IMG/VR virus record: IMGVR_UViG_3300050821_003663
Coordinates: 1-64,000 of that record
Reading direction: 5' to 3' (one strand)
Length of the DNA: 64,000 bases
From: a virus
The notes under the pieces are model-generated. The model was not told the origin of the DNA. It saw only the letters and a list, made by a program, of their open reading frames with translations, and did no database searches. The position numbers were made by a program, and so were the translations under genes. How positions within the stretch are numbered: position 1 is the first letter of the stretch; every line of letters starts with the position of its first letter. Below, in pieces: positions 1 through 64,000 of this stretch.

Positions 1-95
1 ACTTTTTATAATGCGTGTTGATAGGGGGAGTGGGCGGGGGGAGTGGGCTTGGCGGGTATCTTTTCGGTTGGCGGGCGTTTTTGGAGGAGGGTTGG

Positions 96-1435
96 ATGTC
101 GAAGGTAAGCGATGCGGTGAGTGAAGTGGAGGACGCGATTGACCGGGCGTACTCTCCGGATAACATGACCAAGCGCGAGGCCCTGGAGTTCCTGAAGGAG
201 TTATCGTCGGGGTTGGATGGGAAGATCGACGCGCTTGAAGAAGAGATCGACGAAGAGGACGAGGAGGACTGAGATGGAGAGATTACAAGACGCAGCTCTC
301 AAGGTTCAGTATTTCAAGCTGAGGATGATTGGGATGCCGCGCTTCAAGCAAGAGTGTCACCACGTCACATTCGATGGCGACCTGGCCTGCTTCTACAGGG
401 TGGACAATGGAGCCCTTACAAAGGTGGCGATCTTTCGTCAGGTTGTAGAACTGTACGGGGTATCGAAGGAAGAGTTCGAGGAGATGGCGTGATGGCGGAG
501 CAGGGCGTAGGCGAACAGCTAGGGAGGGTAGACGCGCTTCTCCCGGAGAAGATCGACCCCATCCGGATCACGATTGTTTACCAGCGGCAGATCGGAAGGA
601 TGGAGGCGGTTGAGGAGATGATTGTGGAGGAGTGCCACTTCTTCACGGTCGACAACGCCTACGGGATCAAGGTGAACCTTTACCGGGTGATGGGTGGTGG
701 GGTGTTCCTTCACGCGCAGTACATGAACGTGTTGCGCTTCCAGATGGTGAGGTTGACCTAGATGTCGAAGAAGAAGGAATTCGTCCCGATTGAGAACCCC
801 CGGCAGGGAACGAGCGTGCAGATCTGCTTCGGTTGCAAGCTGGGGTTTCTGTACTATGGGACCACCCGATTGTGTAGCACATGTTCGACAACGGAGGCAG
901 GATGCTAGGACGCAGGAAAAATCAGGTTGTGGTTGAGGCAAAGGCTTTTTCAATTCCAGACCATCTCTTCGGCCACCGGCAGTGCCAAGGCGAGGTTACA
1001 GACGCGCCTGGGGTCACCTGCAATCGAAACGCGACGATGATGGTCTTCAAGTTCACCGGCGTAAAAGGGCAATTGTTGGCTGACTCAAGCTCCCGAAGGT
1101 TCGCGTGTAGTGACCATGCCACGCTCGCGCTGTGGCCAAAGAGGGTCCATGCTGAGGGACTAGGCCGCCGGTGGCGTGGCGGGCAACACGTGGGCGCCAA
1201 GGGGGATCAGTACGACTTCTATCGGACGATGGTGAAGAAGATGGGCGGCGAAGTCCCGGTTCCGAACTACAAGCCCGACAAGGTGCGCGTGAAGACCTGC
1301 TGGCCCGACCGTGTGATCGCGACGACGCTGAGGTTTGTGATGGCGCATGATCGCCACTTCCGGCCAAAGGGCATGAGCGGCCGGCAGTGGAAGATGTACC
1401 GTAGGGCGAACGGACTATCGTCAGATTCGAGGTGA
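96..1435 (+). CDS. Run of small hypothetical phage genes (96-272, 274-492, 492-761, 762-908, 902-1435)
   Basis: Abutting or overlapping ORFs, several with GGAG-type RBS; no recognisable motifs. Confidence 0.6.
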
Positions 1436-1438
1436 GTC

Positions 1439-2053
1439 ATGGGAGAAAAGAAAGTAAGTCGCAGAGGGCTACTTGGCCTTCTAGGTATGAGCGCAGTAGT
1501 AGCGCCTACGTATGCGATGGGCGTCGACACTGCATTCGCTAGCGAGCGTGACAAGAGCGTGACAATGATGAACTTCACCTGCGCTTGCGGTGAGGGTCTG
1601 ATGACCGAAACGCCGAAGAAGATCGGCGACCAAGTTTACCTTGAATGCAAGTGTGGAAACCGCTGGACATTGACGTGGGAGGGAGACCACTTCACTACTA
1701 CGCTCCGCCGTGACGATGGTAATACTGTCAACACTTTCGAAGACGGGGTGAAGGTTACCACTCCACCTAACGCACACGGGCGTACCTGGCTAACCTCACG
1801 TAGCTTCGACTTCGAGCAGGCTGAGTGGGATGGCGTAGTGTTTCAGAAGCGGATGGAGTGTCGTCACCGCAGCGATGGAAAGATGGTTTACCACGTCAGC
1901 GTTATCCGCGAAGGCAACGTAAGAAACGACGACGACTTCTGGAATATATGGCTCGAAGAGGATACCCACCTGCCATCGTACCCGCCGGTAGACTTCCACA
2001 AAGACTTTGCGGAGCAGATGGCGATGCTCAAGGGCACCGAGGTGTTCGGGTGA
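1439..2053 (+). CDS. Hypothetical protein with twin-arginine-like N-terminus and CxC pairs
   Basis: SRRGLLGLLG plus hydrophobic stretch; CACG and CKCG motifs. Confidence 0.6.
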   Translation: MGEKKVSRRGLLGLLGMSAVVAPTYAMGVDTAFASERDKSVTMMNFTCACGEGLMTETPKKIGDQVYLECKCGNRWTLTWEGDHFTTTLRRDDGNTVNTFEDGVKVTTPPNAHGRTWLTSRSFDFEQAEWDGVVFQKRMECRHRSDGKMVYHVSVIREGNVRNDDDFWNIWLEEDTHLPSYPPVDFHKDFAEQMAMLKGTEVFG

Positions 2054-2502
2054 GGACGTACATCGTCGACATTGACGGGACGCTGGCGAACATCGATCAC
2101 CGGCTACACTTCATCGAAGGCGACCTGAAGGACTGGGACGCCTTCTTCGAAGCCTGCCCGGACGATGCACCCATCGACAACGTGATCGATGTCATCAAGG
2201 CACTGGGTTTTCTCGGGTATCACAACGACAACGTCCACCTCGTCTACTTGACCGGAAGGCCGGAAAAGGTTCGCCAGCAAACGCTAGCTTGGTTGCTTCG
2301 CAACGGTCTACCGAAGGGCGTCTTGATGATGGGGACGGACGGGGACCACCGGCCGGATACGATTGCGAAAGCCGAGTTGCTCATGGGGCTGAGGCAGGCC
2401 GGCCACAACATTGCGGGAGTGTTCGAGGACCGTCCGTCAGTGTGCCGGGTGTGGCGCGGTCTCGGGCTGACCGTGTTCCAGATGAACGATAAGGAGTTCT
2501 AA
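2050..2502 (+). CDS. HAD-family polynucleotide 3'-phosphatase (PseT/PNKP C-terminal-like)
   Basis: DIDGTL, LTGRPE, DHRPDTIAK, FEDR motifs; GTG start overlapping upstream stop. Confidence 0.85.
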   Translation: MRTYIVDIDGTLANIDHRLHFIEGDLKDWDAFFEACPDDAPIDNVIDVIKALGFLGYHNDNVHLVYLTGRPEKVRQQTLAWLLRNGLPKGVLMMGTDGDHRPDTIAKAELLMGLRQAGHNIAGVFEDRPSVCRVWRGLGLTVFQMNDKEF

Positions 2503-2504
2503 AC

Positions 2505-3573
2505 GTGCCTTGGATTGCCGTCTACGAGGATCTCGAAGAAGGGAAGTGGTGCGCAGTGACTTCGGAGACGCGCATCGACGACGAGGATCCTAATGTCGGA
2601 GAAGATGTTCACGTCATCCCGGTTACCGTTCAAGGCGACGACTACCGGTTTGGCGTCCACGTGATGAGGCGCGATTGCGTGTGTCACCCCGAGATAGATG
2701 TCAGGGTACTGCGAAGGACAAGAGTTATCCATAGCGAGAAGGTGAATTGATGGTAGAGCGGACTGAGCGGGAGAAGTGGTTGAGCATAGTGATGCAGTGG
2801 ATGGCGGAGAACCCTGATTCGCGCATCGTGGTTATCATGCAGCACGGGCCGAGATCGCTGTCGACGATGACCAGCTTCGACGACCAGATCATCGCGATGG
2901 GGATGGTGACAGCCTGCGAGAAGCTCGGGGACGAAGCGTTCCGATTCGGAGTGAGGCAAGGGTTTATGGACGGGAGTCAAGAGGCTCACGTGAAAAAAAT
3001 GCAGGCGTACGGCGAGACTGCGGAAAAGGCGAAAAACTAATGAGCGAAGAGAAGCACCCAGGCGGATTTACAGTTGTGGACCGGCGCGGCGAGGCGAAGC
3101 CAGAGCGTGTCGACCCGGCCGTCAACACCAAGAATGAAGATGGCGAGACGGTTCCCGGCAAGGTCTGGAAAGACGTGGCCTACATGTGCGTGATGTCGCA
3201 GGCGCCCGGTGGGGGACTGATGGCTCTAGGTCGAGCGGTGGGACTTCGCGAGGATCTCCGAACATTTGTGGCAGACTTCGTCCTTCCTCCGATATGGCAC
3301 GAGAAGCTGGACTGGTGTCCTACCGCGAAGAAGCGCCTGGACACATTCCTTGGCTGCAAATGCACGATGTCAGGCCCCTGTGAGGTCCACCGCGTAGAAC
3401 TCGGGAAGTGGTTCCAGCAGGACACGGACAGGTTGAACCTACTCGCAGCGCAGCCAATTCCAGAGGCAATCGAGTATCTTATCAAGCTTGAGGAGAATCT
3501 ACGCAATAACCGGGTTGTCCCAGTAGCAGCGCAGCAGGTTCAGAAGCAGAGGCCACCAAGGCACAGGCGCTAA
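2505..3573 (+). CDS. Three hypothetical proteins (2505-2750, 2747-3040, 3040-3573)
   Basis: Translationally coupled ORFs. Confidence 0.6.
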
Positions 3574-4145
3574 TGATCGAGGTTCCCAAAGACGGCAAGC
3601 TTCTCCTGTACGGGCCAGCGCTCATCAACGTGGTCTCTACGCCGCTCTTTGGAGACGACTTCTTCGCGGTGCCGAAGCTGCGCGAGTACATGACTGAGAT
3701 CATGCGAAAGTACAAGGGCGCTGGGCTGGCAGCTCCCCAGGTGGGGGTCTTCAAGGAGTATCTAATCTACGACAACGGCATTGGCGGAGTTGCAGAGATC
3801 ATCAACCCCACCATCGTCGGCATGTACGGGAAAGAGGCTTCACACTCCGAGGGCTGTCTCAGTCTTCCACCTCCGAACAACATGTGCCTCGTTCCCCGGA
3901 TGGAGACGATTATCGTGGAGCATCAGCCCGCTTCGGGAGGGTTCCCGATGCAGACGACGACCTTCCACGCAGAGCAGGCGGCCGTAGTGCAGCACGAGAT
4001 GGACCACCTCTCGGGAACGTTTTTTATTGACAGGATCTCGCTCGGGCTGCGCAAACAGGTTTTGGACCAGTTTCACCGATGGAAGAAGGAGATAAGGCAA
4101 AATGATAAAAAAGGTAATCCCCGACAACTCGCCGCTCATTTTTAA
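3573..4145 (+). CDS. def: Peptide deformylase
   Basis: All three PDF motifs: GLAAPQVG, EGCLS, QHEMDHL. Confidence 0.95.
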   Translation: MIEVPKDGKLLLYGPALINVVSTPLFGDDFFAVPKLREYMTEIMRKYKGAGLAAPQVGVFKEYLIYDNGIGGVAEIINPTIVGMYGKEASHSEGCLSLPPPNNMCLVPRMETIIVEHQPASGGFPMQTTTFHAEQAAVVQHEMDHLSGTFFIDRISLGLRKQVLDQFHRWKKEIRQNDKKGNPRQLAAHF

Positions 4146-4868
4146 CACTCTGATTTGCTCCGCCTGTGGAGGCAAGATCGAACCGAAGGTCAACAAAAGT
4201 TCGATGGGTAAAGTCCAGAGTCTCCTCTACAAGCACATCAACGAGGAGTATGGCTGCAGGTATACTCTGGAGACCAACACCATGATCCAGGCAGAGATGC
4301 GGCCGCTGCGGGAGGATGGCACGGAGGCGAAAATCCCACAATGAGCACAACGTCCATCGTCGTCGCTGCAGTCCTGACAACCCTGCTTATCAACGGCGTG
4401 GCGGGTGCCGCAATCTACTTGGGGTTCAAGCTCTACCGCTCGTACGTGGAGGCCAAGAAGATCGCGGTCGACCTGGCCTACGGGATCGCCAACATCACGA
4501 AGGTGGTGACGCAGGTAAAGGACGAGCTGGTCTTCATGCGTCAGGTGTCGACGGGAATCGCCACACCCGGCGGGCATCAAGAGGGCCTCGAAGAAGTGAT
4601 GGCTAAGGCGCGGGCCGCGAACTTGGCGAATGCAGCAGGACGCGCTACGATTCCTTTCCCATCGCCGAACATGGACCGCTATCTGAGGGTTCAGACCGAA
4701 GCGCCTGACACCCCGGACGCGAGGGTGGAAGATACCGACCGCAGCCTGTTAGAGCAGACCGATGCCGATCTGGTAGAGCAGGAGCATCGCGAAGAGCTGA
4801 GAGATCGCGGGATCGAAATACTGGACGACGACGAAGTCCCGCAAGGGGTGGTAGCGGAGAGCAAGTAG
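4102..4868 (+). CDS. Two hypothetical proteins (4102-4344 with CxxC; 4341-4868 with N-terminal membrane anchor)
   Basis: Coupled ORFs; hydrophobic N-terminus in the second. Confidence 0.6.
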
Positions 4869-5483
4869 ATGCCAGCAGCGAAGAACATGAGCACCGCGCT
4901 TTCGAACCCTGTACACCTTCTCCGATTTCTGAAGGCTCAGGCAGGGATGACGCCGGCGGAGGTGGCGAAGCAGGAGCGGGTGACCCCTGAAACAATCAAA
5001 CACTCGATTTCACTGATTGAGTCCTACCAGAACGTCAATACGAAGTTCCAGTTGGATCTTGCTTTTCGCGACCTGATTATCTCCTCGATCCCTCAAGCGA
5101 AGGAGACCTTTCAGGCTCTTCTCGCTGCGACGGAGATGGTTGAAGTCAAGAACTCGAAGACGGGCAGGGTAAGAGTCGTCAGCCAGGTTGATAAGGTAAC
5201 GCGGCTGGAGGCTCTAAGGATCCTCAACTCTCTCATGGGAACAACGCAGCCGAAGGGTCCGATGATCGAGCAGAAGATCCAGCAGACGACGCAGGTGGCG
5301 GCTAGCGCGACGACTGGGGAGACGAACGAGGAGAGGTTCCGCCGGCTGAAGGCGGCCGCTGCGCAGCACAACGCATTGCCTCCGGAAGTGGCTGCGGTTC
5401 CCGACTACATCGACAAGGGTGGCACTGCCGATGACGAAGAGGATGATGACGAAGAAGAGGAAGACGATGAGAAAGCTATTTAG
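4869..5483 (+). CDS. Putative terminase small subunit
   Basis: N-terminal HTH-like segment, acidic tail, position just upstream of TerL. Confidence 0.5.
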   Translation: MPAAKNMSTALSNPVHLLRFLKAQAGMTPAEVAKQERVTPETIKHSISLIESYQNVNTKFQLDLAFRDLIISSIPQAKETFQALLAATEMVEVKNSKTGRVRVVSQVDKVTRLEALRILNSLMGTTQPKGPMIEQKIQQTTQVAASATTGETNEERFRRLKAAAAQHNALPPEVAAVPDYIDKGGTADDEEDDDEEEEDDEKAI

Positions 5484-5685
5484 ATGGGCGGAAGACAAAG
5501 CACTCGCGTTCCTGCAAGGACGATGTAACCATCCGGGCATGATGATAGCCGAGGACATACTTGAAGGATGCGGCGGCGGAGTTGAGGTGGCATACTGTAA
5601 CCGCTGCGGTTCGGTCTACGTTCGCTGGACGAATGACCATCAACCTAGATGGAGACATCCGGATCCGAACCTGCTACGCGGGTAA
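5467..5685 (+). CDS. Hypothetical protein (CxH/CxxC)
   Basis: Fills gap between TerS candidate and TerL. Confidence 0.55.
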   Translation: MRKLFRWAEDKALAFLQGRCNHPGMMIAEDILEGCGGGVEVAYCNRCGSVYVRWTNDHQPRWRHPDPNLLRG

Positions 5686-5688
5686 AAC

Positions 5689-7848
5689 ATGGCGTCAATC
5701 CAGAGGGCTAATCCGCACCTTGAAGAGATCATCGAGATGCTCGACCAGCATCTTGCGCGGAACAATGGCGATGTGGGGCTCGCCATGTCGAAGCTGACCA
5801 AGAGCGAGAACGAGTGGATCGACGATGAGATCGTTCACTGCATGGTGGACCCTCGCTACTTCATCTCGAACTACTACGCCTACCGCGACGAGAAAGAGGG
5901 GTTCAGGGGCCTCTACCCGCTCTTCGACAGCCAGGAGATCCTTTGCGAGGAGTATCGCAAGCTGGAGAAGGCGTACGGCAAGGTGCGAGCGCTGGTACTG
6001 AAGGCGCGGCAGATGGGCTCGACCACCTACAATGACGCTGAATTCTTCCATAAGACCATCTGGAAAGAGCACACCAATTCCATCATCGTTGCGCAGGACG
6101 AAGACCAGTCGTCGTACATCATGGGCATGTACGAGTCAGCTCTAGACTTCCTGCCGTACTGGATGAAGCCACGGAAAAAGAGCTTTGGCACCGGGCAGTT
6201 CATCGAGTTCGACGAAAGGGACGAGTACCTCCGGAGCGTCAAGCCGGGGCTGAAGAGCTGGATCTACGCCGACAACGCTCGCAAGCCGTCAGGCGTCGGC
6301 CGTGGAAAGACGTTCGGCAGAGCGTTGCTGTCAGAGCTAGCGTTCTGGGAGAACGGATCTCAACTGTCGAAGTCGCTCTTCCCGACGATGAATACCCCGG
6401 ACGGGTTCTACATCATGGAGTCGACGGCGAACGGCCGGAACGACTTCTGGCACAACCTGTGGCGCCGTGCTGAGGCCGGCAAGGTGGACTGGCATCCGAT
6501 CTTCATTCCGTTCTATCGGCGCGAGGTGACCTACTCGCTGCCGATTCTCAAGACCGAAGTATTTGTGGTCACCGACGAAGAGAAGGCCATCCGCGAGCGC
6601 GTGTATGAGAAAGAGTCCTTCCTCGTCAAGGACGAGACCTTCAAGTGGATGCGTAACAAGAAGGAGGAGTTCGTCGCTATCGACGGCGACGACTCGATGT
6701 TTTCGCAGGAGTACACGTCAGAGCCCGAGGAGAGCTTCCAGAGCTCTGCGATTACGGCGTTCCCGAGAGCGATCATCCGCCGGTTTAGCAAGCTCACGAA
6801 GAATCCGGAGTTTACCGGCGAGATCAAGTTCGATGTGGGGACAGGCTACAAACTGTTTCTCAATCCGGTGGGCCGCCACGACATAGTCCCCTACCCTGAA
6901 TCGGAGAATCGTTTCCACGTTTGGAAGAAGCCCGAGCGCGGCCGGCGCTACGCGATGGGAGTCGACGTCGGACTGGGCAACGAGGGTGGAGACTACTCCT
7001 GCATTCAGGTCATCCGGTTGAGTGAAGCTGCGCACGAGCGCGATGAGCAGGTAGCGTGCTGGCATGGACTGGTCCACCCAACCGCGCTAGCCGGGATCAT
7101 CTGTGCCGTGGGCTTTTACTACAACGAGGCCCTGGCGGCCGTAGAAGTCAACTCCTTCGGGATGGCCACCAACAGCATCCTGATGCGTGAGTACGAGTAT
7201 GAGAATGTCTACCGCTTCAAACGGCTGGACCGCGTCACAAACTTCATCACGAACATCGCCGGGTTCCTGTCGACCGCAAACTCTACCGATGCGCTCATGG
7301 CCCGGATGGCGGAAGGGTTCCTAGAAGACTCGATCATCATCAACTGCCGGTTCACGATGGACGAGTTCAACGACTACACCGAAGAGGGCGCACAGGGCGA
7401 CGGAGCCCATGACGACTATGTGGATGCGCTTCTCATCGCGCTCTATTGCGGTCATGAGGGCGAGGTGCGTTCGCGGCAGGAGGGGAAGAGCAAGAAGGTC
7501 GACAAGGATCTCATCACGTTTCACGTCAAGGACCGGTTCGACACTATCGTGCTAACCACCAATTCCCAGACCGAGGCGGAGACTTATGCGAAGAAGCATA
7601 TCGGGTCCACGATAGAGCGGGACAGCGGAGCGACCGCGCACGTGACCATAGGTGGAAGAAAATTCAAGGTGCCGGCGGACTTTCAGAACACCGATCACTC
7701 GCCAATCCATGATAAAACTGGGACTGCGCATCGCCTCCACTACGAAGAGGGAGTAGCTGAGGAAGACATCACGCCTGAGATGATTCAGGAAGCCGAGGAA
7801 ATGGAGCAGGCCAACGAGGATGACCCGGAAGCCTGGAAGTACGTCTAG
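5689..7848 (+). CDS. terL: Terminase large subunit
   Basis: LVLKARQMGSTT Walker A, LLSELAF Walker B, ESTANG coupling motif, MGVDVG and HDDYVDA nuclease motifs. Confidence 0.95.
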   Translation: MASIQRANPHLEEIIEMLDQHLARNNGDVGLAMSKLTKSENEWIDDEIVHCMVDPRYFISNYYAYRDEKEGFRGLYPLFDSQEILCEEYRKLEKAYGKVRALVLKARQMGSTTYNDAEFFHKTIWKEHTNSIIVAQDEDQSSYIMGMYESALDFLPYWMKPRKKSFGTGQFIEFDERDEYLRSVKPGLKSWIYADNARKPSGVGRGKTFGRALLSELAFWENGSQLSKSLFPTMNTPDGFYIMESTANGRNDFWHNLWRRAEAGKVDWHPIFIPFYRREVTYSLPILKTEVFVVTDEEKAIRERVYEKESFLVKDETFKWMRNKKEEFVAIDGDDSMFSQEYTSEPEESFQSSAITAFPRAIIRRFSKLTKNPEFTGEIKFDVGTGYKLFLNPVGRHDIVPYPESENRFHVWKKPERGRRYAMGVDVGLGNEGGDYSCIQVIRLSEAAHERDEQVACWHGLVHPTALAGIICAVGFYYNEALAAVEVNSFGMATNSILMREYEYENVYRFKRLDRVTNFITNIAGFLSTANSTDALMARMAEGFLEDSIIINCRFTMDEFNDYTEEGAQGDGAHDDYVDALLIALYCGHEGEVRSRQEGKSKKVDKDLITFHVKDRFDTIVLTTNSQTEAETYAKKHIGSTIERDSGATAHVTIGGRKFKVPADFQNTDHSPIHDKTGTAHRLHYEEGVAEEDITPEMIQEAEEMEQANEDDPEAWKYV

Positions 7849-8208
7849 ATGAACCTGCTGGCGATCTACAAAGAGTTCAACCACGACCACTTCGGAGGGC
7901 GGCTGCCGATTATTGTGGTGGAGTGGTCAGACGTGATTCCCAAGGGATCAATGGCCGCCGCGCACGTCCACGGGCTCTCCCCTTGCTATAAGAAGTACTG
8001 CGGGACCAACTGCAAAGCCAGCTTTATCAGGGTCCATCCGATTTTGAAGTACCTTGAGCTGGAAGTCGAAGCCGAGCGCTCGCTCATGCACGAGATGGCG
8101 CATATCGAAGGCTTGGTTGGGGATCCACGGCTCGCGAGGCACACACCGCAGTTCTACGCAAGGATCAAAGAGTTAGTGGCTGCCGGCGCGTACGACGGAT
8201 TGTTGTAG
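7849..8208 (+). CDS. SprT-like zinc metalloprotease
   Basis: FNHDHFGGRLP N-terminus, HEMAH, downstream HxxxF. Confidence 0.8.
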   Translation: MNLLAIYKEFNHDHFGGRLPIIVVEWSDVIPKGSMAAAHVHGLSPCYKKYCGTNCKASFIRVHPILKYLELEVEAERSLMHEMAHIEGLVGDPRLARHTPQFYARIKELVAAGAYDGLL

Positions 8209-8222
8209 GGCATGGAGGTTGC

Positions 8223-8696
8223 ATGAACACGCTGCACGAAGCCGTCGATGCGGGCAAGGTACTTGGCAAGAAGGCGTTGTATTTCGGATGCTGGGACTCC
8301 GCCGGTCATTTTTTACGTGATGTCACCGGACGAAGCCAGCACGAACGTCCAAGGGATCTACCGTGGGAAGAGCACATCATGGACGGGACGCTTCTGAGCA
8401 ACGGGAAGATACCGGACGTTCCGTCCGGAAAGGTCTACTGGACGTGCGGAGGACGCGATGCCTTCTGGTACGCATTCTACTGGTGGGACCGCTCAGTAGA
8501 TAAACGCGGTGCATCCAACTCCGGATTCTACGTCCGAGGGTTCGGGCACCGGGAGGCCCAAGAGGCGTTTGACTGGGCTTGCTCTCAGTTTCCCCATATC
8601 GTCGCGAGGCAAAAACACCCGCTCGTACTACAGAATGTCGACAAGCATAAAGTCCAAATTTTGGACCCGGAGGGTAGTCATGCAACAGAAAACTGA
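8223..8696 (+). CDS. Hypothetical protein
   Basis: GGAGG RBS; YFGCWDSAGHFL and WWDRSVDKRGASNS motifs. Confidence 0.7.
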   Translation: MNTLHEAVDAGKVLGKKALYFGCWDSAGHFLRDVTGRSQHERPRDLPWEEHIMDGTLLSNGKIPDVPSGKVYWTCGGRDAFWYAFYWWDRSVDKRGASNSGFYVRGFGHREAQEAFDWACSQFPHIVARQKHPLVLQNVDKHKVQILDPEGSHATEN

Positions 8697-9288
8697 ATTC
8701 GCATGTCCCACATGCGGCGAGCAGATCACAGCAGGGCCGAGCGGAATCATTTGCTCGGCGAACCCCAGCCACCGCTGGAACGACACCATCGAGTTCTACG
8801 CCACCAACCCGCAGATGAAATTCAAGATAGAACCACCAAAGGCTCTCCCCCAGGAGCATCACGAGCCCTTTGCGCTATCGCTGCCCATCGGCGTCAAGGA
8901 TGCCTTTATCGCGAAGTTCGGCGAGAAGGCTGGTGTGACTATAGCCTCAGTGCTGATGCAGATGATTGAAGGCAACATGATGATTATCGGCCAGACCGAT
9001 CTCGACCGGTTGGCGAAGGGAGAGGTGCTCGGCAAGACACCGCAGAACGCGAGCGAGCTGGTGGGGATGGTTTACTCTCTCAGGCTGGACGTCGACAACG
9101 AGAAGGCCATCGCCGCGTCCGCCACGCAAGACCTCAAAGCCTACGAGGGCATGTCGAGGGGCAGCGTCGTAGTCAATCTCGGTGACCAATATCAGAATGC
9201 TGTGGATAAGGCGCGGGGGGCTGAAGTACCTTTGAAGGTGTTTATCGAGAGAGCGGTTATTCAGTTTTTAGCCGACAACTGGATTTAA
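8680..9288 (+). CDS. Hypothetical Zn-ribbon protein
   Basis: GGAGG RBS; CPTC...C..H N-terminus. Confidence 0.65.
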   Translation: MQQKTEFACPTCGEQITAGPSGIICSANPSHRWNDTIEFYATNPQMKFKIEPPKALPQEHHEPFALSLPIGVKDAFIAKFGEKAGVTIASVLMQMIEGNMMIIGQTDLDRLAKGEVLGKTPQNASELVGMVYSLRLDVDNEKAIAASATQDLKAYEGMSRGSVVVNLGDQYQNAVDKARGAEVPLKVFIERAVIQFLADNWI

Positions 9289-9291
9289 TAC

Positions 9292-11139
9292 ATGGCCGAA
9301 GTAGCGTACCCGGAACTGATTTCGAATGTACGGCACGAGAGCGGCGACCAGAAGCAGGACAGCCTGGTTGAGTACTACTCGCGCATCGGCGCTTGGTGCG
9401 ACTCCGCCTACGAGGAGGGAGTCGCACTCCAGCAAAGCGTTCCGGAGCTGAAAGAAGTTGACACCGCGCTCGACTACCTCAACGGCCTGCAGTGGAAAGA
9501 GGCGATGCCGTCGTACCGGTCGAAGCCGGTCAACAACGACATGCTGGCGATGTTCTGGGAGACCATCGGACTCCTGTCGGACGTCAGGCCGATGTTCAAC
9601 ATCTCGGACATCGGAGCCTCCGGCGGAAAGTATTCGCAGATCCAGGAGATCCTCAACCTTCTCGCGAAGGGATGGGCCGCCACGAACCGGTTTGAGAGGA
9701 CGCTGGCGTTTTGCACGATGTTTGCGATGTTGACGTCGGCGCCGGCGAAGCTCTACTGGAACCCTCTTGCTCGCGGCGATAGCGGAGATCCGCTGGATGG
9801 CGACATCGCCTTCGAGTCTCTCCCGGCGAAATCAATCCTCCGCCTTGGAGCGGGAGATACGCTGCAGGACGATGAGTGCGTCATCTACCGCAGGGTCCGA
9901 ACGATTGATTGGATCAAGCGGATGTTCCCGCGCATGGGCAAGCTGGTTACGCCAGAGGAGTCGCGCAGCAAGTACACCGTCGATACACAAGTTCCACCTA
10001 CGGTGATGCCGCAAATGTTCCAGACGGCCGCGCCGGCGATGAAGCGGCTCTTCGGTGCCAGCATGGAGTCCGGAGCGCAGAGCATCTATCCGGTTGCGGA
10101 GGTGCGCGAGTTCTGGAAGAAGGACGACTCCATCAACGAGTCGCGCAACGTAGTGCTGGTTGGGCCGAAGACGATGCCGTGGTCATACAAGGTTGAGCCA
10201 GGTAAGAAGCTCTACCCTCGCGGCCGGCTGATTATTCGCGCCAACGGTGTGACGCTCTACGACGAGCCGAACCCCTACTACCATCGCAAGAAGCCGTTCG
10301 CGATGCTCGCGCTCTACGATGTGCCGTGGCAGCAGTGGGCGATGAGCGTGCTGAGTCCGTGGATGAAGCAGCAGGACATCCTCAACCAGATCCTCGCAGG
10401 GTTGCTCAACAACGTGAAGAAGGCCAACAACCCGCCGTTGATTGCAAGCAAGACAGCGATCCATCCGGAAGCGATGCGAGCTATCGACTCTTCGAAGCCG
10501 AACCTCAAGATCACGTACAACGGCATGGCAGGACAGGCGCCCGCATGGGGACAACCGCCAAACATTCCGCCATACGTACTGCAGGCGTACGGACTAGTCC
10601 AGACGTCAATGAAGCAAGCCTCCGGAGCGTCCGCTATCGGCGATGCAATGGGGAAGAAGCAGATCCCCGGAGGAGACACGCTGGACCGAATCACCTTCGC
10701 GAAGAACACGCCGATACGCATGATGGGAAGAAACGAAGAAGGGTTCGTCGACGAGGTCGGAGAGCTGTGGACCGGATGCGCCCTGCAGTTTTTGGGAGCC
10801 GAGCATCGGATGGAGTTGCTGGGCGACAAAGGTATAACGAAAGAGGACACGGAGCCCATCGTTGGCTCGCTTATCCCTGACGGGATCAATTCAGAATCAT
10901 TTGTACGCCGCTATCGCTTCAAGTGCGACAAGGGAACGTTGCTCAACGTGCAGCGTCAGGACAAGATTCAGATCAGCTTTGCGCTTCGCAAGAACGGAGA
11001 CCTCTCACGGCCGAAGTTGTTTGAGCAGCTCGGGTGGAACATCAATCAGCAAGAGAACGATCAGGAACTCGCGAAGGAAATGGAAGCAAAAGCGAAAGCG
11101 ATGGCTGCAGCCGGCGTGAAGCCGAAGGGTCAAAAGTAA
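9292..11139 (+). CDS. Portal protein (P22-like)
   Basis: 615 aa; position between TerL and capsid; PYYHRKKPFA and KKANNPPLI segments typical of podoviral portals. Confidence 0.85.
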   Translation: MAEVAYPELISNVRHESGDQKQDSLVEYYSRIGAWCDSAYEEGVALQQSVPELKEVDTALDYLNGLQWKEAMPSYRSKPVNNDMLAMFWETIGLLSDVRPMFNISDIGASGGKYSQIQEILNLLAKGWAATNRFERTLAFCTMFAMLTSAPAKLYWNPLARGDSGDPLDGDIAFESLPAKSILRLGAGDTLQDDECVIYRRVRTIDWIKRMFPRMGKLVTPEESRSKYTVDTQVPPTVMPQMFQTAAPAMKRLFGASMESGAQSIYPVAEVREFWKKDDSINESRNVVLVGPKTMPWSYKVEPGKKLYPRGRLIIRANGVTLYDEPNPYYHRKKPFAMLALYDVPWQQWAMSVLSPWMKQQDILNQILAGLLNNVKKANNPPLIASKTAIHPEAMRAIDSSKPNLKITYNGMAGQAPAWGQPPNIPPYVLQAYGLVQTSMKQASGASAIGDAMGKKQIPGGDTLDRITFAKNTPIRMMGRNEEGFVDEVGELWTGCALQFLGAEHRMELLGDKGITKEDTEPIVGSLIPDGINSESFVRRYRFKCDKGTLLNVQRQDKIQISFALRKNGDLSRPKLFEQLGWNINQQENDQELAKEMEAKAKAMAAAGVKPKGQK

Positions 11140-11301
11140 ATGGCGTCGAACGAGCGGTTTGAAAAAGAAGATCTCCCGAAGATACTGGCAGCGCTAAAGA
11201 CCGCGAAAGACGCGGGTGCGGCCGCTACGGTGACAGTGGAATTTGCTCAGGACGGGGGAGTAATCGCTGTGGTACAAAACATCAAGCGCAAGTTCAAATA
11301 A
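11140..11301 (+). CDS. Small 53-aa protein (MASNERFEKED...KRKFK)
   Basis: Starts directly after portal stop; below ORF-track cutoff. Confidence 0.6.
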   Translation: MASNERFEKEDLPKILAALKTAKDAGAAATVTVEFAQDGGVIAVVQNIKRKFK

Positions 11302-11397
11302 ATTTTCCTGTTGCAAAGTTTGGAAGATTCAATAATCATTCCCACTAGTGAAAGGCATTCGAAGCGACCATCGGCCCTAGCCGGAGCGGTCAAATCA

Positions 11398-11436
11398 GCC
11401 ACCCGAGACGCGAGTCTTTGGTGGTTTTTGTTTTTC
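11398..11436 (+). terminator. Intrinsic terminator
   Basis: GCCACC...GGTGGT stem with inner AGAC-GCGA-GTCT, followed by TTTTGTTTTT. Confidence 0.65.
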
Positions 11437-11564
11437 ACGAGATCCCCGGTGATTCCGGGAATCGCTGATTGTACGGCGGTGAGAGGCCGCCCGAGGACAA
11501 CCGAATACCCCGGTTGCATCCTTGGAAAAAAACCCAGGGCGATACACCCGGAAAGGAAACGACC

Positions 11565-11615
11565 ATGATCGCACGTGGAAAAAAGCGCGGTAAGCACCGT
11601 GGCGGCAAGCGCTAA
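11565..11615 (+). CDS. 16-aa basic micropeptide MIARGKKRGKHRGGKR
   Basis: AAAGGA RBS, TAA-TAG double stop, in head module. Confidence 0.55.
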   Translation: MIARGKKRGKHRGGKR

Positions 11616-11705
11616 TAGCGCTTCCACCCAAGCCCCGTAAGGGGTCAACCAGTTCGGGGGTGGGGTAAAACCCACCCCAAACTAAAGCAGCAAAGGGAGT
11701 CGATC

Positions 11706-11909
11706 ATGGCGAAGGGCGATATGAAGACGGGCATGAGCAGCACGATTGGATGTGGCGGACACCACGAGCCAACGAAGGCGCCCGCGCTCGCCAAGGCGAA
11801 ATTCCAGCAGGTCGGAACCTTCATTGATGAAGGCGACATGACGACTACGATGCCGCGTGGCACGAGCGTCAACTCGAAGACCGGAAAACTGCAGAACGGC
11901 GAGAACTAA
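11706..11909 (+). CDS. Small head-module protein
   Basis: AAGGGAG RBS. Confidence 0.7.
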   Translation: MAKGDMKTGMSSTIGCGGHHEPTKAPALAKAKFQQVGTFIDEGDMTTTMPRGTSVNSKTGKLQNGEN

Positions 11910-11913
11910 ACTC

Positions 11914-12261
11914 ATGGCCGGTATGGAGCGTCCACCGGTATCGCCGCAGGTACAAGCCCAGATGGGGCCGCCTGGAGGGGGACCGGAATTCGGGAATGGA
12001 ATCGCTCAGGCGCAACAGGGGATGGACAAGAACCCGGTTGAACTTGGGGTCTCGACAGTCGAGAAGATTTTGATGGGGCTGCAGGATGAAACGTTCCGCC
12101 CCTACGCCGACAAGGCGCTCGCCACACTGAAGGTTGGTTTGGCGATGGTGAAACAGAAGCAACCCCAATCGGGAGCTGGCATGGGCCAGCCGCCGGGACC
12201 GGGAGCAGGACCGCAGCAACCACCAAATGGACCGCCAATACCGGGTCCGATGGCTGGGTAG
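11914..12261 (+). CDS. Pro/Gly/Gln-rich head-module protein
   Basis: ORF between portal and scaffold. Confidence 0.7.
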   Translation: MAGMERPPVSPQVQAQMGPPGGGPEFGNGIAQAQQGMDKNPVELGVSTVEKILMGLQDETFRPYADKALATLKVGLAMVKQKQPQSGAGMGQPPGPGAGPQQPPNGPPIPGPMAG

Positions 12262-12323
12262 GAAAATCGCACCGGAGCCCTATGGAGCCCTGAATCTAGG
12301 GAAGTAGGGAAGGGGATGAACCG

Positions 12324-13268
12324 ATGGCAGTGAAGACGTTGGCTGAAGTTTTAGCGGGCCTCAGTGGTCCTGAAAAAGAGCTCTTCGAGAAAACTCTCAA
12401 AGCAAACCCCGAGCTTGCCGATGGCTGGACTCGTCAGGACGACTACAGCCGGAAGATGAATGATCTGAAGGCGAAGGAAGCCGAGTACGAGGAAGCAAAA
12501 TCGTACAACGACCGGATGAAGACGTGGGCCGATGTGAACGTTCCCCGTTGGGAAGACCTTGAAGAGAAGGGTTACATCAACAAGGAAACCGGCGAAGAGA
12601 CGGTTACCGAGCGGTTGACCACGCTGAATAAAGAGCTGGAAGAAGCGAAAAAGCAAGCGTTGGCAGGAGGGGAAATGGACCCAGCAGAGCTGGATCGTCG
12701 CGTACAGGAAATCGTGAAGAACGCCGGCGTCCTCACGAAAGAGGAATATGCCGCCGTTGCCCGCGAGGAAGCGGCCAAGTTGGCCAAAGAGCAGATCGAC
12801 ACTCGCTTCACTGCGGAGGAAGAGAAGTTCAACAAGAACACGATCCCGTTTGTGACTGGGTTCGCAACAGCCACGGCCATCTTTGCGAATAAGTTCACGA
12901 GCGAGACTGGGCAGGAGTGGGACGTCGAGAAGCAGAAGGAACTCTTCGAGATGATGGGCAAGGAGAACAACTTCGACGCCTATAAGGTTGGTCCGAAGAT
13001 GTTGGAGCGATACAAGAGCGCGAAGCAGCTCACCGATCAGGGCGAAGAAGTCAAGCGTCTCCGGGAGGAGAATGAGCGGCTGAAGGCTGGACGAGCTGGA
13101 GGCGGGTTGCCAGGAGGCGGAGACGAGCCGTACATTCCTCAGCCACCAGGTAAGGGCAACATCGCGAAGATGATGGAGCGGCAGGAAAACGCTCCGGACT
13201 TTGAGAGTTTGATTATGAATCAGGCCCGCAAGGGTGCCGTGGAGTTGGCGGCCGAGGGCAAGACTTAG
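12324..13268 (+). CDS. Capsid scaffolding protein
   Basis: Charged coiled coil with RQDDYSRKM motif, directly upstream of MCP. Confidence 0.75.
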   Translation: MAVKTLAEVLAGLSGPEKELFEKTLKANPELADGWTRQDDYSRKMNDLKAKEAEYEEAKSYNDRMKTWADVNVPRWEDLEEKGYINKETGEETVTERLTTLNKELEEAKKQALAGGEMDPAELDRRVQEIVKNAGVLTKEEYAAVAREEAAKLAKEQIDTRFTAEEEKFNKNTIPFVTGFATATAIFANKFTSETGQEWDVEKQKELFEMMGKENNFDAYKVGPKMLERYKSAKQLTDQGEEVKRLREENERLKAGRAGGGLPGGGDEPYIPQPPGKGNIAKMMERQENAPDFESLIMNQARKGAVELAAEGKT

Positions 13269-13447
13269 TAGCAAAGGGTTGTGAAGCTGCATTCTGAGCA
13301 GGAAGCGTGGTTCTCACGCGGAGCCTCGAAGGATCGCAGGGATGGGTTGGACGGGAAGCGGCAGACGCAGAGCCCGACATACCTGATGTTGACCGGCCAA
13401 AAGCCGATTGATCTCTGTACCTGATAGGACGACGAGGAGAACCACCA

Positions 13448-14416
13448 ATGCTTACGTGGAATGACGTCACCGGCAAGACAAACGACCTGATTGTTCCGTA
13501 TTTGACGGACAACGTGTTCAAGAACTCGCCGCCCTTCACCCGCCTGAAGAACAAGAGGCGCTTTGGCTTCCCAGGCGGCCTGACGATTCGCCACAACATC
13601 ATGTACGCGCCGTTGAAGGGTGGATTCTTCCAGCGCGGACAGGCGTTCGACACCTCAGCCGTCCAGACTGACACTGCGCTGCAGTTCAACCTGAAGTACG
13701 CCTACGTCAACGTGACGATCTATGGCGTGGACCAGGTGTTGAACCGTGGCACGGAAGCGGCCATGAGCTTCGTTGGTTCGAAGATGATTAACGCTTCGGG
13801 CACGATGGCTCAGATCCTCGCGACGTCTCTCTACGGCGATGGTCAGGGCACGAAGAACTCGACGCTGGAGTTGGATGGCTTCAATGCGGCCATCAACATC
13901 CCGACAAACTACGCCACCTATGGCGGCATCACTCGCACCGACATCGCGACCGCTGCGAACACGGGCATCAACGCCTACTACGCAGCGCCGTCGGCTTTCT
14001 CCCTCTCGGCCGTGCAGACCGCATTCGGTTCGGCATGGTTCGGCCAGGAGAAGCCGGATATGCTTTGCACGACGCAGCCGGTGTGGGATGCGTTCTGGAA
14101 CAAGCTTCAGCCACAGCAGCGCTTCAACGACGAGACAAGCGACGTCCACGTTGGATTCCGGTCCTTCTTCTGGAACGGTGCGCAGGTTGTGGTCGACCAG
14201 TACCTCAACATTTTGGGCGGGCCGTACACGATCTTCGGCCTCAACACGAACTACATCTATCTGTATGTCTCCGACGTGCAGAAGTACCAGTTCGGCTTCA
14301 CCGGTTGGAAGGAAGCACAGAACACCGACGACGTGGCAGGGCAGTACATGTTCGGCGGCAATCTGGTTGTGGCAGCCCCACGGCTTATGTTCCAGCTTGC
14401 ATTCAGCGCTCTGTAA
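13448..14416 (+). CDS. Major capsid protein
   Basis: 322 aa; LTDNVFKNSP, GGLTIRHNIMY, TYGGITR, LQPQQRF motifs; strong GAGGAG RBS. Confidence 0.9.
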   Translation: MLTWNDVTGKTNDLIVPYLTDNVFKNSPPFTRLKNKRRFGFPGGLTIRHNIMYAPLKGGFFQRGQAFDTSAVQTDTALQFNLKYAYVNVTIYGVDQVLNRGTEAAMSFVGSKMINASGTMAQILATSLYGDGQGTKNSTLELDGFNAAINIPTNYATYGGITRTDIATAANTGINAYYAAPSAFSLSAVQTAFGSAWFGQEKPDMLCTTQPVWDAFWNKLQPQQRFNDETSDVHVGFRSFFWNGAQVVVDQYLNILGGPYTIFGLNTNYIYLYVSDVQKYQFGFTGWKEAQNTDDVAGQYMFGGNLVVAAPRLMFQLAFSAL

Positions 14417-14473
14417 AGGCAGGGCGTAACAAAGCGGTAAAGCAGCCTTCGGGCTGGGAAGAGGACAACGACA

Positions 14474-15088
14474 ATGGCATGGTTCGGACCTTCAAATCAG
14501 CTCATCCAGATCAGCACTGGCTCGACGCGCACCCAGTTTTACAATAAGAGCCAATCGCCTATCCAGGTATATGCCGACATCGGAAACGTGCAGGTTCCCG
14601 GCCAGCGCTATTTCAGCTTGACGAACACGACGCCCGCGAACCCGTTCGGTTCACCGTCGATCTACATGCTCGTCAACTATCTGTCGACGTCCGCGCTGAC
14701 GACTGGCAATCTTGCGGCGGGTCCAGCTCCGGTTTACTGGACGGACAACACCTTCACCACGGTCACCGGCATCACGACGGAGAGCCTGGGCATCAACTTC
14801 CCTGCGGGATACATGATGCTCAACACCACCGACCTGACGACGCTGACGGCAGCGCAGGTTGTTGGAGCGCAGATCTTCATCTGCGTAGCTGGCTACGTCA
14901 AGGGCGCGTTTGCTCCCACTTCGGGAACGGCCGGCATCGGCAACTTCATCGAGCCTCTGGCTGGAACGTTCAGCTCGCAGAGCGTTGTGGCTGGAACGGC
15001 ACCGGGATACACCTTGCTCGGCCGGCAGCTCACGGCTATCGCCAGCGGCCTGTGCGACGTTCTGGTAAACGGCGAAGACATCATCTAA
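14474..15088 (+). CDS. Capsid decoration/cement protein
   Basis: Thr/Gly-rich beta protein following MCP. Confidence 0.6.
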   Translation: MAWFGPSNQLIQISTGSTRTQFYNKSQSPIQVYADIGNVQVPGQRYFSLTNTTPANPFGSPSIYMLVNYLSTSALTTGNLAAGPAPVYWTDNTFTTVTGITTESLGINFPAGYMMLNTTDLTTLTAAQVVGAQIFICVAGYVKGAFAPTSGTAGIGNFIEPLAGTFSSQSVVAGTAPGYTLLGRQLTAIASGLCDVLVNGEDII

Positions 15089-15100
15089 GGGAGAGTTTCA

Positions 15101-15460
15101 ATGGCGACGTACACACTCACGAAAATCCCGGACGGCGATGTAAACTTCGGCAATCAAAACGGAGAGTACGTCGATCTGCAGCCGGGGACTTCGGACTACG
15201 CAACCAGCGGGTATGCCATCATCGACGGCGTGTCAGCGGTTGATAACCCGACGCTGTTGAGCTCGGTGAACTGCGACATGTACAACGTAGTCGCGGCGAT
15301 CCCTGTGGCGAACGAAGGCGGATACGTGCTGCAGTTCCAGAGTGCAACCAAGAAGGTGAAGGTCATGCAGCAGAGCGCAGCGACCGGGCCTTTGACGGAG
15401 GTTCCTGCGAACACGAACCTTGCAGCGCAGACGTTCCGGTTGCTTCTGATCGGCACGTAG
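15101..15460 (+). CDS. Minor capsid/decoration protein
   Basis: DYATSGY and LTEVPANTNL motifs; follows MCP. Confidence 0.6.
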   Translation: MATYTLTKIPDGDVNFGNQNGEYVDLQPGTSDYATSGYAIIDGVSAVDNPTLLSSVNCDMYNVVAAIPVANEGGYVLQFQSATKKVKVMQQSAATGPLTEVPANTNLAAQTFRLLLIGT

Positions 15461-15485
15461 AGGGGTTGAACCCAGAGACCACACC

Positions 15486-15513
15486 AGGCTGCTTTCGGGC
15501 AGCCTGTTGTATT
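15486..15513 (+). terminator. Intrinsic terminator after capsid genes
   Basis: CAGGCTGCT-TTCG-GGCAGCCTG hairpin plus TTGTATT. Confidence 0.75.
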
Positions 15514-15520
15514 GGAGGGG

Positions 15521-15646
15521 ATGATGCCAAAGCGGAGACGGAGTACGCGGATGGGCGGCGGGAAGTCGTATGCTAAGGGTGACTCGGCGAAAGAGATGAA
15601 GGCGTTTCGGGAGCAGAAGAAGCGGTTGAAGTCGTCAGGGAGATAA
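15521..15646 (+). CDS. 41-aa basic peptide (MMPKRRRSTR...)
   Basis: GGAGGGG RBS; stop abuts next ATG. Confidence 0.6.
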   Translation: MMPKRRRSTRMGGGKSYAKGDSAKEMKAFREQKKRLKSSGR

Positions 15647-16645
15647 ATGCCGGTAGTCTACTCAAATCCCACGTATCCGTATCAGGTGTCCTTCGGGGGC
15701 GTCAAGGCCCCATCCACGCAGTTAAACTACCGGCAGATGTTGTCGGAGGTGACGCAGTGGAATCCGGATCTCGATCCACAGGTAGCCGGCCGATTCATCA
15801 ACAACTATTACCGGAAGGTGATTGACCGGCGGAGCTGGTATGGACTGAAGCTGAAGGCGTACGCATTTGTGCCTCAGCCGATTACTGCCGGCCAAGTGAA
15901 TGTGACGTACGGCAATCCGATTGTGACGGGCATCGGCACGAATTGGAGTACGGCGCCTTACGGTCAGGTGGGATCGTTGGTGGGACAGCAATTCAGAACG
16001 AGCTTCACGAACGTGTATCAGGACATCGTGAACGTGATCGACGCGACACACCTGCAGCTCGCGACACCTTACGCAGCGCAGAACCTTACGCAGAGCGGCT
16101 ACCAGATCGTGCTCAACGTGCTGGACTTTGGCGGCAATGTGAAGCGGATACTGTGGGCGGTGAACCAGCAGATGGGCTGGCCGATGGAAGTGAACGTACC
16201 GGTGCAGACGGGAAATTTCTGGGATGTGTGGCGGACGTCGCTGGGGTGGTCGACGATGATGATGACGCGGCCGCCTTCACCTGGGGGATCTCTTCTAGTC
16301 GAAGTGTGGCCAACGCCATACTCGCAGCAAACGTTCCCGCTGGAGGCTTACCAGATGCCTCCGGTGCTAGTGAATGACAACGACTCATGCGTGTCGTGGA
16401 TCCCGACGGACTTGATTGTGAAGCGGGCGAGCGTAGACGCGATCTATCACCCGAGCAATAAGAAGCGGGATGCATTCGCTCTGCAGACGGCCAGAGACTT
16501 CCGCGAGGAGTTCAGCGCACGGCTGGAGGAGGCGGAGCAGTCCGACAACGATATGGACCAGCAGGACGTCACGTGGGATTACGGGCAGGAGGATGGACGA
16601 ATTGGGTTCGGGCCGGGTTCTACGTGGCAGCAAATGCATGACTAG
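15647..16645 (+). CDS. Head-tail adaptor-like structural protein
   Basis: FINNYYRKVIDRRSWY and VEVWPTP motifs with inserted VTGIGTNW beta domain. Confidence 0.65.
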   Translation: MPVVYSNPTYPYQVSFGGVKAPSTQLNYRQMLSEVTQWNPDLDPQVAGRFINNYYRKVIDRRSWYGLKLKAYAFVPQPITAGQVNVTYGNPIVTGIGTNWSTAPYGQVGSLVGQQFRTSFTNVYQDIVNVIDATHLQLATPYAAQNLTQSGYQIVLNVLDFGGNVKRILWAVNQQMGWPMEVNVPVQTGNFWDVWRTSLGWSTMMMTRPPSPGGSLLVEVWPTPYSQQTFPLEAYQMPPVLVNDNDSCVSWIPTDLIVKRASVDAIYHPSNKKRDAFALQTARDFREEFSARLEEAEQSDNDMDQQDVTWDYGQEDGRIGFGPGSTWQQMHD

Positions 16646-16651
16646 AGCATA

Positions 16652-17697
16652 ATGAGTGGTGACATGGAAAAGATGTTCTGCGCAAACGAGAATTGCATCA
16701 AGCACAAGGAGCACGCTGGCGGCAAGTTCAAGCTGGTGGGCGGGCAGTGGCTTTGTCAGGACTGTGCGGAGTGGGCGGGAACGGGAGTGGTCTTCAACAA
16801 GGGCAAGAACCTCTTCCAGTTTTCGACGACACACTTCAACGGCCGCCGGATTGACGTGAAGGGGCTGGGACATCTTCGGAAACTGGAGAAGGAGTTCGGT
16901 GTGAGTTCAGTGGTAGCGAACAACATGGAAAGGAACTTTGACCGTCATGGCTAAGGAACGAGGGCAGTGGCCGGCGCAGACGCGGCAAGAGAAGTTCGTG
17001 CAGCCAGGTGAGAATGTGGACACAGTCCCGAGCAATGCGGTGCCACGGTCGCACGAGTTCGATTTGATGCCGACGATGAGCCGTACGCGCATCGGGGCGT
17101 GGGGCGATGAGCAAACACACACCGTTGGCCGCCGGGGTAACAAGGTGACGGAAGGGAAGAACTACTAACATGCAGCGAACCTTCGGATTGCAGACATTGA
17201 CGGGAACCGCGCAGCCTTTGTTTGGCGACGTGATGACGGCTGCGATGATTCTTCCGCAGGCGAACGGTGTAGGCATTATCACGGTCGCGAACAACAAGAT
17301 CTACGAGCCGGGAGACAGGCTGCTACTCGATCCCGAGGCTGCAGACCAAGACATCGTTCTTGTCCAACAGCGAGTTCCCGCGAGCACTACCCAGCTCTAT
17401 GTGATCTCCGAGGGCGGAGTGGTCTTGAATCCTCACGCCAACGGCACGGTGATCGCGTTGTCGATTCCCGCCGGCGACGTGGTGGTGCAGGCGAACTTCG
17501 GTGTAACCAACGCGATCTATCTCGGCAAAGACAATACGATCACGAATGCCGGGGTGGGGAATGTGGTCTACAACGTGACGCCGAACACGCCGTTTCGGGC
17601 GACGTACAGCGGGACGCACAACACAGTGCGGACGTCGGACTTCTGGATTGTAGGGACGGCTGCAGACAAATTCATAGCTTCGGCGAATCAGATATAA
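16652..17697 (+). CDS. Three virion-module proteins (16652-16954 Zn-finger/FmdB-like; 16947-17168; 17170-17697 beta-rich)
   Basis: Coupled ORFs in structural operon. Confidence 0.6.
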
Positions 17698-17709
17698 GGG
17701 GGTTGGTCG

Positions 17710-18381
17710 ATGACCCTCAACGACTTGCTGGCAGATATTCTCGGGAGAATCGAAGAGAATGTCGAAAACGGTCCTATTTTCTGGGACTTAGTGGGCGAAG
17801 TCTATCCTATGATGGTTGACGGGATGAATGAGGCTGCGCTCGTCACGGGGACGGTCCAGTCGGTAAGCCAGCCTTTTGTTATACCCGCGAACACCACCTA
17901 CTTCAATGTTCCACGTGGAACAATTGCCCCCCTCCGGATGCGGGCGCCTTATCCGATCAGGAAGGCGAGCTTGCGCGGCCTGGACGATATGGAACCGAAC
18001 TGGCAGACGCAGACGCCGGGGACGCAGATCCGGGTGTGGTTTCCGCTCGGGGTTACAAGATTTGGGATCTTTCCGCAGCTCGCGGCGAACTCCACGGTCA
18101 TTATGGACTTCATCGCGAGCCCGGTACAGCAGGCGCGGCCGTACAGCGGTGCGGTAGCGATTCCGTTCCAGCAGGAGTTTACGGATGCTTTTAGCGAGTA
18201 CGGTGCTGCCATGCTTAGGGCCAAGGAGGGCGGTGCTGAGGCCGAGGAGGCGTCGGTGGTGTATCAGGAGTATATGGAGAAGATGAAAGCCCTGAGCGCC
18301 TTCCAGGGCCGTCTGGACGCGCTAGTGATGACGTCTACGTGGGGCGGTAAAGCGATGACGAACCCAAGGAAGGCAGTTTAG
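17710..18381 (+). CDS. Head-tail adaptor-like protein
   Basis: MTLNDLLADILGRI start, FGIFPQ motif, C-terminal helices. Confidence 0.65.
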   Translation: MTLNDLLADILGRIEENVENGPIFWDLVGEVYPMMVDGMNEAALVTGTVQSVSQPFVIPANTTYFNVPRGTIAPLRMRAPYPIRKASLRGLDDMEPNWQTQTPGTQIRVWFPLGVTRFGIFPQLAANSTVIMDFIASPVQQARPYSGAVAIPFQQEFTDAFSEYGAAMLRAKEGGAEAEEASVVYQEYMEKMKALSAFQGRLDALVMTSTWGGKAMTNPRKAV

Positions 18382-18690
18382 GTGGCGAAGCTATACCAAT
18401 ACGAGCCGGGACTTCTCGTGTTCCACTGTCCGGGGTGTGGCTATGACCACCCCTTCCACGTGGCTCCACAGCGGCGGGAGCGGCGGGCAGATGGTAGTGA
18501 AGCCCCCCTGTGGGAGTGGAATGGTTCGATGGACAAGCCAACGTTCACGCCGTCTCTACTTTGCAACAAGGACTTCCCGGACAAGCGGTGCCATTCGTAC
18601 GTGACCGACGGGAAGATCCAGTTTCTCGGGGACTGCTTTCATAAGCTAGCCGGTCAAACGGTTGAGATTCCAGAGTGGGAGGACAACTAG
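18382..18690 (+). CDS. DUF6527-like Zn-binding protein
   Basis: FHCPGCGYDH, WNGSMDKPTFTPSL, RCHSYVTDGKIQFLGDC. Confidence 0.75.
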   Translation: MAKLYQYEPGLLVFHCPGCGYDHPFHVAPQRRERRADGSEAPLWEWNGSMDKPTFTPSLLCNKDFPDKRCHSYVTDGKIQFLGDCFHKLAGQTVEIPEWEDN

Positions 18691-18840
18691 GTGAGAAAAG
18701 TCGAAGTCAACAAGAAAGAATTTGACCGCCTATGGCTGGTTGCGGACCCACAGTATCGACAGTCAGTAGACGGCGCACCAGCGGTCGTTCTCAAATCTCA
18801 AGACGTCTACTACGTCTGCGATATCACAAAGGGGGACTAG
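18691..18840 (+). CDS. 49-aa hypothetical protein
   Basis: GTG start with GGAGG; fills gap exactly. Confidence 0.55.
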   Translation: MRKVEVNKKEFDRLWLVADPQYRQSVDGAPAVVLKSQDVYYVCDITKGD

Positions 18841-19716
18841 GTGGCGCCAGCGGCCGGCATCGGGTATCTCTTGGTCAACGACATCCTGACGGACGTCGCG
18901 TTCGCGCTGGTACAGCCAAGCGTGAATACGGTCGTACCTGGTGGGGGATTCGCGGCGGGAGCGCAGACGGTAAATGTTTTCGACCGGTCGATGTATGTCG
19001 GAGCGCAGATCCTTGTGGGAGTGCTCGGGACGGATCTTGAGGTGGTGACGATCACAGCGGTCAATGTGGGAGTATCCTTCACGGCAACCTTTGCGAACGC
19101 ACATGCGGCGGGCGAGCCGATCCTTGGCGCTACCTTCCCGGTCAGGCAGATAAGTGACCAGCTCTTCACGCAGGCGGAGATGCTGACGTACATCTCAAAT
19201 GCGGTGAACGATCTCTTGGCGGACTGCCCGCTGATTCAGCAGATCGTGGATCTCGATATCGCGCCGACGGAGCAGATCACAGCGCTGCCGGCGGACAGCC
19301 AGAAGCCGTTGAGGGTTGCTGCGTACGGTCTACCGCTGCGGGAGAGCTCGCAGAGCAATCTGGATTCGATGGATTACACGTGGAACCAGCAGGCGCAGGC
19401 AACGCCGTACGTGTATTTCCGCGACAAGGTAGGGCTGCAGAATATCGGCACCTGGCCGGTAATGGGAAACACCACGCCAATCGAGGTGATCTACGAGCAG
19501 CGGAGCGCAACTCTCTTGGGGTTGGCAGATGGGTTTATAGTCCCGGATCCATTTTTGTTGTATGCAAAGTACAAAACGCTGGCCTACGCCTATTCGAAGG
19601 ATGGGGAGCAGCGCAATCCGGGACTCGCCAAGTATTACACAGACCGGTATGCGTTCGGAGTCAAGATTTGTTCGGTATTCCTCGAAGTAGTGATGGACCC
19701 AAATCTGGAGAGTTAG
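18841..19716 (+). CDS. Adaptor-like structural protein
   Basis: FTQAEMLTYISNA, IGTWPV, YAYSKDGEQ motifs. Confidence 0.65.
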   Translation: MAPAAGIGYLLVNDILTDVAFALVQPSVNTVVPGGGFAAGAQTVNVFDRSMYVGAQILVGVLGTDLEVVTITAVNVGVSFTATFANAHAAGEPILGATFPVRQISDQLFTQAEMLTYISNAVNDLLADCPLIQQIVDLDIAPTEQITALPADSQKPLRVAAYGLPLRESSQSNLDSMDYTWNQQAQATPYVYFRDKVGLQNIGTWPVMGNTTPIEVIYEQRSATLLGLADGFIVPDPFLLYAKYKTLAYAYSKDGEQRNPGLAKYYTDRYAFGVKICSVFLEVVMDPNLES

Positions 19717-20793
19717 GGAGCTTCCAGCGGTCCTCAGCAAAGTGCGGTTCAATCGAAGACCAACGCTTTCGCCATAGAGTCTTGAAGTACATCTGACCTT
19801 CCGGCGTCAACCACCCCTTACGGTGTTTATATCCGAGCTCAAACTGCTTGACGATAATACCTTCGGACCAGTCGTAATCGTCCCAAATGAAGACTAAGCC
19901 GAACCACGGAACGATCACTTTGAAGTGGAATCCGAAGAGGGGAAGCCACCGCTGGCCGTCGCGCCATGTCACCCAAACCCCAAAGTTCCAGAGGTAGAGG
20001 AACCAAGTGATCGGAGAATGGGGGCGTCCGAGTAGGCGCTCAGGGACGCGAAGATTGAACCCTTTGGTTTGGCTGAAGAGAAGCATCAGATCCTTACCTT
20101 CGCATCAGCAGATCGCCGGTAGGCGTCGTAGTCGAAGTAGCGGAAGCCGCGAAATCCGCTCATGTAGACGCGGTGCGGAGCTTTCTCGAAGAGGTTGCAG
20201 ATTGCCACCCAGTTGTCAGGCTTGATTTGCCAATCGCTCTCACCACCATCCAACCGCCCCAGTCGAGGGAGAGATCCATCGTTGATGACGACCTCGATAA
20301 CCATGAACGAGCCGAGGATGCGGCCGCGATAAGTGAACCACAGCTTCTCTAACTTTTGCTTCGGCTTGCCGCGACCGAGCGTGTAGTAGAAGTGCGTCCA
20401 CGGAGCGTTGAGCGCGAAGATCCTCGCTACGATCTTCGGTTCGATGAACGCCGGCCACGTCTTGATGATGTCCATGTAGGCATAATAATACGCCTAGTGT
20501 CGGAGGGCGGCGTGAGCGTGGAGGTGGTCGATGATCTCCTGCGGAATCTCCGAAAGGTGCTCGAAGGTGGGGCAGCCCGAGCCAGCGCACCCAGGCTCGG
20601 TGCATTCATACCAGACGAGCCTAGTTCCAGGAAACCGATTGAGGTAGAAGCGCACAGCCTTCGGCAGCTCGGACTCTACGGGTTCACCCGCAATCATCGC
20701 GGCTGACATCGAGCTATGGACGGGGACGCTGACCCACTGCAGGACTTCCATTCCGAAAATAATAGCACTACCGGCAAGGGCGAATTGCTCCAA
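19661..20793 (-). CDS. Reverse-strand accessory genes (19661-20086, 20086-20475, 20494-20793)
   Basis: Coupled minus-strand ORFs; 20475 ATG lies 6 nt after TATTAT (probably leaderless). Confidence 0.6.
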
Positions 20794-20974
20794 TAGAACC
20801 GATGCCTGCCATGCCGGCGAGGAAGTAGATCAGGTAGATGCACACCGCTACGATCACGACCACGCGGATAATCCGCTGGATGGTTGCGTCCATAGGGATC
20901 TGCGTGATGGCCCAGAGAATCAGGCCGACGATAGCAAGGACCACGAGGAGTCCGATAAGACCTGCTGGGAACAT
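20768..20974 (-). CDS. Small two-helix membrane protein (Thivi_2564-like)
   Basis: GAGGTG RBS; LIGLLVVLAIVGLILWAITQIPM pattern. Confidence 0.7.
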   Translation of the reverse strand: MFPAGLIGLLVVLAIVGLILWAITQIPMDATIQRIIRVVVIVAVCIYLIYFLAGMAGIGSIGAIRPCR

Positions 20975-21000
20975 GATTGTCACCTCAGCGTAGTGAGATG

Positions 21001-21135
21001 CAAAAAGATACCCACGGAGGCAAAGCCGTGGGTATCTTGCAGGACAACTAAGAAGGTTGTGGGCGTTCCACGAATCAAAGCCTGCCAAGGTCTGCGAATC
21101 GTAAAGGAACTAAAGGCGTCCTCGCACCGCCCACA
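21001..21135 (-). ncRNA. Candidate ~135-nt sRNA or terminated leader
   Basis: TTGCAA-N17-TATACT promoter, 5' stem TGTGGGCG/CGCCCACA, terminator AAGATACCCACGG...CCGTGGGTATCTTTTT. Confidence 0.55.
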
Positions 21136-21140
21136 GGAAA

Positions 21141-21192
21141 AGTATACCTACAGCGTTTTCTTGTTGCAAGAATTTTCGAACTAATTTATGTT
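21141..21192. promoter_or_regulatory. Back-to-back sigma70-type promoters sharing a palindromic -35
   Basis: TTGCAA 21164-21169 with TATACT (minus) and TATGTT (plus), each 17 nt away. Confidence 0.6.
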
Positions 21193-21533
21193 CGTTCCTG
21201 CCAAGGAACTGTGACCGTATGATTCCACCCCTAAAATTCGGGTTGTATCGCCGTCTCGTCGCCGTGGTGCGTCCGGGGCATGGCGATCCTCCCCCCGGCA
21301 GTTGGCAACGGTGCAGGAGTAGAAAGATTCAGGCCAACAACAGGCAGCAGCGGCAGCTTTACGGACTTCCGACGGTCTGACCCCCCGTCAGGGTTTAGGC
21401 TGGCGCGGATCTGCCAGTCTCAGAACACGGCCATCCAACCGGGGCCAGGTTCGTGTAAGAGCGCTGTGAACATTTGAAATTCTGCTGGGGGTGACCCCGG
21501 TAGGAGGGAGTATTTAAAAGAAAAGCCAGCCTA

Positions 21534-21562
21534 TTGCGTAATTAGCCTACATGGGCGACAAT
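21534..21562 (+). promoter_or_regulatory. Promoter with AGCCTACATG in spacer
   Basis: TTGCGT-N17-GACAAT. Confidence 0.55.
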
Positions 21563-21578
21563 GTGCTCGGAGGGAAGA

Positions 21579-22745
21579 TTGACTACACCTTTGCTGATAA
21601 TCAGCGATGCCCCCACATCGCATACCGGGTTAGGCCGCATCTGCCGCGAGCTGGCTACAAAGATCCACGAAGATCTCTCCGATGTTTTTGAGGTAGCAAC
21701 CTTCACCTTCGGCGGGACCACATCGAGGCACCTTCCATTCCTGCAGTACCCGATGACCCAGAGCCACAACTATGTCCCGCCGGAACTACCGAAGGTGTGG
21801 AAGGACTTTGCCGGCGAGAAGAAGGGTGTTGTACTGACGATCTGGAATCCGAGCTGGCTGCGATGGTTGGTGGACCCAGACAGTCTGCCAGACAGCCAAC
21901 TCAAGAACTTCCTGAAGGCGGGGTACTTCAAGACCTGGGGCTACTTTCCGATTGACGGCCACGGACCCGATGGGATGCTTCCAAAGTCGATTGTCGACGT
22001 GATCGACAGCTTCGACCGAAAACTGGCGTATACCAAGTGGGCGGCAAAGATTATCGGCGATTCTATCGCCGAGACCGTTCCGGCACTACCTCACGGACTC
22101 GACACGAACGTCTTCAAGCCATACGACAAGATGGAGTCTAGGAAGAATTTCTTTGGCCGGCTGCAGATTGAATCGGCTGGGGAGCTAAAGCCGGACCTCT
22201 TCTTTGTGGGAGTCGTGGCGACGAACACCCAGCGCAAAGATTGGTATCTTGCGTTTCAGACCTGTCAGGAACTTCTGAAGCGCGGCGTCAACGTGGGCCT
22301 GTGGGCACACACCGACGCCTACATCAAGGCGTGGGATCTCCTGACGTTGAAGGATCAGTTTGGTATGCACGGCCGGGTAACGATCTCAACCGCCATGCTG
22401 GACGACGTGGCGCTCGCGAGATGTTATTCGTGTATGGACGTGACGCTAGGAATCGGCAGCGGCGAGGGCTGGGGCTTTCCTCTTGCGGAGAGTTTGGCCT
22501 GTGGCGTCCCGGTGATCCACGGAGGCTACGGAGGTGGCGCCGAGTTCTGCCCGTTCATTGTGCCCCCTGTAGCGTGGCGCGGCGAGGGTGTTCTGGGGAT
22601 CAAGCGGCCGGTGTATTCCCCGCAGGCATGGGCCGATGCTGTGATGGTTGCAGCAAAACATTTCCCGCGAGTGGGCCTACCACCCTACATTTCGTGGGAC
22701 AACGCATGGCCGGAGTGGAAAAAATGGCTAACGAGCTCATTGTAA
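21579..22745 (+). CDS. GT4-family (GT-B) glycosyltransferase
   Basis: ISDAPTSHTGLGR, PHGLDT, NTQRKD, GEGWGFPLAESLACGVPVI; TTG start after GGAGGG (alternative ATG 21561). Confidence 0.9.
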   Translation: MTTPLLIISDAPTSHTGLGRICRELATKIHEDLSDVFEVATFTFGGTTSRHLPFLQYPMTQSHNYVPPELPKVWKDFAGEKKGVVLTIWNPSWLRWLVDPDSLPDSQLKNFLKAGYFKTWGYFPIDGHGPDGMLPKSIVDVIDSFDRKLAYTKWAAKIIGDSIAETVPALPHGLDTNVFKPYDKMESRKNFFGRLQIESAGELKPDLFFVGVVATNTQRKDWYLAFQTCQELLKRGVNVGLWAHTDAYIKAWDLLTLKDQFGMHGRVTISTAMLDDVALARCYSCMDVTLGIGSGEGWGFPLAESLACGVPVIHGGYGGGAEFCPFIVPPVAWRGEGVLGIKRPVYSPQAWADAVMVAAKHFPRVGLPPYISWDNAWPEWKKWLTSSL

Positions 22746-23431
22746 TTTCGCCTATCACTCGCCGGCAGGGCTTCATCGACGAGTATGAAGACCAGCTCGC
22801 GGCCGCAGAGATCGAGTTCTACCCGTGCCCCATCATGCTTGATGATGGGATTGCGTCGATCACCGCGAGATGGAAGATCAACTTCATCCGTTCGATGTGC
22901 CAGAGGTTTCAGAAATACTCACGACTTGTATTCACCGATGGCTGGGACGTGCTTTTCTACGGGAGTAAGCAGGATCTCGTCGACAAACTCCCCAGCGGTG
23001 TCCTGGTGAGCGCGGAACGGAATTGCTGGCCCGAGAGGGATCTTACGGAGAGCCTCAAAACCACCAGCCGGTGGAGCTACTGCAATCCCGGAATGCTGTC
23101 AGGATCTCCCGAGAGGCTAATGGCGTGGACCACCCAAGCCCTTCGTATGCCAGATCTCGACATCATGGAGCAGGCTTGGTTCAACCGAAGAGCCGATAAA
23201 GGCGATATCGAAATCATTCGTGACCTGACTACGGCCATTTTCTACACCGTCTCGCGAGATCTGGAGGACGGATCCCTAGAGCACAACTGTGGACTGCCGT
23301 GGGGTTCGGTGTGCAATGCGAAGTATGGGACGTACCCCCACTTCTTTCACTTCTCAGGAAAGTGCCCATCTGTACCGTTTCGGGCTATGCTACGGGGGAG
23401 GACTAAATCCCTTTGCGCATCTGCCTCATAA
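22724..23431 (+). CDS. PLOD/LH3-type GT-A glycosyltransferase domain protein
   Basis: VFTDGWDV, SAERNCWP, YCNPG, HFSG motifs. Confidence 0.75.
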   Translation: MANELIVISPITRRQGFIDEYEDQLAAAEIEFYPCPIMLDDGIASITARWKINFIRSMCQRFQKYSRLVFTDGWDVLFYGSKQDLVDKLPSGVLVSAERNCWPERDLTESLKTTSRWSYCNPGMLSGSPERLMAWTTQALRMPDLDIMEQAWFNRRADKGDIEIIRDLTTAIFYTVSRDLEDGSLEHNCGLPWGSVCNAKYGTYPHFFHFSGKCPSVPFRAMLRGRTKSLCASAS

Positions 23432-24828
23432 CGCCGCCGTCACCCTTCTTGCTGGACGAGAGGGTATTCCCGGCGCTCGGCATCCTTCGGGTGGGAGCGG
23501 TCCTCGAAGCGGCGGGACACCAAGTGGATCATCTTGATTTGTGCGGAGTTATCAATGCAGAGCAAGTCGTCAGAGATTACCGTGGAGCTAGTGTATTCGG
23601 TGTCACTGCTACCACGCCGCAAATACCAGCCGCAATGCGTATTGGAGCAGTGCTTCGTGAAGGGGTCGGAGCTAAAACGATACTCGGCGGTCCTCACCCT
23701 ACCCTCCTTCATGCTGCTGCCAAGCGCGGCAACGAGCGAGCGCAGGTAGCCTTGAACTACCTTGTCGAGCACTTCGACGTTGTCGTCGCCGGGGACGGCG
23801 AGAAGGCCATATTTACAGCTCTCCATTCCCGAGGGCTGGTAGATGCCGATGACCCCAAGAACATCCTGTGGAACACCTCGAAAGATTTCGAGCAGTCTCC
23901 GTGGCCGGCGAGGCACTTGGTAGACATGGATAGCTACCACTACAAGATCGACGGCGCCAAGGCCACGTCGATGATCGCCCAGCTCGGATGCCCGTTCCAC
24001 TGCAAATTCTGCGGCGGCCGCAACAGCCCGATGCTCCGCCAGATTCGCGTACGGCCGTCAAACAGCGTCGTCGACGAGATGATGCACCTCCACAACGAGT
24101 ACGGCATGACGGGCATTATGCACTTCCAGGACGAGCTCAACGTCAACCACCGCAACCTTGTGGATCTCATGGTGAAGATCAAAGAGACGGGGATCCCGTG
24201 GCAACAGCGCGGATTCGTGAAGGCGGAGCTCTTCAATGAGGAGCAGGCCGAAGCGATGTACGCCGCCGGCTTCCGCTGGCTTCTGTGCGGGTTCGAATCG
24301 GCACACCCGCGCATCCTCAAGAACATCGCCAAGAACGCCACTCGGGAAGACAACACGCGGATGCTGCGAATCGCGCACAAGTACGGCATCAAGGTAAAGG
24401 CACTGATGAGCGTAGGCCATCCGGGAGAGAGCGAGGAGACAATCCTCGCAACCCGCGACTGGCTACTGGAAGAGAAGCCAGACGACTTCGATGTAACGAT
24501 TATCACGGTCTATCCGGGGACGCCGTACTTCGATGAGTCCGTCTGTGTTGGAGAGCCGGTCTACAAGTTCACCACGAACGGGGATGTGCTCTACAGCGAG
24601 AACACCGACTTCCATCGCGACATGCAGTATTACAAGGGCGCACCGGGAGAATATAAATCCTACGTCTGGACTGACGACATCTCACGCGGCCGGCTGTGTG
24701 AGGTGCGAGATCAGGTGGAGGAGGAGGTCCGGTCAAAGCTCGGGATCCCCTATGCGACCGGCGCGGCCGCAATCAACTTTGACCATTCGATGGGAATGAC
24801 GCCACAAATTTTGAGGAGCTCCAAGTGA
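23413..24828 (+). CDS. B12-binding radical SAM protein (class B methyltransferase-like)
   Basis: ILGGPHPT, GDGEKA, GCPFHCKFC, GFESA, GHPGE, YPGTP. Confidence 0.92.
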   Translation: MRICLITPPSPFLLDERVFPALGILRVGAVLEAAGHQVDHLDLCGVINAEQVVRDYRGASVFGVTATTPQIPAAMRIGAVLREGVGAKTILGGPHPTLLHAAAKRGNERAQVALNYLVEHFDVVVAGDGEKAIFTALHSRGLVDADDPKNILWNTSKDFEQSPWPARHLVDMDSYHYKIDGAKATSMIAQLGCPFHCKFCGGRNSPMLRQIRVRPSNSVVDEMMHLHNEYGMTGIMHFQDELNVNHRNLVDLMVKIKETGIPWQQRGFVKAELFNEEQAEAMYAAGFRWLLCGFESAHPRILKNIAKNATREDNTRMLRIAHKYGIKVKALMSVGHPGESEETILATRDWLLEEKPDDFDVTIITVYPGTPYFDESVCVGEPVYKFTTNGDVLYSENTDFHRDMQYYKGAPGEYKSYVWTDDISRGRLCEVRDQVEEEVRSKLGIPYATGAAAINFDHSMGMTPQILRSSK

Positions 24829-25484
24829 TCGACTACCGCGCCTGGATCATGCACGTCAACCGTCTCGACTTTCTCTTCAAGGCAGTAAACAGCGCTGCGG
24901 ACATAAAAGACGGACTTACAGTTATTGACAATTCAGCGAAAGAAGACGAGAGGTTGGCGTACAACCTTGGAGTGAAAGTGTTCCGGCCCTGCGTTCCACT
25001 TTCCTGTCCGCAGTCATTCAACCTAATGATGCGAGAGACGCGAGAGGCCGGCACGAACATCTGCATCTGGATGCACTCAGACGCGGAGGCTCACGCGGGG
25101 AGCTGCCTGAAGCTTCTCAATACCGCGAGGAAGATGAACGACGAAGGCCGCAAGTGGGGGATCCTGTGGACGAACTACGACGCCCTGTGCGCGATGAATG
25201 CCAACATGCTTCAAGACGTGGGGGAGTGGGATATAAATCTTCCGCAATACTTCGTGGACAACGACCAGCAGAGGCGACTCCGCATCGCAGGCTACGAGTT
25301 GATAGACACGGGGATCCCGGTTCATCACACCGGATCGGTAACAATCAGAAGCGACAAGCGTCTCGAATTCTTGAACTCCATCACCTTTCCACTGTACGAG
25401 AAGTACTACCGTCAGAAATGGGGAGGATCGCCAGGGCAGGAGACGTTCACGATTCCGTTTGGAAGATCGGATATTTTCGGGTAG
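24825..25484 (+). CDS. GT2-family glycosyltransferase
   Basis: VIDNS, HSDAE, VGEWD...YFVDND, HHTGS, KWGG. Confidence 0.8.
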   Translation: MIDYRAWIMHVNRLDFLFKAVNSAADIKDGLTVIDNSAKEDERLAYNLGVKVFRPCVPLSCPQSFNLMMRETREAGTNICIWMHSDAEAHAGSCLKLLNTARKMNDEGRKWGILWTNYDALCAMNANMLQDVGEWDINLPQYFVDNDQQRRLRIAGYELIDTGIPVHHTGSVTIRSDKRLEFLNSITFPLYEKYYRQKWGGSPGQETFTIPFGRSDIFG

Positions 25485-25512
25485 TCCAAAATTTGGACTG
25501 AGGGAGGGTTTT

Positions 25513-25997
25513 ATGGAGCCAGTTTCGCCTGTGATGCCGGGGTCAGAACCGATAGAGGTAGTGCTTGGAAAAGATCAACCGCAGTACATCCCCCTGCCGG
25601 CGGTGTATCTCGACACCAACGCAAGGCCAATGATTACAAGATGGCGACTCACCGAGGAAGAGCGGGACGCAATCGCGAACGGAGCTGACATCGTGATGCA
25701 GCAGCTCACCTTCCGAAACCCATACCAGCCGGTGAATTTACAGGTGGTATTCCCCGAAGAGAACCCAGTTTTCGTACAGGAGCCATAATGCCATTCCCGA
25801 AGAACATCGAGGAGCTGCGAGCGGCGGACTACAAGTTCGATAACCACGCAACCTGCCGTGGCTGTGGTGAAGAGATCGAGTGGTGGATTACGCCGAAGGG
25901 AAGCAAGATGCCGATGAACCCGATGCCGTCAGCTTCGACGCCGGCGGTAACCCACTTCTCCACCTGTACCGAGGCCGAGTCGTTCCGAAAGAAGTAG
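25513..25997 (+). CDS. Two small phage proteins (25513-25788; 25788-25997 with CxxC...HxxxC)
   Basis: RBS and coupling; DQPQYIPLP and HFSTC motifs. Confidence 0.7.
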
Positions 25998-26029
25998 ATA
26001 GCAATCGCCGACCGCGCTAACATTGGCGC

Positions 26030-29000
26030 ATGGCCGACGCAGCATTCAGGACATACAACCTCGTCAACCAGTCGAAGGGAATCTCCGCCCGCTACGTCGA
26101 CGATGCCGTCCCCGAATCGGTTTACCTCAACATGGACAACGTGGAGGAGATCGAAGAGAACGCGCTCGCGTCTCGGCTCGGAAGCACGGTCATCAACAAG
26201 GGATCTTTTGGCTTAGCGTTTCCGCTATCAGGATCCGTCTATTCGCTCAACAAACTTGCAGGGTTGAACGGTATCGGATGGAGATACGCCGGTTCGGGAA
26301 CCAACCTATATCGGCGAAACGTGGCGTTCACAGGATCGTACACCGTAATCTCCACTACGATGAGTGGGCAGCCGTGGCAGGGGGTGGTCTATCAGCCAGA
26401 GATCAGCTCTATGCCGTACCTCTTCATCGCCGACCTGGCGGGGATGCTGAAGGATAACGGTTCGTTTACCCCTCCTCAAAACATGGGGATCAAGCAGCCG
26501 CAGTACCCAGTGCTCGCGCAAGCTCAAGCCCCGGACCTGATCGTGCTGGACGACTACGAATCATTGTCCACCGACTACACGTACACCGGCATCTCCGGAG
26601 GGACGGTAGGTCCGAACGTTTTCACTAACACCACATCCAATATCGCCACGCCGGGGATTCAGGAAGTCAACGTCGCAGACCCGAGCCTCATCGCACTGTA
26701 CCAGTACCTCTCCATCGGATCAGAAGCGGTGCTCGTCCTATTTGTAACCGCCACAGGGTTCATCGCGGACTTCCAGTTTCCTCACCCGACTGGATCGGCA
26801 GTAGAAAACCAGCAGCTAAGCTTTGTTGTTCCCCCGAGCACAACCGCGACCGTGAGCAAGTCGTTCGGAGGAACCCCCATATCGGCGTGGCCCACCACGC
26901 TGCAGCTAGAAGACTACATTAGCCTGTTCGTCTTCATCAGCGACCCAACCCAGGTGAAGTCGATCACTTTGAAGTTCGACTGCGGAGACGGAACTTTCGA
27001 GACAGACTACTTCTACCGCGTCATCGCACAAGGCCCGCTGCAGAGCCTTCTGGAGACACAGACAGATCCTACTGTTGCCGCGAGCGATGCGATCATATCC
27101 GAAGCGCTGGATATCTATGGAAGCAATCCCGGAGGGGTAACAGCTCTCAACACCGGACTCAACCAGTGGACTCACATCCTCCTGCAATTGTCGGACTTCG
27201 CCGGCGCGGGACGAGCGGACTTCAACGACCCATCCTTCAACTGGCAGAACGTCAACGGATACCAGGTTGAGATCGTGACTAACGATACTACGGCCGCAAC
27301 CGTTGGCCTGTGCGCCCTCGTCCTCTTTGGGGGAGCTGGTCCGGACAGCTTTGCCGGCGTTGCCTACGACTACCTCTTCACCTTCTACAACGTTGTGGAC
27401 GGCTCGGAATCGAATCCGTGCATGGTGATGACGAACATCAACCCCCCGCTCAATACGAACTGGGTGGTTCCGCGAAGGCAGCCGGTACTCTTGACGCTGA
27501 ATCACCCGATACTAGATCCACAGACCACACACCTACGTGTCTATCGTCGTGGCGGAACGCTGGGCGATAACTACCGTCGCGTCGACCAGATCGTCCCCAC
27601 GGGAACGCAGACACTCTACACGGACCTTTCGTCGGACGTTGATATCGAAGTGGCCGATACCGTGTCGTTCGTGAATGACGTGCCAGTCACCAGTACCCTG
27701 CCAGTGCCCGTAAACACGACTTTGAATGTTGCGCTCACCGCGACCAACCAAGTGCAAACGATTACCCCGGCGAGCATGGCAAATATCTCGGTAGGCCAGC
27801 AGGTGACCATAGGCAACATTGCGCCGGTAGATCTCTTGGACACGTCGGAGATCGTTATTGTGCTCACCAAGACAGGATCGAACTTCACCGCGTTCGTGCA
27901 GAACACGCACGAAGTCGGAGAACTAATCAGCGCAACCGCGCAATACTACCTACCCGTCAACATCATGGCGCAGGCTTACGACCAGATGTGGTTTGCCGGA
28001 GACAAAAATAACCCTGCGTACCTGTACTACAGCGCGAAGGGAGCGCCTCAGAACGTAGGGTCCGATAACTACGTGGCGGTGACTACCCCAGACGACCCGA
28101 TCACCGCAATCGTGCAGATCAAGGGAAACCTGTACGTGTCGACGCGAAAGTTCTGGTGGTCGATTGCACCAGGTACGAATGCAGGGCAGCCGCCCACGGT
28201 ATATCCAACGGCCGCAAAGCATGGATGTGTGGCGCCGAACGGCTACGTACTAACCGAGGAGGGCGTCTACTACCAAGCCATCGACGGCATCCGCTTCTTC
28301 GGAGGAGGAGCATCGGTCTACTTGACCCAAGATCAGGAATTCTTGTTTCAAGACGTGGGGAACACGCCGATCATCGAAGCCAATCCAAACAGCCTCAACC
28401 TGACTGTCGGCGCCTACTGGAACAACATGATCTTCTTCTCCTACGTCGGCACTGACGGGAAGAGGCATCGCCTCATCTTCCACACGGTCTATAAGCGCTG
28501 GCGAAACGATGACGCGGATGCGCAGTCGATCTTCCTCGAAGCTGACACCAACGTGCTCGTCTATGGGACAAGCGATGGCCTCGTGAAGATCGACCGGGTA
28601 GGAACGTGGGACGAGAAGAACGTAGCGGGCACGATCACGCCGACGGCAATTCCAATCAACCTGCAGTGGTCGTACAAAGATCAAGGGATGCCGGCGGAGA
28701 CGAAGATCTATCAGGAGTTCACGCTGGACTGTAACACCAACGGTCAGGACGTGACGCCGGTGCTGATGTTCAACGACGGAGAATTCTTTGAGACTCTGGA
28801 CGTAATCAACACCACAGAGCGCACGCGGTTCAACTTGCCGCTAAATAACGGTCAGGGATTCGTGGCGTACAAAGTATCGCTTGTGTTGACCGGCAATGCG
28901 CTGCAGAGAATCTTCCTCTATCAAGCCTGCATTCGCGCACTACAGCTAGCGAAGACGCGAAAGAGCCTGGACACGTACTACCTCCGCTTCTCCGACGACG

Positions 29001-29293
29001 GCTCGAAGATCTGCAAGAACCTCTTTGTGGAGTACAGCGCGAACGAGGAGATATTCTGCATGATCCAGTACGACGATCCCGCGTACGCACCGTTCACCTT
29101 CACACTGCCAGCGAGCGTAGGAGTCCGCAACCCGATGCGCGTACGGCTGCCGGCCGTAAACTTCCGTTGGCTGCGATTGACGATGATATCGAGCGACGAC
29201 TTCCAGATCTGGAACGAGAGCCGGTTCGAGGTGAAGCCCATCTGTAGCGGCAAGGGATACCAATTCTTCGGTTTGCTCAACGTAGAAACCTAG
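26030..29293 (+). CDS. Tail nozzle/stabilisation protein (P22 gp10/T7 gp12-like)
   Basis: 1087-aa beta-rich protein; LRVYRRGG, LYYSAKG, HGCVAP motifs. Confidence 0.7.
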   Translation: MADAAFRTYNLVNQSKGISARYVDDAVPESVYLNMDNVEEIEENALASRLGSTVINKGSFGLAFPLSGSVYSLNKLAGLNGIGWRYAGSGTNLYRRNVAFTGSYTVISTTMSGQPWQGVVYQPEISSMPYLFIADLAGMLKDNGSFTPPQNMGIKQPQYPVLAQAQAPDLIVLDDYESLSTDYTYTGISGGTVGPNVFTNTTSNIATPGIQEVNVADPSLIALYQYLSIGSEAVLVLFVTATGFIADFQFPHPTGSAVENQQLSFVVPPSTTATVSKSFGGTPISAWPTTLQLEDYISLFVFISDPTQVKSITLKFDCGDGTFETDYFYRVIAQGPLQSLLETQTDPTVAASDAIISEALDIYGSNPGGVTALNTGLNQWTHILLQLSDFAGAGRADFNDPSFNWQNVNGYQVEIVTNDTTAATVGLCALVLFGGAGPDSFAGVAYDYLFTFYNVVDGSESNPCMVMTNINPPLNTNWVVPRRQPVLLTLNHPILDPQTTHLRVYRRGGTLGDNYRRVDQIVPTGTQTLYTDLSSDVDIEVADTVSFVNDVPVTSTLPVPVNTTLNVALTATNQVQTITPASMANISVGQQVTIGNIAPVDLLDTSEIVIVLTKTGSNFTAFVQNTHEVGELISATAQYYLPVNIMAQAYDQMWFAGDKNNPAYLYYSAKGAPQNVGSDNYVAVTTPDDPITAIVQIKGNLYVSTRKFWWSIAPGTNAGQPPTVYPTAAKHGCVAPNGYVLTEEGVYYQAIDGIRFFGGGASVYLTQDQEFLFQDVGNTPIIEANPNSLNLTVGAYWNNMIFFSYVGTDGKRHRLIFHTVYKRWRNDDADAQSIFLEADTNVLVYGTSDGLVKIDRVGTWDEKNVAGTITPTAIPINLQWSYKDQGMPAETKIYQEFTLDCNTNGQDVTPVLMFNDGEFFETLDVINTTERTRFNLPLNNGQGFVAYKVSLVLTGNALQRIFLYQACIRALQLAKTRKSLDTYYLRFSDDGSKICKNLFVEYSANEEIFCMIQYDDPAYAPFTFTLPASVGVRNPMRVRLPAVNFRWLRLTMISSDDFQIWNESRFEVKPICSGKGYQFFGLLNVET

Positions 29294-29322
29294 TTGACAT
29301 GATTTAGCCTACGTGAGACTAT
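29294..29322 (+). promoter_or_regulatory. Promoter of tRNA cluster 1
   Basis: TTGACA-N17-GACTAT with AGCCTACGTG in spacer. Confidence 0.7.
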
Positions 29323-29328
29323 TCGGTC

Positions 29329-29403
29329 ATGCACACGTTACACAGCTCGTATTCACTGTTGTCCTGCCTCAGCGCAGGCGGCGGGGGGTATTGGCCTATG
29401 TAA
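29329..29403 (+). CDS. Attenuator leader peptide 1 MHTLHSSYSLLSCLSAGGGGYWPM
   Basis: ATG 6 nt after -10; codons 6-15 all Ser/Tyr/Leu/Cys, matching downstream tRNAs. Confidence 0.8.
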   Translation: MHTLHSSYSLLSCLSAGGGGYWPM

Positions 29404-29427
29404 CGAGATAGTCCAATCGAGTTCACT

Positions 29428-29458
29428 CCCGCCACCTAAGAATGGCGGGTATTTTTTT
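29428..29458 (+). terminator. Attenuator 1 terminator
   Basis: CCCGCCA-N8-TGGCGGG then TA and T7, ending 2 nt before first tRNA. Confidence 0.85.
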
Positions 29459-29460
29459 GT

Positions 29461-29539
29461 GCGGAGCTAGGAGAATGGCAGATCCGGCCGCCTCAAAAGC
29501 GGTGACTTCCTCTGGGTTCGAGTCCCAGGCTCCGCACCA
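29461..29539 (+). tRNA. tRNA-Leu(CAA), short variable loop
   Basis: Cloverleaf, loop CTCAAAA, ACCA end. Confidence 0.9.
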
Positions 29540-29542
29540 GAT

Positions 29543-29619
29543 GTGGCAGTAGCCAAGACGGAAAGGCGCCGGCCTGCAAAGCTGGTCATGCGGGAGTTCG
29601 ATTCTCCCCTGCCACTCCA
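29543..29619 (+). tRNA. tRNA-Cys(GCA)
   Basis: Loop CTGCAAA, TCCA end. Confidence 0.9.
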
Positions 29620-29633
29620 AGATCTTTGACAAT

Positions 29634-29709
29634 GCGCGTGTGGCCAAACGGCAAAGGCTCCGGATTTAGGCTCCGGGATGTGTGGGTTCGAATCCCACCT
29701 CGCGCACCA
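29634..29709 (+). tRNA. tRNA-Leu(TAG), short variable loop
   Basis: Loop TTTAGGC, ACCA end. Confidence 0.9.
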
Positions 29710-29718
29710 TATTTTCAC

Positions 29719-29808
29719 GGAGAGATGCGTGAACGGTAAAACGGCCGGTTTGCTAAACCGGCGGTCCTAGTGATAGGCCGCGTGGGGTCAGCACCCACTC
29801 TCTCCTCC
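29719..29808 (+). tRNA. tRNA-Ser(GCT)
   Basis: Loop TTGCTAA, long variable arm, atypical T-loop GTCAGCA, ends TCC. Confidence 0.8.
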
Positions 29809-29899
29809 GGAGGGCGCTGCTAGGCTGGTCTGGCAACTGGTCCTGAAAACCAGAGTGTACCCGCAAGGGGCAGGGGTTCGACTCCTCCGCTCTCCTCCA
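29809..29899 (+). tRNA. tRNA-Ser(TGA)
   Basis: Loop CCTGAAA (C33), long variable arm, TCCA end. Confidence 0.85.
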
Positions 29900-29904
29900 A
29901 GATT

Positions 29905-29993
29905 GCCGGTGATGTCCCGTGGGAAGTGGACGCCTGTCCGTAAAACAGAAGCGCCAAAGCGCATTGAGAGTTCGAACCTCTCCACCGGCACCA
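29905..29993 (+). tRNA. tRNA-Tyr(GTA)
   Basis: Loop CCGTAAA (C33), variable arm, ACCA end. Confidence 0.85.
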
Positions 29994-30037
29994 GAAATAA
30001 AGCTTGACCATGTAGGCTAATTGTGAAACCTTGTGAT

Positions 30038-30112
30038 GGCGGGGTAGAGCAGTGGCAGCTCGGGTGGCTCATAACCACCAGGTCGGAGGTTCAAGTCCTT
30101 CCCCCGCAACCA
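30038..30112 (+). tRNA. tRNA-Met(CAT), initiator-like
   Basis: Loop CTCATAA; unpaired G1xA72, A11-U24; only two of the three bottom G-C pairs in the anticodon stem. Confidence 0.8.
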
Positions 30113-30187
30113 TTCGATGTAACACGGGCGGAGGAAGCCAGGGGTAGTACACCCCGCCTCCGCCCAACTATTCTGGGGAGGCAACAC

Positions 30188-30403
30188 ATGGCATTCACCG
30201 AAGCGGAGATTGAAGATCTTTTCACGTACCACGCACCCAAGCCCGGACAGCAGGAGCGCTATCAGGCAATCCGCGAGTCCGCGAAGGGCTTGGCAAAGAC
30301 CATCGTCGCAAACACCCCAGCATCCGCCGATCAATCCGCAGCCATCCGCCATCTTCGTGAGGCAGTGATGACGGCCAACTCCTCAATCGCCTTGGAGAAG
30401 TAA
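30188..30403 (+). CDS. Acb2/Tad1-like helical-hairpin protein (putative immune-signal sponge)
   Basis: FTYHAPKPGQQERYQAIR...LREAVMTANSSIA pattern; GGGGAGG RBS. Confidence 0.7.
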   Translation: MAFTEAEIEDLFTYHAPKPGQQERYQAIRESAKGLAKTIVANTPASADQSAAIRHLREAVMTANSSIALEK

Positions 30404-30414
30404 AAGGAGGCCGC

Positions 30415-30963
30415 GTGAAGCTCATCCTGGTCATAGACAGAGCGCTTCTCTTGGCCTTCAACTGGACGGTTATTTTCTGTATTGAATGGTTCTCATGGAA
30501 TCGCCGGTGGATCGAGCGAGGGTGCATCATCGGATACGTGACGTTCAATGTGGTCCTTTCCGTCGACAACAAATTCGAGCACCACAGTTCCATGATGCTT
30601 TACACGCTACCCTTCACTCTGTTGATTGCCTCCGCGATGTGGGTTATCGAGGGGGACTCCGACACGAAGCGGATGGCAAGGATATGGAGCATGGAATATA
30701 TCGCCGCAAGGGTTGGCTGGTCAGGTATATGCGCAGTCTTTGTTTTCGCATTGCTAGTGGTGGCAGTGGGCGAGCATGGTAGGTATCTAGTCTCGGCGGC
30801 CGCGATGGCATGTCAGTTGACAAGCTACGTCACATACTTGTACCTCATGGCGTTACCGAGGGGCGGAGAGAAGGGCAAGCGCCGGAAGGTCGCGCTCGCG
30901 AAGCTGAAGGAGTGGTTCGGGTCACTGACGTGGCTACCTACTCCGGCAATGGAACCGCAGTAA
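30415..30963 (+). CDS. Multi-pass membrane protein
   Basis: AAGGAGG RBS; 4-5 hydrophobic segments. Confidence 0.7.
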   Translation: MKLILVIDRALLLAFNWTVIFCIEWFSWNRRWIERGCIIGYVTFNVVLSVDNKFEHHSSMMLYTLPFTLLIASAMWVIEGDSDTKRMARIWSMEYIAARVGWSGICAVFVFALLVVAVGEHGRYLVSAAAMACQLTSYVTYLYLMALPRGGEKGKRRKVALAKLKEWFGSLTWLPTPAMEPQ

Positions 30964-30975
30964 CAGGAGGCAACA

Positions 30976-31203
30976 ATGGAACCGCACCAGCAGCGAGTAG
31001 TAGACGAGCTCAAGGAGCTCGAAGTCAAGAGATCTAAACTCGGGAAGTTCATTCAGGAAAACAAAATGTTCAAGACGCTGCCGGCGGCTGAGAAGGAGAG
31101 GCTACGGCGCCAGTTCAGCATTATCATGCAGTACGAGGAAGTCCTCACCGAAAGAATCCGGGCATTCCCCGACAAAAAACTTGACACCAAGAAGAAGTCG
31201 TGA
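30976..31203 (+). CDS. crAss001_48-like helical protein (possible Sequestin-type sponge)
   Basis: MEPHQQRVVDE...KLGKFI...RQ..IMQYEEVLTERIRAF pattern; AGGAGG RBS. Confidence 0.65.
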   Translation: MEPHQQRVVDELKELEVKRSKLGKFIQENKMFKTLPAAEKERLRRQFSIIMQYEEVLTERIRAFPDKKLDTKKKS

Positions 31204-31209
31204 GACTCT
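31181..31209 (+). promoter_or_regulatory. Promoter of tRNA cluster 2
   Basis: TTGACA-N17-GACTCT; shares CGTGAGACT with the cluster 1 promoter. Confidence 0.55.
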
Positions 31210-31219
31210 CCAAAAAGAC

Positions 31220-31318
31220 ATGAAGCATACGCTCACAACGCGATTTACCCCAGCCGCCGCGCAACAGCCGCGTCAGGGTAATTGCGCATCGCATGTGGGC
31301 CGGAGCTTCAGTCGATAA
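31220..31318 (+). CDS. Attenuator leader peptide 2 MKHTLTTRFTPAAAQQPRQGNCASHVGRSFSR
   Basis: 18 of codons 3-21 specify amino acids of cluster 2 tRNAs. Confidence 0.8.
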   Translation: MKHTLTTRFTPAAAQQPRQGNCASHVGRSFSR

Positions 31319-31346
31319 ATTCTATAGACGACGGAAGTAACCAACG

Positions 31347-31376
31347 AAGGCCCACCGAATAACCGGTGGGCCTTTT
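31347..31376 (+). terminator. Attenuator 2 terminator
   Basis: AAGGCCCACCG-N6-CGGTGGGCCTTTT. Confidence 0.8.
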
Positions 31377-31389
31377 CGATGTAAATGAT

Positions 31390-31476
31390 TGGAGCGTGTC
31401 CGGAATGGCATCGGCCTCGGCTGTTAACCGAAGTGCCCGCAAGGGAGTGAAGGTTCGAGTCCTTCCGCTTCAGCCA
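31390..31476 (+). tRNA. tRNA-Asn(GTT) with long variable arm
   Basis: Loop CTGTTAA, GCCA end, extra CCC-GCAA-GGG arm. Confidence 0.8.
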
Positions 31477-31971
31477 AGTAAGTGTTTGTTTTGCGAAGTT
31501 GAGATAGTGAAAGGGAGAAAGTTCTGTTCGCACGGATGCGCGGCTAGATACAACAACAAGGCGTTCCCGAAGAGAAAACCCGAAGGCAAATGCGACGTAT
31601 GTGATGCCCCGGTAAAAAACTGCCTCAAGTATTGCGGTAAAAGCTGTAAGTCTAAGGCAGCTCACCAGCGGATGATGGAGACGATAAAGCAGACGAACGG
31701 TCAAAAAGTAGTTCGCTGGCGGCAACGGACCAAAGTTATAGCGGTAAAGTACAAGGGATCAAAGTGCTGTAGGTGTGGATACGACAGGTGCATAAAGGCC
31801 CTAGACTTCCACCACATTGATCCAGCGAAGAAGGATTTTTCAGTGAGCGGGGTGTCCCGCTCATGGGAGTCAATAAAGGCGGAACTGGATAAGTGCATAC
31901 TGGTTTGCGCAAATTGCCATCGAGAGCTTCACGATGGGATGTGGAACGTAGAAGCCCCGAGCGGGCAGTAG
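31405..31971 (+). CDS. HNH endonuclease with N-terminal Zn fingers (start uncertain, inside tRNA-Asn)
   Basis: CCRCGY...LDFHHIDP...CILVCANCHRELH. Confidence 0.85.
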   Translation: MASASAVNRSARKGVKVRVLPLQPSKCLFCEVEIVKGRKFCSHGCAARYNNKAFPKRKPEGKCDVCDAPVKNCLKYCGKSCKSKAAHQRMMETIKQTNGQKVVRWRQRTKVIAVKYKGSKCCRCGYDRCIKALDFHHIDPAKKDFSVSGVSRSWESIKAELDKCILVCANCHRELHDGMWNVEAPSGQ

Positions 31972-32008
31972 TTGGCAGATGTTTGACAATCGAAACGCAA
32001 GATAATGA

Positions 32009-32083
32009 TCGGGAGTATTTCAACAGGCAGAATCATCGGCTCTGAACCGATAGATGGGGGTTCGACTCCTCTCTCCCGATCCA
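32009..32083 (+). tRNA. tRNA-Gln(CTG)
   Basis: Loop CTCTGAA, U1-A72, TCCA end. Confidence 0.9.
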
Positions 32084-32093
32084 AAATTTTCGA

Positions 32094-32167
32094 TGCGTGA
32101 TCGGCTAACGGTAGGCCGGCGTCCTTTGAAGTCGTCTGTCTAGGTTCGAATCCTAGTCACGCAACCA
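32094..32167 (+). tRNA. tRNA-Gln(TTG)
   Basis: Loop CTTTGAA, U1-A72. Confidence 0.85.
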
Positions 32168-32168
32168 C

Positions 32169-32243
32169 GCGGGGTTCGTATAGTGGCTAGTACGGCGGCC
32201 TGCCAGGTCGCACACGAGAGTTCGAGTCTCTCACCCCGCTCCA
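32169..32243 (+). tRNA. tRNA-Gly(GCC)
   Basis: Loop CTGCCAG, GCG acceptor, TCCA end. Confidence 0.9.
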
Positions 32244-32250
32244 CAAGATT

Positions 32251-32354
32251 CTGTCGTACGCCGAAGATTCACTTTCCAAGGGAGGGCGGAAGCTGACTAG
32301 ATCGGATGCGAGAGGCATCTCGCCCTGACTTCAAAAGGCTCTGACGTACGACGG
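32251..32354 (+). ncRNA. Unassigned structured RNA in tRNA array
   Basis: 10-bp closing stem CTGTCGTACG/CGTACGACGG, inner GGGCG/CGCCC and GATGC/GCATC stems. Confidence 0.55.
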
Positions 32355-32365
32355 ATGCGCAATTC

Positions 32366-32438
32366 GCTGGCATCGTTCAACGGTAGGACGTCGGTTTCGT
32401 ACTCCGAAAATCCGGTTCAAATCCGGTTGCCAGCTCCA
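32366..32438 (+). tRNA. tRNA-Thr(CGT)
   Basis: Loop TTCGTAC, TCCA end. Confidence 0.85.
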
Positions 32439-32468
32439 CATGCGGTACATTCTAGGAAAGGAGGGTCT

Positions 32469-33008
32469 ATGCAGGATGCAACAAAGCAGGTTGTACTTCA
32501 ACTCAATTATTCATTCGAGCCGATGGCATTTTGTAATGTACGTCGTGCTGCGCGTCTTGTCGTAAAGGGCAAGGCTAGAATTATCGAACACGACGGTCGC
32601 GAACTGTCAGCCGGCATCATGTTTCCTGCGGTGATCCGCCTTATGGAGTACCGGCACGTACCTCACAAGATGCAGACGCTATCGCGAAAGAACATTCTGA
32701 TTCGCGACCGCAACCAGTGTCAGTACTGCGGAGAGAGGTTCCAGCCGAGCGAGCTAACCCTTGACCACGTTCACCCGAGATCTAAGGGCGGCTTGAGCAC
32801 CTGGGCGAACCTTGTAGCCTGCTGTGGCCCTTGCAACCGCAAGAAGGGCGACAAGACGGTCGAGGAAGCGGGTCTGATGTTGCTGCATCGTCCACGACCG
32901 ATGACGATCCACACGTCACGGTTCCTGATGCGGTCGATGGGCGTCGACGATCCAAGGTGGAAGAGGTATCTCTACACCGAGTCTGACAAAAAGTACACGC
33001 ACTCATAG
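32469..33008 (+). CDS. HNH endonuclease (McrA-like HNH family)
   Basis: AAAGGAGG RBS; RDRNQCQYCG, TLDHVHPRSKGG, WANLVACCGPCNRKKG. Confidence 0.92.
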   Translation: MQDATKQVVLQLNYSFEPMAFCNVRRAARLVVKGKARIIEHDGRELSAGIMFPAVIRLMEYRHVPHKMQTLSRKNILIRDRNQCQYCGERFQPSELTLDHVHPRSKGGLSTWANLVACCGPCNRKKGDKTVEEAGLMLLHRPRPMTIHTSRFLMRSMGVDDPRWKRYLYTESDKKYTHS

Positions 33009-33073
33009 CTCGAAGCGCGAGCATCCGCATGGTAGGCGGAAGGCGATGGGTTGGATTCCCTCTGAGTGCTCCA
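32999..33073 (+). tRNA. tRNA-Thr(GGT), atypical D/T loops
   Basis: GCACTCA/TGAGTGC acceptor, loop ATGGTAG, TCCA end; overlaps HNH stop. Confidence 0.7.
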
Positions 33074-33078
33074 ACAAT

Positions 33079-33149
33079 GCTGGTAGCCCGAGCGCGGAAC
33101 GCCCCTTGTAAGGCCGTTCTCTCAGGTTCGACTCCTGTTGCCAGCTCCA
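33079..33149 (+). tRNA. tRNA-Thr(TGT), reduced D arm
   Basis: Loop CTTGTAA, normal T loop, TCCA end. Confidence 0.7.
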
Positions 33150-33152
33150 AGT

Positions 33153-33231
33153 GTGACCGTAGCCAAGCCAGGTCTAAGGCGCGTGATTGTGGCTCACGTA
33201 TTCGCGGGTTCAAATCCCGTCGGTCACCCCA
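33153..33231 (+). tRNA. tRNA-His(GTG)
   Basis: Loop TTGTGGC, C73-CCA; T rather than G at -1. Confidence 0.88.
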
Positions 33232-33232
33232 A

Positions 33233-33332
33233 GTGGGGGGATTCGCGGAGGTCGCACGTTCGAATCGTGCCGAAGGCGTTCTAAACACCGCCATCGTAGC
33301 TCAGTGGCAGAGCGCCGCGATTATCCCCCTGC
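33233..33332 (+). ncRNA. Circularly permuted tRNA-like RNA without anticodon
   Basis: T arm precedes D arm, acceptor stem closed by a loop, anticodon stem runs into terminal G/C stem. Confidence 0.75.
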
Positions 33333-33347
33333 AACAATTTCAAATGT

Positions 33348-33421
33348 GGGCCGGTAGCATAACGGGAATGCGTCTCCCTTGCAAGGAGAAAGATGGGGTT
33401 CGACTCCCCCCGTGTCCACCA
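33348..33421 (+). tRNA. tRNA-Ala(TGC)
   Basis: Loop CTTGCAA, G3-U70, ACCA end; imperfect acceptor stem. Confidence 0.8.
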
Positions 33422-33431
33422 ATTTTCAGAA

Positions 33432-33507
33432 GTCCCCGTAGCTCAGACGGTAGAGCGCTGTCCTGAAAAGGCAGGCGTCGTGATCTCGAACATCACCGGG
33501 GGCACCA
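33432..33507 (+). tRNA. tRNA-Phe(GAA)
   Basis: Loop CTGAAAA; T-loop CTCGAAC. Confidence 0.88.
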
Positions 33508-33508
33508 C

Positions 33509-33582
33509 TCGGGTATAGCTGGAAGGTCAAGCCTATGATTTGGGATCATAAGACGTCGGTTCGATTCCGACTACCCGGACCA
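33509..33582 (+). tRNA. tRNA-Pro(TGG)
   Basis: Loop TTTGGGA, G72 A73. Confidence 0.88.
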
Positions 33583-33589
33583 TTTTTAT

Positions 33590-33666
33590 CCACCCGTCGT
33601 CCAATCGGATTAGGGCACGTGGCTACGAACCACGAGACGGAGGTTCGAATCCTTCCGGGTGGACCA
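33590..33666 (+). tRNA. tRNA-Arg(ACG)
   Basis: Loop CTACGAA, ACCA end. Confidence 0.9.
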
Positions 33667-33668
33667 CA

Positions 33669-33697
33669 TTGACAAAACCAGCCTACATGGCTAGGAT
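33669..33697 (+). promoter_or_regulatory. Promoter of Y RNA/Ro60 unit
   Basis: TTGACA-N17-TAGGAT with AGCCTACATG in spacer. Confidence 0.8.
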
Positions 33698-33717
33698 GAT
33701 CTTGCGTTTCGATATTG

Positions 33718-33820
33718 TTCTCCGTTAGTGAAAGTACTCGGTTACTTCATTGCCAATAGCCCCGCAAGGGACTTAATGATTCCCGAAAGGGATAACCGGA
33801 TGCGAATGTTCTACGGGGAA
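33718..33820 (+). ncRNA. Y RNA-like unit 1
   Basis: Closing stem TTCTCCGT/ACGGGGAA; TAGTGAA..CGGTTACTTC..CCG..GTTC core; two GNRA hairpins. Confidence 0.75.
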
Positions 33821-33825
33821 AAGTT

Positions 33826-33940
33826 TGAGACCTGGTGAAAGTTGACGGCTACTTCTTGGTTCGAATCCAAGCCGGAGGCAACTCTGGCTGCCACCAAAAA
33901 ACGGTACGGTGGCTACCCGTTGGCGCAGGTTCCGGTCTCA
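33826..33940 (+). ncRNA. Y RNA-like unit 2 (with T-loop arm)
   Basis: TGAGACC/GGTCTCA stem; TGGTGAA..CGGCTACTTC; TTGG-TTCGAAT-CCAA arm. Confidence 0.75.
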
Positions 33941-33950
33941 GAAAAGATAT

Positions 33951-34013
33951 GAGCCTTAGTGCCGTTACGGATACTTCATGCTAAGAAAACTCCGTAGCAA
34001 TCGTTCTAGGCTC
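33951..34013 (+). ncRNA. Y RNA-like unit 3 (minimal, 63 nt)
   Basis: GAGCCT/AGGCTC stem; TAGTG..CGGATACTTC..CTCCGTAG..GTTC. Confidence 0.7.
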
Positions 34014-34021
34014 TCGATGTT

Positions 34022-34156
34022 GTTCGGGATAGTGAAGTTTACGGATACTTCCCTTTGGCGGACGAGGTCGCAGGTTCGAGCCCTGCCATTCGCTTCGGCG
34101 GATGTAGCTCAGTGGTAGAGCGCGTAAATCTCCGTAGGCGCCTGTTCTTCCCGATC
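34022..34156 (+). ncRNA. yrlA: YrlA-type Y RNA (tRNA mimic)
   Basis: TCGGGA/TCCCGA stem, CGGATACTTC core, T arm then UUCG-closed acceptor then D arm TAGCTCAGTGGTAGAGC; adjacent to Ro60. Confidence 0.85.
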
Positions 34157-34163
34157 TAATACG

Positions 34164-34190
34164 AGAGCCAGACTTCGGTCTGGCTCTTTT
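34164..34190 (+). terminator. Intrinsic terminator between Y RNAs and Ro60
   Basis: AGAGCCAGAC-TTCG-GTCTGGCTCT-TTT. Confidence 0.85.
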
Positions 34191-34214
34191 GCTTTTACCA
34201 AGGAGGGTAAAACG

Positions 34215-35567
34215 ATGCGATCAAACGTTGCAGAAAAGAAGCCATTGCTCTACACCCACGAGGGCGCGGTAGCAGTGTACGCGAGCCCGGAGGACCAGCT
34301 TCGGCGCTCAGTGATGTCCAACATGCTCTTCGAGGATGAATTCTACGAAGACGGCCAGGAGATCTCGAAGCGAATCGAGTCGTCAGTCGCAGAGCTCATC
34401 AAGACTCGCGGCGGAGCGGATACGGTCGCAAACATCGCGTTCGAGGCCCGGACGAAGATGAAGCTGCGTCACGTGCCGTTGCTGTTGCTGGTATCGCTGA
34501 TTCGCGCCAACACGGCCGAGACTCGCGCTATCGTTGCCGGCGCCATCGCACACGTCATACAGCGGCCTGACGAGCTGGGCGAGCTTGTGTCGTTGTTCTG
34601 GAAGCAGAGTGGCGGACGGAAGATGCTGCCGAACCAGATGAAGAAGGGTCTCGCGCTCGCGCTGGACAAGTTCAACGAGTACTCGCTGGCGAAGTACGAC
34701 ATGAGTTCGGCCGCAGTGAAGCTGCGTGACGTGCTCTTCTTGAGCCACGCGAAGCCAGCCGGAGTTGAGAAGGCGGATCTCTACAAGCGCATCGCAGCGA
34801 ACGAGCTGAAGACGCCTGACACCTGGGAGGTTGCTCTCTCGGGCGGAGCGGACAAGAAGGAGACGTTCACTCGTCTTCTGACCGAGGGCAACCTTGGAGC
34901 GCTTGCGCTTCTCCGTAACCTGCGAAACATGACGGAGGCCGGCGTGGAGACGGAAGTCATCCGTGAGGGTCTTGGAAAGATGAAGACCGAGCGGGTACTA
35001 CCTTTCCGGTTCATCACGGCAGCTCGCTACGCGCCATCCTTCGAGCCTCAGCTTGAAGAGGCGATGTTCCGGTGTCTCGCTTCGTTCACGAAGTTTCCCG
35101 GCAAGACGACGCTGTGCATCGACACGTCAGCTTCGATGAGCGCAAAGGTATCCGGCAAGTCGGAGATCAGCCGGCGGGATGCAGCGGCCGCGCTGGCGAT
35201 GATGCTGCGTGAGATCTGCGGTGACTGCGAGGTTATCGCGTTCGGAACGCAAGCGGCTGTTGTTCGGCCACGCCGGGGATTCGCGTTGAACGACGAGATC
35301 GGAAGCGGTCGGTTCGGTCACGGAACCAACATTGGCGAAGCAACGGCGCTGGCAGCAACGAAGGGCTACGACCGCATCATCGTCATCACCGATGAGCAGT
35401 CGGCTACGCCAACGAAGGCTCCGGAGTACGGAACCAAGGGCTACTTCATCAACGTGGCCAGCAACAAGAACGGTATCGGCTATGGCGCCTGGACCCACAT
35501 CGACGGATGGAGCGAAGCAGTCATCGACTACATCGCTCGCTTCGAGGGCCTTGAAGGCGAAGAGTAG
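34215..35567 (+). CDS. rsr: Ro60/TROVE-domain RNA-binding protein
   Basis: THEGAVA, LRHVP, QRPDE, FNEYSLAKY, LRDVLFLSHAKP, ALLRNLRNM, LPFRF; vWA DTSASM, HGTN, ITDEQ, DGWSE. Confidence 0.95.
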   Translation: MRSNVAEKKPLLYTHEGAVAVYASPEDQLRRSVMSNMLFEDEFYEDGQEISKRIESSVAELIKTRGGADTVANIAFEARTKMKLRHVPLLLLVSLIRANTAETRAIVAGAIAHVIQRPDELGELVSLFWKQSGGRKMLPNQMKKGLALALDKFNEYSLAKYDMSSAAVKLRDVLFLSHAKPAGVEKADLYKRIAANELKTPDTWEVALSGGADKKETFTRLLTEGNLGALALLRNLRNMTEAGVETEVIREGLGKMKTERVLPFRFITAARYAPSFEPQLEEAMFRCLASFTKFPGKTTLCIDTSASMSAKVSGKSEISRRDAAAALAMMLREICGDCEVIAFGTQAAVVRPRRGFALNDEIGSGRFGHGTNIGEATALAATKGYDRIIVITDEQSATPTKAPEYGTKGYFINVASNKNGIGYGAWTHIDGWSEAVIDYIARFEGLEGEE

Positions 35568-35568
35568 C

Positions 35569-35603
35569 TTGACACGGTAGTATGCGAGTGCTACCGTGTC
35601 TTT
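35569..35603 (+). promoter_or_regulatory. Overlapping Ro60 terminator hairpin and promoter of tRNA cluster 3
   Basis: GACACGGTAG/CTACCGTGTC hairpin plus TTT; TTGACA-N17-TACCGT with TG extension. Confidence 0.6.
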
Positions 35604-35637
35604 GAAGTCCGATCACTAGGGAGAATCTTTGTAGGCG

Positions 35638-35718
35638 ATGAGACAGACCTTCAAACACGTCGTCATAACCATCACCATTGAAAAGTGGGGGCGGGGAGAT
35701 ATGTGTTTGAGGGTCTGA
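35638..35718 (+). CDS. Attenuator leader peptide 3 MRQTFKHVVITITIEKWGRGDMCLRV
   Basis: 13 of codons 8-22 match cluster 3 tRNAs; 1:2, 2:3, 3:4 pairings visible. Confidence 0.82.
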   Translation: MRQTFKHVVITITIEKWGRGDMCLRV

Positions 35719-35745
35719 TCCATACCATACGTGGTATCACCAGAC

Positions 35746-35768
35746 CCCCTCCAAGTGAGGGGATTTTT
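35746..35768 (+). terminator. Attenuator 3 terminator
   Basis: CCCCTC-CAAGT-GAGGGG-ATTTTT. Confidence 0.8.
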
Positions 35769-35799
35769 ATTGGTCTTTGAAAATTGTAAATATATTTAC

Positions 35800-35874
35800 G
35801 GGAGATTCGTACAGCGGCCAGTACGGCAGATTCCAAACCTGCTTACGAGGGTTCGAGTCCTTCATCTCCCGCCA
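35800..35874 (+). tRNA. tRNA-Trp(CCA)
   Basis: Loop TTCCAAA, GCCA end. Confidence 0.9.
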
Positions 35875-35875
35875 T

Positions 35876-35951
35876 CCCGGTATAGCTCAGTGGTAGAGCG
35901 TCACCCTCATAAGGTGGGGGCCGATTGGTTCGAATCCATCTGCCGGGACCA
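35876..35951 (+). tRNA. tRNA with CAT anticodon (elongator Met or Ile2)
   Basis: Loop CTCATAA, paired 1:72, ACCA end. Confidence 0.85.
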
Positions 35952-35953
35952 GT

Positions 35954-36030
35954 GCGCAGCTAACTCAACTGGCTAGAGTATTCGCCTCTTAAGCGAAAGG
36001 TTCTGGGTTCGATCCCCAGGCTGCGCACCA
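35954..36030 (+). tRNA. tRNA-Lys(CTT)
   Basis: Loop CTCTTAA. Confidence 0.92.
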
Positions 36031-36039
36031 ACAAGTTTC

Positions 36040-36115
36040 GGGAGTGTAACTCAAGAGGAAGAGGACCAGCCTTTTAAGCTGGACGATGAGATTTCGAGTA
36101 TCTCCGCTCCCACCA
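36040..36115 (+). tRNA. tRNA-Lys(TTT)
   Basis: Loop CTTTTAA. Confidence 0.9.
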
Positions 36116-36116
36116 T

Positions 36117-36192
36117 GCACCTGTAGCTCAATTGGATAGAGCGCCGGGCTTCTAACCCGGTGATATGGGTTCGAGTCCCATCGGGCGCTCCA
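36117..36192 (+). tRNA. tRNA-Arg(TCT)
   Basis: Loop CTTCTAA. Confidence 0.9.
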
Positions 36193-36193
36193 C

Positions 36194-36271
36194 GCGGTAA
36201 TCGTCTAGTCTGGCCCAGGACTCCTGCTTTTCACGCAGACAACACGGGTTCGAATCCCGTTTACCGCCCCA
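36194..36271 (+). tRNA. tRNA-Glu(TTC)
   Basis: Loop TTTTCAC. Confidence 0.9.
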
Positions 36272-36276
36272 CATTC

Positions 36277-36350
36277 GCCGTCATCCGCCAAGGGTAAGCG
36301 ACATGATTCTCACTCATGCAATCGGAGCTCGACTCTCCGTGACGGCACCA
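36277..36350 (+). tRNA. tRNA-Glu(CTC)
   Basis: Loop TTCTCAC; T-loop CTCGACT. Confidence 0.85.
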
Positions 36351-36355
36351 CATTC

Positions 36356-36431
36356 GCTCTCCTCGTCCAATCGGATAGGGCACCGGTTTCCTAAACCGTG
36401 AATGGCAGTTCAAATCTGCCGGAGAGCACCA
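36356..36431 (+). tRNA. tRNA-Arg(CCT)
   Basis: Loop TTCCTAA. Confidence 0.9.
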
Positions 36432-36435
36432 TTTT

Positions 36436-36512
36436 GCGCGAGTAGCTCAGTTGGACAGAGCGCTGTCCTCCGAAGGCAGAGGCCGCAGGTTCGACTCCTG
36501 CCTCGCGCACCA
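36436..36512 (+). tRNA. tRNA-Arg(CCG)
   Basis: Loop CTCCGAA. Confidence 0.92.
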
Positions 36513-36517
36513 GTTTT

Positions 36518-36593
36518 GCGGCAGTAGCTTAGTGGTCAGAGTCCCTGATTGTCGATCAGGTTCGCGGGAGTTCGAATCTCCTCTGCCGCGCCA
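36518..36593 (+). tRNA. tRNA-Asp(GTC)
   Basis: Loop TTGTCGA, GCCA end. Confidence 0.9.
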
Positions 36594-36597
36594 CATT

Positions 36598-36678
36598 GCA
36601 AGGTTGGCCGAGTGGTCGATGGCGCCTGTCTTACAAACAGGTTTATCGCCGGGGGTTCGAATCCCTCACCTTGCACCA
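36598..36678 (+). tRNA. tRNA-Val(TAC), atypical body
   Basis: Loop CTTACAA; 3-bp D stem GCC/GGC and 9-nt variable loop. Confidence 0.8.
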
Positions 36679-36682
36679 GTTT

Positions 36683-36759
36683 GGACGTAGAGCTCGGATG
36701 GCATGAGCATTCGCCTGATAAGCGAAAGGCCAGTGGTTCAAGTCCACTTACGTCCACCA
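36683..36759 (+). tRNA. tRNA-Ile(GAT)
   Basis: Loop CTGATAA. Confidence 0.9.
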
Positions 36760-36763
36760 ATTC

Positions 36764-36838
36764 GCGGGGTTAGCTGAGTGGAAAAGCGCTGGCCTTCCAA
36801 GCCGGAGATCGTGAGTTCAATCCTCACACCCCGCTCCA
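36764..36838 (+). tRNA. tRNA-Gly(TCC)
   Basis: Loop CTTCCAA, TCCA end. Confidence 0.9.
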
Positions 36839-36895
36839 CAAAATAATTCAGCCTACACAGGAAACATGCTACTATCGCGAAAAGGTAGCATCGAA

Positions 36896-37675
36896 ATGCC
36901 CCTGAGACACATTAGGAACTTCTTCAAGAGGCCCACAGCGAAGGCATACTGGTGGACGCAGATCGCCAATTTTGGCGATGCGCTCGCACCGCTGCTTCTC
37001 GGCCGGTTCGCCGACCTGGACAACGTCCAATACGCTCCGGTTGGCGAGGCGAACATTGCTTCCGTGGGCTCAATCCTGGAACACATCCCCGCCGGTTGGA
37101 GCGGGTACATCGTCGGCTCAGGCATTCTACGCGAAGAGTCAAAGCTAAAGTTTGACCCCCAGCAAGCCAAGATCCTAGCGCTTCGCGGCCCACTGTCGGC
37201 TCGCGGAATAAAGGGCAGCTTCGCGATAGGAGATCCCGGACTACTCGCCAACGAGCTCGTCGGGATCCAGGAGAAGCAGTGGGACTTGGGAATCGTTCCG
37301 CACTGGCTGGATGACCAGTTAGAAAAAAGGTTCCGCAAGCTGGTTCCAACGAAGTTCACCCTCAAAGTCATCAGCCCGCACAACCACCCCCTCAAGGTCA
37401 TCAGGGAGATAGGCGCTTGCAAGAGAATCGTTACATCATCCCTTCATGGAATGATTGTGGCGGACTCCATCGGCGGCATCCCCCGAAGGGTAGAGGTGTG
37501 CGAAAAGATGAAGAGGGAGGGGGGAACGTTCAAATTCCACGACTACAGCGCTTCGATAAAGACGCCACTTCAGATCGGGAAGATGACCGAGCCGAACTAT
37601 AACCAGGTTGACGACACGAAGAACGAAATCTACGACGCCTACAGAGAGCTCGGCGGGCTATATGGGAAAAATTGA
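36896..37675 (+). CDS. Polysaccharide pyruvyltransferase (ExoV-like)
   Basis: NFGDAL, VGSIL, ALRGPLS, GDPGLL, GIVPH, TSSLHG, FKFHDY. Confidence 0.88.
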   Translation: MPLRHIRNFFKRPTAKAYWWTQIANFGDALAPLLLGRFADLDNVQYAPVGEANIASVGSILEHIPAGWSGYIVGSGILREESKLKFDPQQAKILALRGPLSARGIKGSFAIGDPGLLANELVGIQEKQWDLGIVPHWLDDQLEKRFRKLVPTKFTLKVISPHNHPLKVIREIGACKRIVTSSLHGMIVADSIGGIPRRVEVCEKMKREGGTFKFHDYSASIKTPLQIGKMTEPNYNQVDDTKNEIYDAYRELGGLYGKN

Positions 37676-38552
37676 TCTAGGCGGAGTTGTCCGAAGGGCG
37701 TGGTTCACTCTGCGTAGGCTAGTCAGAGCTCGCGGCCACGGCATCAGCATCCTTGTGCCGCTGTACTTCGATGGCGCCGGCGGCCAGCGAGAGAGAAACT
37801 GGAACTGGCTGAGGGAATACTGGAGGGTAAATCTTCCCGGCGCAGAAGTGGTGATCGGAAGAGATGCGGAAGCCATTCGGAGTCAGACGCCATTTTCAAA
37901 GTCCGCAGCTATAAACGATGCGGCGAGCAGGGCGCTAGGCGATGTCTTTGTGGTCGTCGACGCCGACATCTACATCCCCGCCCAAACAATCGTTGATTGC
38001 GCCAAGGAGATTCGCCTTGCCGTAAGTAAGGGTAGGAAGCTCTGGTTTGTCCCGTACCGCAAGATCTTTCGACTCACGGAAGAAGCTTCGCGCAAGTTGC
38101 TGGAATCCAGCCCAAAGCGTCCGGTCACACCTACCGATGGGATACAGGCCATGACCGTCGGACACTGGTGGGGAGCGATGATCCAGATGATGCCCCGCGA
38201 GGCGTTCGAGACGGTTGGCGGCTGGGATCCACGGTTCAAGGGGTGGGGAGGAGAAGATCGAGCCGCAATGGTGGCGATGGACACTCTCTACGGACCACAC
38301 AAGACCTTTCGAGGCGAGGTGCTCCATATTTGGCACCCCGTCATTACCAGACCTTCGGCCGATAATGATCGGGTGAAGAGTCGTATGTGGGCGAATCAGG
38401 ATCCAAGCCAGTACAACAACGTTCTCTCGGGAAGGTACTTTGCGTCTCAGTGGAACGTGAAGCGGATGAGGCGACTCGTGGATGAGTTCAAGAACGAGGG
38501 GACCGTCTCCAGCCCGGACAGCTCACCGCCAACCTCCACCATCTCGCCCTAG
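37662..38552 (+). CDS. GT-A glycosyltransferase (GT2/GT7C-like)
   Basis: FSKSAAIN, VDADI, GGWDPRFKGWGGED, HIWH. Confidence 0.88.
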   Translation: MGKIDLGGVVRRAWFTLRRLVRARGHGISILVPLYFDGAGGQRERNWNWLREYWRVNLPGAEVVIGRDAEAIRSQTPFSKSAAINDAASRALGDVFVVVDADIYIPAQTIVDCAKEIRLAVSKGRKLWFVPYRKIFRLTEEASRKLLESSPKRPVTPTDGIQAMTVGHWWGAMIQMMPREAFETVGGWDPRFKGWGGEDRAAMVAMDTLYGPHKTFRGEVLHIWHPVITRPSADNDRVKSRMWANQDPSQYNNVLSGRYFASQWNVKRMRRLVDEFKNEGTVSSPDSSPPTSTISP

Positions 38553-38575
38553 TTCTCCGGTTTATACTTTGCCAG

Positions 38576-39514
38576 ATGCCTAAGCCAAACCAAATCGGCA
38601 AGTTGACGACAGTGGAGGGTATGGACCCTACGTTCACCCAGCACTACTCGCAGCTTATCGACATGGTCAACACCCTGGCCGGATACAACGGGACTATTCA
38701 GCTATCCGACCACATCGACATGGGCGGCAAGTCCATCAAAAACGTAGTCCCCACCAGCGATCCCGGTGATGTCGTAACGCAAGCCCTAGCTGCGAAGAAG
38801 TACAGCCCGTCAGCGATACGGCCATATCTCGAATCGAATGGAAGCGTTCCGCTCCAGACCCAGCGAAGGCTCAACGACCCGAATCAGCGGGAACAGCAGA
38901 GTAGCTGGCTGAACGATTTGATGGGAACCCCTCCAAGCGCTAACACTTTGTTTCCGATCTTGACGAACGTGGGTGGGGGAGTCCAGGTAGATCTTCCCGC
39001 AAGCACCTTCACCTTCGCAGATGGAAGCATCGTCAGCCTTCTTGCCTACACCCACCTCCTGTCCCTGCCGGCGTCGTACACGATCTCCAGCATCTCCGCC
39101 ACAGGCAACGTCGTGACAGTAGTGCTGACCACCCCGTCTACCTTGACGGCCGGCAGCGCCGTCACCATAGAGGGCGTCACGCCTAGTTCGTTCAATGGGA
39201 CATTTGTGTTGACGTCGGTGACGGGTGGAGGCACAACCTTCACGTACCAGCTATCCATCGGCACTGTAACGGGTAGCGGCGGCACCGCACTTCTCAACGG
39301 GGTGTACTACTTCACCGTCACGAAGAGAAGCAATCTGATATTCGTGAAGGGTCCGTTCGCTGCGGATACCGCGCAAAATCGACTGCAAGCCAACTTCGAC
39401 AGCTTCCAGATTGTTGCGGTCGTGGTCGTGACTGCAAGCGGCGGGCAGGTAGAATCGAGCGGCGGCGGCGGATCTCCGCTCACCGGCCCGGTAGCGGCAG
39501 GGGCCTTTTTGTAG
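38576..39514 (+). CDS. Virion structural protein (beta-rich C-terminus)
   Basis: IDMGGKSIKNV motif; ISATGNVVTV...FNGTFVLT domain. Confidence 0.6.
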   Translation: MPKPNQIGKLTTVEGMDPTFTQHYSQLIDMVNTLAGYNGTIQLSDHIDMGGKSIKNVVPTSDPGDVVTQALAAKKYSPSAIRPYLESNGSVPLQTQRRLNDPNQREQQSSWLNDLMGTPPSANTLFPILTNVGGGVQVDLPASTFTFADGSIVSLLAYTHLLSLPASYTISSISATGNVVTVVLTTPSTLTAGSAVTIEGVTPSSFNGTFVLTSVTGGGTTFTYQLSIGTVTGSGGTALLNGVYYFTVTKRSNLIFVKGPFAADTAQNRLQANFDSFQIVAVVVVTASGGQVESSGGGGSPLTGPVAAGAFL

Positions 39515-39523
39515 GGAGGTATT

Positions 39524-39808
39524 ATGGCAGAGGAGATCAAGAGCGAGCTCGTCGTCGTAGATGCCGTCCACGACCCCGAAGGCGGACACATCACGATCAG
39601 GGTCCGTTGGAGGAATACGCGAGGTAAGGCTACGTGGTTCGGACCTGAAAAGGGCTACGGTGTGGATGCCACGGCTTTCAATAAGCGCTTCAACGGAGAC
39701 ATCCAGCAGGTGTTGAACTGGATCGCTAGCGAGCATCAGCAGTACAAGGGTGCGGATCCCGAAGTGACAAAGAAGATGACGGCGTTGAAGGGGAAAGTTA
39801 TCGGATGA
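39524..39808 (+). CDS. Hypothetical protein
   Basis: GGGAGG RBS. Confidence 0.7.
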   Translation: MAEEIKSELVVVDAVHDPEGGHITIRVRWRNTRGKATWFGPEKGYGVDATAFNKRFNGDIQQVLNWIASEHQQYKGADPEVTKKMTALKGKVIG

Positions 39809-40416
39809 CGGACCAACATTGGATGTGGTACGGAACGGAGACCTTGCAGGTGGTTCCGTACATGGAAGGTACGCCGGTTTACAAAGACGAGACGCTAACG
39901 CTGCTTTACCAGCGGACGCGAGATGAAGACAAACTGGAGACGGTGTTCTGTGGGGACAAGATGAGCCACGACGCCTTCGTCTCCTTCTTCCATCAGCGGA
40001 AGACGATGCAGGTACTCTGCGAGGTGGAACCAGACAAAGAGAAAAACCTCCACCCGGTAGGGTATTCATGGGTGGATCTCCCCAAGGGAATCGACGGCGC
40101 CAGGTCGGCGCACGCAGGCTTCTGCTTCTTCGACCACGCGGGAAAGCGAGGATCGGCGCGGGCTCTGGGATGTCTTGGAATCGCGTACTGGATCAAGGCG
40201 ATGAGGATCACCTCGCTCATTGGGGTGCTACTTGAATCTAATGTAGCGGCTAAGAATTTTGCCGAGCATCTGGGATATGTCGAGTGTGCAGTCATCCCCG
40301 AGTACCACTTCCGCAACGGAAAGCTCGAAGGAGCGAGGATTATGCACCTCTCTGCCGAGCGTTTCCTTCCTGTGTTCAATGAGTGGAGAGAGCGGAATCC
40401 TGTGGCTGGAAAATAA
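39805..40416 (+). CDS. GNAT-fold protein (podoviral virion-assembly acetyltransferase-like)
   Basis: NVAAKNFAEHLGY motif; position ahead of ejection genes. Confidence 0.7.
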   Translation: MTDQHWMWYGTETLQVVPYMEGTPVYKDETLTLLYQRTRDEDKLETVFCGDKMSHDAFVSFFHQRKTMQVLCEVEPDKEKNLHPVGYSWVDLPKGIDGARSAHAGFCFFDHAGKRGSARALGCLGIAYWIKAMRITSLIGVLLESNVAAKNFAEHLGYVECAVIPEYHFRNGKLEGARIMHLSAERFLPVFNEWRERNPVAGK

Positions 40417-40449
40417 CGATTGCGGTACGCTCCTGAGAGGAGCGAACTC

Positions 40450-41022
40450 GTGTCCAAGCCTACAGGGGAGAATCAGCAACTCCAAACTGCGCAAACCAAC
40501 CTTGCGAATATCATGGCGAGCACGGGTGAGCAATCAGCTCAGGAAGGCTCGACTCTCTTCAATCTCGCACTTCCCGGACTACAGCAAGCTGAAGGCTATT
40601 ACGGCAAGCTGGCGACCGGAGACCCGGCAGCACTCGCACGGGCAAACGCCCCAGCGATCCAGTCGATTACGTCGGCAAGCAACTCCGCGAAGAAAAACAT
40701 CACTCAAGATATGCCGCGAGGCGGAGAACGAAACCTTGCGCTCGAAGAGGCGGATCTCAGCAAGGGTGCGCAGATCAGCGGGCTCACGACGGGATCGTAT
40801 ACGAGCTCTTTCGGTTCACTCGCCGGCCTGGGTGGACAGAACGTATCGCAAGGAACGGCGGCTACAGGCACGGGCCTGCAGGGGATGAATGCGGCCGCGA
40901 ATCAATTTGGTCAACTCCAGCAACTCAACAACGAGCAGAAAGCGACTCAGCTCGGATTCTTCGGCTCGCTCGCGGGCGCGGCGGGAACGGCCGCTGGCGG
41001 CGGAGCATTCGGAACGCTATAG
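40450..41022 (+). CDS. DNA ejection/internal virion protein
   Basis: Gly/Ala/Gln-rich with C-terminal GSLAGAAGTAAGGG. Confidence 0.7.
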   Translation: MSKPTGENQQLQTAQTNLANIMASTGEQSAQEGSTLFNLALPGLQQAEGYYGKLATGDPAALARANAPAIQSITSASNSAKKNITQDMPRGGERNLALEEADLSKGAQISGLTTGSYTSSFGSLAGLGGQNVSQGTAATGTGLQGMNAAANQFGQLQQLNNEQKATQLGFFGSLAGAAGTAAGGGAFGTL

Positions 41023-41036
41023 AGGGGAGATAAGCC

Positions 41037-42896
41037 GTGGCAGTGGACACACCCCAGATCAAGATTGACCCGTACCAGTCGACAGTGCCGACGGTGCAGA
41101 TCCCTCCACAGGTGATCGACCAAGAGACGCGGCCGGCAGCTCCATTGCCGGGTCAGTTCGGGCGACCGGGAACGGGTGCGCTCGCGATTGGGGACTCGCT
41201 CATCAAGGGCTTCTTGCTGGGTCACCAGCAGCTTGCAGATCGGAAGGCGAAGCAGGCGCAGGCTACAATCGCGGCGGCCGACCAAAGCACCGAGGCAGCC
41301 TATCAGCAGTATCAGGACTCCATCTCCAGCGGGAAAGATCAGGCGACACAGGAAGCTACCTACAAGAACTACCTCGACACCTTCAACAAGGCGAAGGAGA
41401 CGAAGGCGAAGTTCGTGCTTCCGGAGAAGCCAGCGAAGGGTCAGAAGAAAGACGCGAAGAAGGACGGCCAACAGCAACAAGGCCAAGGCGGTCTAGGCGC
41501 CAGCATTAAGGACTTCTTCGGCGCAAACCCACACTTGGTTCCGCAGATCGCGCTCGCGACGATGCAGCCCAAGCCCCCCGGACTGTCACAGGATAATCAG
41601 GTTCGCAAGCTTCAAACCGAAGCACTGCAGACCGAGGTTGAGGCGGGCAAGGAGAATCTCACTGCCACAAGAGAAAACCGTCAACGCGCTGCGGACGCCG
41701 AAGCAAGGGCAGAGAGCCAGCGCCAGGTCGAAGCGAACGGTGGGATCGACGCGGTCCTCAATAACAAGACGGCGGACCCGAAGTTGCAGCAAACCGCTCG
41801 GATGATGAAGTACGCGCAGCTTGATGCGCAGAGTCCTGAAGCGAAGCTGAAGACCCAGTACGAGCAGCAGCTCCTCAGTGGCGAGTCCAAAAATTGGACC
41901 CCGGAGCAACGGGTGATGGCTGGCCAGATGGGAGTGGTTCCCCTGCCGGTAGCGCAGACGGTCACCGGAAAGAATGGTCACCAGCAACAGATCTTAGTAG
42001 ACCCGACGACGAACAAGCCGGTTCCAGGGAGCACCCCGCTGGATCTCGGTCCTCCTGCGTGGGCATCGGAATTCTACGCAAAGCGAGCGGCCGACCGCGC
42101 CGATCTCCAGAAGGCGGTGCAAGGCAATCCGGAGGCGTACGGTGTAACACCATCATCAGACCCGAAGGCGATGAAGGCGGCAATCGACGCGAAGGTGTCA
42201 GAGCTGGTAGTCGCAACCGAGTTTGGGATCAAAAACGTTGCGGGATCCACCGGAAAGACTGGCTACGAGGTTCAACGCGACAACACCTACCTGCAGGATG
42301 TAGTGAAGGCCGCAGGATTGAACGCCAAGGCAGGAAGCAGCCCGCTGGATACGGGTCAGGCGACGATGTTCTATCCGGTTGACGCTGGCGGTCAGAAGGC
42401 AGGCCAGCCGTTCGCGGTAGGCCGCGAGTACTTCAACAAGATCCTGACCAGCTACACCACGAACCCAGCGGAGGGGAACGGAATCCGCGCCTTTCGAACA
42501 GACTCTCCGATGCCTGGAGTAAAGAGTCCGACGAATCCCGACGGCAAGCCGGCAGAGGTGCTCGAAGCCGAGCGCCGGTTCATGTACCAGTGGGTGAAGA
42601 ACCAGATGATGGATGCCAAGGGCAAGAGCGCCCTGACATCCGATCAGGCCGACCAACTTCTCCGAACGACGGCGTTGGGCAGGCCGATTGTCTCCGGATC
42701 CATGACGCGGCCGCCGGCAGCGCCGGGAGAGCCAGCTCGCGCCGGAGGATCTTCGATGCAGCGGCCACCGAGCGGACCAACGAAGCTGTATGCTGTGACG
42801 GGAGTCAACGGTCCAGTAGCTTTGACCGATGAAGAGGTTCAGAAGGCTAAGGCCGCTGGCGTCGACGTCCAAGATATAAGCTCATTCAATCAGTAA
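41037..42896 (+). CDS. DNA ejection/internal virion protein
   Basis: Gln/Ala-rich helical protein between small and giant ejection genes. Confidence 0.65.
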   Translation: MAVDTPQIKIDPYQSTVPTVQIPPQVIDQETRPAAPLPGQFGRPGTGALAIGDSLIKGFLLGHQQLADRKAKQAQATIAAADQSTEAAYQQYQDSISSGKDQATQEATYKNYLDTFNKAKETKAKFVLPEKPAKGQKKDAKKDGQQQQGQGGLGASIKDFFGANPHLVPQIALATMQPKPPGLSQDNQVRKLQTEALQTEVEAGKENLTATRENRQRAADAEARAESQRQVEANGGIDAVLNNKTADPKLQQTARMMKYAQLDAQSPEAKLKTQYEQQLLSGESKNWTPEQRVMAGQMGVVPLPVAQTVTGKNGHQQQILVDPTTNKPVPGSTPLDLGPPAWASEFYAKRAADRADLQKAVQGNPEAYGVTPSSDPKAMKAAIDAKVSELVVATEFGIKNVAGSTGKTGYEVQRDNTYLQDVVKAAGLNAKAGSSPLDTGQATMFYPVDAGGQKAGQPFAVGREYFNKILTSYTTNPAEGNGIRAFRTDSPMPGVKSPTNPDGKPAEVLEAERRFMYQWVKNQMMDAKGKSALTSDQADQLLRTTALGRPIVSGSMTRPPAAPGEPARAGGSSMQRPPSGPTKLYAVTGVNGPVALTDEEVQKAKAAGVDVQDISSFNQ

Positions 42897-42904
42897 GGGC
42901 CGAC

Positions 42905-45900
42905 ATGGCAGAAGACGTTCTGGAAAAATTGAGTGCCGCGATTGGCCGCAAGATTACGCCCGAGTCGACGGCGAAGAAGCCGGTCTATGTAGCTGGCGAA
43001 AACGTGAAGGGGCTCAAGGAACCGGGCAACATCGACATCACGAATCGTCCCGTGGTTCCAAATCCAGCCGCCGGCAAGGGTCAGTCAAGCACCGTACTCT
43101 CGATGGGGATCGAGGAAGACGGAAAGCATGTTTTGATTCCGATGGTGAGCGACGGCGCAGACGGCAAGCCGCCTCGCATAATGAATAAGAAAGAAGCCAT
43201 CGACTACTACCACAAAACCAAGAAGCATCTAGGGATTTTCGATAGCGATGCCGCTGCCGACGAATACGGAAGAAACGTTCTACACCCCCAGCAGGCCACC
43301 CTGAAGAACGTGAACGGGAGGACTTCGGCCGCCCCGGATCTGTCCTCAATCATCGGCCGAAGGGTGGAGCCCGAGAAGGTCTCCCCGCTGGCGATGCAGC
43401 GGTTCAAGATGTACAGCCAAGCCCGGACGAACGGATTCGACCCGGACGCGGCGATGAAGACGGCGATGTCGACCGCAGGGACCGTCGAAGGAGCGCCGGG
43501 ACAGTCGATGTACCAGAAGGCCAAGTCAGCCTTCGCCAACGTTCCGCTGGCGCCGGGAGCAACAAGAACGCTCGGCGACGTAGGCAAGGACATCTCGGAA
43601 GTCCTGCATCGCGCCTGGGCGAATCCGATGGCGATGTCAGATTCAGAGTGGGCGAGTCATCAGCAGAACATCGACAAATTCTTCGACGACTACCTCCAGC
43701 AGGCAAAGGCGAAGATCGGAGAGCCGACCACCCCGTTCAAGAAGTTCCAGACAGGAGCGGCTCAGTTTGAAGCTGGGGCCTTCGCTGGGACGGCCAAGAC
43801 GGCGGCAGAGTTCACATCTCCCGGCCAGATCGCATTGTTGGTGGGAACCTTCGGTGAAAGCGCGTTGGCGCGTGTAGCGGCTAAGACTGGAATTGCCGGA
43901 GCTGTCCCCGCAGCGAAGACGATAGCGAAGCTGTTGCAGTTGAATTTCACTGCGTCGATGATCGAAGGCACCGCCACCGGAGTCGAAGACACCTTCCGCA
44001 ACGCCATCAAGGGAGACTGGAAGGCAGCCGGCCAGTCAGCGGCCGAAGGTCTAATCAGCGGCGTGATGGCGAAGTCTGCCATCGACCATGAGACCGCGCA
44101 AATCCGAGTAAGGGCGGATCTGGAGAAAGTGGCGCGAGACAAGTACGGAGCCCCGGCGGGCCATCCGGTTACTGCTGCGATCACCTCCCGGTTCAACCAG
44201 CTCGACCCCTTCCGGCAGGCGGCGGTCATTGACGAAGCCGTGAAGCAGTCGAAGGAGTATCAAGACATCCTCAAGGACGTCGACGACAAGAACGCCGACG
44301 CTAAAGCTGAGACGCGGAAACAGCAGCGAGGGCGACTAAACGATTACTACGGCCGCGCTATGTCGGAAGCATGGGATGAGAACGTTGCTAGAAGGACGCT
44401 GCAGGGCCTCCAGCGTGGCCGCCAAGCGGTCGGTCGGATGGAAGAGGCGTCACGGCAGGCAGACACCAAGCGAGCGCAGGAAGAGCACGTACGCGAGCAG
44501 CAGAGCATCACGCTAAGGCTGATAGAAGAGCATCGCGAGATGGATCGGCAAGCAGCCGCGAAGCAGCGGATCGAGCGCGGGCAGGAAGCAGCCTCCGAAC
44601 GGTCCCAGGTGGGACGGATCTCCGAGGTGCTATCCGACAAGCGGAACGACGTATTCCGTCAGCGCCAGGAATTCGATAGTATCGCGCCGGCCGAGACAGC
44701 GCCTCGCCGGCAGATCGAGGCAGTGGTCACCCCCGAGGGCCAGGTAGCCTACCCTGCGATGTTCTGGGGAGAAGAGAATCATTTTGGAGTTGCCGGCGAT
44801 CTTGGCGGACACGCGGTCTATCGCCAGACGCCACGCGGAACGGAGTGGCTAGGGACCGACGGCAATTTCAGCGAAGCTCCGGAGTCGGTCTACATGGCGG
44901 CGAAGCCGGAAGAGGCTGACACGATGGCGCGGCTTGGAGCGCTCACAGCAGAGGCAACCTACCGGGCAGAAGAAGAGGGCGGAGAACACGTAAAGGACGC
45001 AGATGAGCTATCGGCAATTCTCAGAGATTATTCGGAAGGTGAAATCGACGCGAAAGAAGCTCGAAAGAGGGCGGGAATCGCGGACACAACCAAGCTGCCA
45101 GACGAGTACACGGCCGCTCGGGATGGGAGGCTCAATGGACCCTTTTATGATTCATCAGCACGAGGGTATTATGACGGACTTGCTGAGGAGGCAAGAACCG
45201 CTGGCCTTACTGAAGAAGAAACCAACGAACTCCTCAACGAAGCCGGTATGCTTTCCCGTCAGCAAACCGAAAACAACCTCCACCACGTCTCCCGTCCGGG
45301 CGACTACGTCGTTTCGGGTAAAGGAATAAAGTGGACGCTCGACAGCAAGGGCGTACTCCACTCTGACGAAGGTGGAGCAGTACCCCTGTTGAAGCGCGGG
45401 CTCTACTCGAATGACGCTCTACAGCTAGCGGGGAGCGGCCGCGTAGGCTACGGTACGCAGACGCGGGACGAGCGCAGGGCATCCGACGCTCGCCGCCGGC
45501 AGACCGAAGCTGACATCCGGCAGAATCAGGAGCAGGTCGACCGCGAGATGCGATTGGCAGTGCAGCGCCAGGACATCACACCTGCAGCGGAAACAGAGCC
45601 CCGCGCCGATACCATCGACAAAGACGTCCGCAGGCAGAGGTTTATGACGCGGCCGCCACGGGCGGAAGAGAGCCAGGTCGGAGCCATCGTCCGGATGGTG
45701 CTAACGGCGCCCACCGACGCGAAGAGTGTCATCAAGGCCATTGCGGCAAGGAACGGAGTCAGCGAGCAAGAGGTGATGCGCCTTCAGATCGCGGCTGACC
45801 CAGATCGCCTCAACGCCCCGGAGGCGAAGGTAGCGCGGCTGGAGATCGGCGACACGATCACAGACGACTTCCGCAAGGATCGGCCGTGGAAGGTGGAGCA

Positions 45901-48900
45901 GGGCAAGGATGGCAATCTCTACCTGCGGTCTGGAAACGCCTCACCACTCAAGCTCGACAGACTGAATCCCAGCGACCGCGTCAAAGACATCGTCAACAAA
46001 GGCAAGGTGACGCAGAGCAAGCTCGACTTCACTGAAGCTGAGGTCAGTCAGGCTGCGTTCGACCGGCCACACTACGTCAGCTATCAAGACCGCTTGACGG
46101 ATGAGGTGCGCGAGAGGATTGAAGGCACGATTTCAGATCCAGAAGCGCGTACACCCGCACAGGTCGAACAGCAGGCGGTAGCAGCTATCCGGCGCTCCGA
46201 CGCTGCCGATGCCGTGGCAACCAGAGCGGTGATCGACTCGGTCAATCCGCCGGCAGATGTGACCAGCGTGGAGCAGGCTGAAGGCGCCGTCGACGACGCG
46301 CAAGAGAAGGTGAAGGTCGCGGAGAAGGCGTACTCTCAGGCTGCCGAGGCAGAGTCGAAATCGACACCTGCGGACCCGTTCCCAGACCGTGCTCCGGTAT
46401 CCGTGGGATACGTTGGACCGCATGGCATGATCGTCCAGAACGGTCACGAGATCTCATTCCACTACGAAGTGGTCCCGATAGACTCGCTAGTGGCTTCGCA
46501 CAACTGGAATGGCCCCCTACTTGAGGTGAATCCGGAATTTCCGGAACCGCTACAACCACGGACAATCTCAGAGGCAGAGTCGAAGCTGAATGATCTTCGA
46601 GCGCAGCGCCGTGTCACCAGCGAAAACGGCAAGACGCAGGGGTACGACTTCCGCGAGTACGCCGATAAGACCGTGAATGGTTCGATGGGACCGGCAATCA
46701 TCGACCCGAGAGGGTGGATTGTCGGCGGAAACACGCGAATTTCAATCATGCGCCGTCACCTGGACAATCTCCGGTCGATTGGAGACGTGGAAGAGCGCGA
46801 GGCTGCACTGCTGGGGTTCCGTTCGGCAATGCGTCAGCTCGCCTCAGAAGATGGAGTTGCGGGCTATCCGGACGATGGCAGCTTCAATGCCGTGGTGAGG
46901 GTGTTAGATAAGCCCATCGCGACGAACAGGGAGGCAGCGGAGCTAGGCAGGCTCTTCAATAAGTCCGTCAGCGTCCAAATCAGGAAGTCAGCCAAGGGGA
47001 TCTCCTACGCGAAGTCGCTGGACACGCCGCTCATGGAGGAGATCGGGCGCAGGACTGAAGCCTACGACGGACTGACGCCGGCGATGCAGGCTGATCCAGA
47101 GTTCTTTCGCGACATCGTAAGCGAGAAGTTCAGTGTGACCCCGGAAGAGTACGCGGATTGGTTTGACGATATTCCCGGCCGTGGCCTGGTATTGAACGAT
47201 CAGGGCCGCCAGCAGTTCACCAAGGCGATGATGGGCACCGTCATCAAGGATGCAGCCCTGCTGAACCGCATCGAGGGCAGGACGCCCTACCGGGCTGCAG
47301 AGCGGGCGATTACGTACCTCATCAAGATGCAGGCGCTCACCGACCGAGACATCGTCGGCAAGATCACTGAAGCGCTCAACGCCAGCGCGGAGACGATGAA
47401 TACCGACCCCGGCCTGTCACTATCAAACGACCGCTGGCTGGCAACCTACCATCCAGATCAACAGCAATTCTTGGGGATGGAGACGAGCATCCCGCCGGAG
47501 CCTGACCGGATGGTAGAAGCGCTGTGGCGGGCGCTGACAGCTTCAGATGCGGCCGTACCCCGCGTATTCAACGACCGGCTGAAGAGCTTCATTGGGCAAG
47601 AATCTTCGTTAGCGGGTAATATCTTCGAGGAGCAACAGGAGACGCCGGCAGAGGCTTTCAACCGCGCCTTCAAGAAGGAGCTGAAAGAGGTAGCTTTCAG
47701 TCGCAAGGATAAGCAAGAGGCGATCTCGCAGGACGAATACGATGCGGCTCTTCGCAACCGCGAATTGAGCGATGCAGAGAGGTTCGATGCAGAGAACACA
47801 CCGGAGACAGAAGGAGGTCGCGGACAATCGCCAGAGCAGGCTGAGGGGGCGCAAGCCCCCGGCAGTCTCAGCGCAGGAGACCCATTCGCAACGACATCAT
47901 GGGAGCGTGGCGAGCAGCCGGGAGAGTTGATGTGGGTAGACCACGAGGGGGACTATCCGGTAAGTGCAAGACTTCTGGCGAGCAAGGAGCGGGCTGAGGT
48001 TGCAATCAAAGACGAGCACGGGTTAGTTGGCACCGTGGTCATTGGCCGGGGGGAGTGGCCGAAGGAAGAAGCCGACCGTGTTTCGCTGATGCGAGAGAAG
48101 ATGAAGGGGGCCGGAGACTTCAACGATAAACCCGAGCAGGCCCAAGAGAAGATTGCGGAGCGGATGGCTAAACAGGCAGCCATCGCGTTCAAGCACGGGT
48201 CTTCGGGTGGCAGGATGACCCGGCCGCCGGAGGCGCCAACGAAGGCATCCATTGCAGCCCGCGACATGGCCATCACGAAGGCCGAAAAGGGATACGTCAC
48301 CCCGGACAAGCTGAAGGAGTTCCTAGCCTCACATCCAGCGACGAAGGGCAACGTCAACGAGTTGATGCGCACAGCGAGGATGATGTCGGAGTACGTGTTC
48401 GACGCCGACCCGCCGGTGGGGGTAGATCGCAAGCAGGCGCTCGATTGGGTGTTGCGCGAGCGGTTGGCAGGGATCGAAGCGGGAGAGCTCAAGACGAAGC
48501 GCGGGCAGTACAGCGACCCATTGATCGAAAAGGGTGTTGGCGATGCGATCATGAAGCTGCATAAGGCAGCGGACCCCAGCACCTTCATTCACGAGTTCGC
48601 GCACGTCATCTTCCCGATGCTGAGTGACGAGGATCTCAAGGCTATCGACACCATCGAGGGACCGCGTGGGAAGGGGCGCTGGGACGGTGAACGCAAGAAT
48701 CTAACGAAAGACGTTTACGTTGACCTATCGGAGAAGTTGGCGAGCGGCATGGAGCGCTTCCTGCGAGACGAGAACCCCACCGGGTTTACCCATGAGGTCA
48801 AGGCGGTACTAGCGAAGGTCAAAGAGATGATGCGGAAGGTATACAGCGCCTTCGCAAAAGACCCGCTTTCAGGCTTCAACCCGACCGAAGAGGCTCGCGA

Positions 48901-51900
48901 GGTGTTTTCGAAGATGTTCGGCATCACCACCTTCGACGTGCAGGATAGATGGAGCGAAGAGCTAAAAAAGGCTCGCACCGAAGAGAAGCGCATGAAGAAG
49001 CCCGACGAAGAGGCTCACCCGCTGCAGAAGATCGCCGCCGATGCAGGCGCCACGGGCATCCGCAACACCATCGCGGGCAAGGTGGAAGACTCTGCCGGCG
49101 AGCGTGTGGACCCGCGCAAGCCGAGCGCAGCGCTGGTGTTCCCAGACGAGGGATCCGCGACGGCTTTCTGGGACCAGGTTGTTTCCGGCAAGGGCAAGAT
49201 CTCGAATGCCGAGTTGATTCAGGCTGAGGACGGTAGCTGGGGGGTTCGGTTCAACACGAAGACGAAGGTTCCAAACAGCGTGCTTTATCAGGATGTGCCC
49301 AAAAAGCACCCAGGTTTGGAGTTGGAGGAGAAAAAGAAGAGGCTTGCGGAAACCCCCGCCTCAGCCGCAATGGTGCGAAAACTCCTCCAGCTCCAAATTC
49401 AAAATCTAGAAAACGAGATTCGGTCGAAGTACGGCGCCGAGACGGAGCCGGCGGCGAAACCGGCAGAGGTTGCGTCGCAGGCACGGCAGGAGGTAAAGAA
49501 TGTCGCAAACGCCAACGCAGTACGAGAAGCGGCTCATGCAAACGCTCCACTTTCCGACGCTGGAAAGCCTCCAGCATTTTCTCAACCTCCCCGTCCTCCC
49601 CGGTCTGCGGATGCGGGTGCCGGATCAACTGGACGAGTTCGACCGGATGGAAAGCCAGTGGCAAGAGCGCCAAGGAGCCTAGCCGAAGTCAGGGAAGTCA
49701 ACATACAGCCGCTCGCGAGGGAGCGCAGCGCACCGGTTGGAACCGTCGAAGGCGAAGAGTTCAACGAGCAGAAGTGGAAGTCCACGCTTGCGATGGCTGG
49801 ACTGCCGGAGAATCTGCCTCCGCCGACATGGGCTCTCAACCGCAAGACGGCGGAGAAGCTCATCTTCCCCGGCCAGAAAGAAGTTGTGCAGGCAGCGCTC
49901 TCGGCCTTTGAGCAGGGAGATGGATTCGCGGCTGCAACCGCCACCGGAACCGGCAAGACCTACACCGGCATGGCAATCATCAAGGAATGGCGCGACAAGC
50001 ATCCGGACGCGAGGATCCTCTACATCACCAAGAACCAGAAGTTGCTCAAGAATGCCCGTGGCGTCTCAGAGGGGACGTTCGGCTTCGAGATGGAGAAGAA
50101 GCTACCCGACCGCGATGCGCCGGCCGGAACGTACGGGATAACCTACATGGGAATGATTGCGGACCCGAAGGCGGAAAACACGCACTGGGACATGGTGATT
50201 GCAGACGAGTCAGGCGAGGCCCGCAATTGGTTCAAGGAAGACAATCAACAGGGCAAGAAGTTGATGGCCGTGACGGCGAACGCCGACAAGGTGGGCTACT
50301 TTAGCGCTACGCCCTGGCATTCTCCGATGGAATACGGGTACATGACGAAGCTCAATCTATGGCCGAAGAACGGTTTCGACAGGTGGATCGAGGGTAACTT
50401 CGCGCACGAAAAGATCGACGGCAAGGTGATCGGGAAGCTGGATCCCGCAAAGCAGGCGAAACTACGTCAGCAATTGATCGAGCGCGGCCAGCTCGTATCG
50501 CAGGCGATTTCCTACGATGGATTTACCGCGCACTTCGGCGTGGTTCCGGTGACGGATTCCATGAAGCGCGGCCTAGACCGCATTCATGAAGGATTTGCTC
50601 GCGCAAAGAAGCAGTTGATTGACACGAAGAAGAAGGGGCTTGCAGAGAAGGTTGCAGCGTTCGAGGCGACCTACACGAAGGCATTCCTTGAGCGGGAGCG
50701 GCTTCCCCAGGCTATCGAACTAGCGCAAAAGGCTCGTAGGAACGGATGGCAGGTAATGCTGTTCTCCGAGACGTCCTCTGAAGATCTCTTCCGGCGCGGC
50801 CAGGAGGAAGGCGAGGAGCCGAGCACCTACCAGCAACTCGATATGGCGATGGGCGGCCAGCTTTCGCGGATCATTCCGCCATTCCCGAACATCTACGACA
50901 GGCTTCAGCAGGCGTTTGGCAGCCAGATTGGCGACTACAGCGGCCGTGGCAATTCGATGGGAGAGCGCGAGAAGGCGCTCACTGACTATCTGACAGGCGA
51001 ACGGCCAATGATTTACTCCACCTACGCTGCCGGCGGAATTGGAGTCAGCCTGCATGACGCAGACTTTCCAGAATTGGGGATCAGCGGAGGAGAGCGGCCG
51101 CGTGTGGCTATCTTCCTTGGGCCGCCGTACTCAGGAGTGCTGCTAGAGCAGGCGATGGGGCGCTCATGGCGCTTCGGTGTGAAGTCGGATACCCACTCTG
51201 TCTTTCTCGCCACCGATTCAGAGCCAGATGTAAGGCTAATGCAAGAGAAGGTTGGGCCGCGCATGAGGGCGCTGAGAGCCTCCGTGCTAGGTGAGCGGGA
51301 CTCACTGGCGTCGGTCATGGCCACTTACAACGATGAGGAGAAGACGCGGGCGAGGCAGGAGTCGCTGGCTTATCAGGAAGGCAATGAACCGGAGATCTCG
51401 GCGCAGAGCTTCCAGGTACGCAGCAAGTCACGCGACGTTGGCATCAACGATTGGAGCCAGATCAACTTTCCACCGGCCGATACCGCGAAAAACAAGGGCA
51501 TGAAATACGGAGAGCATGTACCTGGGGGAGATTGGAGCAACCTCTACCAGTCGAAGTTCGGGATGCTATTCCCAGACTCGCCGGAGCAATCGGCCGGGAA
51601 GGATTCGGTCGACTCCATCGGCAACGGTCTGGCTACCGGGCAAGGTCTTCCGCCAGACGTGTCAGTCCAAAATTTGGACCCCGCAGACCGCGACGTGGTG
51701 GTGGGCGCGGCTGCTTCTGTGGCGACGGATGCCGTGGATGCTTCAACCGAGCGCGATGCGAAGGCTGCAGCCCGTCAGTCGATGCAGTCGCAGATGCAGC
51801 TACCCGGCGACAAGGATAAGTGGATCCTGACCTTCCCGAACAGGCGGCAGAAGATCGGCGTCTGGCGGTATACCGGGGATCCAGCGGATCTGCCACGGAG

Positions 51901-54031
51901 GGCGGAAGCCTCCGGAGACGAAGACATCACCAACAGCCGGCCGAAGGACATCCGCACCTGGTACGGAGGCGCTGCATTCACGCAGGAGGTTGGAATCAAG
52001 TCAATCGCGACTCGCGCAGGCGCGGCCGAGGCGGGAGAGAACATCGTCAGGATGAACCGCTCGTATCAGGCGGACGCGGACGTGAACTTCGCGGACTTCG
52101 CAATGGAGGCCCATGACATCGCCGAGAAGCACAAGCTGGACACTCGCGACCCGAAGACGATGAATGACCTGTGGGATGCCGTGGAAGGCAAGCGCGTCAT
52201 CGACAACCCGGCGATCAATGCTGCGGTGAACGACATCGCCAACCTGCATGAGCGGATCCACTCGGCCGAGGGAACTGCAGGCGTCAAGCTGAAGACGCCA
52301 TCCGGCGAGGTGCTTTCGTGGAAGCAGATCTCGAAGGACCGCAACTACATGCCGCATCGGATCGACTGGGATGCCCAGGTGCAAGATCCAGTTACCGGCG
52401 AAACGCACACACTCCGCGACATCATGAAGGAGACCTTCGCGGAAGCCAGCCGCCGGCGGATTATCGACGCTATCGCGAAGGAGCGGAACTACACCTACGA
52501 CCAGGTGGTCGACTACCTTCGCGCTTACGCTCCAAACACGCCGGTGTTGAGCCATATCCACCGCGCACGTACCATCGACTTTCCGTTCATCAAGAAGGAC
52601 TGGCGAACGCTGATGAGTTACTACCGTCAGGCCGCTGACGCTATCGCGATTGAGAAGAACTTCGGTTCAGATCGCGGCAAGCTGGACAAGGAGATTGCGC
52701 GGATCCCGAGCGAGAACGGCCGCCGCACGATTCAGAGCATGTTCGACGGATTGTTGGAGCCGCAGGAGTGGCAGGACTGGACAGCGAAGGCTTACAACGC
52801 CGCCATCGCTTTCGAGGCCGCAACCAAGATGACAATCTCCGTCACCAAGGTGCCGTTCCACCTCGTCCACATCCCGATGGGCCTGAAGGGCCGCGTGATG
52901 CCGCTGGTGAAGGCTATAGCGAGGGACATCTTCGATCACAAGGACGTGATGGACAACGCGACTTATGTGGGAACCATCGCTCGACAGTTGAACGCCGCTG
53001 ACGTGATCGCCAAGGGTGAAGACTCTCAGGGCATCACACACCAGATCTTCGGCAAGACAGGGTTCAACGCCGCGTACAAGCAGGTGAGGGCGATTGCCGG
53101 CGAGTCATCTCGCATCTGGATGGAGCAGTACGCGATGAAGGAGCTCCGCAAGGATAACTCCGGGGAGGCTCGCAGAATTCTCCGCGACGTGATGCTAGTT
53201 GGAGACAAGGCCATCGACCAAGCGATTGCAATCGGCCGGTTCACTCCGGAGGATCTCGCGAAGGGTCAGACGGCCTTTGCCAACCTGACGACGTGGTCGA
53301 ACAATCCGCTGCAGATGCCAGGGTGGGCGCGGCTGCATATTGAGCGCAACGATCCTACGACGATGGTGGGGATCAAGCGGGCAGTGCGCCTGACGTACGC
53401 GCTGCAGTCGTTCGCGCTGAAGTCGACATCGCTGCTACGTGAGCAACTCTATGACGAGGTGGTTCACCACAAAAATCTCAAGCCGCTTGCATACGCTGTC
53501 ATCGCGTATCCGGTGATCGGCCAGCTACTCGCGGCCACGGGCGCCGGCGCGAAGCACTTCGTCCACAAGGGAATCGAAGGGTTGGAACACAAGGAGCACG
53601 AGAACGACTCATGGGATAAATTCTTCGCCAACCTGGAGGACACCTTCGAGCATCCGGAGGCAGTGAAGTTCCTGAAGTTCTACATCGACGGCTGGACGCT
53701 GGGTGTCGGCTGGGACCGCGTACGCCGCTGGACGGATCCATTCCTAAATGCCGCGATTGGCAAGAACAAAGAGGCTCAGAGCGGACTAACGTATCTCCTC
53801 AAGGACGAGGGCGAGCAGCTCATCGGGCCGGCCTTCAGCGACCTAGTGGAGTTTCTTGGCTTTGGCGTGGATGTGGGCAAGATCGAGATAGGCCAGAAGC
53901 ACCCCGAGCAGAAGAAGGAAAAGGTTGAGGCCGCCGCGAAGAAAGAGACCAAGCAGATCGTACCGATTCTCGGTCAGGTGCCAGGGTTCACGAACCCACC
54001 GAAAGCGAAGACCACGAGGCCGCATTACTGA
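42905..54031 (+). CDS. Giant polyvalent internal virion protein (ParB-like, HExxH zincin, Strawberry-notch-like SF2 helicase)
   Basis: LVASH..LQPR..GGNTR; TFIHEFAHV; ATGTGKT, IADESGE, FSATP, AGGIGVSLHD, QAMGRSWR. Confidence 0.85.
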   Translation: MAEDVLEKLSAAIGRKITPESTAKKPVYVAGENVKGLKEPGNIDITNRPVVPNPAAGKGQSSTVLSMGIEEDGKHVLIPMVSDGADGKPPRIMNKKEAIDYYHKTKKHLGIFDSDAAADEYGRNVLHPQQATLKNVNGRTSAAPDLSSIIGRRVEPEKVSPLAMQRFKMYSQARTNGFDPDAAMKTAMSTAGTVEGAPGQSMYQKAKSAFANVPLAPGATRTLGDVGKDISEVLHRAWANPMAMSDSEWASHQQNIDKFFDDYLQQAKAKIGEPTTPFKKFQTGAAQFEAGAFAGTAKTAAEFTSPGQIALLVGTFGESALARVAAKTGIAGAVPAAKTIAKLLQLNFTASMIEGTATGVEDTFRNAIKGDWKAAGQSAAEGLISGVMAKSAIDHETAQIRVRADLEKVARDKYGAPAGHPVTAAITSRFNQLDPFRQAAVIDEAVKQSKEYQDILKDVDDKNADAKAETRKQQRGRLNDYYGRAMSEAWDENVARRTLQGLQRGRQAVGRMEEASRQADTKRAQEEHVREQQSITLRLIEEHREMDRQAAAKQRIERGQEAASERSQVGRISEVLSDKRNDVFRQRQEFDSIAPAETAPRRQIEAVVTPEGQVAYPAMFWGEENHFGVAGDLGGHAVYRQTPRGTEWLGTDGNFSEAPESVYMAAKPEEADTMARLGALTAEATYRAEEEGGEHVKDADELSAILRDYSEGEIDAKEARKRAGIADTTKLPDEYTAARDGRLNGPFYDSSARGYYDGLAEEARTAGLTEEETNELLNEAGMLSRQQTENNLHHVSRPGDYVVSGKGIKWTLDSKGVLHSDEGGAVPLLKRGLYSNDALQLAGSGRVGYGTQTRDERRASDARRRQTEADIRQNQEQVDREMRLAVQRQDITPAAETEPRADTIDKDVRRQRFMTRPPRAEESQVGAIVRMVLTAPTDAKSVIKAIAARNGVSEQEVMRLQIAADPDRLNAPEAKVARLEIGDTITDDFRKDRPWKVEQGKDGNLYLRSGNASPLKLDRLNPSDRVKDIVNKGKVTQSKLDFTEAEVSQAAFDRPHYVSYQDRLTDEVRERIEGTISDPEARTPAQVEQQAVAAIRRSDAADAVATRAVIDSVNPPADVTSVEQAEGAVDDAQEKVKVAEKAYSQAAEAESKSTPADPFPDRAPVSVGYVGPHGMIVQNGHEISFHYEVVPIDSLVASHNWNGPLLEVNPEFPEPLQPRTISEAESKLNDLRAQRRVTSENGKTQGYDFREYADKTVNGSMGPAIIDPRGWIVGGNTRISIMRRHLDNLRSIGDVEEREAALLGFRSAMRQLASEDGVAGYPDDGSFNAVVRVLDKPIATNREAAELGRLFNKSVSVQIRKSAKGISYAKSLDTPLMEEIGRRTEAYDGLTPAMQADPEFFRDIVSEKFSVTPEEYADWFDDIPGRGLVLNDQGRQQFTKAMMGTVIKDAALLNRIEGRTPYRAAERAITYLIKMQALTDRDIVGKITEALNASAETMNTDPGLSLSNDRWLATYHPDQQQFLGMETSIPPEPDRMVEALWRALTASDAAVPRVFNDRLKSFIGQESSLAGNIFEEQQETPAEAFNRAFKKELKEVAFSRKDKQEAISQDEYDAALRNRELSDAERFDAENTPETEGGRGQSPEQAEGAQAPGSLSAGDPFATTSWERGEQPGELMWVDHEGDYPVSARLLASKERAEVAIKDEHGLVGTVVIGRGEWPKEEADRVSLMREKMKGAGDFNDKPEQAQEKIAERMAKQAAIAFKHGSSGGRMTRPPEAPTKASIAARDMAITKAEKGYVTPDKLKEFLASHPATKGNVNELMRTARMMSEYVFDADPPVGVDRKQALDWVLRERLAGIEAGELKTKRGQYSDPLIEKGVGDAIMKLHKAADPSTFIHEFAHVIFPMLSDEDLKAIDTIEGPRGKGRWDGERKNLTKDVYVDLSEKLASGMERFLRDENPTGFTHEVKAVLAKVKEMMRKVYSAFAKDPLSGFNPTEEAREVFSKMFGITTFDVQDRWSEELKKARTEEKRMKKPDEEAHPLQKIAADAGATGIRNTIAGKVEDSAGERVDPRKPSAALVFPDEGSATAFWDQVVSGKGKISNAELIQAEDGSWGVRFNTKTKVPNSVLYQDVPKKHPGLELEEKKKRLAETPASAAMVRKLLQLQIQNLENEIRSKYGAETEPAAKPAEVASQARQEVKNVANANAVREAAHANAPLSDAGKPPAFSQPPRPPRSADAGAGSTGRVRPDGKPVARAPRSLAEVREVNIQPLARERSAPVGTVEGEEFNEQKWKSTLAMAGLPENLPPPTWALNRKTAEKLIFPGQKEVVQAALSAFEQGDGFAAATATGTGKTYTGMAIIKEWRDKHPDARILYITKNQKLLKNARGVSEGTFGFEMEKKLPDRDAPAGTYGITYMGMIADPKAENTHWDMVIADESGEARNWFKEDNQQGKKLMAVTANADKVGYFSATPWHSPMEYGYMTKLNLWPKNGFDRWIEGNFAHEKIDGKVIGKLDPAKQAKLRQQLIERGQLVSQAISYDGFTAHFGVVPVTDSMKRGLDRIHEGFARAKKQLIDTKKKGLAEKVAAFEATYTKAFLERERLPQAIELAQKARRNGWQVMLFSETSSEDLFRRGQEEGEEPSTYQQLDMAMGGQLSRIIPPFPNIYDRLQQAFGSQIGDYSGRGNSMGEREKALTDYLTGERPMIYSTYAAGGIGVSLHDADFPELGISGGERPRVAIFLGPPYSGVLLEQAMGRSWRFGVKSDTHSVFLATDSEPDVRLMQEKVGPRMRALRASVLGERDSLASVMATYNDEEKTRARQESLAYQEGNEPEISAQSFQVRSKSRDVGINDWSQINFPPADTAKNKGMKYGEHVPGGDWSNLYQSKFGMLFPDSPEQSAGKDSVDSIGNGLATGQGLPPDVSVQNLDPADRDVVVGAAASVATDAVDASTERDAKAAARQSMQSQMQLPGDKDKWILTFPNRRQKIGVWRYTGDPADLPRRAEASGDEDITNSRPKDIRTWYGGAAFTQEVGIKSIATRAGAAEAGENIVRMNRSYQADADVNFADFAMEAHDIAEKHKLDTRDPKTMNDLWDAVEGKRVIDNPAINAAVNDIANLHERIHSAEGTAGVKLKTPSGEVLSWKQISKDRNYMPHRIDWDAQVQDPVTGETHTLRDIMKETFAEASRRRIIDAIAKERNYTYDQVVDYLRAYAPNTPVLSHIHRARTIDFPFIKKDWRTLMSYYRQAADAIAIEKNFGSDRGKLDKEIARIPSENGRRTIQSMFDGLLEPQEWQDWTAKAYNAAIAFEAATKMTISVTKVPFHLVHIPMGLKGRVMPLVKAIARDIFDHKDVMDNATYVGTIARQLNAADVIAKGEDSQGITHQIFGKTGFNAAYKQVRAIAGESSRIWMEQYAMKELRKDNSGEARRILRDVMLVGDKAIDQAIAIGRFTPEDLAKGQTAFANLTTWSNNPLQMPGWARLHIERNDPTTMVGIKRAVRLTYALQSFALKSTSLLREQLYDEVVHHKNLKPLAYAVIAYPVIGQLLAATGAGAKHFVHKGIEGLEHKEHENDSWDKFFANLEDTFEHPEAVKFLKFYIDGWTLGVGWDRVRRWTDPFLNAAIGKNKEAQSGLTYLLKDEGEQLIGPAFSDLVEFLGFGVDVGKIEIGQKHPEQKKEKVEAAAKKETKQIVPILGQVPGFTNPPKAKTTRPHY

Positions 54032-54060
54032 GTGTATTATGCCTACATGGAGGTAACACC

Positions 54061-55049
54061 ATGAGGGTAGTTATTGCAACACCCGAGCAGTGGCAGTCGA
54101 TATTCCAGAGGCTCATCCCGGCGGAGCGCATCTTGCAAGGGACGGCCCTATTTATCGCATCCGTAAACACTCTCGTTGTTATGGACGATGAGCTGGTAGT
54201 CGGCAAACTACGCGAGAACAACATTCACGAAAGCGAACCACTGTCAAAATGGAAAGAAGAGCTCCGCACGAAGCAGTTCGAGGTAATCTATCCGTCGAAG
54301 GAGTGAGCGATGCCGATCCGAGCAGGGGCAACGAAAGCTGAAGCCTTCCACGATCTACGTCACGGGAAGGCGTACAAGAAGACGCGGGCGAAGTTCGGCA
54401 AGAAGAAGGCGCAACAGCAGATGGTTGCGCGTTACTTCAAGCACGAGCGCGGCGAGGACCGGCCGAAGGGTAAAAAGCGCAGATCGACGAAGCGATGACA
54501 GAGCCAATCATGTGCGGTTGGACTGAAGGCCGACAAGGTGACCCTTCCTGCGAACATTCATGGGACTATGAGGAAGGCGTGATTATCACGTCCCCACCCA
54601 GAGAGCACCGGGAGTGTTCGAAGTGCCATCGCCGCGAGTGTGTTATAGCGCGAGAGCACGAAGGGAACGAACTGGATGAACAAATATTTTTTGGTGGCAA
54701 CCTGGTGATCGTGTCGCCGAGGGTCAACTTCAAACTGGTGGGGCTCAAGGGCTAGGTGATAGGATGTAGGCTAATTTCCTTGGAGGGAGATGAGCTTATG
54801 TTCGGAGCGAGGGTAGTCGGCCTGGAAGCCTCTGTCGTGTTGAAGAACCCGAAGACCGGGGAAACCGTCACGTTCGACATGACGGAAGCGGAGTTCGAGC
54901 CTATCGGCATGGGAGTGAACGGCGCTGGTCGTGGCTGGCAAATCTTCCAAATTGAAGGGCGGGTGGATCGCAAGCGCAACGGAAGCCCCGGCGTGAAGGT
55001 CACGACGGCCCCATCGAAGTATCTTCCCCGAAGAGTGCGAGGTAGATAG
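54061..55049 (+). CDS. Four small genes (54061-54306; basic 54310-54498; 54495-54755; 54756-55049)
   Basis: Coupled ORFs, most with an RBS. Confidence 0.6.
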
Positions 55050-55159
55050 CGTGAAGGCAGGAATCCTACTCCGCTGGCACTCATTCTGGATCGGCGTCCA
55101 CTACTCGCCGGCCAACCGCCGATTCTGCATCAACCTCATCCCGTTCGTGACGGTGTGGA

Positions 55160-55798
55160 TCACCCTTGAGGATGGAGTGCAGCCGCAACGGTCTTTGCCA
55201 AAGCAACCTTCTGATAAAACTCCCGCATCGCGACCTCTCGTTCCGCGTGGGGCATTCGGGCCAGCCTTTCCAGCTTCTTTTGAAGAAGATCATCTCCGGC
55301 AAACTCAACATCCAGAGGAACACCTTCGGCTGCTTCGGCAGATCGAGCAAGAAAGAAGTCAATCAACTCCTGAATCAAAAACGGTGCCCTTTGTTTGGCC
55401 ATCTTCCGGCCGCGTCGGCGCCACAGCAGATCCCGGACAACTGAAGTAGGGTAGAGGATGTAGGCGCCCACTCTGACACCACCCTTTATCCGGCCCGTAG
55501 CAGCCCGCGTACGGGTTCCGTGGAGCGTCCACCCCATAATCTCTGCAATCTCCCTCAGCGAGAGCAGGGGGGCCATGTCTAGCTCGATTGGCAGGGGGTG
55601 TGTGCGGCCGTAGAAAGCCTCACAGCGCTTCAGCTTCTCTTTGTACTCGGGGGTGGGGTCCAAATACCGCGCTTCAGCCCTAGTACGGCCGGGGAGGAAG
55701 GCCAGGTGCCCATTCTTAGCCAGCCACAGGGCGTGCTTCCGGGTGATATTGAGCACACCGCAGATTCCTTCAAGCGATAGCCAGTGCTGATCGGTCAT
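55160..55798 (-). CDS. Tandem excisionase/MerR-like HTH protein
   Basis: WLSLEGICGVLNIT and LLSLREIAEIMGWT repeats. Confidence 0.65.
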   Translation of the reverse strand: MTDQHWLSLEGICGVLNITRKHALWLAKNGHLAFLPGRTRAEARYLDPTPEYKEKLKRCEAFYGRTHPLPIELDMAPLLSLREIAEIMGWTLHGTRTRAATGRIKGGVRVGAYILYPTSVVRDLLWRRRGRKMAKQRAPFLIQELIDFFLARSAEAAEGVPLDVEFAGDDLLQKKLERLARMPHAEREVAMREFYQKVALAKTVAAALHPQG

Positions 55799-56055
55799 GC
55801 CGTCTTTTTCTTAGGAGGCCGGCCGCCGCGATAGGACGACTTCGGACGGTTTTCGTGGCTCTTGCGGGCCATCTCGGAGAAGGTCTCCGAGGAGATCTGA
55901 CGCTTTTCGGCTGAGATTGCACCGATTTTAGAGTAGTAATCGGGATCACTTTTCGATAGCGTCTGCCGGCGGCGAGGCTTGGAAGCCTTCTTTACTGCGG
56001 AACCTAGCTCGACTGTACGTGGCTTTTTAGGGAGGATGCGTTTGATCGTCGCCAT
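55795..56055 (-). CDS. Small basic protein (DPDYYSKIG motif)
   Basis: Lys/Arg-rich; ATG 7 nt after GATAAT (probably leaderless). Confidence 0.65.
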   Translation of the reverse strand: MATIKRILPKKPRTVELGSAVKKASKPRRRQTLSKSDPDYYSKIGAISAEKRQISSETFSEMARKSHENRPKSSYRGGRPPKKKTA

Positions 56056-56176
56056 GTAAGTCATTATCAGCCAACATGAAAAATCGCGCCATAAAAAAGC
56101 CTACATGAACGCTTGACACGGAAACGAACAAGTGCAACACTCGTCTTGCTGTTGCAACGAGGGAGAATCTGGGGAA

Positions 56177-56563
56177 ATGGCGAGACATAACAACGGAAAG
56201 AGCTACTTCGCTATTGACGGAGAACGGCTTACAGCCGCCAGAATATCCGCAGGGATGTCGTTACAAGACGTTGCCAATAGGATAAAGTGCAACAAGTCCA
56301 GCGTATCGCGATGGGAGCAGGGAACGCTTTGCCCGTCGGACGAACGAATCTTCATCTTGATGGAAATGTTTGAAGGCGGAGACTTTCTAAGGGAAGGACA
56401 CGCAGCACGGCTGACCTGGAAAGAGGTTGACCGCATTCGCGAGCTCCTCGAAGAGAAGAAACCGCAGGACAGGATCGCAAAGATGTTTGGATTGCCGCTG
56501 GCCACGATCAGCGCTATCGCACGGAACGAAATCTGGAAGAGAGACGAGGTAACCGCCCAATGA
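56177..56563 (+). CDS. XRE-family HTH regulator with second C-terminal HTH
   Basis: ARISAGMSLQDVANRIKCNKSSVSRWEQG; QDRIAKMFGLPLATISAIARNEIW. Confidence 0.85.
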   Translation: MARHNNGKSYFAIDGERLTAARISAGMSLQDVANRIKCNKSSVSRWEQGTLCPSDERIFILMEMFEGGDFLREGHAARLTWKEVDRIRELLEEKKPQDRIAKMFGLPLATISAIARNEIWKRDEVTAQ

Positions 56564-57870
56564 GCTCAACATCACTTACCTACAACCCGGAGCAAATGAA
56601 TCAATCATTGATGCGGGAGCCGACCGAGGTGCTTGCCGAGGCCCGCAAGGCCGCAGTGGCGCTGCAGGACGTCATCAGCAAGAAGAAGAAGCCTGTGATG
56701 TTCAACGGCGAGCAGTACATCGAACGCGAGGACTGGGGGACTGTGGCCCGGTTCTACGGGTGTACCGCGAAGGTCGAGGAGACGCGCTACATTTCGATTG
56801 GCGAGGTCCACGGTTACGAGGCGGTGGCGGTATGCCTTGACCGCAACCAGAACATCATCAGCCGAGCCGAGTCGATGTGTCTGTCCGATGAAGACAACTG
56901 GGGCATGGTGGCCGAGTATGAGTGGAAGGACAAGGTCGGCGAAGACGGAAAGAAGGTCTGGGACGAAAAGGGCGGCAAGGGCGGGAAGGGAGCCTATATT
57001 CGCGAGCGGGTGAAGGTCGGAGAGAAGGCAAAGCCGCTCTTCCAGCTCCGTTCGATGGCTCAGACTCGCGCTGAGGCTAAGGTACTCAAGAGCGTCTTCG
57101 GCTTCGTAGTGGTACTGGCAGGCTATCAGCCGTCTGTAGCGGAAGAGATGACCGGAAACGAGCAGCCGCGCAACGACGCGGAGGAGCCAAGGGCTGCAGT
57201 GCAGAAGCCTCAGCGGGCAAGTGAGGTAGTCATAGAGCAAGTCAGCGGCACTATCCAGGACGCTAAGTTCAACTCCAAGGGTGAGCTCTGGATGTACCTG
57301 GGGGACAAGCTGACTAAGGTTCCCGAGCCTCTTATTAGCGACGACATGGTCAACGGCAACGTCATGACGATCAACGCGAAGAAAGGGAAGGCTGAAAAGG
57401 TTGGGGAGTTCTGGCTGACGGTCGAAGTCGTGAAGTGCGAGAAGGTTACGGAAGGCGTCGTGGTGGAGGACCAGACTGCGGTAGTCAGCGCCGAAGACGA
57501 AGTGCAGGAGCACCCGGCTGACGTGCCCGAGTCTACGCCTCAGACCGAAGAGCTGAAGACGATGTTCGACAACGGCGATCTGAAGACCGGCCGCGAGGTC
57601 GCAGTGAAGAAGGAAGAGACGGACAAGAAGAAGGAGCAGTCGTGGAGAGCGCACGCCGGCCACGATCCAATGAAGCACATGAGCTTCAAGCAGTTCAACC
57701 TGCTGATGATGATTATCAGCAAGCGGAAACTGAAGGATGAGGACGTGAAGGCGCTGCTTTTGGAGGATTTCGGTGTGGAGCACCGCTACCTTTTCCCGAA
57801 GGACAGGTTTGCGGATCTGCTGGACATGCTTGACCCCAACTTCGAATACCACGACAAGCCGAAGGACTAG
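56560..57870 (+). CDS. Putative ssDNA-annealing/recombination protein
   Basis: QLRSMAQTRAEAKV and AEEM motifs; next to exonuclease. Confidence 0.6.
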   Translation: MSSTSLTYNPEQMNQSLMREPTEVLAEARKAAVALQDVISKKKKPVMFNGEQYIEREDWGTVARFYGCTAKVEETRYISIGEVHGYEAVAVCLDRNQNIISRAESMCLSDEDNWGMVAEYEWKDKVGEDGKKVWDEKGGKGGKGAYIRERVKVGEKAKPLFQLRSMAQTRAEAKVLKSVFGFVVVLAGYQPSVAEEMTGNEQPRNDAEEPRAAVQKPQRASEVVIEQVSGTIQDAKFNSKGELWMYLGDKLTKVPEPLISDDMVNGNVMTINAKKGKAEKVGEFWLTVEVVKCEKVTEGVVVEDQTAVVSAEDEVQEHPADVPESTPQTEELKTMFDNGDLKTGREVAVKKEETDKKKEQSWRAHAGHDPMKHMSFKQFNLLMMIISKRKLKDEDVKALLLEDFGVEHRYLFPKDRFADLLDMLDPNFEYHDKPKD

Positions 57871-57879
57871 GAGGAGGCC

Positions 57880-58083
57880 ATGAAGACGATAAAGCGCTGG
57901 ATACGTAACTGGCTGGGGGTCAACGGAGACTCATCGTATCCGCACCGCTTCGTCTGCCTCCTGAACTGGAGGGACATAGTTATCGGCGTCGACGGTAACG
58001 GCGACATGTACGAGCTACGGCAACACAGCTACGACGGGGAGATGGTTGTGCAGTTGATGATGAAGAATCCACTGGAGAGGTGA
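57880..58083 (+). CDS. Hypothetical protein
   Basis: GGAGG RBS. Confidence 0.6.
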   Translation: MKTIKRWIRNWLGVNGDSSYPHRFVCLLNWRDIVIGVDGNGDMYELRQHSYDGEMVVQLMMKNPLER

Positions 58084-58320
58084 GTGATGGCAGACGAGCA
58101 GGAAGATTTCGACATGCAGGAAGTGGTGAGCGGCCGCGTCAGCGCTCTGGGGTACGACGCTCCGACGAAGCGGATGCGGGCTCAGTTCCCCAACGGCCGC
58201 GTGGCTGAATACGAGGGCGTTCCGGAAGAGGTTTATGGGGCGGTGATGGCGTCACCCAGCATCGGCCAAGCTTTCGGGTCCATGATCGTCAACGGCGGAT
58301 TTCCGTTCAAGTACGTATGA
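58084..58320 (+). CDS. KTSC-domain protein
   Basis: VSALGYD...YEGVPEEVY..MASPSIG. Confidence 0.85.
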   Translation: MMADEQEDFDMQEVVSGRVSALGYDAPTKRMRAQFPNGRVAEYEGVPEEVYGAVMASPSIGQAFGSMIVNGGFPFKYV

Positions 58321-58967
58321 GCCGAGACTGGGGAATCGAGATACCGGGAGGCTTCTTCGATGAAGAGCGCCATCGCTACCGTGACGAGAGAGGAGTGATC
58401 GTACCCTCAAGCACCCAGGTATTCACCATCCACGGCATGAACGATTTCAGCGCGGCGAATCAGGAAGACGTGGAGTGGAAGAGGCTTTACGGGGACGCGG
58501 TTCACGAAGCTGTCAGGTTCTTAGTCGAGGGCGATTTAGACACGGACACCTTAGATTCGGAAGTTGAGCCGGCGGTAACCGGGATCGGCGGCCGCTTGAA
58601 GGATATAGATTTTCAGCTTGAAGCTGTAGAAGAGAGAATGATCGCAAACTGCTGTGGCATGAAGTACGGGATGACCCTAGATTTACGTGGAACCTGCGAG
58701 CATCTCGGAAAGCGTCGGAGCGTCGTGATCGACGAAAAAACGGGTTCTAAGTTTTCGCAGACGTGGATGTGGCAGGTAGGCTCATATCTCATCCCTCAGC
58801 CGCGAGTTCCGCTGGGATGGCTCGGAATGGTGCTTCAGGTAGAGCCGAGGGGTAAGGTAGCACCGCATTTTGTTCCGGATGTGGGGCGAGCAAAGATGGA
58901 GTTTCAGGCGTTATTGGCGTCGGCGATCTTGAAACTAAACTACGGGTACGCCAACCTTGGAGGGTAA
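58317..58967 (+). CDS. PD-(D/E)XK exonuclease
   Basis: FDEERHRY, PSSTQV, GDAVH, TLDL, IDEKTG, QVGSY. Confidence 0.8.
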   Translation: MSRDWGIEIPGGFFDEERHRYRDERGVIVPSSTQVFTIHGMNDFSAANQEDVEWKRLYGDAVHEAVRFLVEGDLDTDTLDSEVEPAVTGIGGRLKDIDFQLEAVEERMIANCCGMKYGMTLDLRGTCEHLGKRRSVVIDEKTGSKFSQTWMWQVGSYLIPQPRVPLGWLGMVLQVEPRGKVAPHFVPDVGRAKMEFQALLASAILKLNYGYANLGG

Positions 58968-58969
58968 CG

Positions 58970-59731
58970 ATGACAGAAGCAACATTGGAGAAGGCAAAGT
59001 CGACAGCAATCATTTTGGCAAACGCCGGGGAGCTTCTGGGGCCGGATTCGCCATACGATCAGGGGCGCAGGGCGCTCAAGAAAGAGTACGGCTCGGTCCT
59101 CACGAACGCGAAGGAGTTCAAGGAGATTACGTCGCACGAAGACGCGGAAAAGGCGGCACAGTTTGGTCGACTCCTGCAGGTGGCAAGCCAAGAGACGGAG
59201 AGCTACTTCAAGCGTGTCAAGGTGCAGATCGACAATATCAAGAAGCCGGTATTGGAGGCCGAAAAGCAGGACATCGGCGCCTACGCCGAAGAGAAGATGC
59301 GCATCAGCCGGCTGCAGGTCGCATGGGATCAGCAGGTTCGTCGCGAGCGGGAAGAGAGCGACCGTATCGCCCGCGAAGCGGCCGAACGTCAGGCGCGTGA
59401 AGACCGGCTGAATGAGGCTGTAGCGCTGGAGTCGATGGGAGAGGCGGAGCAAGCCGAGGCTGTCTTGGACGAACCCATCTACACCCCCCCTGTGGTGACC
59501 CAGGTGGCGTCGGCGCCACGTATCCAGGGTAAGGTAGCCAAGGTCAGCTACTCGGCCAAGGTGACGAACCTGATGGACTTGGTGAGGGCTGTGGCGGCCG
59601 GGAAGGCCCCGATACAGTCCCTCGTGGCAAACGAATCGTTTATCAACGCGCAGGCGCGAGCATTCAAGGACGGATTTTCTCTGCCGGGGTGTGAGCTGCA
59701 GCGAGAAGAGTCGGTACACTATCGGGGATAG
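58970..59731 (+). CDS. Coiled-coil protein of recombination module (Gam/Gp157-like)
   Basis: Long charged helix with C-terminal LPGCEL motif. Confidence 0.5.
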   Translation: MTEATLEKAKSTAIILANAGELLGPDSPYDQGRRALKKEYGSVLTNAKEFKEITSHEDAEKAAQFGRLLQVASQETESYFKRVKVQIDNIKKPVLEAEKQDIGAYAEEKMRISRLQVAWDQQVRREREESDRIAREAAERQAREDRLNEAVALESMGEAEQAEAVLDEPIYTPPVVTQVASAPRIQGKVAKVSYSAKVTNLMDLVRAVAAGKAPIQSLVANESFINAQARAFKDGFSLPGCELQREESVHYRG

Positions 59732-59764
59732 AAACTACCCCCAAAATCGTAAGGGAGAAGACCA

Positions 59765-60265
59765 TTGAAAATAGCGAATTATTTCTTGACCGCCTGCATC
59801 CTGTTGTCCACAGCAGGGTACGCCCAACAACCGGCCGCTTCATCGTCGGCGATAACAATCAAGCCAACCCCTGCCTCTGACGCCCTAAACGCAACGGCGA
59901 AAGATATGACCGAAACAGCCAAGAGCCTTGACACGGCCACACAGCAAGCGCGCAGCGCTTTCGACATGAGCGTGAAGTCACTCAACGACTCACTCTCAGC
60001 CAAGACGAAAGATCTGATGGATGAGTTGAAGTCCGACAAGAAGTACGCGCCGAAGCTGAAAGAGATCGAGACCATTCAGCAGCAGCAGAAAGATGCTATA
60101 AGCGAGGCGCAAAAGAAGTTCAACGCGAGCGCAGGACCGCTACAGCAGAAGGTTGCCACAGACCAAGCGCTCATCGACGGATTGGTGCCAGTAGTGCGCA
60201 AAGAAAGCGGCCTTCCGCCCACAGCTAAGTTCGACGCGAAAACGCAAGAGTGGTCGACAAAATAA
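59765..60265 (+). CDS. Secreted coiled-coil protein
   Basis: Sec-type signal peptide ending GYA-Q. Confidence 0.65.
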   Translation: MKIANYFLTACILLSTAGYAQQPAASSSAITIKPTPASDALNATAKDMTETAKSLDTATQQARSAFDMSVKSLNDSLSAKTKDLMDELKSDKKYAPKLKEIETIQQQQKDAISEAQKKFNASAGPLQQKVATDQALIDGLVPVVRKESGLPPTAKFDAKTQEWSTK

Positions 60266-60268
60266 GCC

Positions 60269-60655
60269 GTGAGCGTAAACGTCCAGATCATCAACGAGAA
60301 GTCGCGGGCGCTGTATGACAAGCTGCCGCGTCCGCTGCTTTCTCAGCTTGCCGAGATCCATAGAATCTCCGTAAGAGACTTTGCGAGCATCTTCCAGATC
60401 TCGAAGTCCCACGCGGAAGAGGTGTTGAACCACAAGACGATGCCTTCGTTGGAACTGGGGATCCGGATAGCCCGCTACTTCGACGTAACGACGGACGAGC
60501 TCTTGGCGTGGCGGGTAGACGATGACGGATCGCGGAGGCCGCTGGTGATTGCGATTCCTGGGGGAGGGACGGTTCGGCTCAACAATAAGAACCCGGATTC
60601 AGACCCGATGGAGGTTGTCAGGGAGTTGGCGAGGTACTTCAAGGAGGGCAAGTGA
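60269..60655 (+). CDS. XRE-family HTH regulator
   Basis: PSLELGIRIARYFDVTTDELL. Confidence 0.8.
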   Translation: MSVNVQIINEKSRALYDKLPRPLLSQLAEIHRISVRDFASIFQISKSHAEEVLNHKTMPSLELGIRIARYFDVTTDELLAWRVDDDGSRRPLVIAIPGGGTVRLNNKNPDSDPMEVVRELARYFKEGK

Positions 60656-61236
60656 TATTCATTGGCATAGATCCGGGGAGCAGTGGGGCAATAGCCGTCA
60701 TTGACGGCAAGAGGATCGAGTTCTACGACACGCCGACGCTCGCCATCAAGGTCGGAAAGACCATCAAGAATAAGCAGGACGCCGCGCAGTGCGCTCTCAT
60801 GCTCCGGCAGATCACGGCGGTCCACCAGGGTGACGTGAAGGTCACTATCGAGCGCGTGGCGCCGATGCCGAGCTTCAAAGGCCCAGACGGCGAGGATAAG
60901 CCGCAGGCGATGGGCGTGACGTCCGCCTTCACCTTCGGAGAGGGGTTCGGAATCTGGCAGGGAGTGTGTGCTGGCCTCCTCTTGCCGTACCAGTTCGTTC
61001 ACCCGGCCACATGGAAGAAAGCGATGATGCCGGGGATGACGAAGGACAAGGATTCCAGCCGCGCCAGGGTGATGCAGCTCTACCCGCAATGCACCCCGGA
61101 CATCGCGAGGAAGAAGGATCATGCGCGGGCAGACGCGCTCCTCATCGCGGTGTGGGCTCAACGGGAGTACGACTTCGGCGAACCACCGATACCGAAGAAG
61201 CAGGAAACCGTAATACACGGGCTATTTGAAGACTGA
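60652..61236 (+). CDS. RuvC-like Holliday junction resolvase
   Basis: IGIDPGSSGA, IERV, PATWKK, RADALLIA. Confidence 0.88.
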   Translation: MIFIGIDPGSSGAIAVIDGKRIEFYDTPTLAIKVGKTIKNKQDAAQCALMLRQITAVHQGDVKVTIERVAPMPSFKGPDGEDKPQAMGVTSAFTFGEGFGIWQGVCAGLLLPYQFVHPATWKKAMMPGMTKDKDSSRARVMQLYPQCTPDIARKKDHARADALLIAVWAQREYDFGEPPIPKKQETVIHGLFED

Positions 61237-61253
61237 AAGCGAGGGAGCGCAGA

Positions 61254-61790
61254 ATGGCGAAGCAAAAAACGAAGCTAGGCGATTTTTTCGAGGGCAAGCG
61301 GCGACAGTGCCGACTGGCGGATTACCACACACTGAAAGACGAGAAAGACCATCTGCGGTTGAAGTTGATGGTAGAGATGCCGCTGACCGGACAGCCGCAG
61401 CACGGCATCCATGACCAGTTTGCAGAGCCATTCCTCATCATGGTGAAGAAGAATAGCGCCTGCAATCAGTCAAAGGTGAATGCGCTGATCGACTCTGCAG
61501 AGGTTGGGATCTTCACCACCGGCGACATAAAGAACGCGGTTACACGGACGAACGGCGCCAGCCTTCAGGACTTCCAGTTGGTAGCCAAAGGCCACGAAGA
61601 GAAGCGCTCAGTCGCGCTCCACTTCACGACCTACATCCCCTTCACCGAGCCGCTGAAGCAGTGGGTGCTGGACCTCCTCCACAAGGACTTCTTCATGGAG
61701 GTAGTGCCCGCACAGATGAAGCTGGAAGACCCGAAGGATCCTCCGGTGAACAAGAAGAAGAAACCGGAGCAAGTTGGACTGCTGAACTAG
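61254..61790 (+). CDS. Hypothetical protein
   Basis: GGGAG RBS, 178 aa. Confidence 0.65.
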   Translation: MAKQKTKLGDFFEGKRRQCRLADYHTLKDEKDHLRLKLMVEMPLTGQPQHGIHDQFAEPFLIMVKKNSACNQSKVNALIDSAEVGIFTTGDIKNAVTRTNGASLQDFQLVAKGHEEKRSVALHFTTYIPFTEPLKQWVLDLLHKDFFMEVVPAQMKLEDPKDPPVNKKKKPEQVGLLN

Positions 61791-61949
61791 ACTGCGGTAT
61801 TCTAGCTTCGCCTTGAGCGGTGGCTGGGGAGCTATCACTCTCGGAAGTACGGACGTGAATGATGGCATGTCTGTGCGACCCTCCAAGGGCCGGTGCGCTC
61901 CCCCAGAGCTGCCGGCCCCCTCCACCCCATCTATCATTGGGAGGAACCC

Positions 61950-62444
61950 TTGAAAGTAACGCTCGATTCGGCAGTGCTGGAAAAGCTGTCCCCACGGGGG
62001 ATGCTGGCCTACATCGCCTACTCACTCAACAAGAAAAAGGCCGCATCTCCGGCAAAGTTTGCCGCACTTGTCCGCATCAAGGAAGAGGTGATGGCGGAGG
62101 GGCTGCAGAATCTATGGGCCAACCTTCCTGAAGTCCAAAATTTGGACCCCAAGCCAGCCGCGAAGAAAGAGTTTGTGCTGCCCGCATGGGTTCCGCCTAC
62201 CACGTGGAACGCATACGTGCAGATGCGAAGAGGGATCGGCAAGCCCATGACAGAGCAGGCTATGGCAATCGCCGTAAACAAGCTGGCCAAGCTCAAAGAC
62301 GAAGGGTACAAGCCCACCGAAGTACTGGATCAGTCAATCTTCAACTCATGGCAAGGACTCTTCCCGGTAAAAACTGATGGATTCAGCGTCACGGCAAACG
62401 GAGCGGCACCGGTGAAGCTTCGTGAGACGGAGTTCAAGCTATGA
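61950..62444 (+). CDS. Replication initiator-like protein
   Basis: WNAYVQMRRGIGKPMT...DQSIFNSWQGLF; upstream of DnaB. Confidence 0.7.
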   Translation: MKVTLDSAVLEKLSPRGMLAYIAYSLNKKKAASPAKFAALVRIKEEVMAEGLQNLWANLPEVQNLDPKPAAKKEFVLPAWVPPTTWNAYVQMRRGIGKPMTEQAMAIAVNKLAKLKDEGYKPTEVLDQSIFNSWQGLFPVKTDGFSVTANGAAPVKLRETEFKL

Positions 62445-63775
62445 AAGAGGAGATCCCGTACGAAGAGGGTTATAACTACATCGAACACGCTGAATGTACC
62501 GTGCTGGGGGGGATGCTGGTCGACGAGGTCGCGGTGCAAGATGCGGCTAAACTCCTATCGACCGAGGACTTCAACGTCAGTTCCCATCGGACCATCTACC
62601 GGGCTATGAACAACCTAATTGATGAAGGCGAGAAGGTTGACATAATGACCGTCTCCAGTGAGCTTGACCGGATGAAGCAGATAGGGTCAATTGGCGGTCG
62701 CGCCTACCTCGCCTCTCTCAGCGAGGGCCTACCCCGCAGACTCAGCATTGAAAGCTACGTCCGCATCGTCAAATCAGCCGCGCTGGCGAGAAACTGCTGG
62801 AGGATATGTGACAAGGGGATCACCCGGATCCAAGACCGCTCGGAAGATCCACGCATCATCATGCTGGACATCGAGAAGCAACTTGAAGCCGCGAGGCACG
62901 ACTACACCGAAGATGTGACACTGCAAGATCAGGGAGAGGCCGAGCTGGAGTCGATACGCCGTCAACGTGTTGACGAGGAGCAAGTGTTTGTTCCCAGCGG
63001 GCTCGACGTGTACGACGTCTCGCAGGGCGGCTACGCCATCAAGGAAGTGACGGTGATCGGAGCTCGCCCCGGTATAGGCAAGAGCACGTTGTTGAGGCAG
63101 GGCGTGGTGAAGAATTGCCTCAAGGCCAACTTCGTTCACCTGTTTACCCCGGAAATGCCATCGGGACAGGTTATCCGCTACATGGCCTCGTATATGGCGA
63201 AGGTTCCGTTCCGCCGGCTGCGTCACGCGAAGCGACTAGACGACGCCCAGATGGCCGACGTGGAGGCAGCCATCATCGACATCATGGCATGGCCGCTCAA
63301 GATAGAAGACGAGAGTCCGCTGACGCTGGATGAGCTCATTGCAAAAGCACGGTCTATCAAAAGGAAGCAGAATACCAAACTCCTTGGGGTTGACTACCTT
63401 CAAAAACTGAAGTATCACGGCAAGGTGGAACACCGACACATTCAGGTGACGGACGCAATGGTTGAGCTGACATCGCTGTGCAAGAACGAGAACATCGCGG
63501 GCGTCGTTCTGAGTTCAATTACCGAAGCAACCGGGAAGGATCGCAACCGGCCGCCAACGAAAGCCGACCTTCGGCAGTCAGGCGACATCCAGTTCGAGGC
63601 GAACACGGTAATCCTCATGCACCGGGAGATCGACGCGGAGACGCATCAGCCACAGCCGAAGTGCTCCATCATCATCGACAAGGCCCGCTCCGACCAGTCC
63701 GGGATCAAAGAGGTGTTTTTCAACGGTGAGTACATCTACTTCGAGGAAGCGCAAACGTACCTGAAGGGGTTCTAA
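62441..63775 (+). CDS. dnaB: Replicative DNA helicase
   Basis: AECTVLGGML, GARPGIGKS, VDYLQ, DLRQSGDIQFEAN, KAR. Confidence 0.95.
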   Translation: MKEEIPYEEGYNYIEHAECTVLGGMLVDEVAVQDAAKLLSTEDFNVSSHRTIYRAMNNLIDEGEKVDIMTVSSELDRMKQIGSIGGRAYLASLSEGLPRRLSIESYVRIVKSAALARNCWRICDKGITRIQDRSEDPRIIMLDIEKQLEAARHDYTEDVTLQDQGEAELESIRRQRVDEEQVFVPSGLDVYDVSQGGYAIKEVTVIGARPGIGKSTLLRQGVVKNCLKANFVHLFTPEMPSGQVIRYMASYMAKVPFRRLRHAKRLDDAQMADVEAAIIDIMAWPLKIEDESPLTLDELIAKARSIKRKQNTKLLGVDYLQKLKYHGKVEHRHIQVTDAMVELTSLCKNENIAGVVLSSITEATGKDRNRPPTKADLRQSGDIQFEANTVILMHREIDAETHQPQPKCSIIIDKARSDQSGIKEVFFNGEYIYFEEAQTYLKGF

Positions 63776-63794
63776 AAGAGGGGAGATCCACGCG

Positions 63795-64000
63795 ATGGTT
63801 TCAGAAGCGGAGCAAATCAAGAAGATCAAGGCAGAGGCGAAAGAGCACTTCGAGGCCATCAGGTTAGCCCAAGAGTCCAACTCCCGAAGCTCAATGGTGA
63901 TCGGCTTCCACGCCTATCGGATGAAGATCAACAAACTCTTCCAAGTGATCGGCTTCGAGACGGAGGATGACGCACGTAAGGCCGCCGGCGTCGGAGAGTC
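63795..64000 (+). CDS. Hypothetical protein, truncated by window end
   Basis: GGGGAG RBS, open to the end. Confidence 0.55.
   Translation, partial: MVSEAEQIKKIKAEAKEHFEAIRLAQESNSRSSMVIGFHAYRMKINKLFQVIGFETEDDARKAAGVGE

What the first reader, a model, noticed from the sequence alone, without database searches (positions are those of the whole stretch)
29294..36838. Codon-matched leader-peptide attenuators gate three phage tRNA operons: a putative sensor of host tRNA depletion
Seen: the 31 elongator tRNAs form three clusters. Each has the layout TTGACA promoter, 24-32 codon ORF, alternative pairing, terminator, tRNAs. Each leader is built from codons read by its own cluster: cluster 1 Ser/Leu/Tyr/Cys; cluster 2 His/Thr/Arg/Phe/Pro/Ala/Gln/Gly/Asn; cluster 3 Val/Ile/Glu/Lys/Trp/Gly/Arg/Asp/Met. 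The match resolves isoacceptors: the sensing stretch of leader 2 uses CGA/CGT and GGT (Arg-ACG, Gly-GCC in cluster 2), while leader 3 uses AGA/CGG/AGG and GGG/GGA (Arg-TCT/CCG/CCT, Gly-TCC in cluster 3). Established: ribosome-stalling attenuation controls trp/his/thr/ilv operons and pheST, and phage tRNAs can offset tRNA-cleaving defences such as PrrC and PARIS. Inference: loss of any matching host tRNA stalls the ribosome, the antiterminator forms, and only the cluster holding the replacement tRNA is transcribed. Together the three leaders would monitor almost the whole codon table. I know of no description of this for tRNA arrays.
Basis: partly seen in the sequence, partly recalled or inferred. 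Interest (0 to 1): 0.97.

Follow-up and report, generated by a model that had tools for sequence, protein, structure and literature searches.

The report
Leader-peptide attenuators gating phage tRNA clusters
An uncultured 104-kb phage puts a tiny translated "test" gene and a switchable transcription stop in front of each of its three tRNA gene blocks. Each test gene is written in the codons that its own block's tRNAs read, so the phage probably makes a block only when ribosomes read those codons slowly. I found no paper describing such control of tRNA genes.

Summary
Three units of promoter, 24-32-codon ORF, intrinsic terminator and tRNA block lie at 29294-36838.

- **Codon match in the window.** 29 of the 31 called tRNAs have a cognate codon in their own leader. 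No tRNA-label permutation (0 of 20,000) and no dinucleotide shuffle (0 of 5,000) reached this. The other two reading frames give 17.
- **Relatives.** Five related uncultured phages share a tail-like protein at 47-57% identity. They keep homologous leaders, terminators and tRNA order. Their leader peptide sequences drift, but coverage stays at 31-33 of 33-34 tRNAs.
- **Covariation.** Asp and Glu tRNAs sit in block 3 only in this phage, and only its leader 3 has Asp and Glu codons.
- **Co-occurrence.** Relatives without tRNA arrays lack the leaders.
- **RNA switch.** The end of each ORF can pair with the terminator's 5' arm, and in leader 1 the two co-vary.

Best reading (0.75): these are ribosome-stalling transcription attenuators that report the supply of the block's own tRNAs. 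This is on-demand or feedback control. A role against host tRNA-cleaving defences is plausible but untested, and nothing here is experimental.

This scan has noted the same design in at least six other phages. Those are unchecked AI notes. I found no paper on it.

The parts
29294..29322 (+). Promoter of unit 1: -35 TTGACA, 17-nt spacer ending in TGn (extended -10), -10 hexamer at 29317-29322. The ATG follows 6 nt later, so the transcript is probably leaderless.
   Evidence: Sequence. TTGAC, the GTG of the extended -10 and the ATG are invariant in six phages. Not called by the simple sigma-70 scan.
29329..29403 (+). Leader ORF 1 (24 codons). Codons 6-15 are a run of Ser, Tyr, Leu and Cys codons. 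Every tRNA of block 1 has a cognate codon here.
   Evidence: Homologous ORFs in L068, L069, L070, L078 and L084.
29345..29398 (+). Segments 1 (29345-29368) and 2 (29375-29398) of attenuator 1. The antiterminator core at 29379-29388 is complementary to the terminator 5' arm.
   Evidence: MFE fold. Duplex of -18.3 kcal/mol against -10.7 +/- 2.2 for shuffles. Matched partners beat mismatched ones, with 2 of 720 label permutations as good.
29428..29458 (+). Intrinsic terminator 1 (stem 29428-29449, U-tract to 29458), 11 nt before the first tRNA.
29461..29993 (+). tRNA block 1: Leu (two), Cys, Ser (two), Tyr.
30004..30112 (+). Promoter-like site (TTGACC, 17 nt, TGn) and an initiator-like tRNA-Met at 30038-30112. 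Probably a separate transcription start inside block 1.
   Evidence: Sequence. Relatives without arrays keep this tRNA with a promoter-like site of its own.
31181..31209 (+). Promoter of unit 2: -35 TTGACA, extended -10 TGn, -10 hexamer at 31204-31209. It overlaps the stop codon of the upstream 75-codon gene.
   Evidence: TTGACA and the ATG are invariant in four phages.
31220..31318 (+). Leader ORF 2 (32 codons). At the amino-acid level, 18 of codons 3-21 encode amino acids carried by block 2's tRNAs. All 11 called tRNAs of block 2 have a cognate codon, or 12 of 12 with the probable Thr-UGU.
   Evidence: Homologues in L068, L069 and L078.
31231..31302 (+). Segments 1 (about 31231-31246) and 2 (about 31283-31302) of attenuator 2. 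The core at 31294-31300 is complementary to the terminator 5' arm.
   Evidence: -16.3 against -10.8 +/- 1.9 kcal/mol, p 0.006.
31349..31376 (+). Intrinsic terminator 2.
   Evidence: Seen in the sequence.
31390..33666 (+). tRNA block 2: Asn, Gln (two), Gly-GCC, Thr (two, plus a probable third at 33079-33150), His, Ala, Phe, Pro, Arg-ACG. It is interrupted by a Cys-rich ORF (about 31510-31971), an HNH endonuclease ORF (32469-33008) and a YrlA-like RNA (33230-33343).
35569..35597 (+). Promoter-like site of unit 3 (TTGACA, extended -10 TGn, -10 hexamer at 35592-97). It overlaps a hairpin that directly follows the Ro60-like gene. This is the least certain of the three promoters.
   Evidence: Relatives have different -35 and -10 sequences here.
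35638..35718 (+). Leader ORF 3 (26 codons). 11 of 13 tRNAs of block 3 have a cognate codon under strict wobble. It includes one Glu and one Asp codon that the relatives' leader 3 lacks.
35641..35717 (+). Segments 1 (35641-35662) and 2 (35696-35717) of attenuator 3, forming a long 1:2 helix. The segment 2 core at 35711-35717 is complementary to 35741-35747.
   Evidence: The helix sequence is conserved in L068, L069 and L078.
35742..35771 (+). Intrinsic terminator 3 (core stem 35746-35762, U-tract after it).
35800..36838 (+). tRNA block 3: Trp, Met (or Ile2), Lys (two), Arg (three: TCT, CCT, CCG), Glu (two), Asp, Val, Ile, Gly-TCC.

Best explanation
Each of the three units is a ribosome-mediated (leader-peptide) transcription attenuator that controls a block of tRNA genes.

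Transcription starts at a sigma-70-type promoter. In units 1 and 2 the ATG lies 6-10 nt after the -10 hexamer, so the short ORF is probably translated from a leaderless or nearly leaderless RNA.

The ORF works as a catalogue. It holds one or a few codons for nearly every tRNA encoded behind it, resolved to the isoacceptor.

- If all those codons are read quickly, the ribosome reaches the end of the ORF and covers segment 2. The terminator (3:4) then forms 7-33 nt before the first tRNA, and the block is not transcribed.
- If any one of the codons is read slowly because its charged tRNA is scarce, the ribosome, and any ribosomes queued behind it, hold segment 1. Segment 2 pairs with the terminator's 5' arm (2:3), and RNA polymerase runs into the tRNA genes.
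- Untranslated read-through from upstream folds into 1:2 plus 3:4 and stops, so the unit also insulates the block.

The result is on-demand expression with negative feedback, one channel per block. The three channels together cover all 20 amino acids.

Shown here by computation only: the parts, their statistics, their conservation and the alternative pairings. Inferred: promoter activity, translation, and stall-dependent read-through.
For: - Architecture. It occurs three times in the window and in all 14 leaders of six phages. The stop codon lies 21-47 nt before a terminator, and the terminator lies 7-33 nt before the first tRNA.
- Codon match in the window. 43 of 79 codons are read by the leader's own block. 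0 of 200,000 tRNA-label permutations and 2 of 20,000 dinucleotide shuffles reach this, and the ORF frame is the best of three for every leader.
- Coverage of own-block tRNAs. 29/31 in the window, 33/34 in L068, 33/34 in L069, 31/33 in L078. In each phage 0 of 20,000 permutations reach the observed value. Without the start codon coverage is 29, 32, 32 and 31, which 0 of 5,000 shuffles reach, and the other frames give 11-17.
- Conservation of content, not sequence. Leader peptides differ strongly between phages whose tail-like protein is 47-57% identical, yet they keep the catalogue.
- Covariation with block content. Asp and two Glu tRNAs are in block 3 only in the window, and only the window's leader 3 has Asp and Glu codons. 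In L068, L069 and L084 these tRNAs follow block 1, and leader 1 there has Asp and Glu codons.
- Presence and absence. All six arrays fetched in full behind the tail-like gene have leader 1. Four relatives without an array (L067, L071, L073, L095) have none. One truncated contig, L085, shows a Leu tRNA there and no leader.
- Antiterminator. The duplex between the ORF's 3' part and the terminator's 5' arm is stronger than in shuffles (mean z -2.3 over 14 leaders). For leader 1 it co-varies with the terminator (matched -19.3, mismatched -14.7 kcal/mol, 2 of 720 permutations as good).
- Fold model with a stalled, queued ribosome. Stalls in the first 60-85% of each ORF leave the terminator arm already paired. 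With the ribosome in the last codons the arm is mostly free (pairing probability about 0 to 0.5 at the stop codon, higher at a few late codons in L084 leader 1 and L069 leader 1). Own-block codons are enriched in the sensing zone, 132/197 against 32/75, Fisher p 0.0003. The sequences are related, so this is indicative only.
- Invariant columns. In the leader 1 alignment TTGAC, the extended -10 and the ATG are invariant.
Against: - No experiment and no RNA data.
- Most sensed codons occur once or twice, not in tandem runs as in his, phe or leu leaders. A single stall may give a weak response unless the tRNA is nearly absent.
- With the whole terminator present, an equilibrium fold predicts loss of the terminator only for the window's leader 1 and a few others. 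The switch must therefore be kinetic, as in trp, and these tools cannot test that.
- The -10 hexamers are weak and were not called by the simple scan.
- Leaders 1 and 2 have no Shine-Dalgarno sequence and depend on leaderless initiation in an unknown host.
- The promoter of unit 3 overlaps a hairpin and is uncertain.
- Covariation is incomplete. L070 and L078 carry Asp (and, in L078, Glu) tRNAs after block 1 but have no Asp or Glu codon in leader 1. The window's leader 3 has three ACC codons, while its Thr-GGU gene lies in block 2.
- Some own-block codons lie in the distal zone, where a stall should favour termination.
- A more distant phage with a similar tRNA order (L003) shows no leaders.
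Confidence: 0.75

Rival explanations
1. The leaders are translated and regulatory, but the output or the logic differs. Ribosome position might control processing or stability of the tRNA precursor (access of RNase P or RNase E). It might act through Rho. Or efficient translation might promote expression rather than prevent it.
For: The equilibrium fold with the full terminator mostly keeps the terminator, whatever the ribosome position. Terminators lie only 7-33 nt from the first tRNA, so leader structure could affect 5' processing. Some own-block codons lie where a stall should favour termination.
Against: All 14 units have a canonical hairpin plus U-tract and a competing pairing placed as in classical attenuators. 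Turning the block on when tRNAs are already abundant would make no regulatory sense for tRNA genes.
Confidence: 0.1
2. The terminators are plain 3' ends or insulators for upstream genes, and the promoters simply restart transcription. The small ORFs do not control read-through. The codon match has another cause, or none.
For: Each unit follows the stop codon of a protein gene. The unit 3 promoter overlaps a hairpin. No expression data exist.
Against: A promoter placed upstream of a terminator, with no gene between them, makes no sense as a plain restart. The frame-specific match at isoacceptor level is not reached by permutations or shuffles in four phages. The ATG and the ORF are conserved. 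Leaders occur only where arrays occur. The terminator lies 135-180 nt after the upstream stop codon, not next to it.
Confidence: 0.06
3. A leader RNA senses tRNA directly, like a T-box, or binds a protein, without translation.
For: The leaders are structured RNAs of 130-200 nt before a terminator. T-box elements are the known case of tRNA-responsive antitermination. A dispersed palindrome sits in leader 1 of the relatives and could bind a protein.
Against: The region has no match to T-box or to any leader or riboswitch family at E <= 1. The signal is specific to one reading frame and to codons, with an invariant ATG. One specifier could not account for 6-13 different tRNAs.
Confidence: 0.04
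4. A chance set of short ORFs, picked after the fact.
For: Each region holds two or three candidate ORFs.
Against: 0 of 200,000 permutations. 0 of 5,000 shuffles in each of four phages. Orthologous ORFs exist in five relatives. An unbiased genome-wide scan returns only these units.
Confidence: 0.01

Closest known systems
Enterobacterial leader-peptide attenuators of amino-acid operons (trpL, hisL, pheL, leuL, and the multivalent thr and ilvGMEDA leaders)
   Same: A promoter-proximal short ORF enriched in codons related to the regulated product. Four RNA segments with mutually exclusive 1:2, 2:3 and 3:4 pairings. An intrinsic terminator before the first regulated gene. Segment 2 lies at the end of the ORF. 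The multivalent leaders already sense two or three amino acids.
   Different: The regulated genes are tRNAs, not biosynthetic enzymes. The product that closes the feedback loop is therefore the sensed molecule itself. Codons form a one-each catalogue of 6-13 isoacceptors instead of tandem runs. The element is phage-encoded and has probably leaderless starts. No sequence or model similarity was found: no Rfam leader family matched at E <= 1.
pheST (pheM leader) attenuation of an aminoacyl-tRNA synthetase operon in E. coli
   Same: A gene of the translation apparatus is controlled by ribosome stalling at cognate codons in a leader peptide.
   Different: One amino acid and a protein product, in a bacterial chromosome.
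T-box riboswitches
   Same: Antitermination that responds to tRNA status.
   Different: A T-box binds one uncharged tRNA directly through a specifier codon and the T-box motif, without a ribosome. No T-box match was found here, and the signal here is a translated frame.
Phage tRNA arrays as a supplement or counter-defence (T4 and T5 tRNAs against PrrC, PARIS/AriB and retron tRNases)
   Same: A large phage tRNA set that could replace host tRNAs. PMC12409363 states that some viruses encode their own tRNAs to counter tRNA cleavage by host immune systems.
   Different: Those works concern what the tRNAs do. None of the papers found describes leader-peptide control of their transcription.
The same design noted by this scan in other phages (e1-5368892, e1-5806396, e1-5766206, e1-5759923, e1-5402871, e1-5408211) and in an Asgard archaeon (e1-5621009)
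   Same: A short ORF written in the amino acids or codons of the downstream tRNA block, followed by a terminator.
   Different: These are other phage lineages (Bacteroidota giant phage, crAss-like, lake and peat phages). No look-alike stretch of this window is in the index. They are AI notes that I did not check.

Membership tests
Ribosome-mediated (leader-peptide) transcription attenuators | A promoter directly upstream, so that the leader is the 5' end of the transcript | tested here: inconclusive
   TTGACA, a 17-nt spacer and TGn plus a hexamer occur at all three units. The -35, the extended -10 and the ATG are invariant in relatives for leader 1. The -10 hexamers are weak and the simple scan did not call them. 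No transcription start data exist.
Ribosome-mediated (leader-peptide) transcription attenuators | A short ORF with a start codon, conserved as an ORF | tested here: met
   ATG ORFs of 19-32 codons occur in all 14 leaders of six phages. The ATG is invariant in the alignments.
Ribosome-mediated (leader-peptide) transcription attenuators | Enrichment of codons cognate to the regulated product, in frame | tested here: met
   Coverage is 29/31 to 33/34. No permutation or shuffle reaches it. The other frames give 11-17.
Ribosome-mediated (leader-peptide) transcription attenuators | An intrinsic terminator between the ORF and the first regulated gene | tested here: met
   14 of 14 leaders. Two of the three in the window were also called by the independent scan.
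Ribosome-mediated (leader-peptide) transcription attenuators | An antiterminator (2:3) that excludes the terminator and overlaps the 3' part of the ORF, plus a 1:2 pairing that sequesters it | tested here: met
   The case is strong for leader 1 (covariation, 2 of 720), moderate for leader 2, and rests on conserved sequence for leader 3.
Ribosome-mediated (leader-peptide) transcription attenuators | Read-through depends on translation and on the supply of the cognate charged tRNA | not testable with these tools
   This needs reporter, Term-seq, ribosome profiling or in vitro coupled assays.
Rfam leader families (Trp, His, Thr, Leu and other leaders) | A match to the family's covariance model | tested here: not met
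   cmscan of 28000-38500 at E <= 1 lists tRNAs, YrlA-like matches and weak chance matches only.
T-box riboswitch | A match to the T-box model (specifier loop and T-box motif) | tested here: not met
   No T-box match at E <= 1.

The most novel reading that the evidence does not exclude
The three leaders form a phage-encoded surveillance system for the host tRNA pool. When a host anticodon nuclease or another tRNA-depleting defence removes a tRNA, or when the infection itself degrades host tRNAs, the single matching codon in one leader stalls the ribosome. Only the block that holds the replacement tRNA is then switched on. Single-copy codons would suit this use, because they respond only to near-total loss of a tRNA. 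An Acb2/Tad1-like sponge gene and a Ro60/Y-RNA module are interleaved with the tRNA blocks. That fits a counter-defence and RNA-repair island.
Probability: 0.3. Interest if true: 0.95.

Novelty: new variant of a known kind. Interest (0 to 1): 0.88.

Why it matters
How phages regulate their tRNA arrays is, as far as I could find, undescribed. tRNA genes are generally treated as unregulated cargo or as growth-rate-controlled genes.

Here the best-known bacterial sensing device, the leader-peptide attenuator, appears to be turned onto tRNA genes themselves. The sensed molecule and the product are then the same, and a whole codon table is monitored in three channels at isoacceptor resolution.

If confirmed, three things would follow:
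- It would show that tRNA supply can be controlled by direct feedback.
- It would give a testable account of when phage tRNAs are made, which bears on the debate between codon-usage compensation and counter-defence.
- It would offer compact natural sensors of individual tRNA levels for synthetic biology.

The design recurs in unrelated phages according to this scan's earlier, unchecked notes, so it may be general.

Tried and rejected
- **The look-up of encoding contigs was closed.** The many closer homologues of the tail-like protein found (up to 67% identity) could not be fetched.
- **Phage-collection searches.** Megablast of the region against 50,697 phage records found no match. The tail-like protein finds only Tunturiibacter phages at 24% identity.
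- **Locus scans.** A single-protein locus scan found nothing. An alignment query was needed.
- **Phages found through the Ro60-like protein.** L003 has a similar tRNA order but no leaders in its gaps. An automatic scan of the other tRNA-rich loci gave no convincing leader. A 39-codon ORF before a 35-tRNA array in L057 is uninformative, because that array covers nearly all codons.
- **Pattern scan for leader 3 homologues in IMG/VR.** It returned 59 stretches, of which only the two contigs already known were real.
- **RNAalifold on the MAFFT alignment of leader 1.** It was uninformative because the terminators are not in register. I replaced it with per-sequence duplex tests.
- **Equilibrium fold with the whole terminator and one ribosome footprint.** It predicts a switch only in a few leaders. 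With one footprint and the terminator's 3' arm not yet made, leader 3 looked wrong, because segment 1 re-pairs behind the ribosome. Masking everything behind the lead ribosome (queued ribosomes) gives the expected pattern. This is a model assumption, not a result.
- **Composition as the sole cause was rejected.** Shuffles that keep dinucleotides explain part of the match (30 of 43 codons) but not the rest, and they do not explain the frame specificity.

Full report
**What is there.** The window is the first 64 kb of a complete 103,677-bp IMG/VR virus record with direct terminal repeats.
- ARAGORN finds 28 tRNAs at default settings and 31 at a relaxed threshold. Rfam supports the three extra ones.
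- No tRNA lies outside 29461-36838 in the whole genome.
- A 32nd tRNA-like gene at 33079-33150 aligns with Thr-UGU genes that occupy the same place in relatives.

The tRNAs fall into three blocks. Each block is preceded by the same series of parts, read directly from the sequence:
- the stop codon of a protein gene;
- TTGACA, then a 17-nt spacer ending in TGn, then a weak -10 hexamer;
- an ATG ORF of 24, 32 or 26 codons;
- 23-30 nt of spacer;
- a G+C-rich hairpin with a U-tract;
- the first tRNA, 11-33 nt later.

In units 1 and 2 the ATG is 6 and 10 nt after the -10 hexamer. These RNAs would therefore be leaderless or nearly so.

**Is the codon match more than chance?** Under strict wobble rules, 43 of the 79 leader codons (start codons excluded) are read by a tRNA of the leader's own block.
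- Random reassignment of the 31 tRNAs to blocks of the same sizes gives 24.6 +/- 4.1 and never reaches 43 in 200,000 trials.
- The blocks differ in base composition, so I also shuffled each leader while keeping its dinucleotides. This gives 30.1 +/- 3.3, with 2 of 20,000 reaching 43. Composition explains part of the match, not all of it.
- The ORF frame gives the best match of the three frames for every leader.
- The sharper measure is coverage. 29 of 31 tRNAs have a cognate codon in their own leader: all 7 in block 1, all 11 in block 2, and 11 of 13 in block 3. The other two frames give 17. No permutation or shuffle reaches 29.
- The isoacceptor split claimed for Arg and Gly between leaders 2 and 3 is correct.
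- An unbiased scan of both strands of the genome for TTGAC(A/G/C), a 12-45-codon ATG ORF and a terminator returns only leaders 1 and 2.

**Relatives.** The 1,087-residue tail-like protein that ends at 29293 has many homologues in metagenomes. I therefore used an alignment of the homologues to scan IMG/VR and JGI metagenomes.
- Five distinct phages (L068, L069, L070, L078, L084; 47-57% protein identity) carry a tRNA array directly after this gene, in nearly the same gene order as the window.
- All five have a homologous leader 1 and terminator.
- The three contigs that are long enough also have leaders 2 and 3.
- The leader peptides differ strongly from the window's, and in leader 2 the order of residues is partly shuffled. 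Coverage of own-block tRNAs nevertheless stays at 33/34, 33/34 and 31/33. In each phage 0 of 20,000 permutations reach these values. Without the start codon coverage is 32, 32 and 31, which 0 of 5,000 shuffles reach, and the other frames give 11-14.
- In L068, 20 codons cover all 13 tRNAs of block 1, including four Ser and three Leu isoacceptors.
- Four relatives that lack an array after the tail-like gene lack any such leader. L085, a truncated contig, shows a Leu tRNA there but no leader.

**Covariation.** The clearest rearrangement concerns Asp and the two Glu tRNAs. They lie in block 3 in the window, but after block 1 in the relatives.
- Only the window's leader 3 has a Glu and an Asp codon.
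- The window's leader 1 has none, while leader 1 of L068, L069 and L084 has two or three.
- L070 and L078 are exceptions, with no Asp or Glu codon in leader 1.
- In L069 and L078, Thr-GGU lies in block 3 and leader 3 has three ACC codons. The window keeps those codons although its Thr-GGU gene now lies in block 2, next to an HNH endonuclease gene.

The match is therefore maintained by selection but is not perfect.

**RNA switch.** All 14 leaders have a terminator 21-47 nt after the stop codon.
- In each leader, the best partner of the terminator's 5' arm lies in the last part of the ORF or over the stop codon. The duplex is stronger than in dinucleotide shuffles (mean z -2.3; p <= 0.012 for five of the six leader 1 sequences).
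- The terminator sequence differs between phages, and in leader 1 the partner changes with it. Matched pairs average -19.3 kcal/mol and mismatched pairs -14.7, with 2 of 720 label permutations as good.
- Leader 2 shows a weaker trend. Leader 3 uses conserved sequence, so no covariation can be seen there.
- The MFE folds show segment 2 held by segment 1 inside the ORF.
- In a fold model the terminator's 3' arm is not yet made and everything up to 14 nt past the A-site is masked. Stalls in the first 60-85% of each ORF then leave the terminator arm already paired. With the ribosome at the stop codon the pairing probability falls to about 0 to 0.5.
- Own-block codons are enriched in that sensing zone: 132/197 against 32/75, p 0.0003. 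The sequences are related, so this is indicative only.
- With the full terminator at equilibrium, the terminator wins in most leaders. As in trp, the choice would have to be kinetic.

**Mechanism.** Shown by computation: the parts, the in-frame codon catalogue, its conservation, and the competing pairings. Inferred: that the promoters fire, that the ORFs are translated, and that a stall gives read-through.

On this reading each unit reports the total supply, host plus phage, of the charged tRNAs of its block. It transcribes the block when any one of them is limiting, and it shuts off again when supply is restored. It also stops untranslated read-through from upstream. Because most codons occur once or twice, the device should respond mainly to severe shortage.

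**Purpose.** Nothing here separates three possible uses: plain feedback, adaptation to hosts with other tRNA pools, and a response to tRNA-cleaving defences or infection-induced tRNA loss.

The neighbourhood is suggestive. A 71-residue ORF just after the initiator-like tRNA matches the Acb2/Tad1 hairpin domain (E 2e-12). A Ro60-like gene with YrlA-like RNAs separates blocks 2 and 3.

**Comparison with what is known.** The layout is that of enterobacterial leader-peptide attenuators, closest to the multivalent thr and ilv leaders and to the pheST leader. There is no match to any Rfam leader, T-box or riboswitch model.

Four full-text searches found no paper that describes leader-peptide control of tRNA genes in phages or cells. 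That library lacks most subscription journals.

This scan's own earlier notes report the same design in at least six other, unrelated phages and in one archaeon. None of them resembles this window in sequence. They are unchecked AI notes and I did not use them as evidence.

**Verdict.** It is a new variant of a known kind of regulator, applied to a new class of genes with a new catalogue design. Experimental proof is entirely lacking.

Noticed in passing
window 30188-30403 (+): A 71-residue ORF directly after the initiator-like tRNA-Met matches the Acb2/Tad1 hairpin domain (PF24729, E 2e-12). This is the family of phage sponges for CBASS and Thoeris signalling nucleotides. It lies inside the tRNA region, downstream of attenuator 1 and of the promoter-like site at 30004.
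   Followed up: partly
window 33669-35567 (+): A strong sigma-70-like promoter (33669-33697, 10 of 12 matches) is followed by YrlA-like RNA matches. One is at 34062-34127, and another lies inside block 2 at 33230-33343. Both are below the Rfam gathering score. A Ro60-like gene with TROVE and Ro60 vWA domains follows at 34215-35567. 65 IMG/VR contigs encode relatives of this protein, many of them next to tRNA arrays.
   Followed up: partly
window 8653, 25485, 41886, 51666, 62134; genome 85114, 95038, 101159; L068 13425, L069 13908, L070 9306, L078 14334, L084 9250: The palindrome TCCAAAWWTTGGA, mostly extended to GTCCAAA..TTTGGAC, occurs eight times in this genome against none expected. It is dispersed in the relatives too. 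In all five relatives one copy sits immediately after the stop codon of leader 1, between the ORF and the terminator. The window's leader 1 lacks it. It could be the site of a DNA-binding protein, or a spacer hairpin of the attenuator.
   Followed up: partly
window 33079-33150 (+): A probable 32nd tRNA (Thr, anticodon UGU) with an unusual D-arm. ARAGORN and Rfam missed it at the thresholds used. It aligns with Thr-UGU genes at the same place in L068 and L078.
   Followed up: yes
L068 20345-20424; L069 17962-18122; L078 20024-20265: The Arg tRNAs (TCT, CCT, CCG) of the relatives' block 3 have an odd shape: a short D region and a long extra arm. ARAGORN misses or miscalls them. I read their anticodons from the loop by eye.
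   Followed up: partly
window 31510-31971 and 32469-33008 (+): Two ORFs interrupt tRNA block 2. One is a Cys-rich protein with no Pfam match. The other is an HNH endonuclease (PF14279/PF01844, E 1e-15). Relatives have HNH-type ORFs at similar but not identical places. This may explain how tRNA genes move between blocks.
   Followed up: no
L069 16018-16102; L078 15975-16057: A conserved 83-nt non-tRNA spacer between Gly-GCC and Thr-CGU holds the palindrome followed by TTGACA. This may be an internal promoter inside block 2 of the relatives.
   Followed up: no
L057 1464-1583: In an unrelated 348-kb phage contig, a 39-codon ORF and a terminator-like hairpin precede a 35-tRNA array. 26 of the 35 tRNAs have a cognate codon in it. 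With an array that reads almost every codon, this is not informative.
   Followed up: no

Follow-up and report, generated by a model that had tools for sequence, protein, structure and literature searches.

The tRNA region and its leader units

The window analysed here is the first 64 kb of the 103,677-bp IMG/VR record IMGVR_UViG_3300050821_003663, a genome with direct terminal repeats and 57% G+C. It belongs to a soil phage that has no close cultured relative. A gene for a 1087-aa virion protein ends at 29293, directly upstream of the promoter of the first of three leader units (leader 1). The virion protein is 24% identical to proteins of phages of Tunturiibacter (Acidobacteriota), and metagenomic contigs about 100 kb long carry more than 120 homologs of it with 45-67% identity; the host of the phage is probably a member of the Acidobacteriota. 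A single-protein scan over viral contigs gave no matches.

The features of the region are collected in Table 1. The leader 1 promoter has a -35 box TTGACA (29294-99), a 17-nt spacer with TG at 29314-15, and a -10 box GACTAT (29317-22). This -10 box is non-canonical, and the position taken for the transcription start is deduced from it. The pattern TTGAC-N17-[GT]AnnnT occurs seven times genome-wide, four of them within the tRNA region. The start codon of the leader ORF follows the -10 box after 6 nt, a spacing that the preliminary description had pointed out and that recurs in five further lineages (see below); because the ATG is so close to the -10 box, the leader 1 mRNA is probably leaderless.

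The six tRNA genes of block 1 differ in how readily they are detected. ARAGORN with default settings calls Leu-CAA, Cys-GCA, Leu-TAG and Ser-GCT, and sees Ser-TGA (29809-99) and Tyr-GTA (29905-93) when thresholds are relaxed; in Rfam, Tyr-GTA is a tRNA match (36.2 bits) and Ser-TGA gives only a sub-threshold match to the tRNA-Sec model. The tRNA-Leu gene starts at 29461 and the T-run before it ends at 29459. There is no space for a second promoter, so the six tRNAs can be reached only through the terminator.

Table 1. Leader units, RNA segments and tRNA blocks of the region (window coordinates)
Feature	Position	Strand	Basis or detail
Promoter 1, sigma-70-like	29294..29322	+	Read from sequence; architecture kept in L003, L004, L005, L015, L018
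Leader ORF 1	29329..29403	+	ATG 29329-31, 24 sense codons, TAA 29401-03
Putative regulatory run, ten consecutive Ser/Tyr/Leu/Cys codons (codons 6-15)	29344..29373	+	Sequence
Segment 1, 5' arm of 1:2 hairpin (predicted)	29336..29367	+	MFE folds
Segment 2, 3' arm of 1:2 hairpin (predicted)	29374..29405	+	G-run 29380-87 alternatively pairs with 29426-33
Antiterminator 2:3 (predicted)	29380..29433	+	29380-87 with 29426-33, enclosing hairpin 29390-99 with 29408-17
Intrinsic terminator 3:4 (predicted)	29428..29459	+	Stem 29428-34/29443-49, then T-run
Block 1, putatively regulated tRNA genes: Leu(CAA), Cys(GCA), Leu(TAG), Ser(GCT), Ser(TGA), Tyr(GTA)	29461..29993	+	ARAGORN, Rfam
Sister unit: promoter (TTGACA), leader ORF, terminator	31181..31372	+	32-codon ORF 31220-31318, terminator 31349-72
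Block 2, tRNAs Asn, Gln, Gln, Gly, Thr, Thr, Thr?, His, Ala, Phe, Pro, Arg	31390-33666	+	Follow the 31220 leader
Sister unit: promoter, leader ORF, terminator	35569..35770	+	26-codon ORF 35638-35718, terminator 35746-62 plus T-run
Block 3, 13 tRNAs	35800-36838	+	Follow the 35638 leader

Two sister units of the same make-up precede the other two tRNA blocks; in the one at 35569-35770 the closing stem is kept in relatives. Block 2 is split by at least one HNH-type homing endonuclease gene (32355-33008, which matches PHROGs HNH families), and contains another ORF (31366-31971) that has no Pfam match but whose DNA is in part similar to HNH genes from other phages. It also includes a probable tRNA-Thr(TGT) at 33080-33150 that ARAGORN and Rfam missed: its anticodon loop reads CT-TGT-AA, ARAGORN with relaxed settings gives only an undetermined tRNA, and L003 (one of the uncultured relatives described below) has a Thr-TGT in the syntenic position.

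A tRNA-Met(CAT) gene at 30038 (30004-30112 of the window) has its own promoter, whose -10 box ends 5 nt before the tRNA, and no leader ORF. Relatives L004 and L015 likewise have a layout with its own promoter and no leader, there ahead of Met-Asp-Glu-Glu. An initiator role for this tRNA-Met was considered and rejected, its acceptor end and anticodon stem, judged by eye, being unlike those of an initiator.

Searches of 28500-38000 with the Rfam models of amino-acid operon leaders (His, Leu, Thr, Trp) and of the T-box riboswitch gave no match at E<=1, and leader 1 is not a sequence member of those operon leader families. A degenerate tRNA or tRNA-like origin of 29380-29436 was also rejected, no tRNA model matching this stretch at E<=1.

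Codon content and conservation of the leaders

Codons 6-15 of leader 1 are AGC, TCG, TAT, TCA, CTG, TTG, TCC, TGC, CTC and AGC, an unbroken run of Ser, Tyr, Leu and Cys that the preliminary description had already reported. In all, these four amino acids account for 12 of the 23 post-start codons, against a background of 0.197. Runs of at least ten such codons occur only twice in the six frames of the whole 103.7-kb genome, the other being poly-Ser. Within the leader 1 stretch the ORF frame holds 12 Leu/Ser/Cys/Tyr codons and the remaining frames 6 and 4, so the codon bias is not a by-product of a pyrimidine-rich strand.

Is the run matched to the genes that follow? It had been claimed that each of the six tRNAs downstream has a cognate codon in the run, and this holds under standard wobble for 6/6; for coverage of all six by the leader P=1.8e-3 in comparison with random coding windows as long as the leader. 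Two of the codons, TCC and CTC, require extended U34 wobble, and codon 4 (TTA) has no cognate tRNA in block 1. The sister leaders behave in the same way: the 31220 leader has a cognate codon for 12/12 block-2 tRNAs (P=3.4e-3) and the 35638 leader for 11/13 block-3 tRNAs (P=1.3e-2), though some of their codons, for example those for His and Thr in the 35638 leader, have no tRNA in their own block. When the three leaders were compared with all three tRNA sets, only the own-set cells stood out (6/6, 12/12, 11/13); the six off-diagonal cells all had P>0.6. We propose that the two sister units gate the remaining two blocks likewise.

Loci of relatives were fetched from viral and metagenome contigs with a profile of the virion protein. 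In four further lineages (L003, L004, L005/L015 and L018/L020) a tRNA array follows directly after the virion gene, the promoter architecture is that of leader 1 in the window, and the terminator abuts a tRNA-Leu gene. The start codon in relatives again lies 6-7 nt after the -10 box (ATG at 6; in L003 GTG at 7 and ATG at 10), a conserved spacing that fits leaderless initiation. These relatives have leader 1 ORFs of 21-23 codons in which Leu, Ser, Cys and Tyr take 11-13 of the 20-22 post-start codons. Overall the leader 1 design recurs in five further lineages, one of them a cultured phage, with ORFs of 21-32 codons; the order of residues varies between lineages and the composition is kept. All three unit types recur in the uncultured relatives. 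It should be kept in mind that the lineages are homologous and hence not independent replicates, and that there is some peptide-level similarity between their leaders.

Pattern searches for further units added little. Among the matches listed for a loose pattern of the 35638-type leader one was real (that in L003) and the rest were due to chance; two tighter leader patterns found nothing beyond contigs already known, and a search with the exact terminator pattern had no matches.

The bias is specific to the reading frame and to the individual codons. In 14/14 leader instances the codons matching the leader's own tRNA set are about 1.3- to 4-fold as frequent in the ORF frame as in each other frame. 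Six leaders together use 52 distinct Ser/Leu codons where 40.1 are expected from codon usage, a value that none of 20000 simulations (0/20000) reached; in L005 the six Leu codons are all six possible ones. Such an excess of synonymous diversity is how a sensor of individual isoacceptors should look, and it is the opposite of what selection for translational efficiency gives.

The codons also move with the tRNAs. In the window's genome the Asp and Glu tRNAs are in block 3, and only the block-3 leader has Asp/Glu codons. In L003, L004 and L018 these tRNAs come after block 1; there Asp/Glu codons are found in leader 1 and the block-3 leader has none. L005/L015 is an exception, its leader 1 having neither an Asp nor a Glu codon. 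L004 and L015 carry a tRNA-Ile(TAT) in block 3 and an ATA codon in the block-3 leader.

The best DNA match to the tRNA region was the cultured jumbo Tunturiibacter phage Tunturi_5 (PP885688.1, 308,711 bp); megablast and blastn searches of the region against cultured phages gave matches to the tRNAs alone. Tunturi_5 carries all three leader units, unannotated. Its leader 1 is a 32-codon ORF (L181, 7747-7845) upstream of a Leu-Cys-Leu-Leu-Tyr-Leu-Ser-Ser-Ser cluster, with Leu, Ser, Cys and Tyr in 16 of 31 post-start codons and a terminator that then abuts tRNA-Leu. Ahead of each of its two remaining tRNA regions stands an ORF of one of the two sister types, together with a terminator. The GenBank entry PP885688.1 has no feature for the three leader ORFs (about 231156-231254; L182, 523-636; L183, 774-923), nor for the tRNAs under the match. 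The paper in which Tunturi_5 is described reports 43 tRNAs and does not mention how they are controlled (PMC11924767).

Alternative RNA pairings around the terminator

The leader 1 RNA can form three structures. The 1:2 hairpin (29336-29405), which encloses nearly the whole ORF, has a predicted energy of -31.1 kcal/mol (z -3.7), the 2:3 fold (29377-29435) -23.0 kcal/mol (z -2.2), and the 3:4 terminator -13.1 kcal/mol (z -3.7). Both pairings predicted in the preliminary description are part of the 2:3 fold: GGCGGG with the CCCGCC of the terminator 5' arm, and an inner 10-bp helix containing a single mismatch. As a duplex, 2:3 reaches -18.3 kcal/mol, compared with -10.9 +/- 2.4 for shuffled sequences (P=0.005). 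The energies rank as in a classical attenuator: 1:2 and 3:4 together outweigh 2:3, but with segment 1 blocked 2:3 outweighs 3:4. Free RNA is predicted to fold as the 1:2 hairpin plus the terminator.

Folding with a ribosome mask, the check proposed in the preliminary description, was done at equilibrium by placing a footprint from -15 to +12 of the A-site at each codon and computing the pairing probability of the terminator. Free RNA gave a probability of 0.96; with the ribosome stalled at codons 4-12 the value dropped to 0-0.14, and at codon 13 it was 0.4. The zone in which a stall matters (codons 4-12/13) nearly overlaps the ten-codon run. With the ribosome anywhere from codon 14 through the stop codon the probability was 0.8-1.0, which agrees with the earlier suggestion that a ribosome reaching the TAA would free the terminator. 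A clean equilibrium switch is seen only for the window's leader 1 and for L003. L004 and L015 show it in part; in L005, L018 and Tunturi_5 the switch is weak, and in Tunturi_5 it is also noisy. In the 31220 unit equilibrium folding never favoured the antiterminator, and the terminator always won.

A whole-leader MAFFT alignment of the relatives was out of register in the terminator, and duplex tests and a terminator-only alignment were therefore used. The antiterminator pairing covaries across the lineages: the sequence of the terminator 5' arm differs between them, and each has, 3-22 nt ahead of the stop codon, a segment complementary to its own arm. P values for this 2:3 complementarity against shuffles were 0.005, 0.019, 0.001, 0.009, <0.001 and 0.106, that is, five of the six leader 1 instances go beyond shuffles. 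The terminator hairpin itself is kept in the seven sequences of the terminator-only alignment, with compensatory changes, both sides being altered at 5/9 pairs.

One element of these structures may have another origin. A 15-bp palindrome, GTCCAAAWTTTGGAC, occurs every 5-25 kb in the genome (genome coordinates 8652, 25484, 51665, 62133, 85113, 95037 and 101158) and is present also in L003, L004, L005, L006, L008, L011, L015 and L018, including relatives without tRNA arrays. In relatives one copy lies just past the leader 1 stop codon and forms a small hairpin; the window's leader holds only half of it. Since this post-stop hairpin is a copy of a dispersed palindrome, part of the apparent RNA structure may be a DNA-level motif.

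Proposed mechanism, alternatives and genomic setting

Leader 1 combines a promoter-proximal ORF, regulatory codons related to the genes downstream, a terminator ahead of these genes, mutually exclusive pairings and a matching stall geometry, and every sequence-level prediction of a ribosome-mediated attenuator that was tested held for it. We consider it quite likely that the unit is a ribosome-mediated (leader-peptide) transcription attenuator gating a phage tRNA operon, a reading supported by the comparative evidence. The phage would then probably make the block-1 tRNAs only while the codons of the run are read slowly.

The following sequence of events can be envisaged. Host RNA polymerase would initiate a leaderless mRNA on the ATG at 29329 or right beside it, and a 70S ribosome would translate the 24-codon leader as the polymerase moves on. 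Should Ser, Leu, Cys or Tyr tRNAs for codons ~4-13 be scarce, the ribosome would stall on segment 1 and segment 2 would be available as a pairing partner for the 5' arm of the terminator; the terminator would then not form, and transcription would read through into the six tRNA genes. If the codons were read fast, the ribosome at the ORF end would cover segment 2 and the terminator would form; it would form also in untranslated RNA, such as that from read-through out of the upstream virion gene, through 1:2 pairing. The net effect would be a negative feedback in which the tRNA set is made when the matching decoding capacity is low and is turned off once the gap is filled. The physiological signal might be, for example, a poor host tRNA pool, decay of host tRNAs or a tRNA-cleaving defence.

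Three other explanations were weighed. In the first, which we regard as unlikely, the terminator is constitutively leaky, the unit is a stand-alone sRNA or small-protein gene, the tRNAs are made by fixed-rate read-through and the ORF senses nothing. An sRNA gene would indeed look like this, with its promoter, terminator and structured RNA of 130 nt, and both the weak equilibrium switch in several relatives and the partial peptide similarity between lineages would sit well with it. It leaves unexplained, however, the match of each of three leaders to its own tRNA block alone, the restriction of the bias to one frame, the over-diversity of synonymous codons, and the movement of Asp/Glu codons with Asp/Glu tRNAs. 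An identification of the unit with a known sRNA was rejected, the sole Rfam match (anti-hemB, E=0.7) not being significant.

In the second, which seems very unlikely to us, the leader does sense decoding speed but its output is Rho-dependent termination, transcript stability or processing of tRNA precursors. The codon match speaks for a sensor that works through translation and says nothing of how the output is produced, and the antiterminator of the 31220 unit is thermodynamically much weaker than its terminator; against this, a canonical GC-rich stem with T-run stands between ORF and tRNAs in every lineage, and in most instances the 3' end of the ORF complements the terminator 5' arm beyond shuffled controls. 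The third, that ORF and codon run arose by chance as by-products of a pyrimidine-rich strand pairing with a G-rich one, is highly improbable: the need to pair with the G-rich segment 2 does push segment 1 towards pyrimidine-rich codons, but this accounts neither for the counts in the other frames nor for the rarity of such runs in the genome, nor for a design repeated in six lineages with three units per genome.

How does a ribosome-mediated attenuator of this kind compare with known systems? Multivalent leaders are familiar from enterobacteria, where those of ilvGMEDA (Ile/Val/Leu) and thr (Thr/Ile) stand beside trpL, hisL, leuL and pheL. The ilv/thr-type leaders share with the phage unit a short promoter-proximal ORF with regulatory codons, exclusive 1:2, 2:3 and 3:4 pairings, an intrinsic terminator before the genes, and a stop codon so placed that the terminating ribosome masks segment 2. 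They control biosynthetic enzymes, whereas the phage unit would control tRNAs, is phage-encoded and apparently leaderless, and in leader 1 would sense four amino acids (nine in each sister unit) through many synonymous codons. In E. coli the pheST attenuator, with its pheM leader, controls phenylalanyl-tRNA synthetase and is thus likewise a case of leader-peptide attenuation of a component of the decoding apparatus by charged-tRNA supply; unlike the phage unit it responds to one amino acid, governs genes for a protein and lies on the chromosome. T-boxes also sense tRNA status and choose between terminator and antiterminator, but they bind uncharged tRNA directly and without translation, whereas the phage unit has a conserved ORF.

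As far as we know, hardly anything has been described about how phages control their tRNA genes. The tRNAs of phages tend to be framed as constitutive helpers in codon usage or as a counter to tRNA-cleaving defences. Examples of the latter are the phage T5 tRNA-Tyr acting against retron-Eco7 and tRNA-Lys against PrrC (PMC11555353). Islands used in this way resemble the present one in that phage tRNA supply makes up for loss of host tRNA, but they are described with strong promoters and no sensing leader is reported for them (PMC11555353). Leaderless ORFs are also found in mycobacteria where, according to the abstract of the report (bioRxiv 10.1101/834739), poly-Cys short ORFs attenuate expression of cysteine metabolism genes. 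As far as that abstract goes, pausing at a codon run remodels downstream RNA there as it would in the phage, but the effect is on a sequestered ribosome-binding site, that is, on translation, and only one amino acid is involved (bioRxiv 10.1101/834739).

A search of the full-text literature turned up no description of tRNA genes controlled by leader-peptide attenuation. The mechanism itself is known; its application to tRNA genes is probably new. If the attenuator reading is right, this would be the first case of feedback control to be described for tRNA genes. A textbook mechanism known for responding to amino-acid supply would then serve decoding capacity as well, down to single isoacceptors, and the attenuator would give a direct read-out of the tRNAs that matter during infection. 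Such compact leaders could also act as natural sensors of tRNA availability. As the units are present in Tunturi_5, whose host is Tunturiibacter psychrotolerans, bench testing is possible. With less assurance, we lean towards a wider view in which phage tRNA islands are self-regulating: each block would have a leaderless peptide serving as a codon checklist that reports decoding isoacceptor by isoacceptor, the block depleted by host tRNA decay or a tRNA-cleaving defence would be the one switched on, and the module would be common to unrelated acidobacterial phages, Tunturi_5 included.

Several neighbouring elements are of note. The first protein gene after tRNA-Met (30188-30403, + strand) encodes a 71-aa protein with an Acb2/Tad1 hairpin domain (PF24729, E 2e-12), the family of phage sponges for CBASS and Thoeris signals; given this gene, the tRNA region may belong to a counter-defence island. 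A 13-nt motif close to TTAGCCTACATGG has about ten intergenic copies in both orientations, among them (genome coordinates) 21542, 29304, 30020(-), 33678, 54038, 54774(-), 56096 and 84888. Three copies lie inside the spacers of the promoters at 29294, 30004 and 33669, and the motif is a candidate operator for a phage regulator of tRNA/ncRNA promoters. The promoter at 33669 (TTGACA) belongs to a locus with a terminator of its own (34163-88) in which two sub-threshold Rfam matches to YrlA, a Y RNA-like family (33230-33343 and 34062-34127), adjoin a gene for a TROVE/Ro60-type protein (34215-35567).

Follow-up and report, generated by a model that had tools for sequence, protein, structure and literature searches.

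A putative leader-peptide attenuator preceding a tRNA cluster of a soil phage

The locus and its genes

We analyzed a window of 64,000 nucleotides (positions 1 to 64,000 of IMG/VR record IMGVR_UViG_3300050821_003663) from the complete 103.7-kb genome of a soil phage, which contains three tRNA clusters with leader units. Unit 2, the subject of this study, lies on the plus strand throughout and starts with a promoter-like box at 31181-31209, which overlaps the stop codon of the upstream gene and is composed of TTGACA (31181-31186), 14 nt of spacer, TG (31201-31202) and a -10 hexamer (31204-31209). The pattern TTGAC[AC]-N14-TGNNACNNT occurs at five sites in the genome versus about 0.1 expected by our own estimate; all five are intergenic and on the plus strand, and three of them head the three leaders. 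TTGACA and the hexamer, 17 nt apart, are retained in front of the leader 2 homologues of three metagenome contigs (L091, L093 and L094) with the ATG 10-11 nt further on, and the spacing between box and ATG is kept in four genomes.

The leader ORF (31220-31318) comprises 32 codons plus stop, from the ATG at 31220 to the TAA at 31316-31318. There is no Shine-Dalgarno sequence before the ATG, and the predicted 5' untranslated region measures about 4 nt (3-5 nt), that is, transcription of unit 2 is predicted to begin near the ATG and the leader to start nearly leaderless. Translation of the leader would rest on this very short untranslated region. The putative sensing stretch, codons 3-21 (31226-31282), holds His, Thr, Arg, Phe, Pro, Ala, Gln, Gly and Asn codons and includes region 1 (31231-31237, codons 4-6), which in the minimum-free-energy fold is the partner of region 2 when the ribosome is absent. 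Region 2 (31294-31301) duplicates the 3' arm of the terminator and can pair with either region 1 or region 3. It is followed by the inner hairpin of the antiterminator (31306-31337), whose loop edge carries the leader stop codon, and by a predicted intrinsic terminator (31349-31376) consisting of a 9-bp GC-rich stem (31349-31357/31364-31372), a 6-nt loop and TTTT; its 5' arm is region 3. The short U tract had been noted as a weak point in the sequence-only reading, and this concern stands: with 4 T after the stem, termination may be weak, and for this reason the hairpin is not listed by a consensus terminator scan. The predicted product from promoter to terminator is about 160 nt long.

Only 14 nt separate the terminator from tRNA-Asn(GTT) (31390-31476; 87 nt with a long extra arm, 36.8 bits), the first gene under the proposed control. 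Two HNH genes had been expected in the cluster, and both are recovered. HNH endonuclease 1 (31486-31971; phrog_2255, E 1e-27) has an uncertain start, its open frame extending back into tRNA-Asn, and is absent from the equivalent place in relatives. The segment 32009-32438 encodes tRNA-Gln(CTG), Gln(TTG), Gly(GCC), a structured non-tRNA RNA of 122 nt (32244-32365) and tRNA-Thr(CGT). HNH endonuclease 2 (32469-33008; Pfam HNH_5, E 1.5e-15) is preceded by a strong Shine-Dalgarno sequence and shows 46% identity to gp292 of Tunturi_5, a cultured Tunturiibacter phage (PMC11924767), where it occupies the same site between Thr-CGT and Thr-GGT; its relatives among viral contigs were found outside tRNA islands. 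The remainder of the cluster (32999-33666) consists of tRNA-Thr(GGT), a Thr(TGT)-like gene, tRNA-His, a YrlA-like tRNA mimic (33230-33343), and tRNA-Ala(TGC), Phe, Pro(TGG) and Arg(ACG). With default settings ARAGORN finds 10 of the 12 tRNAs. Thr-GGT appears only once the threshold is lowered, and Rfam recovers it at 37 bits; the Thr-TGT candidate (33077-33150), which is divergent and 2 nt short in the anticodon stem, is called by neither ARAGORN nor Rfam, but aligns with the Thr-TGT found at the same place in relatives.

Internal promoters, by which the cluster could be driven constitutively, had been named as evidence that would speak against an attenuator; no plus-strand promoter-like or terminator-like site is present inside 31390-33666. 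The whole 2.3-kb cluster, both HNH genes included, would be a single transcript. A TTTGACAA box with TTGACA at 31983, 20 nt 5' of tRNA-Gln(CTG), was rejected as an internal promoter; it falls outside the five-member class and has no plausible -10 element. Such boxes are conserved ahead of tRNA-Gln, Leu and Trp, at distances of 8-27 nt from the 5' end of the tRNA. The one before tRNA-Gln is unexplained and could belong to an internal promoter.

Leader codons and the tRNAs of the cluster

The sequence-only reading had proposed that codons 3-21 are read by the tRNAs of cluster 2. This is borne out for 16 of the 19 codons under strict wobble, and for 18 of 19 if the tRNA-Ala with U34 decodes GCC; as had been noted, CTC is the single outsider. 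Over the whole leader, 21-23 of 31 codons are read by cluster 2, where the background fraction among the genes of this phage is 0.375-0.44 (binomial P 6e-4; P 0.002 against in-frame gene windows), and not one of 26,545 gene windows contains a matched run as long as its 16 codons. Reading frame matters as well: 15 and 16 codons match in the two alternative frames of this DNA, versus 23 in the frame of the leader. The claim that all 12 tRNAs are represented holds for the codons (12 of 12; P 0.004-0.006), although one of the genes, Thr-TGT, is divergent. Non-cluster-2 codons make up 8-10 of the 31, and each matched codon is present just 1-3 times.

The match is also specific to the leader's own cluster. 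Leader 2 contains 3-5 codons for clusters 1 and 3, compared with the 21-23 for cluster 2, and leaders 1 and 3 likewise match their own clusters only. When the assignment of tRNAs to clusters was shuffled, the observed total was reached in 0 of 200,000 shuffles under strict wobble and in 2 of 200,000 under extended wobble. The five wrong pairings of leaders and clusters give 11-31 matches versus 43-50 for the true one.

Alternative folds and related units

The pairing of GTGGGCC (31295-31301, within region 2) with its complement GGCCCAC (31349-31355), and the inner helix of 31306-31314 with 31329-31337, are present as had been proposed. The terminator hairpin alone has a folding energy of -19.4 kcal/mol and the antiterminator (31292-31358) one of -23.4 kcal/mol, and the terminator 5' arm is common to both. 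The minimum-free-energy fold of the untranslated leader combines the 1:2 and 3:4 pairings (leader alone, -41.1 kcal/mol). We then moved the ribosomal A site codon by codon along an RNA ending at the terminator loop. With the A site at codons 1-21, the antiterminator holds the terminator 5' arm in this RNA with a probability of 0.78-0.97; codons 22 and 23 give 0.64 and 0.34, and values remain at 0.24-0.5 from codon 23 onward. The antiterminator of unit 2 is thus lost at codons 21-23, where the matched run ends. At equilibrium, however, the complete unit 2 forms the terminator with a probability of about 1.0 whatever the position of the ribosome, and no switch is seen. A switch in unit 2 must therefore be kinetic, i.e. 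depend on the order of folding. Switching at equilibrium was seen for units 1 and 3, for unit B of Tunturi_5 and for L036, a distant phage, and in all four the antiterminator disappears at the point where the matched run ends. For L091, L093 and L094, whose antiterminators comprise only about 6 bp, the scan of ribosome positions showed no discrimination.

Units homologous to those described here are found in Tunturi_5 and in L091, L093 and L094. The three units of Tunturi_5 contain 14, 24 and 33 matches to their own clusters (0 of 100,000 shuffles), and the three units of L093 are similarly matched (0 of 50,000 shuffles). L091 and L094 have one leader 2 homologue each; the two leaders of L094 pooled were not significant (P about 0.1). 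Leader DNA and the in-cluster HNH gene are homologous between genomes, the start position of the leader ORF is kept in four homologous units, and the homologous clusters of Tunturi_5, L091, L093 and L094 likewise have tRNA-Asn as their first tRNA. The position of the inner hairpin also forms a hairpin in the three contigs. Terminator and antiterminator arms diverge in sequence between homologous units while their complementarity is kept; since MAFFT left the terminators of the five homologues out of register, complementarity was read from the fold of each sequence. The leader peptides are poorly conserved except that they draw on the matched set of amino acids. Compared with its homologues, the unit 2 ORF is frame-shifted at its 3' end and, by a 7-nt insertion, runs through region 2; the unit has nonetheless been kept.

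Two tRNAs are located in different clusters in different genomes. In the phage analyzed here Arg-ACG belongs to cluster 2, and leader 2 has three CGN codons which it reads, versus none in leader 3; in Tunturi_5 it belongs to cluster C, and CGC occurs seven times in leader C and once in leader B. Asp belongs to cluster 3 here, with GAT in leader 3 only, and to cluster 1 in L093, where leader 1 has two Asp codons. Both relocated tRNAs thus took their codons along to the matching leader.

Outside this group, L036 carries an unrelated unit in which a 14-codon leader with Pro-Gln-Pro-Gln-Pro precedes tRNA-Pro, Pro and Gln, and whose terminator probability falls to 0.05-0.27 only with the A site at codons 6-12. 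In L057 an ORF and a terminator precede three tRNA-Ala genes; only 4 of the 39 codons specify Ala, and there is no switch behaviour. L003, L002 and G004, phages whose tRNAs are similarly ordered or which have a related Ro60 gene, lack the design, as do the tRNA regions of G005. A crude enrichment screen of 65 loci chosen by Ro60 gave no excess over the reverse-strand control, most loci being without the design. A megablast of the tRNA region against phage records gave no matches, and nothing useful came from scanning viral contigs, by pattern and by protein, for the neighbouring genes, the terminator sequence and a leader motif.

Interpretation and comparison with known attenuators

Promoter-like box, codons for its own cluster, an antiterminator sharing an arm with the terminator, two sister units and conserved homologues together make it likely that unit 2 is a ribosome-mediated transcription attenuator which gates tRNA cluster 2. 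Each prediction of this reading that could be tested at the level of sequence agreed with what was found, provided that the switch of unit 2 is kinetic. We infer that the host RNA polymerase would start at the TTGACA/extended -10 box, a few bases 5' of the ATG, and that a ribosome would translate the 32-codon leader, whose codons 3-21 sample the codons of the 12 downstream tRNAs. If any cluster 2 aminoacyl-tRNA were scarce, the ribosome would be delayed within this stretch and cover region 1, leaving region 2 free; region 2 and the inner hairpin could then capture the terminator 5' arm as it emerges, allowing polymerase to continue into tRNA-Asn and the genes behind it, among them both HNH genes and the two small RNAs that are not tRNAs. 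Fast decoding would instead place the ribosome over region 2 and the inner hairpin, in which case 3:4 pairing would prevail and transcription would end at about 31376, and if translation were absent, 1:2 pairing would likewise permit the terminator to form. The phage thus probably makes the cluster 2 tRNAs only when ribosomes slow on their codons. In effect, the supply of a defined tRNA set would be under negative feedback, and units 1 and 3 would do the same for the other two sets.

Several other explanations are conceivable. The leader might be translated and tune termination, but report general translation capacity, amino-acid starvation or the coupling of transcription and translation, with the codon match doing no more than bias its response. 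A stalled ribosome is indeed blind to the difference between a missing tRNA and a missing amino acid, no single shortage need cause a long stall with each matched codon so sparsely used, and overall timing may outweigh ribosome position where the terminator always wins at equilibrium. Yet a general sensor would have no use for three leaders each matched to its own cluster, nor for codons that follow Arg-ACG and Asp between clusters, and we consider it unlikely. Alternatively, the ORF might be untranslated and the hairpin an ordinary terminator or insulator for upstream transcription, the tRNAs being expressed by leaky readthrough or from an unrecognised promoter such as the TTTGACAA boxes. The genes upstream of all three clusters have terminators after them, which would fit, as would the lack of a Shine-Dalgarno sequence, the short U tract and the conserved boxes before tRNA-Gln, Leu and Trp. 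We regard this as very improbable because it leaves unexplained the codon match (0 of 200,000 shuffles) and its frame specificity, the conserved ATG 10-11 nt after the promoter-like box, the duplicated terminator arm and the covariation of codons and tRNAs; moreover, at 8-27 nt from the tRNA 5' ends the TTTGACAA boxes leave too little room for a sigma-70-type start ahead of the tRNA.

Very little credence can also be given to the idea that the unit is an independent gene whose product, a small RNA or 32-residue peptide, has a function of its own, the tRNAs being no more than its neighbours. The poor conservation of the peptides beyond the matched amino-acid set and the retention of the unit despite its frame-shifted 3' end argue against it, although the unit has a promoter-like box and a terminator of its own bounding a product of about 160 nt, and leader C of Tunturi_5 is annotated as hypothetical protein gp308. 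In addition, four of the five homologous units have just 0-15 nt between the terminator and the first tRNA (about 90 nt in Tunturi_5), which leaves the tRNAs without a promoter of their own.

Phage tRNA genes are usually discussed in two roles, either as a constant addition that suits codon usage or as substitutes for tRNAs that host defences cleave, and the control of their expression has, to our knowledge, been little studied. In our literature search we found no description of leader-peptide attenuation for tRNA genes, and as far as such searches show, a closed feedback loop on tRNA supply would put classical attenuation to a new use. Such a loop would account for the sorting of tRNAs into amino-acid sets in these phages, supply a sequence signature for tRNA regulons in other phages and offer compact, modular sensors of codon-specific translation speed. 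Since Tunturi_5 has a cultured host, Tunturiibacter psychrotolerans X4BP1, and homologous units, the idea is directly testable there. More tentatively, and with some doubt on our part, the three units might represent a portable tRNA island with codon sensors, dividing the code into three self-regulating sets, common to otherwise dissimilar phages of Acidobacteriota (the 104-kb phage, a 309-kb jumbo myovirus and metagenomic relatives) and used mainly for counter-defence. If so, tRNA depletion by the host or during infection (anticodon nucleases, tRNA turnover) would stall ribosomes and turn on the matching replacement set.

Leader-peptide attenuators that respond to more than one amino acid are known from enterobacteria, where the thr leader senses Thr and Ile and the ilvGMEDA leader Ile, Leu and Val; trpL, hisL, pheL and leuL are further examples of leader-peptide attenuators. 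Unit 2 resembles these amino-acid operon attenuators in its short ORF, rich in relevant codons, behind a promoter-like box, in its alternative 1:2, 2:3 and 3:4 pairings, in the predicted intrinsic terminator before the first controlled gene and in the proposed logic of readthrough upon ribosome stalling. In contrast to them, it would control tRNAs instead of biosynthetic enzymes, and its leader samples nine amino acids and 12 tRNAs with 1-3 codons each, whereas in theirs the codons of one to three amino acids stand in runs. Unit 2 is also phage-borne, lacks a Shine-Dalgarno sequence, has a predicted near-leaderless start and is one of three units that split the whole code between them. In E. 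coli, the pheM leader attenuates pheST, which encodes phenylalanyl-tRNA synthetase, according to the level of charged tRNA. Here, too, a leader peptide adjusts a component of the translation apparatus, but a synthetase is controlled and a single amino acid sensed, compared with the tRNA genes themselves and many amino acids in unit 2. T-box riboswitches, found before genes for aminoacylation and amino-acid supply, similarly let tRNA status decide between terminator and antiterminator, but do so by direct contact of a specifier codon and the T-box sequence with uncharged tRNA, free of the ribosome, whereas the sensor of unit 2 would be a translated ORF; a cmscan search of 28500-37500 (E up to 1) gave no match to T-box or other Rfam leader families, but only tRNAs, YrlA-like hits and chance-level matches. 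The closest counterparts are units 1 and 3 of the same phage, which share the architecture and codon-to-tRNA logic of unit 2; compared with them, unit 2 stands out by the strongest terminator, one that persists at equilibrium, by the longest checklist of codons and by an ORF that runs through region 2.

Organization of cluster 2 and its leader

The window covers the opening 64 kb of a virus record that is complete at 103,677 bp and has terminal repeats, and its tRNA genes are confined to three + strand clusters (29461-30112, 31390-33666 and 35800-36838). The presence of a leader and a hairpin ahead of cluster 2 is confirmed: re-reading of the sequence agreed with the sequence-only reading on a 32-codon + strand open reading frame (ATG at 31220, end at 31318), a GC-rich 9-bp terminator hairpin (31349-31357 with 31364-31372) followed by four T, a 7-nt copy of the hairpin 3' arm (region 2, 31295-31301) and the inner helix of an antiterminator (31306-31314 with 31329-31337). 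Region 1, leader codons 4-6, lies at 31231-31237, and tRNA-Asn starts 14 nt past the four-T tail. The same architecture of a short ORF and then a terminator heads clusters 1 (ORF 29329-29403, terminator 29428-29449) and 3 (ORF 35638-35718, terminator 35746-35762), both on the + strand. The gene immediately 5' of leader 2 (30976-31203) belongs to a crAss001_48-related family (PF21825).

On the + strand of 31390-33666 we found neither a terminator-like nor a promoter-like site; constitutive internal promoters were what the sequence-only reading had named as speaking against an attenuator. Judged from its sequence, cluster 2 would in the simplest reading be one transcript, comprising twelve tRNAs (the Thr-TGT-like gene is divergent), both of the HNH genes previously claimed, a 122-nt structured RNA and a YrlA-like tRNA mimic. 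HNH1 is absent from relatives and looks like a later insertion; its open frame extends back through tRNA-Asn(GTT) (31390-31476), where an ATG lies in frame at about 31405. With 87 nt and a long extra arm, this tRNA is atypical of Asn. The 122-nt RNA (32244-32365, between tRNA-Gly and tRNA-Thr) forms an extended, irregular hairpin (-43.4 kcal/mol, z -2.5) and matches no Rfam family.

A TTTGACAA box is located 20 nt 5' of tRNA-Gln(CTG); it recurs before the same tRNA in Tunturiibacter phage Tunturi_5 and also precedes tRNA-Leu(TAG) and tRNA-Trp in several genomes. A TTTGA(C/A)AA box conserved among related phages is found 8-27 nt 5' of tRNA-Leu(TAG), tRNA-Gln(CTG) and tRNA-Trp (29625-29632, 31982-31989 and 35776-35783 in the window; ~7993 and ~10110 in Tunturi_5 loci L070 and L071; ~2889 and ~5423 in metagenome contig L093, and ~5172 in contig L094). 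This distance is too short for an ordinary promoter of those tRNAs with a sigma-70-type start, and the box may represent a processing or binding signal.

The stretch between clusters 2 and 3 resembles a Ro-Y RNA module of a phage, judging by a promoter-like TTGACA-17-TAGGAT site at 33669, a strong terminator (34163-34188), a Ro60/TROVE protein gene (34215-35567) and YrlA-like (Y RNA-like) matches; the latter, with the cluster-2 tRNA mimic at 33230-33343 among them, score 38.5 and 34.8 bits, under Rfam's cut-off. Elsewhere in the window, 42905-54031 is occupied by one ORF of 3,708 codons.

Codon content of the leaders

All leader codons were assigned to tRNAs under strict wobble, and again under extended wobble, in which U34 reads whole four-codon boxes. 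The claim that leader 2 lists codons for all tRNAs of its cluster held, with 12 of 12 represented (P 0.004-0.006) and cluster-2 codons at 16 (strict) or 18 (extended) of the 19 positions from codon 3 to 21. Over the whole ORF, 21-23 of 31 codons belong to the cluster-2 set, against a background of 37.5-44% in the phage's own long ORFs (binomial P 6e-4; P 0.002 when compared with equally long in-frame windows of genes). None of 26,545 gene windows contains a run of 16 matched codons; the alternative frames of the leader-2 DNA give 15 and 16 matches. The strongest test takes in all three leaders and clusters, with tRNA-to-cluster labels shuffled. Each leader matches its own cluster only, and the total of 43/79 own-cluster codons (strict) was reached in 0 of 200,000 shuffles, that of 50/79 (extended) in 2 of 200,000. 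When leaders were paired with the wrong clusters, the five combinations gave 11-31 matches.

Predicted transcript start and folding

A TTGAC[AC]-N14-TGNNACNNT box occurs five times in the genome (about 0.1 expected), always intergenic and on the + strand (29294, 30004, 31181, 35569, 56113), and three of the five head leaders 1, 2 and 3. The usual spacing would place the transcript start of leader 1 on the A of its ATG, that of leader 2 about 4 nt 5' of the ATG, and that of leader 3 34 nt 5' of it, with GGGAG between. No Shine-Dalgarno sequence precedes the leader-2 ATG, and we thus infer translation of the leaderless type. The transcript predicted from the 30004 box has the initial nucleotide of tRNA-Met (30038) as its 5' end, which would make 5' processing unnecessary; it continues into an ORF whose product has an Acb2/Tad1 hairpin domain (anti-CBASS/Thoeris sponge family, PF24729, E 9e-12) (30004-30403). 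The fifth box (56113-56141, TTGACA-N14-TGNNACNNT) precedes ORFs at 56132-57870.

The unit-2 terminator hairpin alone has a predicted energy of -19.4 kcal/mol, the antiterminator (31292-31358; region 2, inner hairpin and terminator 5' arm) -23.4 kcal/mol, and the untranslated leader -41.1 kcal/mol; in the predicted fold of the latter, region 1 pairs with region 2, leaving the terminator free to form. The proposed alternative pairing of region 2 with the terminator arm, together with the inner helix, is recovered among the predicted folds. We modelled the ribosome as a 28-nt mask shifted codon by codon along the leader. In RNA that extends no further than the terminator loop, the terminator 5' arm is captured by the antiterminator with P 0.78-0.97 for A-site codons 1-21; P then drops to 0.64 (codon 22) and 0.34 (codon 23), coinciding exactly with the end of the matched codon run. 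Once the 3' arm is also made, the terminator wins at every ribosome position (P about 1.0), so that unit 2 could switch only via the order of folding, which is common among attenuators. Unit 1 switches at equilibrium (P(terminator) about 0 for codons 5-13, 0.96 from codon 14), and unit 3 does so partially in the same scan. The in silico results support the interpretation of the sequence-only reading, and it is likely that an attenuator gates cluster 2; its leader would be translated, and its switch would be kinetic.

Related units and known attenuators

Phage and viral-contig collections contained no close relatives. The window's tRNA sequences identified Tunturi_5, a jumbo phage (309 kb) cultured on an acidobacterium, whose tRNAs form the same three amino-acid sets; its paper counts 43 tRNAs and does not mention leaders or attenuation (PMC11924767). 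In this phage, leader ORFs at L071:1657-1755, L071:9723-9836 and L070:7752-7901 are each followed by a terminator and a tRNA set, own-cluster matches are 14/31, 24/36 and 33/48, and 0 of 100,000 label shuffles (strict wobble) reached the observed total. Its leader B is alignable with leader 2 as DNA, and its HNH gene, flanked by Thr-CGT and Thr-GGT, shares 46% identity with that of the window. A profile search with this HNH detected the same tRNA island on four metagenome contigs. Leader-2 homologues on three contigs (L091:700-774, L093:3522-3596, L094:3096-3167) show a TTGACA-17-hexamer box with an ATG 10-11 nt on, as in the window, and a terminator 0-15 nt ahead of tRNA-Asn. L093 has all three leaders (0 of 50,000 label shuffles); the two of L094 are jointly not significant (P about 0.1). 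In all three contigs, unit 2 has a short antiterminator, no discrimination was seen in the equilibrium scan, and the ORF stops just 5' of region 2 (ATG-TAG/TAA). In the window, a 7-nt insertion after conserved Pro-Arg-Gln-Gly codons (31282-31300) shifted the frame; the relatives' stop was thereby lost, and the ORF is nine codons longer, crosses region 2 and ends inside the antiterminator.

Terminator and region-2 sequences vary among these genomes, with both pairings kept in each. Leader codons vary as well: tRNA-Arg(ACG) belongs to cluster 2 in the window phage, where leader 2 has three codons read by it and leader 3 none, and to cluster C in Tunturi_5, where leader C has seven CGC and leader B one CGT. 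tRNA-Asp belongs to cluster 3 in the window phage, with GAT only in leader 3, and to cluster 1 in L091 and L093, with two Asp codons in leader 1 of L093.

In an unrelated example (L036), a strong promoter is followed by an ORF of 14 codons, among them codons for Pro, Gln, Pro, Gln and Pro, and then by a duplicated terminator arm, a terminator and tRNA-Pro(GGG), Pro(CGG) and Gln(TTG); P(terminator) drops to 0.05-0.27 only with the A site on codons 6-12. Leaders are absent from other phages that have the Ro60 gene, or indeed the order of tRNAs, in common (L003, L002, G004), and a crude screen of 65 loci performed no better than its reverse-strand control, which indicates that the design is lineage-restricted and dispensable. 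A 348-kb phage (L057:1464-1660) carries a 39-codon ORF using 19 different amino acids and a strong terminator 22 nt ahead of three genes for tRNA-Ala and a large array of tRNAs; no clear switch emerged there from the fold scan.

Rfam leader and T-box models did not match unit 2, and full-text literature searches found no description of leader-peptide attenuation of tRNA genes. In its proposed mode of action, unit 2 resembles the pheM-pheST attenuator and the multivalent leader-peptide attenuators known from amino-acid operons; unlike those, it is carried by a phage, has a leader that would sample nine amino acids, and would control genes for tRNAs.

Follow-up and report, generated by a model that had tools for sequence, protein, structure and literature searches.

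A putative leader-peptide attenuator ahead of a 13-tRNA cluster in an uncultured Ro60-encoding phage

The locus and its setting

The window analysed here is a stretch of 64,000 nucleotides (positions 1 to 64,000 of IMG/VR record IMGVR_UViG_3300050821_003663) from the 104-kb genome of an uncultured phage. It holds three tRNA clusters, each with its own leader. Ahead of the third cluster, the plus strand between 35569 and 35799 carries, in this order, a predicted sigma70-type promoter, a 26-codon ORF, a long hairpin (1:2), a small hairpin, a terminator and tRNA-Trp. The Ro60 gene (rsr) lies just upstream, and the region begins 2 nt past the rsr stop codon. The original prediction had placed this unit ahead of 13 tRNAs, and ARAGORN and Rfam locate 13 of them on the plus strand at 35800-36838, spaced by 1-9 nt. 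These putatively regulated genes comprise Trp, Met/CAT, two Lys, three Arg, two Glu, Asp, Val, Ile and Gly-TCC tRNAs. The CAT tRNA at 35876 may, judged by eye, be either an elongator Met or a lysidine Ile tRNA. IMG/VR contains no relatives of the neighbouring proteins encoded at 26030-29293 and 36866-37675.

The promoter (35569-35597, plus strand) is predicted from its match to the consensus. It consists of a -35 element TTGACA at 35569-74, an extended -10 TG at 35589-90 and a -10 element TACCGT at 35592-97, which would start transcription near 35604. Six similar sites occur in the genome (29294, 30004, 31181, 33669, 35569 and 56113), all on the plus strand and at gene ends, and the TTGAC, the G of the TG, the -11 A and the -7 T are invariant across the six when aligned. 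The promoter spacer contains a 13-bp inverted repeat (35571-35600, plus strand). In RNA reading through from rsr this repeat is predicted to fold into a hairpin followed by CUUUG, and it is possibly an rsr terminator or an operator. In the predicted 5' UTR (35604-35637, plus strand) an SD-like GGGAG at 35619-23 stands 14 nt 5' of the leader ATG, which is a long spacing, and an in-frame TAG at 35632-34 closes the leader frame on its upstream side. The same AGGGAGAATCT element is found 11 nt 5' of the ATG at 56158, behind a similar promoter; the ORF there is intact, has about 134 codons and looks XRE/HTH-like by eye.

Between the terminator and tRNA-Trp there are 32 AT-rich nucleotides, and inspection of this gap revealed no promoter-like site that would fit in it. 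With a terminator this close upstream and no promoter in between, the tRNAs would thus depend on read-through.

Codon content and folding of the leader

The leader ORF (26 codons and a TGA; 35638-35718, plus strand) begins 34 nt downstream of the predicted transcription start. Because the ORF is the one that opens with the first ATG past the predicted start in all three units, its choice was not cherry-picked. The original prediction had read codons 8-22 as a series running from GTC to ATG, and the sequence agrees. Within this series, codons 14-22 (35677-35703, plus strand; Ile, Glu, Lys, Trp, Gly, Arg, Gly, Asp and Met) are each read by a cluster-3 tRNA under strict wobble. Compared with 26-codon windows taken from the phage's own ORFs, a run of nine cluster-3 codons has p = 5e-4; the values are p = 5e-4 to 2e-3 when tRNAs are permuted among the clusters (5e-4 with amino-acid units), and p = 0.007 against dinucleotide shuffles in which the best of three frames is taken. 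The longest runs in the other two frames of the leader are 2 and 3. The ORF contains a strictly cognate codon for 11 of the 13 cluster-3 tRNAs (p = 0.013), and Val-TAC, included in the earlier count of 12 of 13, is matched by extended wobble only; GAG is absent from the leader. The three GTC codons and ATA lack a strictly cognate tRNA in cluster 3, and the statistic on the total count of matches is weak when leader 3 is taken by itself (13-14 of 25-26 codons, p = 0.03-0.09). The matched run sits in the loop and upper 3' arm of the 1:2 hairpin, off segment 1.

The ORF is coextensive with an 85-nt hairpin (35638-35722) of -39.8 kcal/mol with a GAAA apex, as folded by RNAfold, and the leader ATG forms its foot. 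Its z-scores against dinucleotide shuffles range from -4.2 to -7. Inside it, segment 1 (35644-35658, plus strand) pairs with segment 2 (35703-35717, plus strand) over 15 bp with one G-U, exactly as had been described. Segment 2 closes at its 3' end with the TGA (35716-18) as last triplet, and a ribosome at codons 22-27 covers the segment. In all three units the stop codon lies at the 3' foot of the 1:2 hairpin.

Downstream, a small hairpin of 6 bp with a UACG loop (35722-35737, plus strand; RNAfold) is enclosed by the alternative 2:3 helix, which is formed by segment 3, CAGACCC (35741-35747, plus strand), and the 3' part of segment 2. The existence of this alternative pairing was borne out, since upon removal of segment 1 RNAfold pairs GGGUCUG (35711-17) with CAGACCC. 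The terminator scan and the fold place an intrinsic terminator, CCCCTC/GAGGGG followed by A-UUUUU-AUU, at 35746-35771 on the plus strand; its stem (35746-62) has 6 bp, five of them G-C, a 5-nt loop and -9.5 kcal/mol. The 2:3 helix had also been said to invade this terminator. The overlap exists, but it is limited to 2 nt (C35746 and C35747). A structure with the full terminator and 5 bp of 2:3 is just 1.2 kcal/mol worse than the full 2:3 helix, and the 2:3 antiterminator is weaker than the description of the architecture as textbook suggests. A longer 2:3 register, GAGGG/CCCUC, was rejected since it is 5.7 kcal/mol worse.

We modelled the switch by placing a ribosome along the ORF. In equilibrium folds the bottom pair of the terminator has P = 0.02-0.12 (overall about 0.05-0.06) with the ribosomal A site on codons 2-20/21; once the A site is at codon 22/23 or beyond, as far as the stop, the pair closes with P = 0.95. 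This switch point (codon 21/22-23) matches the end of the nine-codon run. When pairs across the ribosome are permitted, 1:2 and the terminator both persist in the predicted folds with a ribosome on codons 13-18.

Two further units and the search for relatives

The other two leaders, at 29329-29403 (unit 1) and 31220-31318 (unit 2), share the same promoter-ORF-terminator-tRNA design. Unit 1 carries its codon run on segment 1 and switches cleanly in equilibrium folds; every such fold of unit 2 contains a 12-bp terminator. Each leader is matched to its own cluster only, none of the six off-diagonal comparisons being significant, and permutation over the three units gives a joint p of 1e-5 and <3e-6 in two tests. 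No sequence kinship among the three leaders was detected beyond the promoter, and the three codon matches are therefore independent. Clusters 2 and 3 split the Gly and Arg tRNAs between them: leader 3 uses cluster-3 codons at 5 of 5 such positions and leader 2 uses cluster-2 codons at 5 of 6 (Fisher p = 0.015). This isoacceptor choice is evidence at the level of codons, beyond that of amino acids.

No homologue of the leader region was found among 50,697 phage records (megablast and blastn) or in 65 IMG/VR Ro60 loci (blastn); 80 metagenome loci and 7998 Ro60 relatives yielded no homologous leader either. Among 5.8 billion proteins the best Ro60 match has 67% identity, and the phage's own protein cluster has one member. 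Contigs of the terminase relatives were too short to extend to the tRNA region. The nearest relative (G001, L157; 110 kb) has the same tRNA order in one uninterrupted array without leaders, with a 1-nt gap at the position corresponding to leader 3. As a negative control, we applied the pipeline to about 45 tRNA sub-arrays drawn from over 150 loci of other Ro60-encoding phages; no candidate emerged, the lowest p being 0.06, and tRNA-adjacent terminators are almost absent from those loci. Nor did the tRNA region of Bacteroides phage crAss001 show the design. The Rfam leader families (Trp, His, Thr, Leu, Phe and T-box) had no match at 33600-35830 with cmscan at E up to 10, and a T-box or other known leader family was rejected for this lack of a match. 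Full-text literature searches found no paper on leader-peptide attenuation of phage tRNA genes.

A model of attenuation and its rivals

The general principle of leader-peptide attenuation has been described (PMC1183508). We favour the reading that 35569-35771 is a ribosome-mediated leader-peptide transcription attenuator gating the 13-tRNA cluster at 35800-36838, and from the codon statistics and modelled folds we judge it reasonably likely. Host RNA polymerase would start near 35604 at the TTGACA/extended -10 promoter. If the leader were left untranslated, 1:2 would form, followed by the 6-bp terminator, and transcription would stop before the tRNAs. A ribosome that reached the TGA would cover segment 2, and the terminator would likewise form. 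A ribosome slowed on the ORF, chiefly at codons 14-22, would hold 1:2 open, so that the 3' part of segment 2 could pair with CAGACCC and capture the two C's at the base of the terminator stem; polymerase would then continue into the tRNA genes. The phage tRNAs may in turn relieve the stall, making a demand-driven feedback loop. Probably, then, the phage makes cluster-3 tRNAs only when ribosomes slow on their codons. The promoter, the translation of the ORF, the coupling and the response to tRNA supply are the parts of the model that we infer. The claim that the unit is an attenuator sensing cluster-3 codons is supported, with the caveats given above, because the codon match, the stop-codon position and the order of promoter, ORF, terminator and tRNAs fit it and the design is seen twice more in the genome. 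This support is statistical and structural in kind.

The region could instead be the ordinary end of the rsr transcription unit, its hairpins and terminator closing the rsr mRNA, with the long hairpin perhaps an RNase III-type processing site and both the ORF and its codon match due to chance. It starts almost directly at the rsr stop, plain terminators stand right behind rsr in other Ro60 phages (L130/L132), and the long stem, almost perfectly paired, looks like an RNase III substrate. We consider this improbable because it leaves unexplained both the TTGACA/extended -10 promoter straight after the rsr stop and the in-frame nine-codon run (p = 5e-4 to 7e-3), leaves the tRNAs without a promoter of their own, and meets two units that share the cluster-specific match without such a gene end (joint p <1e-5). 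Another alternative is antitermination like that of lambda pR'-tR', factor-dependent or timed: a constitutive promoter would yield a short terminated RNA until a phage protein, or an RNA element in the hairpin, rendered polymerase resistant to the terminator, and the ORF would sense nothing. This would account for the weakness of the 2:3 antiterminator and for the order of promoter, 165-nt RNA, terminator and genes, which is that of pR'-6S RNA-tR'; a 9-bp inverted repeat between -35 and -10 also lies where Q-type factors bind. However, the three units have no common motif in the promoter spacer or the hairpin, and antitermination predicts neither cluster-matched in-frame codons nor isoacceptor-specific Gly/Arg codons, and we regard it as unlikely.

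A stand-alone trans-acting small RNA of about 165 nt, running from the promoter to the terminator and bound for example by the neighbouring Ro60 protein, is suggested by the adjoining rsr, by the four Y-RNA-like units already present upstream of rsr, by Y RNAs downstream of rsr in relatives and by the very stable fold (z = -4.2). It leaves the codon match unexplained and appears very improbable. A second Y RNA downstream of rsr was rejected, as the core CGGNTACTTC is absent from 35569-35799 even with one mismatch; the window contains exactly four copies of this core, all at 33739-34051 upstream of rsr, and cmscan at E up to 10 found neither YrlA nor any other Rfam match in the region. It is scarcely credible that the ORF encodes a functional 26-residue peptide with no connection to the hairpin and terminator. 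In favour of this, the ORF opens at the first ATG and its frame is unbroken, but the peptide has no homologue and no membrane-spanning stretch, its conservation is impossible in relatives that do not have the region, and selection on the peptide would not choose isoacceptor-specific codons. None of these rivals explains the in-frame, cluster-specific codon matching.

Among the closest precedents for the proposed attenuator are the multivalent leaders of enterobacterial amino-acid operons: ilvGMEDA senses Ile, Leu and Val and thrL senses Thr and Ile, and trpL, hisL, leuL and pheL belong to the same set. The phage unit resembles them in its promoter-proximal short ORF with regulatory codons, its predicted alternation of 1:2, 2:3 and 3:4 pairings, the intrinsic terminator before the regulated genes, the proposed sensing of more than one amino acid and a stop codon placed so that a non-stalling ribosome would favour termination. 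Unlike them, it would regulate tRNAs rather than biosynthetic enzymes, and it presents nine different codons once each, as a checklist, instead of one or two codons repeated. Its codons also lie in the upper hairpin and not on segment 1, and its antiterminator and terminator overlap by 2 nt. The pheST attenuator, a leader of Phe codons that senses one amino acid, controls phenylalanyl-tRNA synthetase; T-box leaders work without translation, through direct binding of uncharged tRNA. With both, the phage unit would share attenuation of a component of the translation apparatus by the supply of charged tRNA. It differs from pheST in that its targets are tRNAs instead of a synthetase and many amino acids are sensed instead of one, and from T-boxes in having no T-box match and in a model that relies on translation. 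The lambda pR'-qut-tR' system, which requires the Q protein, a DNA site and a sigma-dependent pause, is similar in its constitutive promoter, short terminated RNA and genes requiring read-through, but it lacks a leader ORF that matches its targets.

A wider and more doubtful proposal is that the three leaders form a phage surveillance circuit for the host tRNA pool, a sensing counter-defence that goes beyond codon-usage tuning; we hold this possible and no stronger. A shortage at any checklist codon would then turn on the replacement tRNAs. The triggers might be host anticodon nucleases (cutters of tRNA-Lys, -Arg, -Glu or -Asp) or host shut-off, and the circuit, Ro60 and the four Y RNAs in one island might together constitute an RNA-care module.

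Phage tRNA genes are usually viewed as constitutively expressed cargo, there either to tune codon usage or to make up for tRNAs destroyed in infection. If the attenuator model is true, this phage gauges how fast each codon is decoded and produces tRNAs as needed, and the classical mechanism of amino-acid operons is extended to tRNA genes themselves. The phage response to tRNA-cleaving defences would become testable with a reporter of about 230 nt, and the unit could be used as a compact sensor that reports translation stress at several codons.

Codon content of the three leaders and their tRNA clusters

We found 32 tRNA genes in the window, all on the + strand. ARAGORN with default settings gave 28; Ser-TGA, Tyr-GTA and Thr-GGT were added by relaxed ARAGORN together with Rfam, and Thr-TGT (33077-33150) was identified by eye. 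Cluster 1 (29461-29993, +) holds six tRNAs, cluster 2 (31390-33666, +) twelve and cluster 3 (35800-36838, +) thirteen, and a single tRNA-Met (30038, +) lies outside them. Under strict wobble, cluster 3 with its 13 tRNAs reads 17 codons; together these account for 31% of codon use in the long ORFs of the phage. Leader 3, the 26-codon ORF at 35638-35718 ahead of this cluster, has nine consecutive cluster-3 codons at positions 14-22, and the runs in the other two frames are 2 and 3. The probability of the nine-codon run is 5e-4 when compared with 26-codon windows taken from phage ORFs, 2e-3 when tRNAs are redistributed among the three clusters, 5e-4 when whole amino-acid families are redistributed, and 0.007 for the best of three frames in dinucleotide shuffles, which control for the purine-rich composition. 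The plain count, 13-14 matched codons of 25-26, is weakly significant (p = 0.03-0.09). The original prediction counted 12 of the 13 tRNAs as covered; 11 have a cognate codon in the leader (p = 0.013). On the weak side, neither GTC nor ATA has a strictly cognate tRNA in cluster 3, and the leader has no GAG, as had been stated.

The other two candidate attenuators of this genome show the same relationship. In leader 1 (unit at 29329), ten codons in a row specify Ser, Tyr, Leu or Cys, and the tRNAs of the cluster behind it are for these four amino acids and no others. Leader 2 (unit at 31220) covers all 12 tRNAs of its own cluster. Each leader matched its own cluster significantly (3/3), and none of the six cross comparisons was significant. 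The three units together have 79 codons, of which 43 are matched (p = 1e-5 by tRNA permutation and p < 3e-6 by family permutation). The Gly and Arg tRNAs are divided between clusters 2 and 3, and the leaders use the codons of their own isoacceptors (5/5 in leader 3 and 5/6 in leader 2; Fisher p = 0.015), a pattern that would not be produced by selection on the peptide. Because the leaders share promoter hexamers and no sequence beyond them, they are three independent solutions rather than copies. This replication within one genome is the strongest argument for attenuation.

As a negative control, other Ro60-encoding phages were put through the same search, in which the best upstream ORF is taken for every tRNA sub-array. 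More than 150 loci supplied about 45 sub-arrays; no candidate leader fell below p = 0.06, and only three of these loci had a terminator immediately 5' of a tRNA. Comparable leaders were not found in the tRNA region of crAss001.

Predicted promoters, leader ORFs and RNA structure

The genome has six promoter-like sites, each on the + strand and at the end of a gene. Their alignment shows an invariant TTGAC, the G of the extended -10 TG, -11 A and -7 T. The predicted promoter of leader 3 (35569-97, +) begins 2 nt past the stop codon of the upstream gene rsr, with a start predicted near 35604. The leader ORF opens at the first ATG downstream, and an in-frame TAG stands two codons before it. The ORFs at 29329 and 31220 are likewise the first ATG past the predicted start; since one rule gives all three, post-hoc ORF choice is excluded. 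An SD-like GGGAG lies 14 nt from the ATG of leader 3, a weak point of the model. The same element is found 11 nt from the ATG of an intact ORF of about 134 codons at 56158, which has a similar promoter and was judged XRE/HTH-like by eye; an SD-like motif is lacking altogether in about half of the long ORFs of this phage. The leader 3 promoter contains, between its -35 and -10, an inverted repeat (35571-35600, +) of 9 perfect bp around a spacer of 10 nt. The repeat can be extended to a 13-bp hairpin and may serve as an operator or as the terminator of rsr. A 9-nt direct repeat, GTCTTTGAA, at 35598-35606 and 35773-35781 (+) flanks the entire predicted leader transcript; it may be without meaning, as its chance within 231 nt is about 0.1. 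Elsewhere, a metagenome contig with a 60% identical Ro60 (L083, 2000-2200) has a promoter with a near-identical -10 region (GTGCTACCAT); behind it come a hydrophobic ORF of 57 codons and then tRNA-Arg(TCT).

All coordinates of the original prediction agreed with the sequence, and what it observed was confirmed. Segments 1 (35644-58) and 2 (35703-17) pair over 15 bp with one G-U. This pairing is the core of a hairpin of 85 nt (35638-35722) with a GAAA apical loop and a free energy of -39.8 kcal/mol. Dinucleotide shuffles fold much less stably than the region itself (z -4.2 to -7 for the region). The terminator at 35746-62 with its U-run was recovered by an independent terminator scan (-9.5 kcal/mol). 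When segment 1 was omitted, RNAfold paired 35711-17 with segment 3 (35741-47) around a small UACG hairpin, as proposed for 2:3. Equilibrium folding of the free leader RNA formed both 1:2 and the terminator.

We modelled the translating ribosome by removing the RNA behind it from pairing, with 3' footprint edges of 10, 13 and 16 nt. At equilibrium, the bottom terminator pair C35746-G35762 had a probability of 0.02-0.12 with the A site on codons 2 to 20/21, and of 0.95 from codon 22/23 through the stop codon. The in silico switch falls where the matched codon run ends, and the two codons after the run are cluster 1 codons. Segment 2 has the stop codon as its final triplet, a placement shared by the other two units. 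The predicted stall sites are 68-91 nt from the U-run, close to the corresponding distance in the trp attenuator. The 2:3 antiterminator overlaps the terminator stem by only the two nucleotides nearest the U-run; judging from how intrinsic terminators work, this is where loss of pairing should be most damaging. A structure with the full terminator and a shortened 2:3 is less stable by only 1.2 kcal/mol. When RNA was allowed to pair around the ribosome, 1:2 stayed closed for codons 13-18; we consider such pairing sterically unlikely, though with less certainty where the outer stem is concerned.

The Ro60 gene, Y RNAs and relatives

Directly upstream of leader 3 lies rsr (34215-35567), a Ro60/Rsr orthologue whose product carries TROVE and vWA domains. 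Immediately 5' of it are four tandem Y-RNA-like units (33700-34190, +), bounded by a TTGACA promoter at 33669 and, at 34163-88, by a strong terminator, each unit with an exact CGGNTACTTC core (33739, 33846, 33968 and 34042). The last contains a YrlA tRNA-like domain, under the Rfam gathering score (34.8 bits, E = 2.7e-5). A full-length YrlA-like match (33230-33343, +; 38.5 bits, E = 4.6e-6, model positions 1-114) sits between tRNA-His and tRNA-Ala in cluster 2, away from rsr. Two or three Y-RNA-like units, up- or downstream of rsr, are present in each of the relatives L002, L080, L077 and L083. The adjoining Ro60 gene suggested that the leader 3 region might be a fifth Y RNA. This was rejected: the core occurs four times, always 5' of rsr, and an Rfam search of the region gave no match.

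No sequence similar to 35569-35799 was found among phage records, IMG/VR Ro60 loci and metagenome loci; the nearest Ro60 is 67% identical. A complete 110-kb relative, G001 (L157, C1:26500-36500), has a 58% identical Ro60 and nearly the same tRNA order, with about 40 tRNAs by relaxed ARAGORN, 31 of them above the Rfam cut-off. They form a single unbroken array behind rsr and three Y RNAs, in which no leaders or terminators were found. Its Arg-Trp tRNA gap is 1 nt, the place where the present genome has Y RNAs, rsr and leader 3. The leaders are thus either an innovation of the present lineage or were lost by G001. Either way, the codons of the leaders track an order of tRNAs that occurs in the absence of leaders too.

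The virus record is complete (103,677 bp, direct terminal repeats, G+C 57%; the window is its first 64 kb), with only weakly recognisable terminase and portal. A 3708-codon ORF (42905-54031, +), whose sole PHROG match is faint and helicase-like, may encode a giant virion protein or a polymerase.

Proposed attenuation and its alternatives

The terminator behind rsr might be simply that of rsr, the region might hold a timed antiterminator of the lambda Q type, or the leader RNA might act in trans as a small RNA. We consider all three less likely; none predicts codons that are in frame, cluster-specific and isoacceptor-specific. The best explanation, and in our judgement a fairly probable one, is that leader 3 is a ribosome-mediated attenuator of cluster 3, as argued wholly from sequence statistics and equilibrium folding.

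At 30004-30112 (+), the tRNA-Met(CAT) gene follows about 5 nt behind a predicted promoter of its own, similar in type to that of leader 3, and has neither leader ORF nor terminator; by eye, its first acceptor pair appears to be a G-A mismatch. Should this tRNA be the initiator, no sensor based on stalling could report on it. Two HNH endonuclease genes, with PHROG and Pfam matches, lie among the cluster 2 tRNAs (31366-31971 and 32355-33008, +); both would be transcribed under the unit at 31220, should that prove to be an attenuator. A full-text literature search, with most subscription journals outside its scope, found no paper on leader-peptide attenuation of tRNA genes, phage or cellular.
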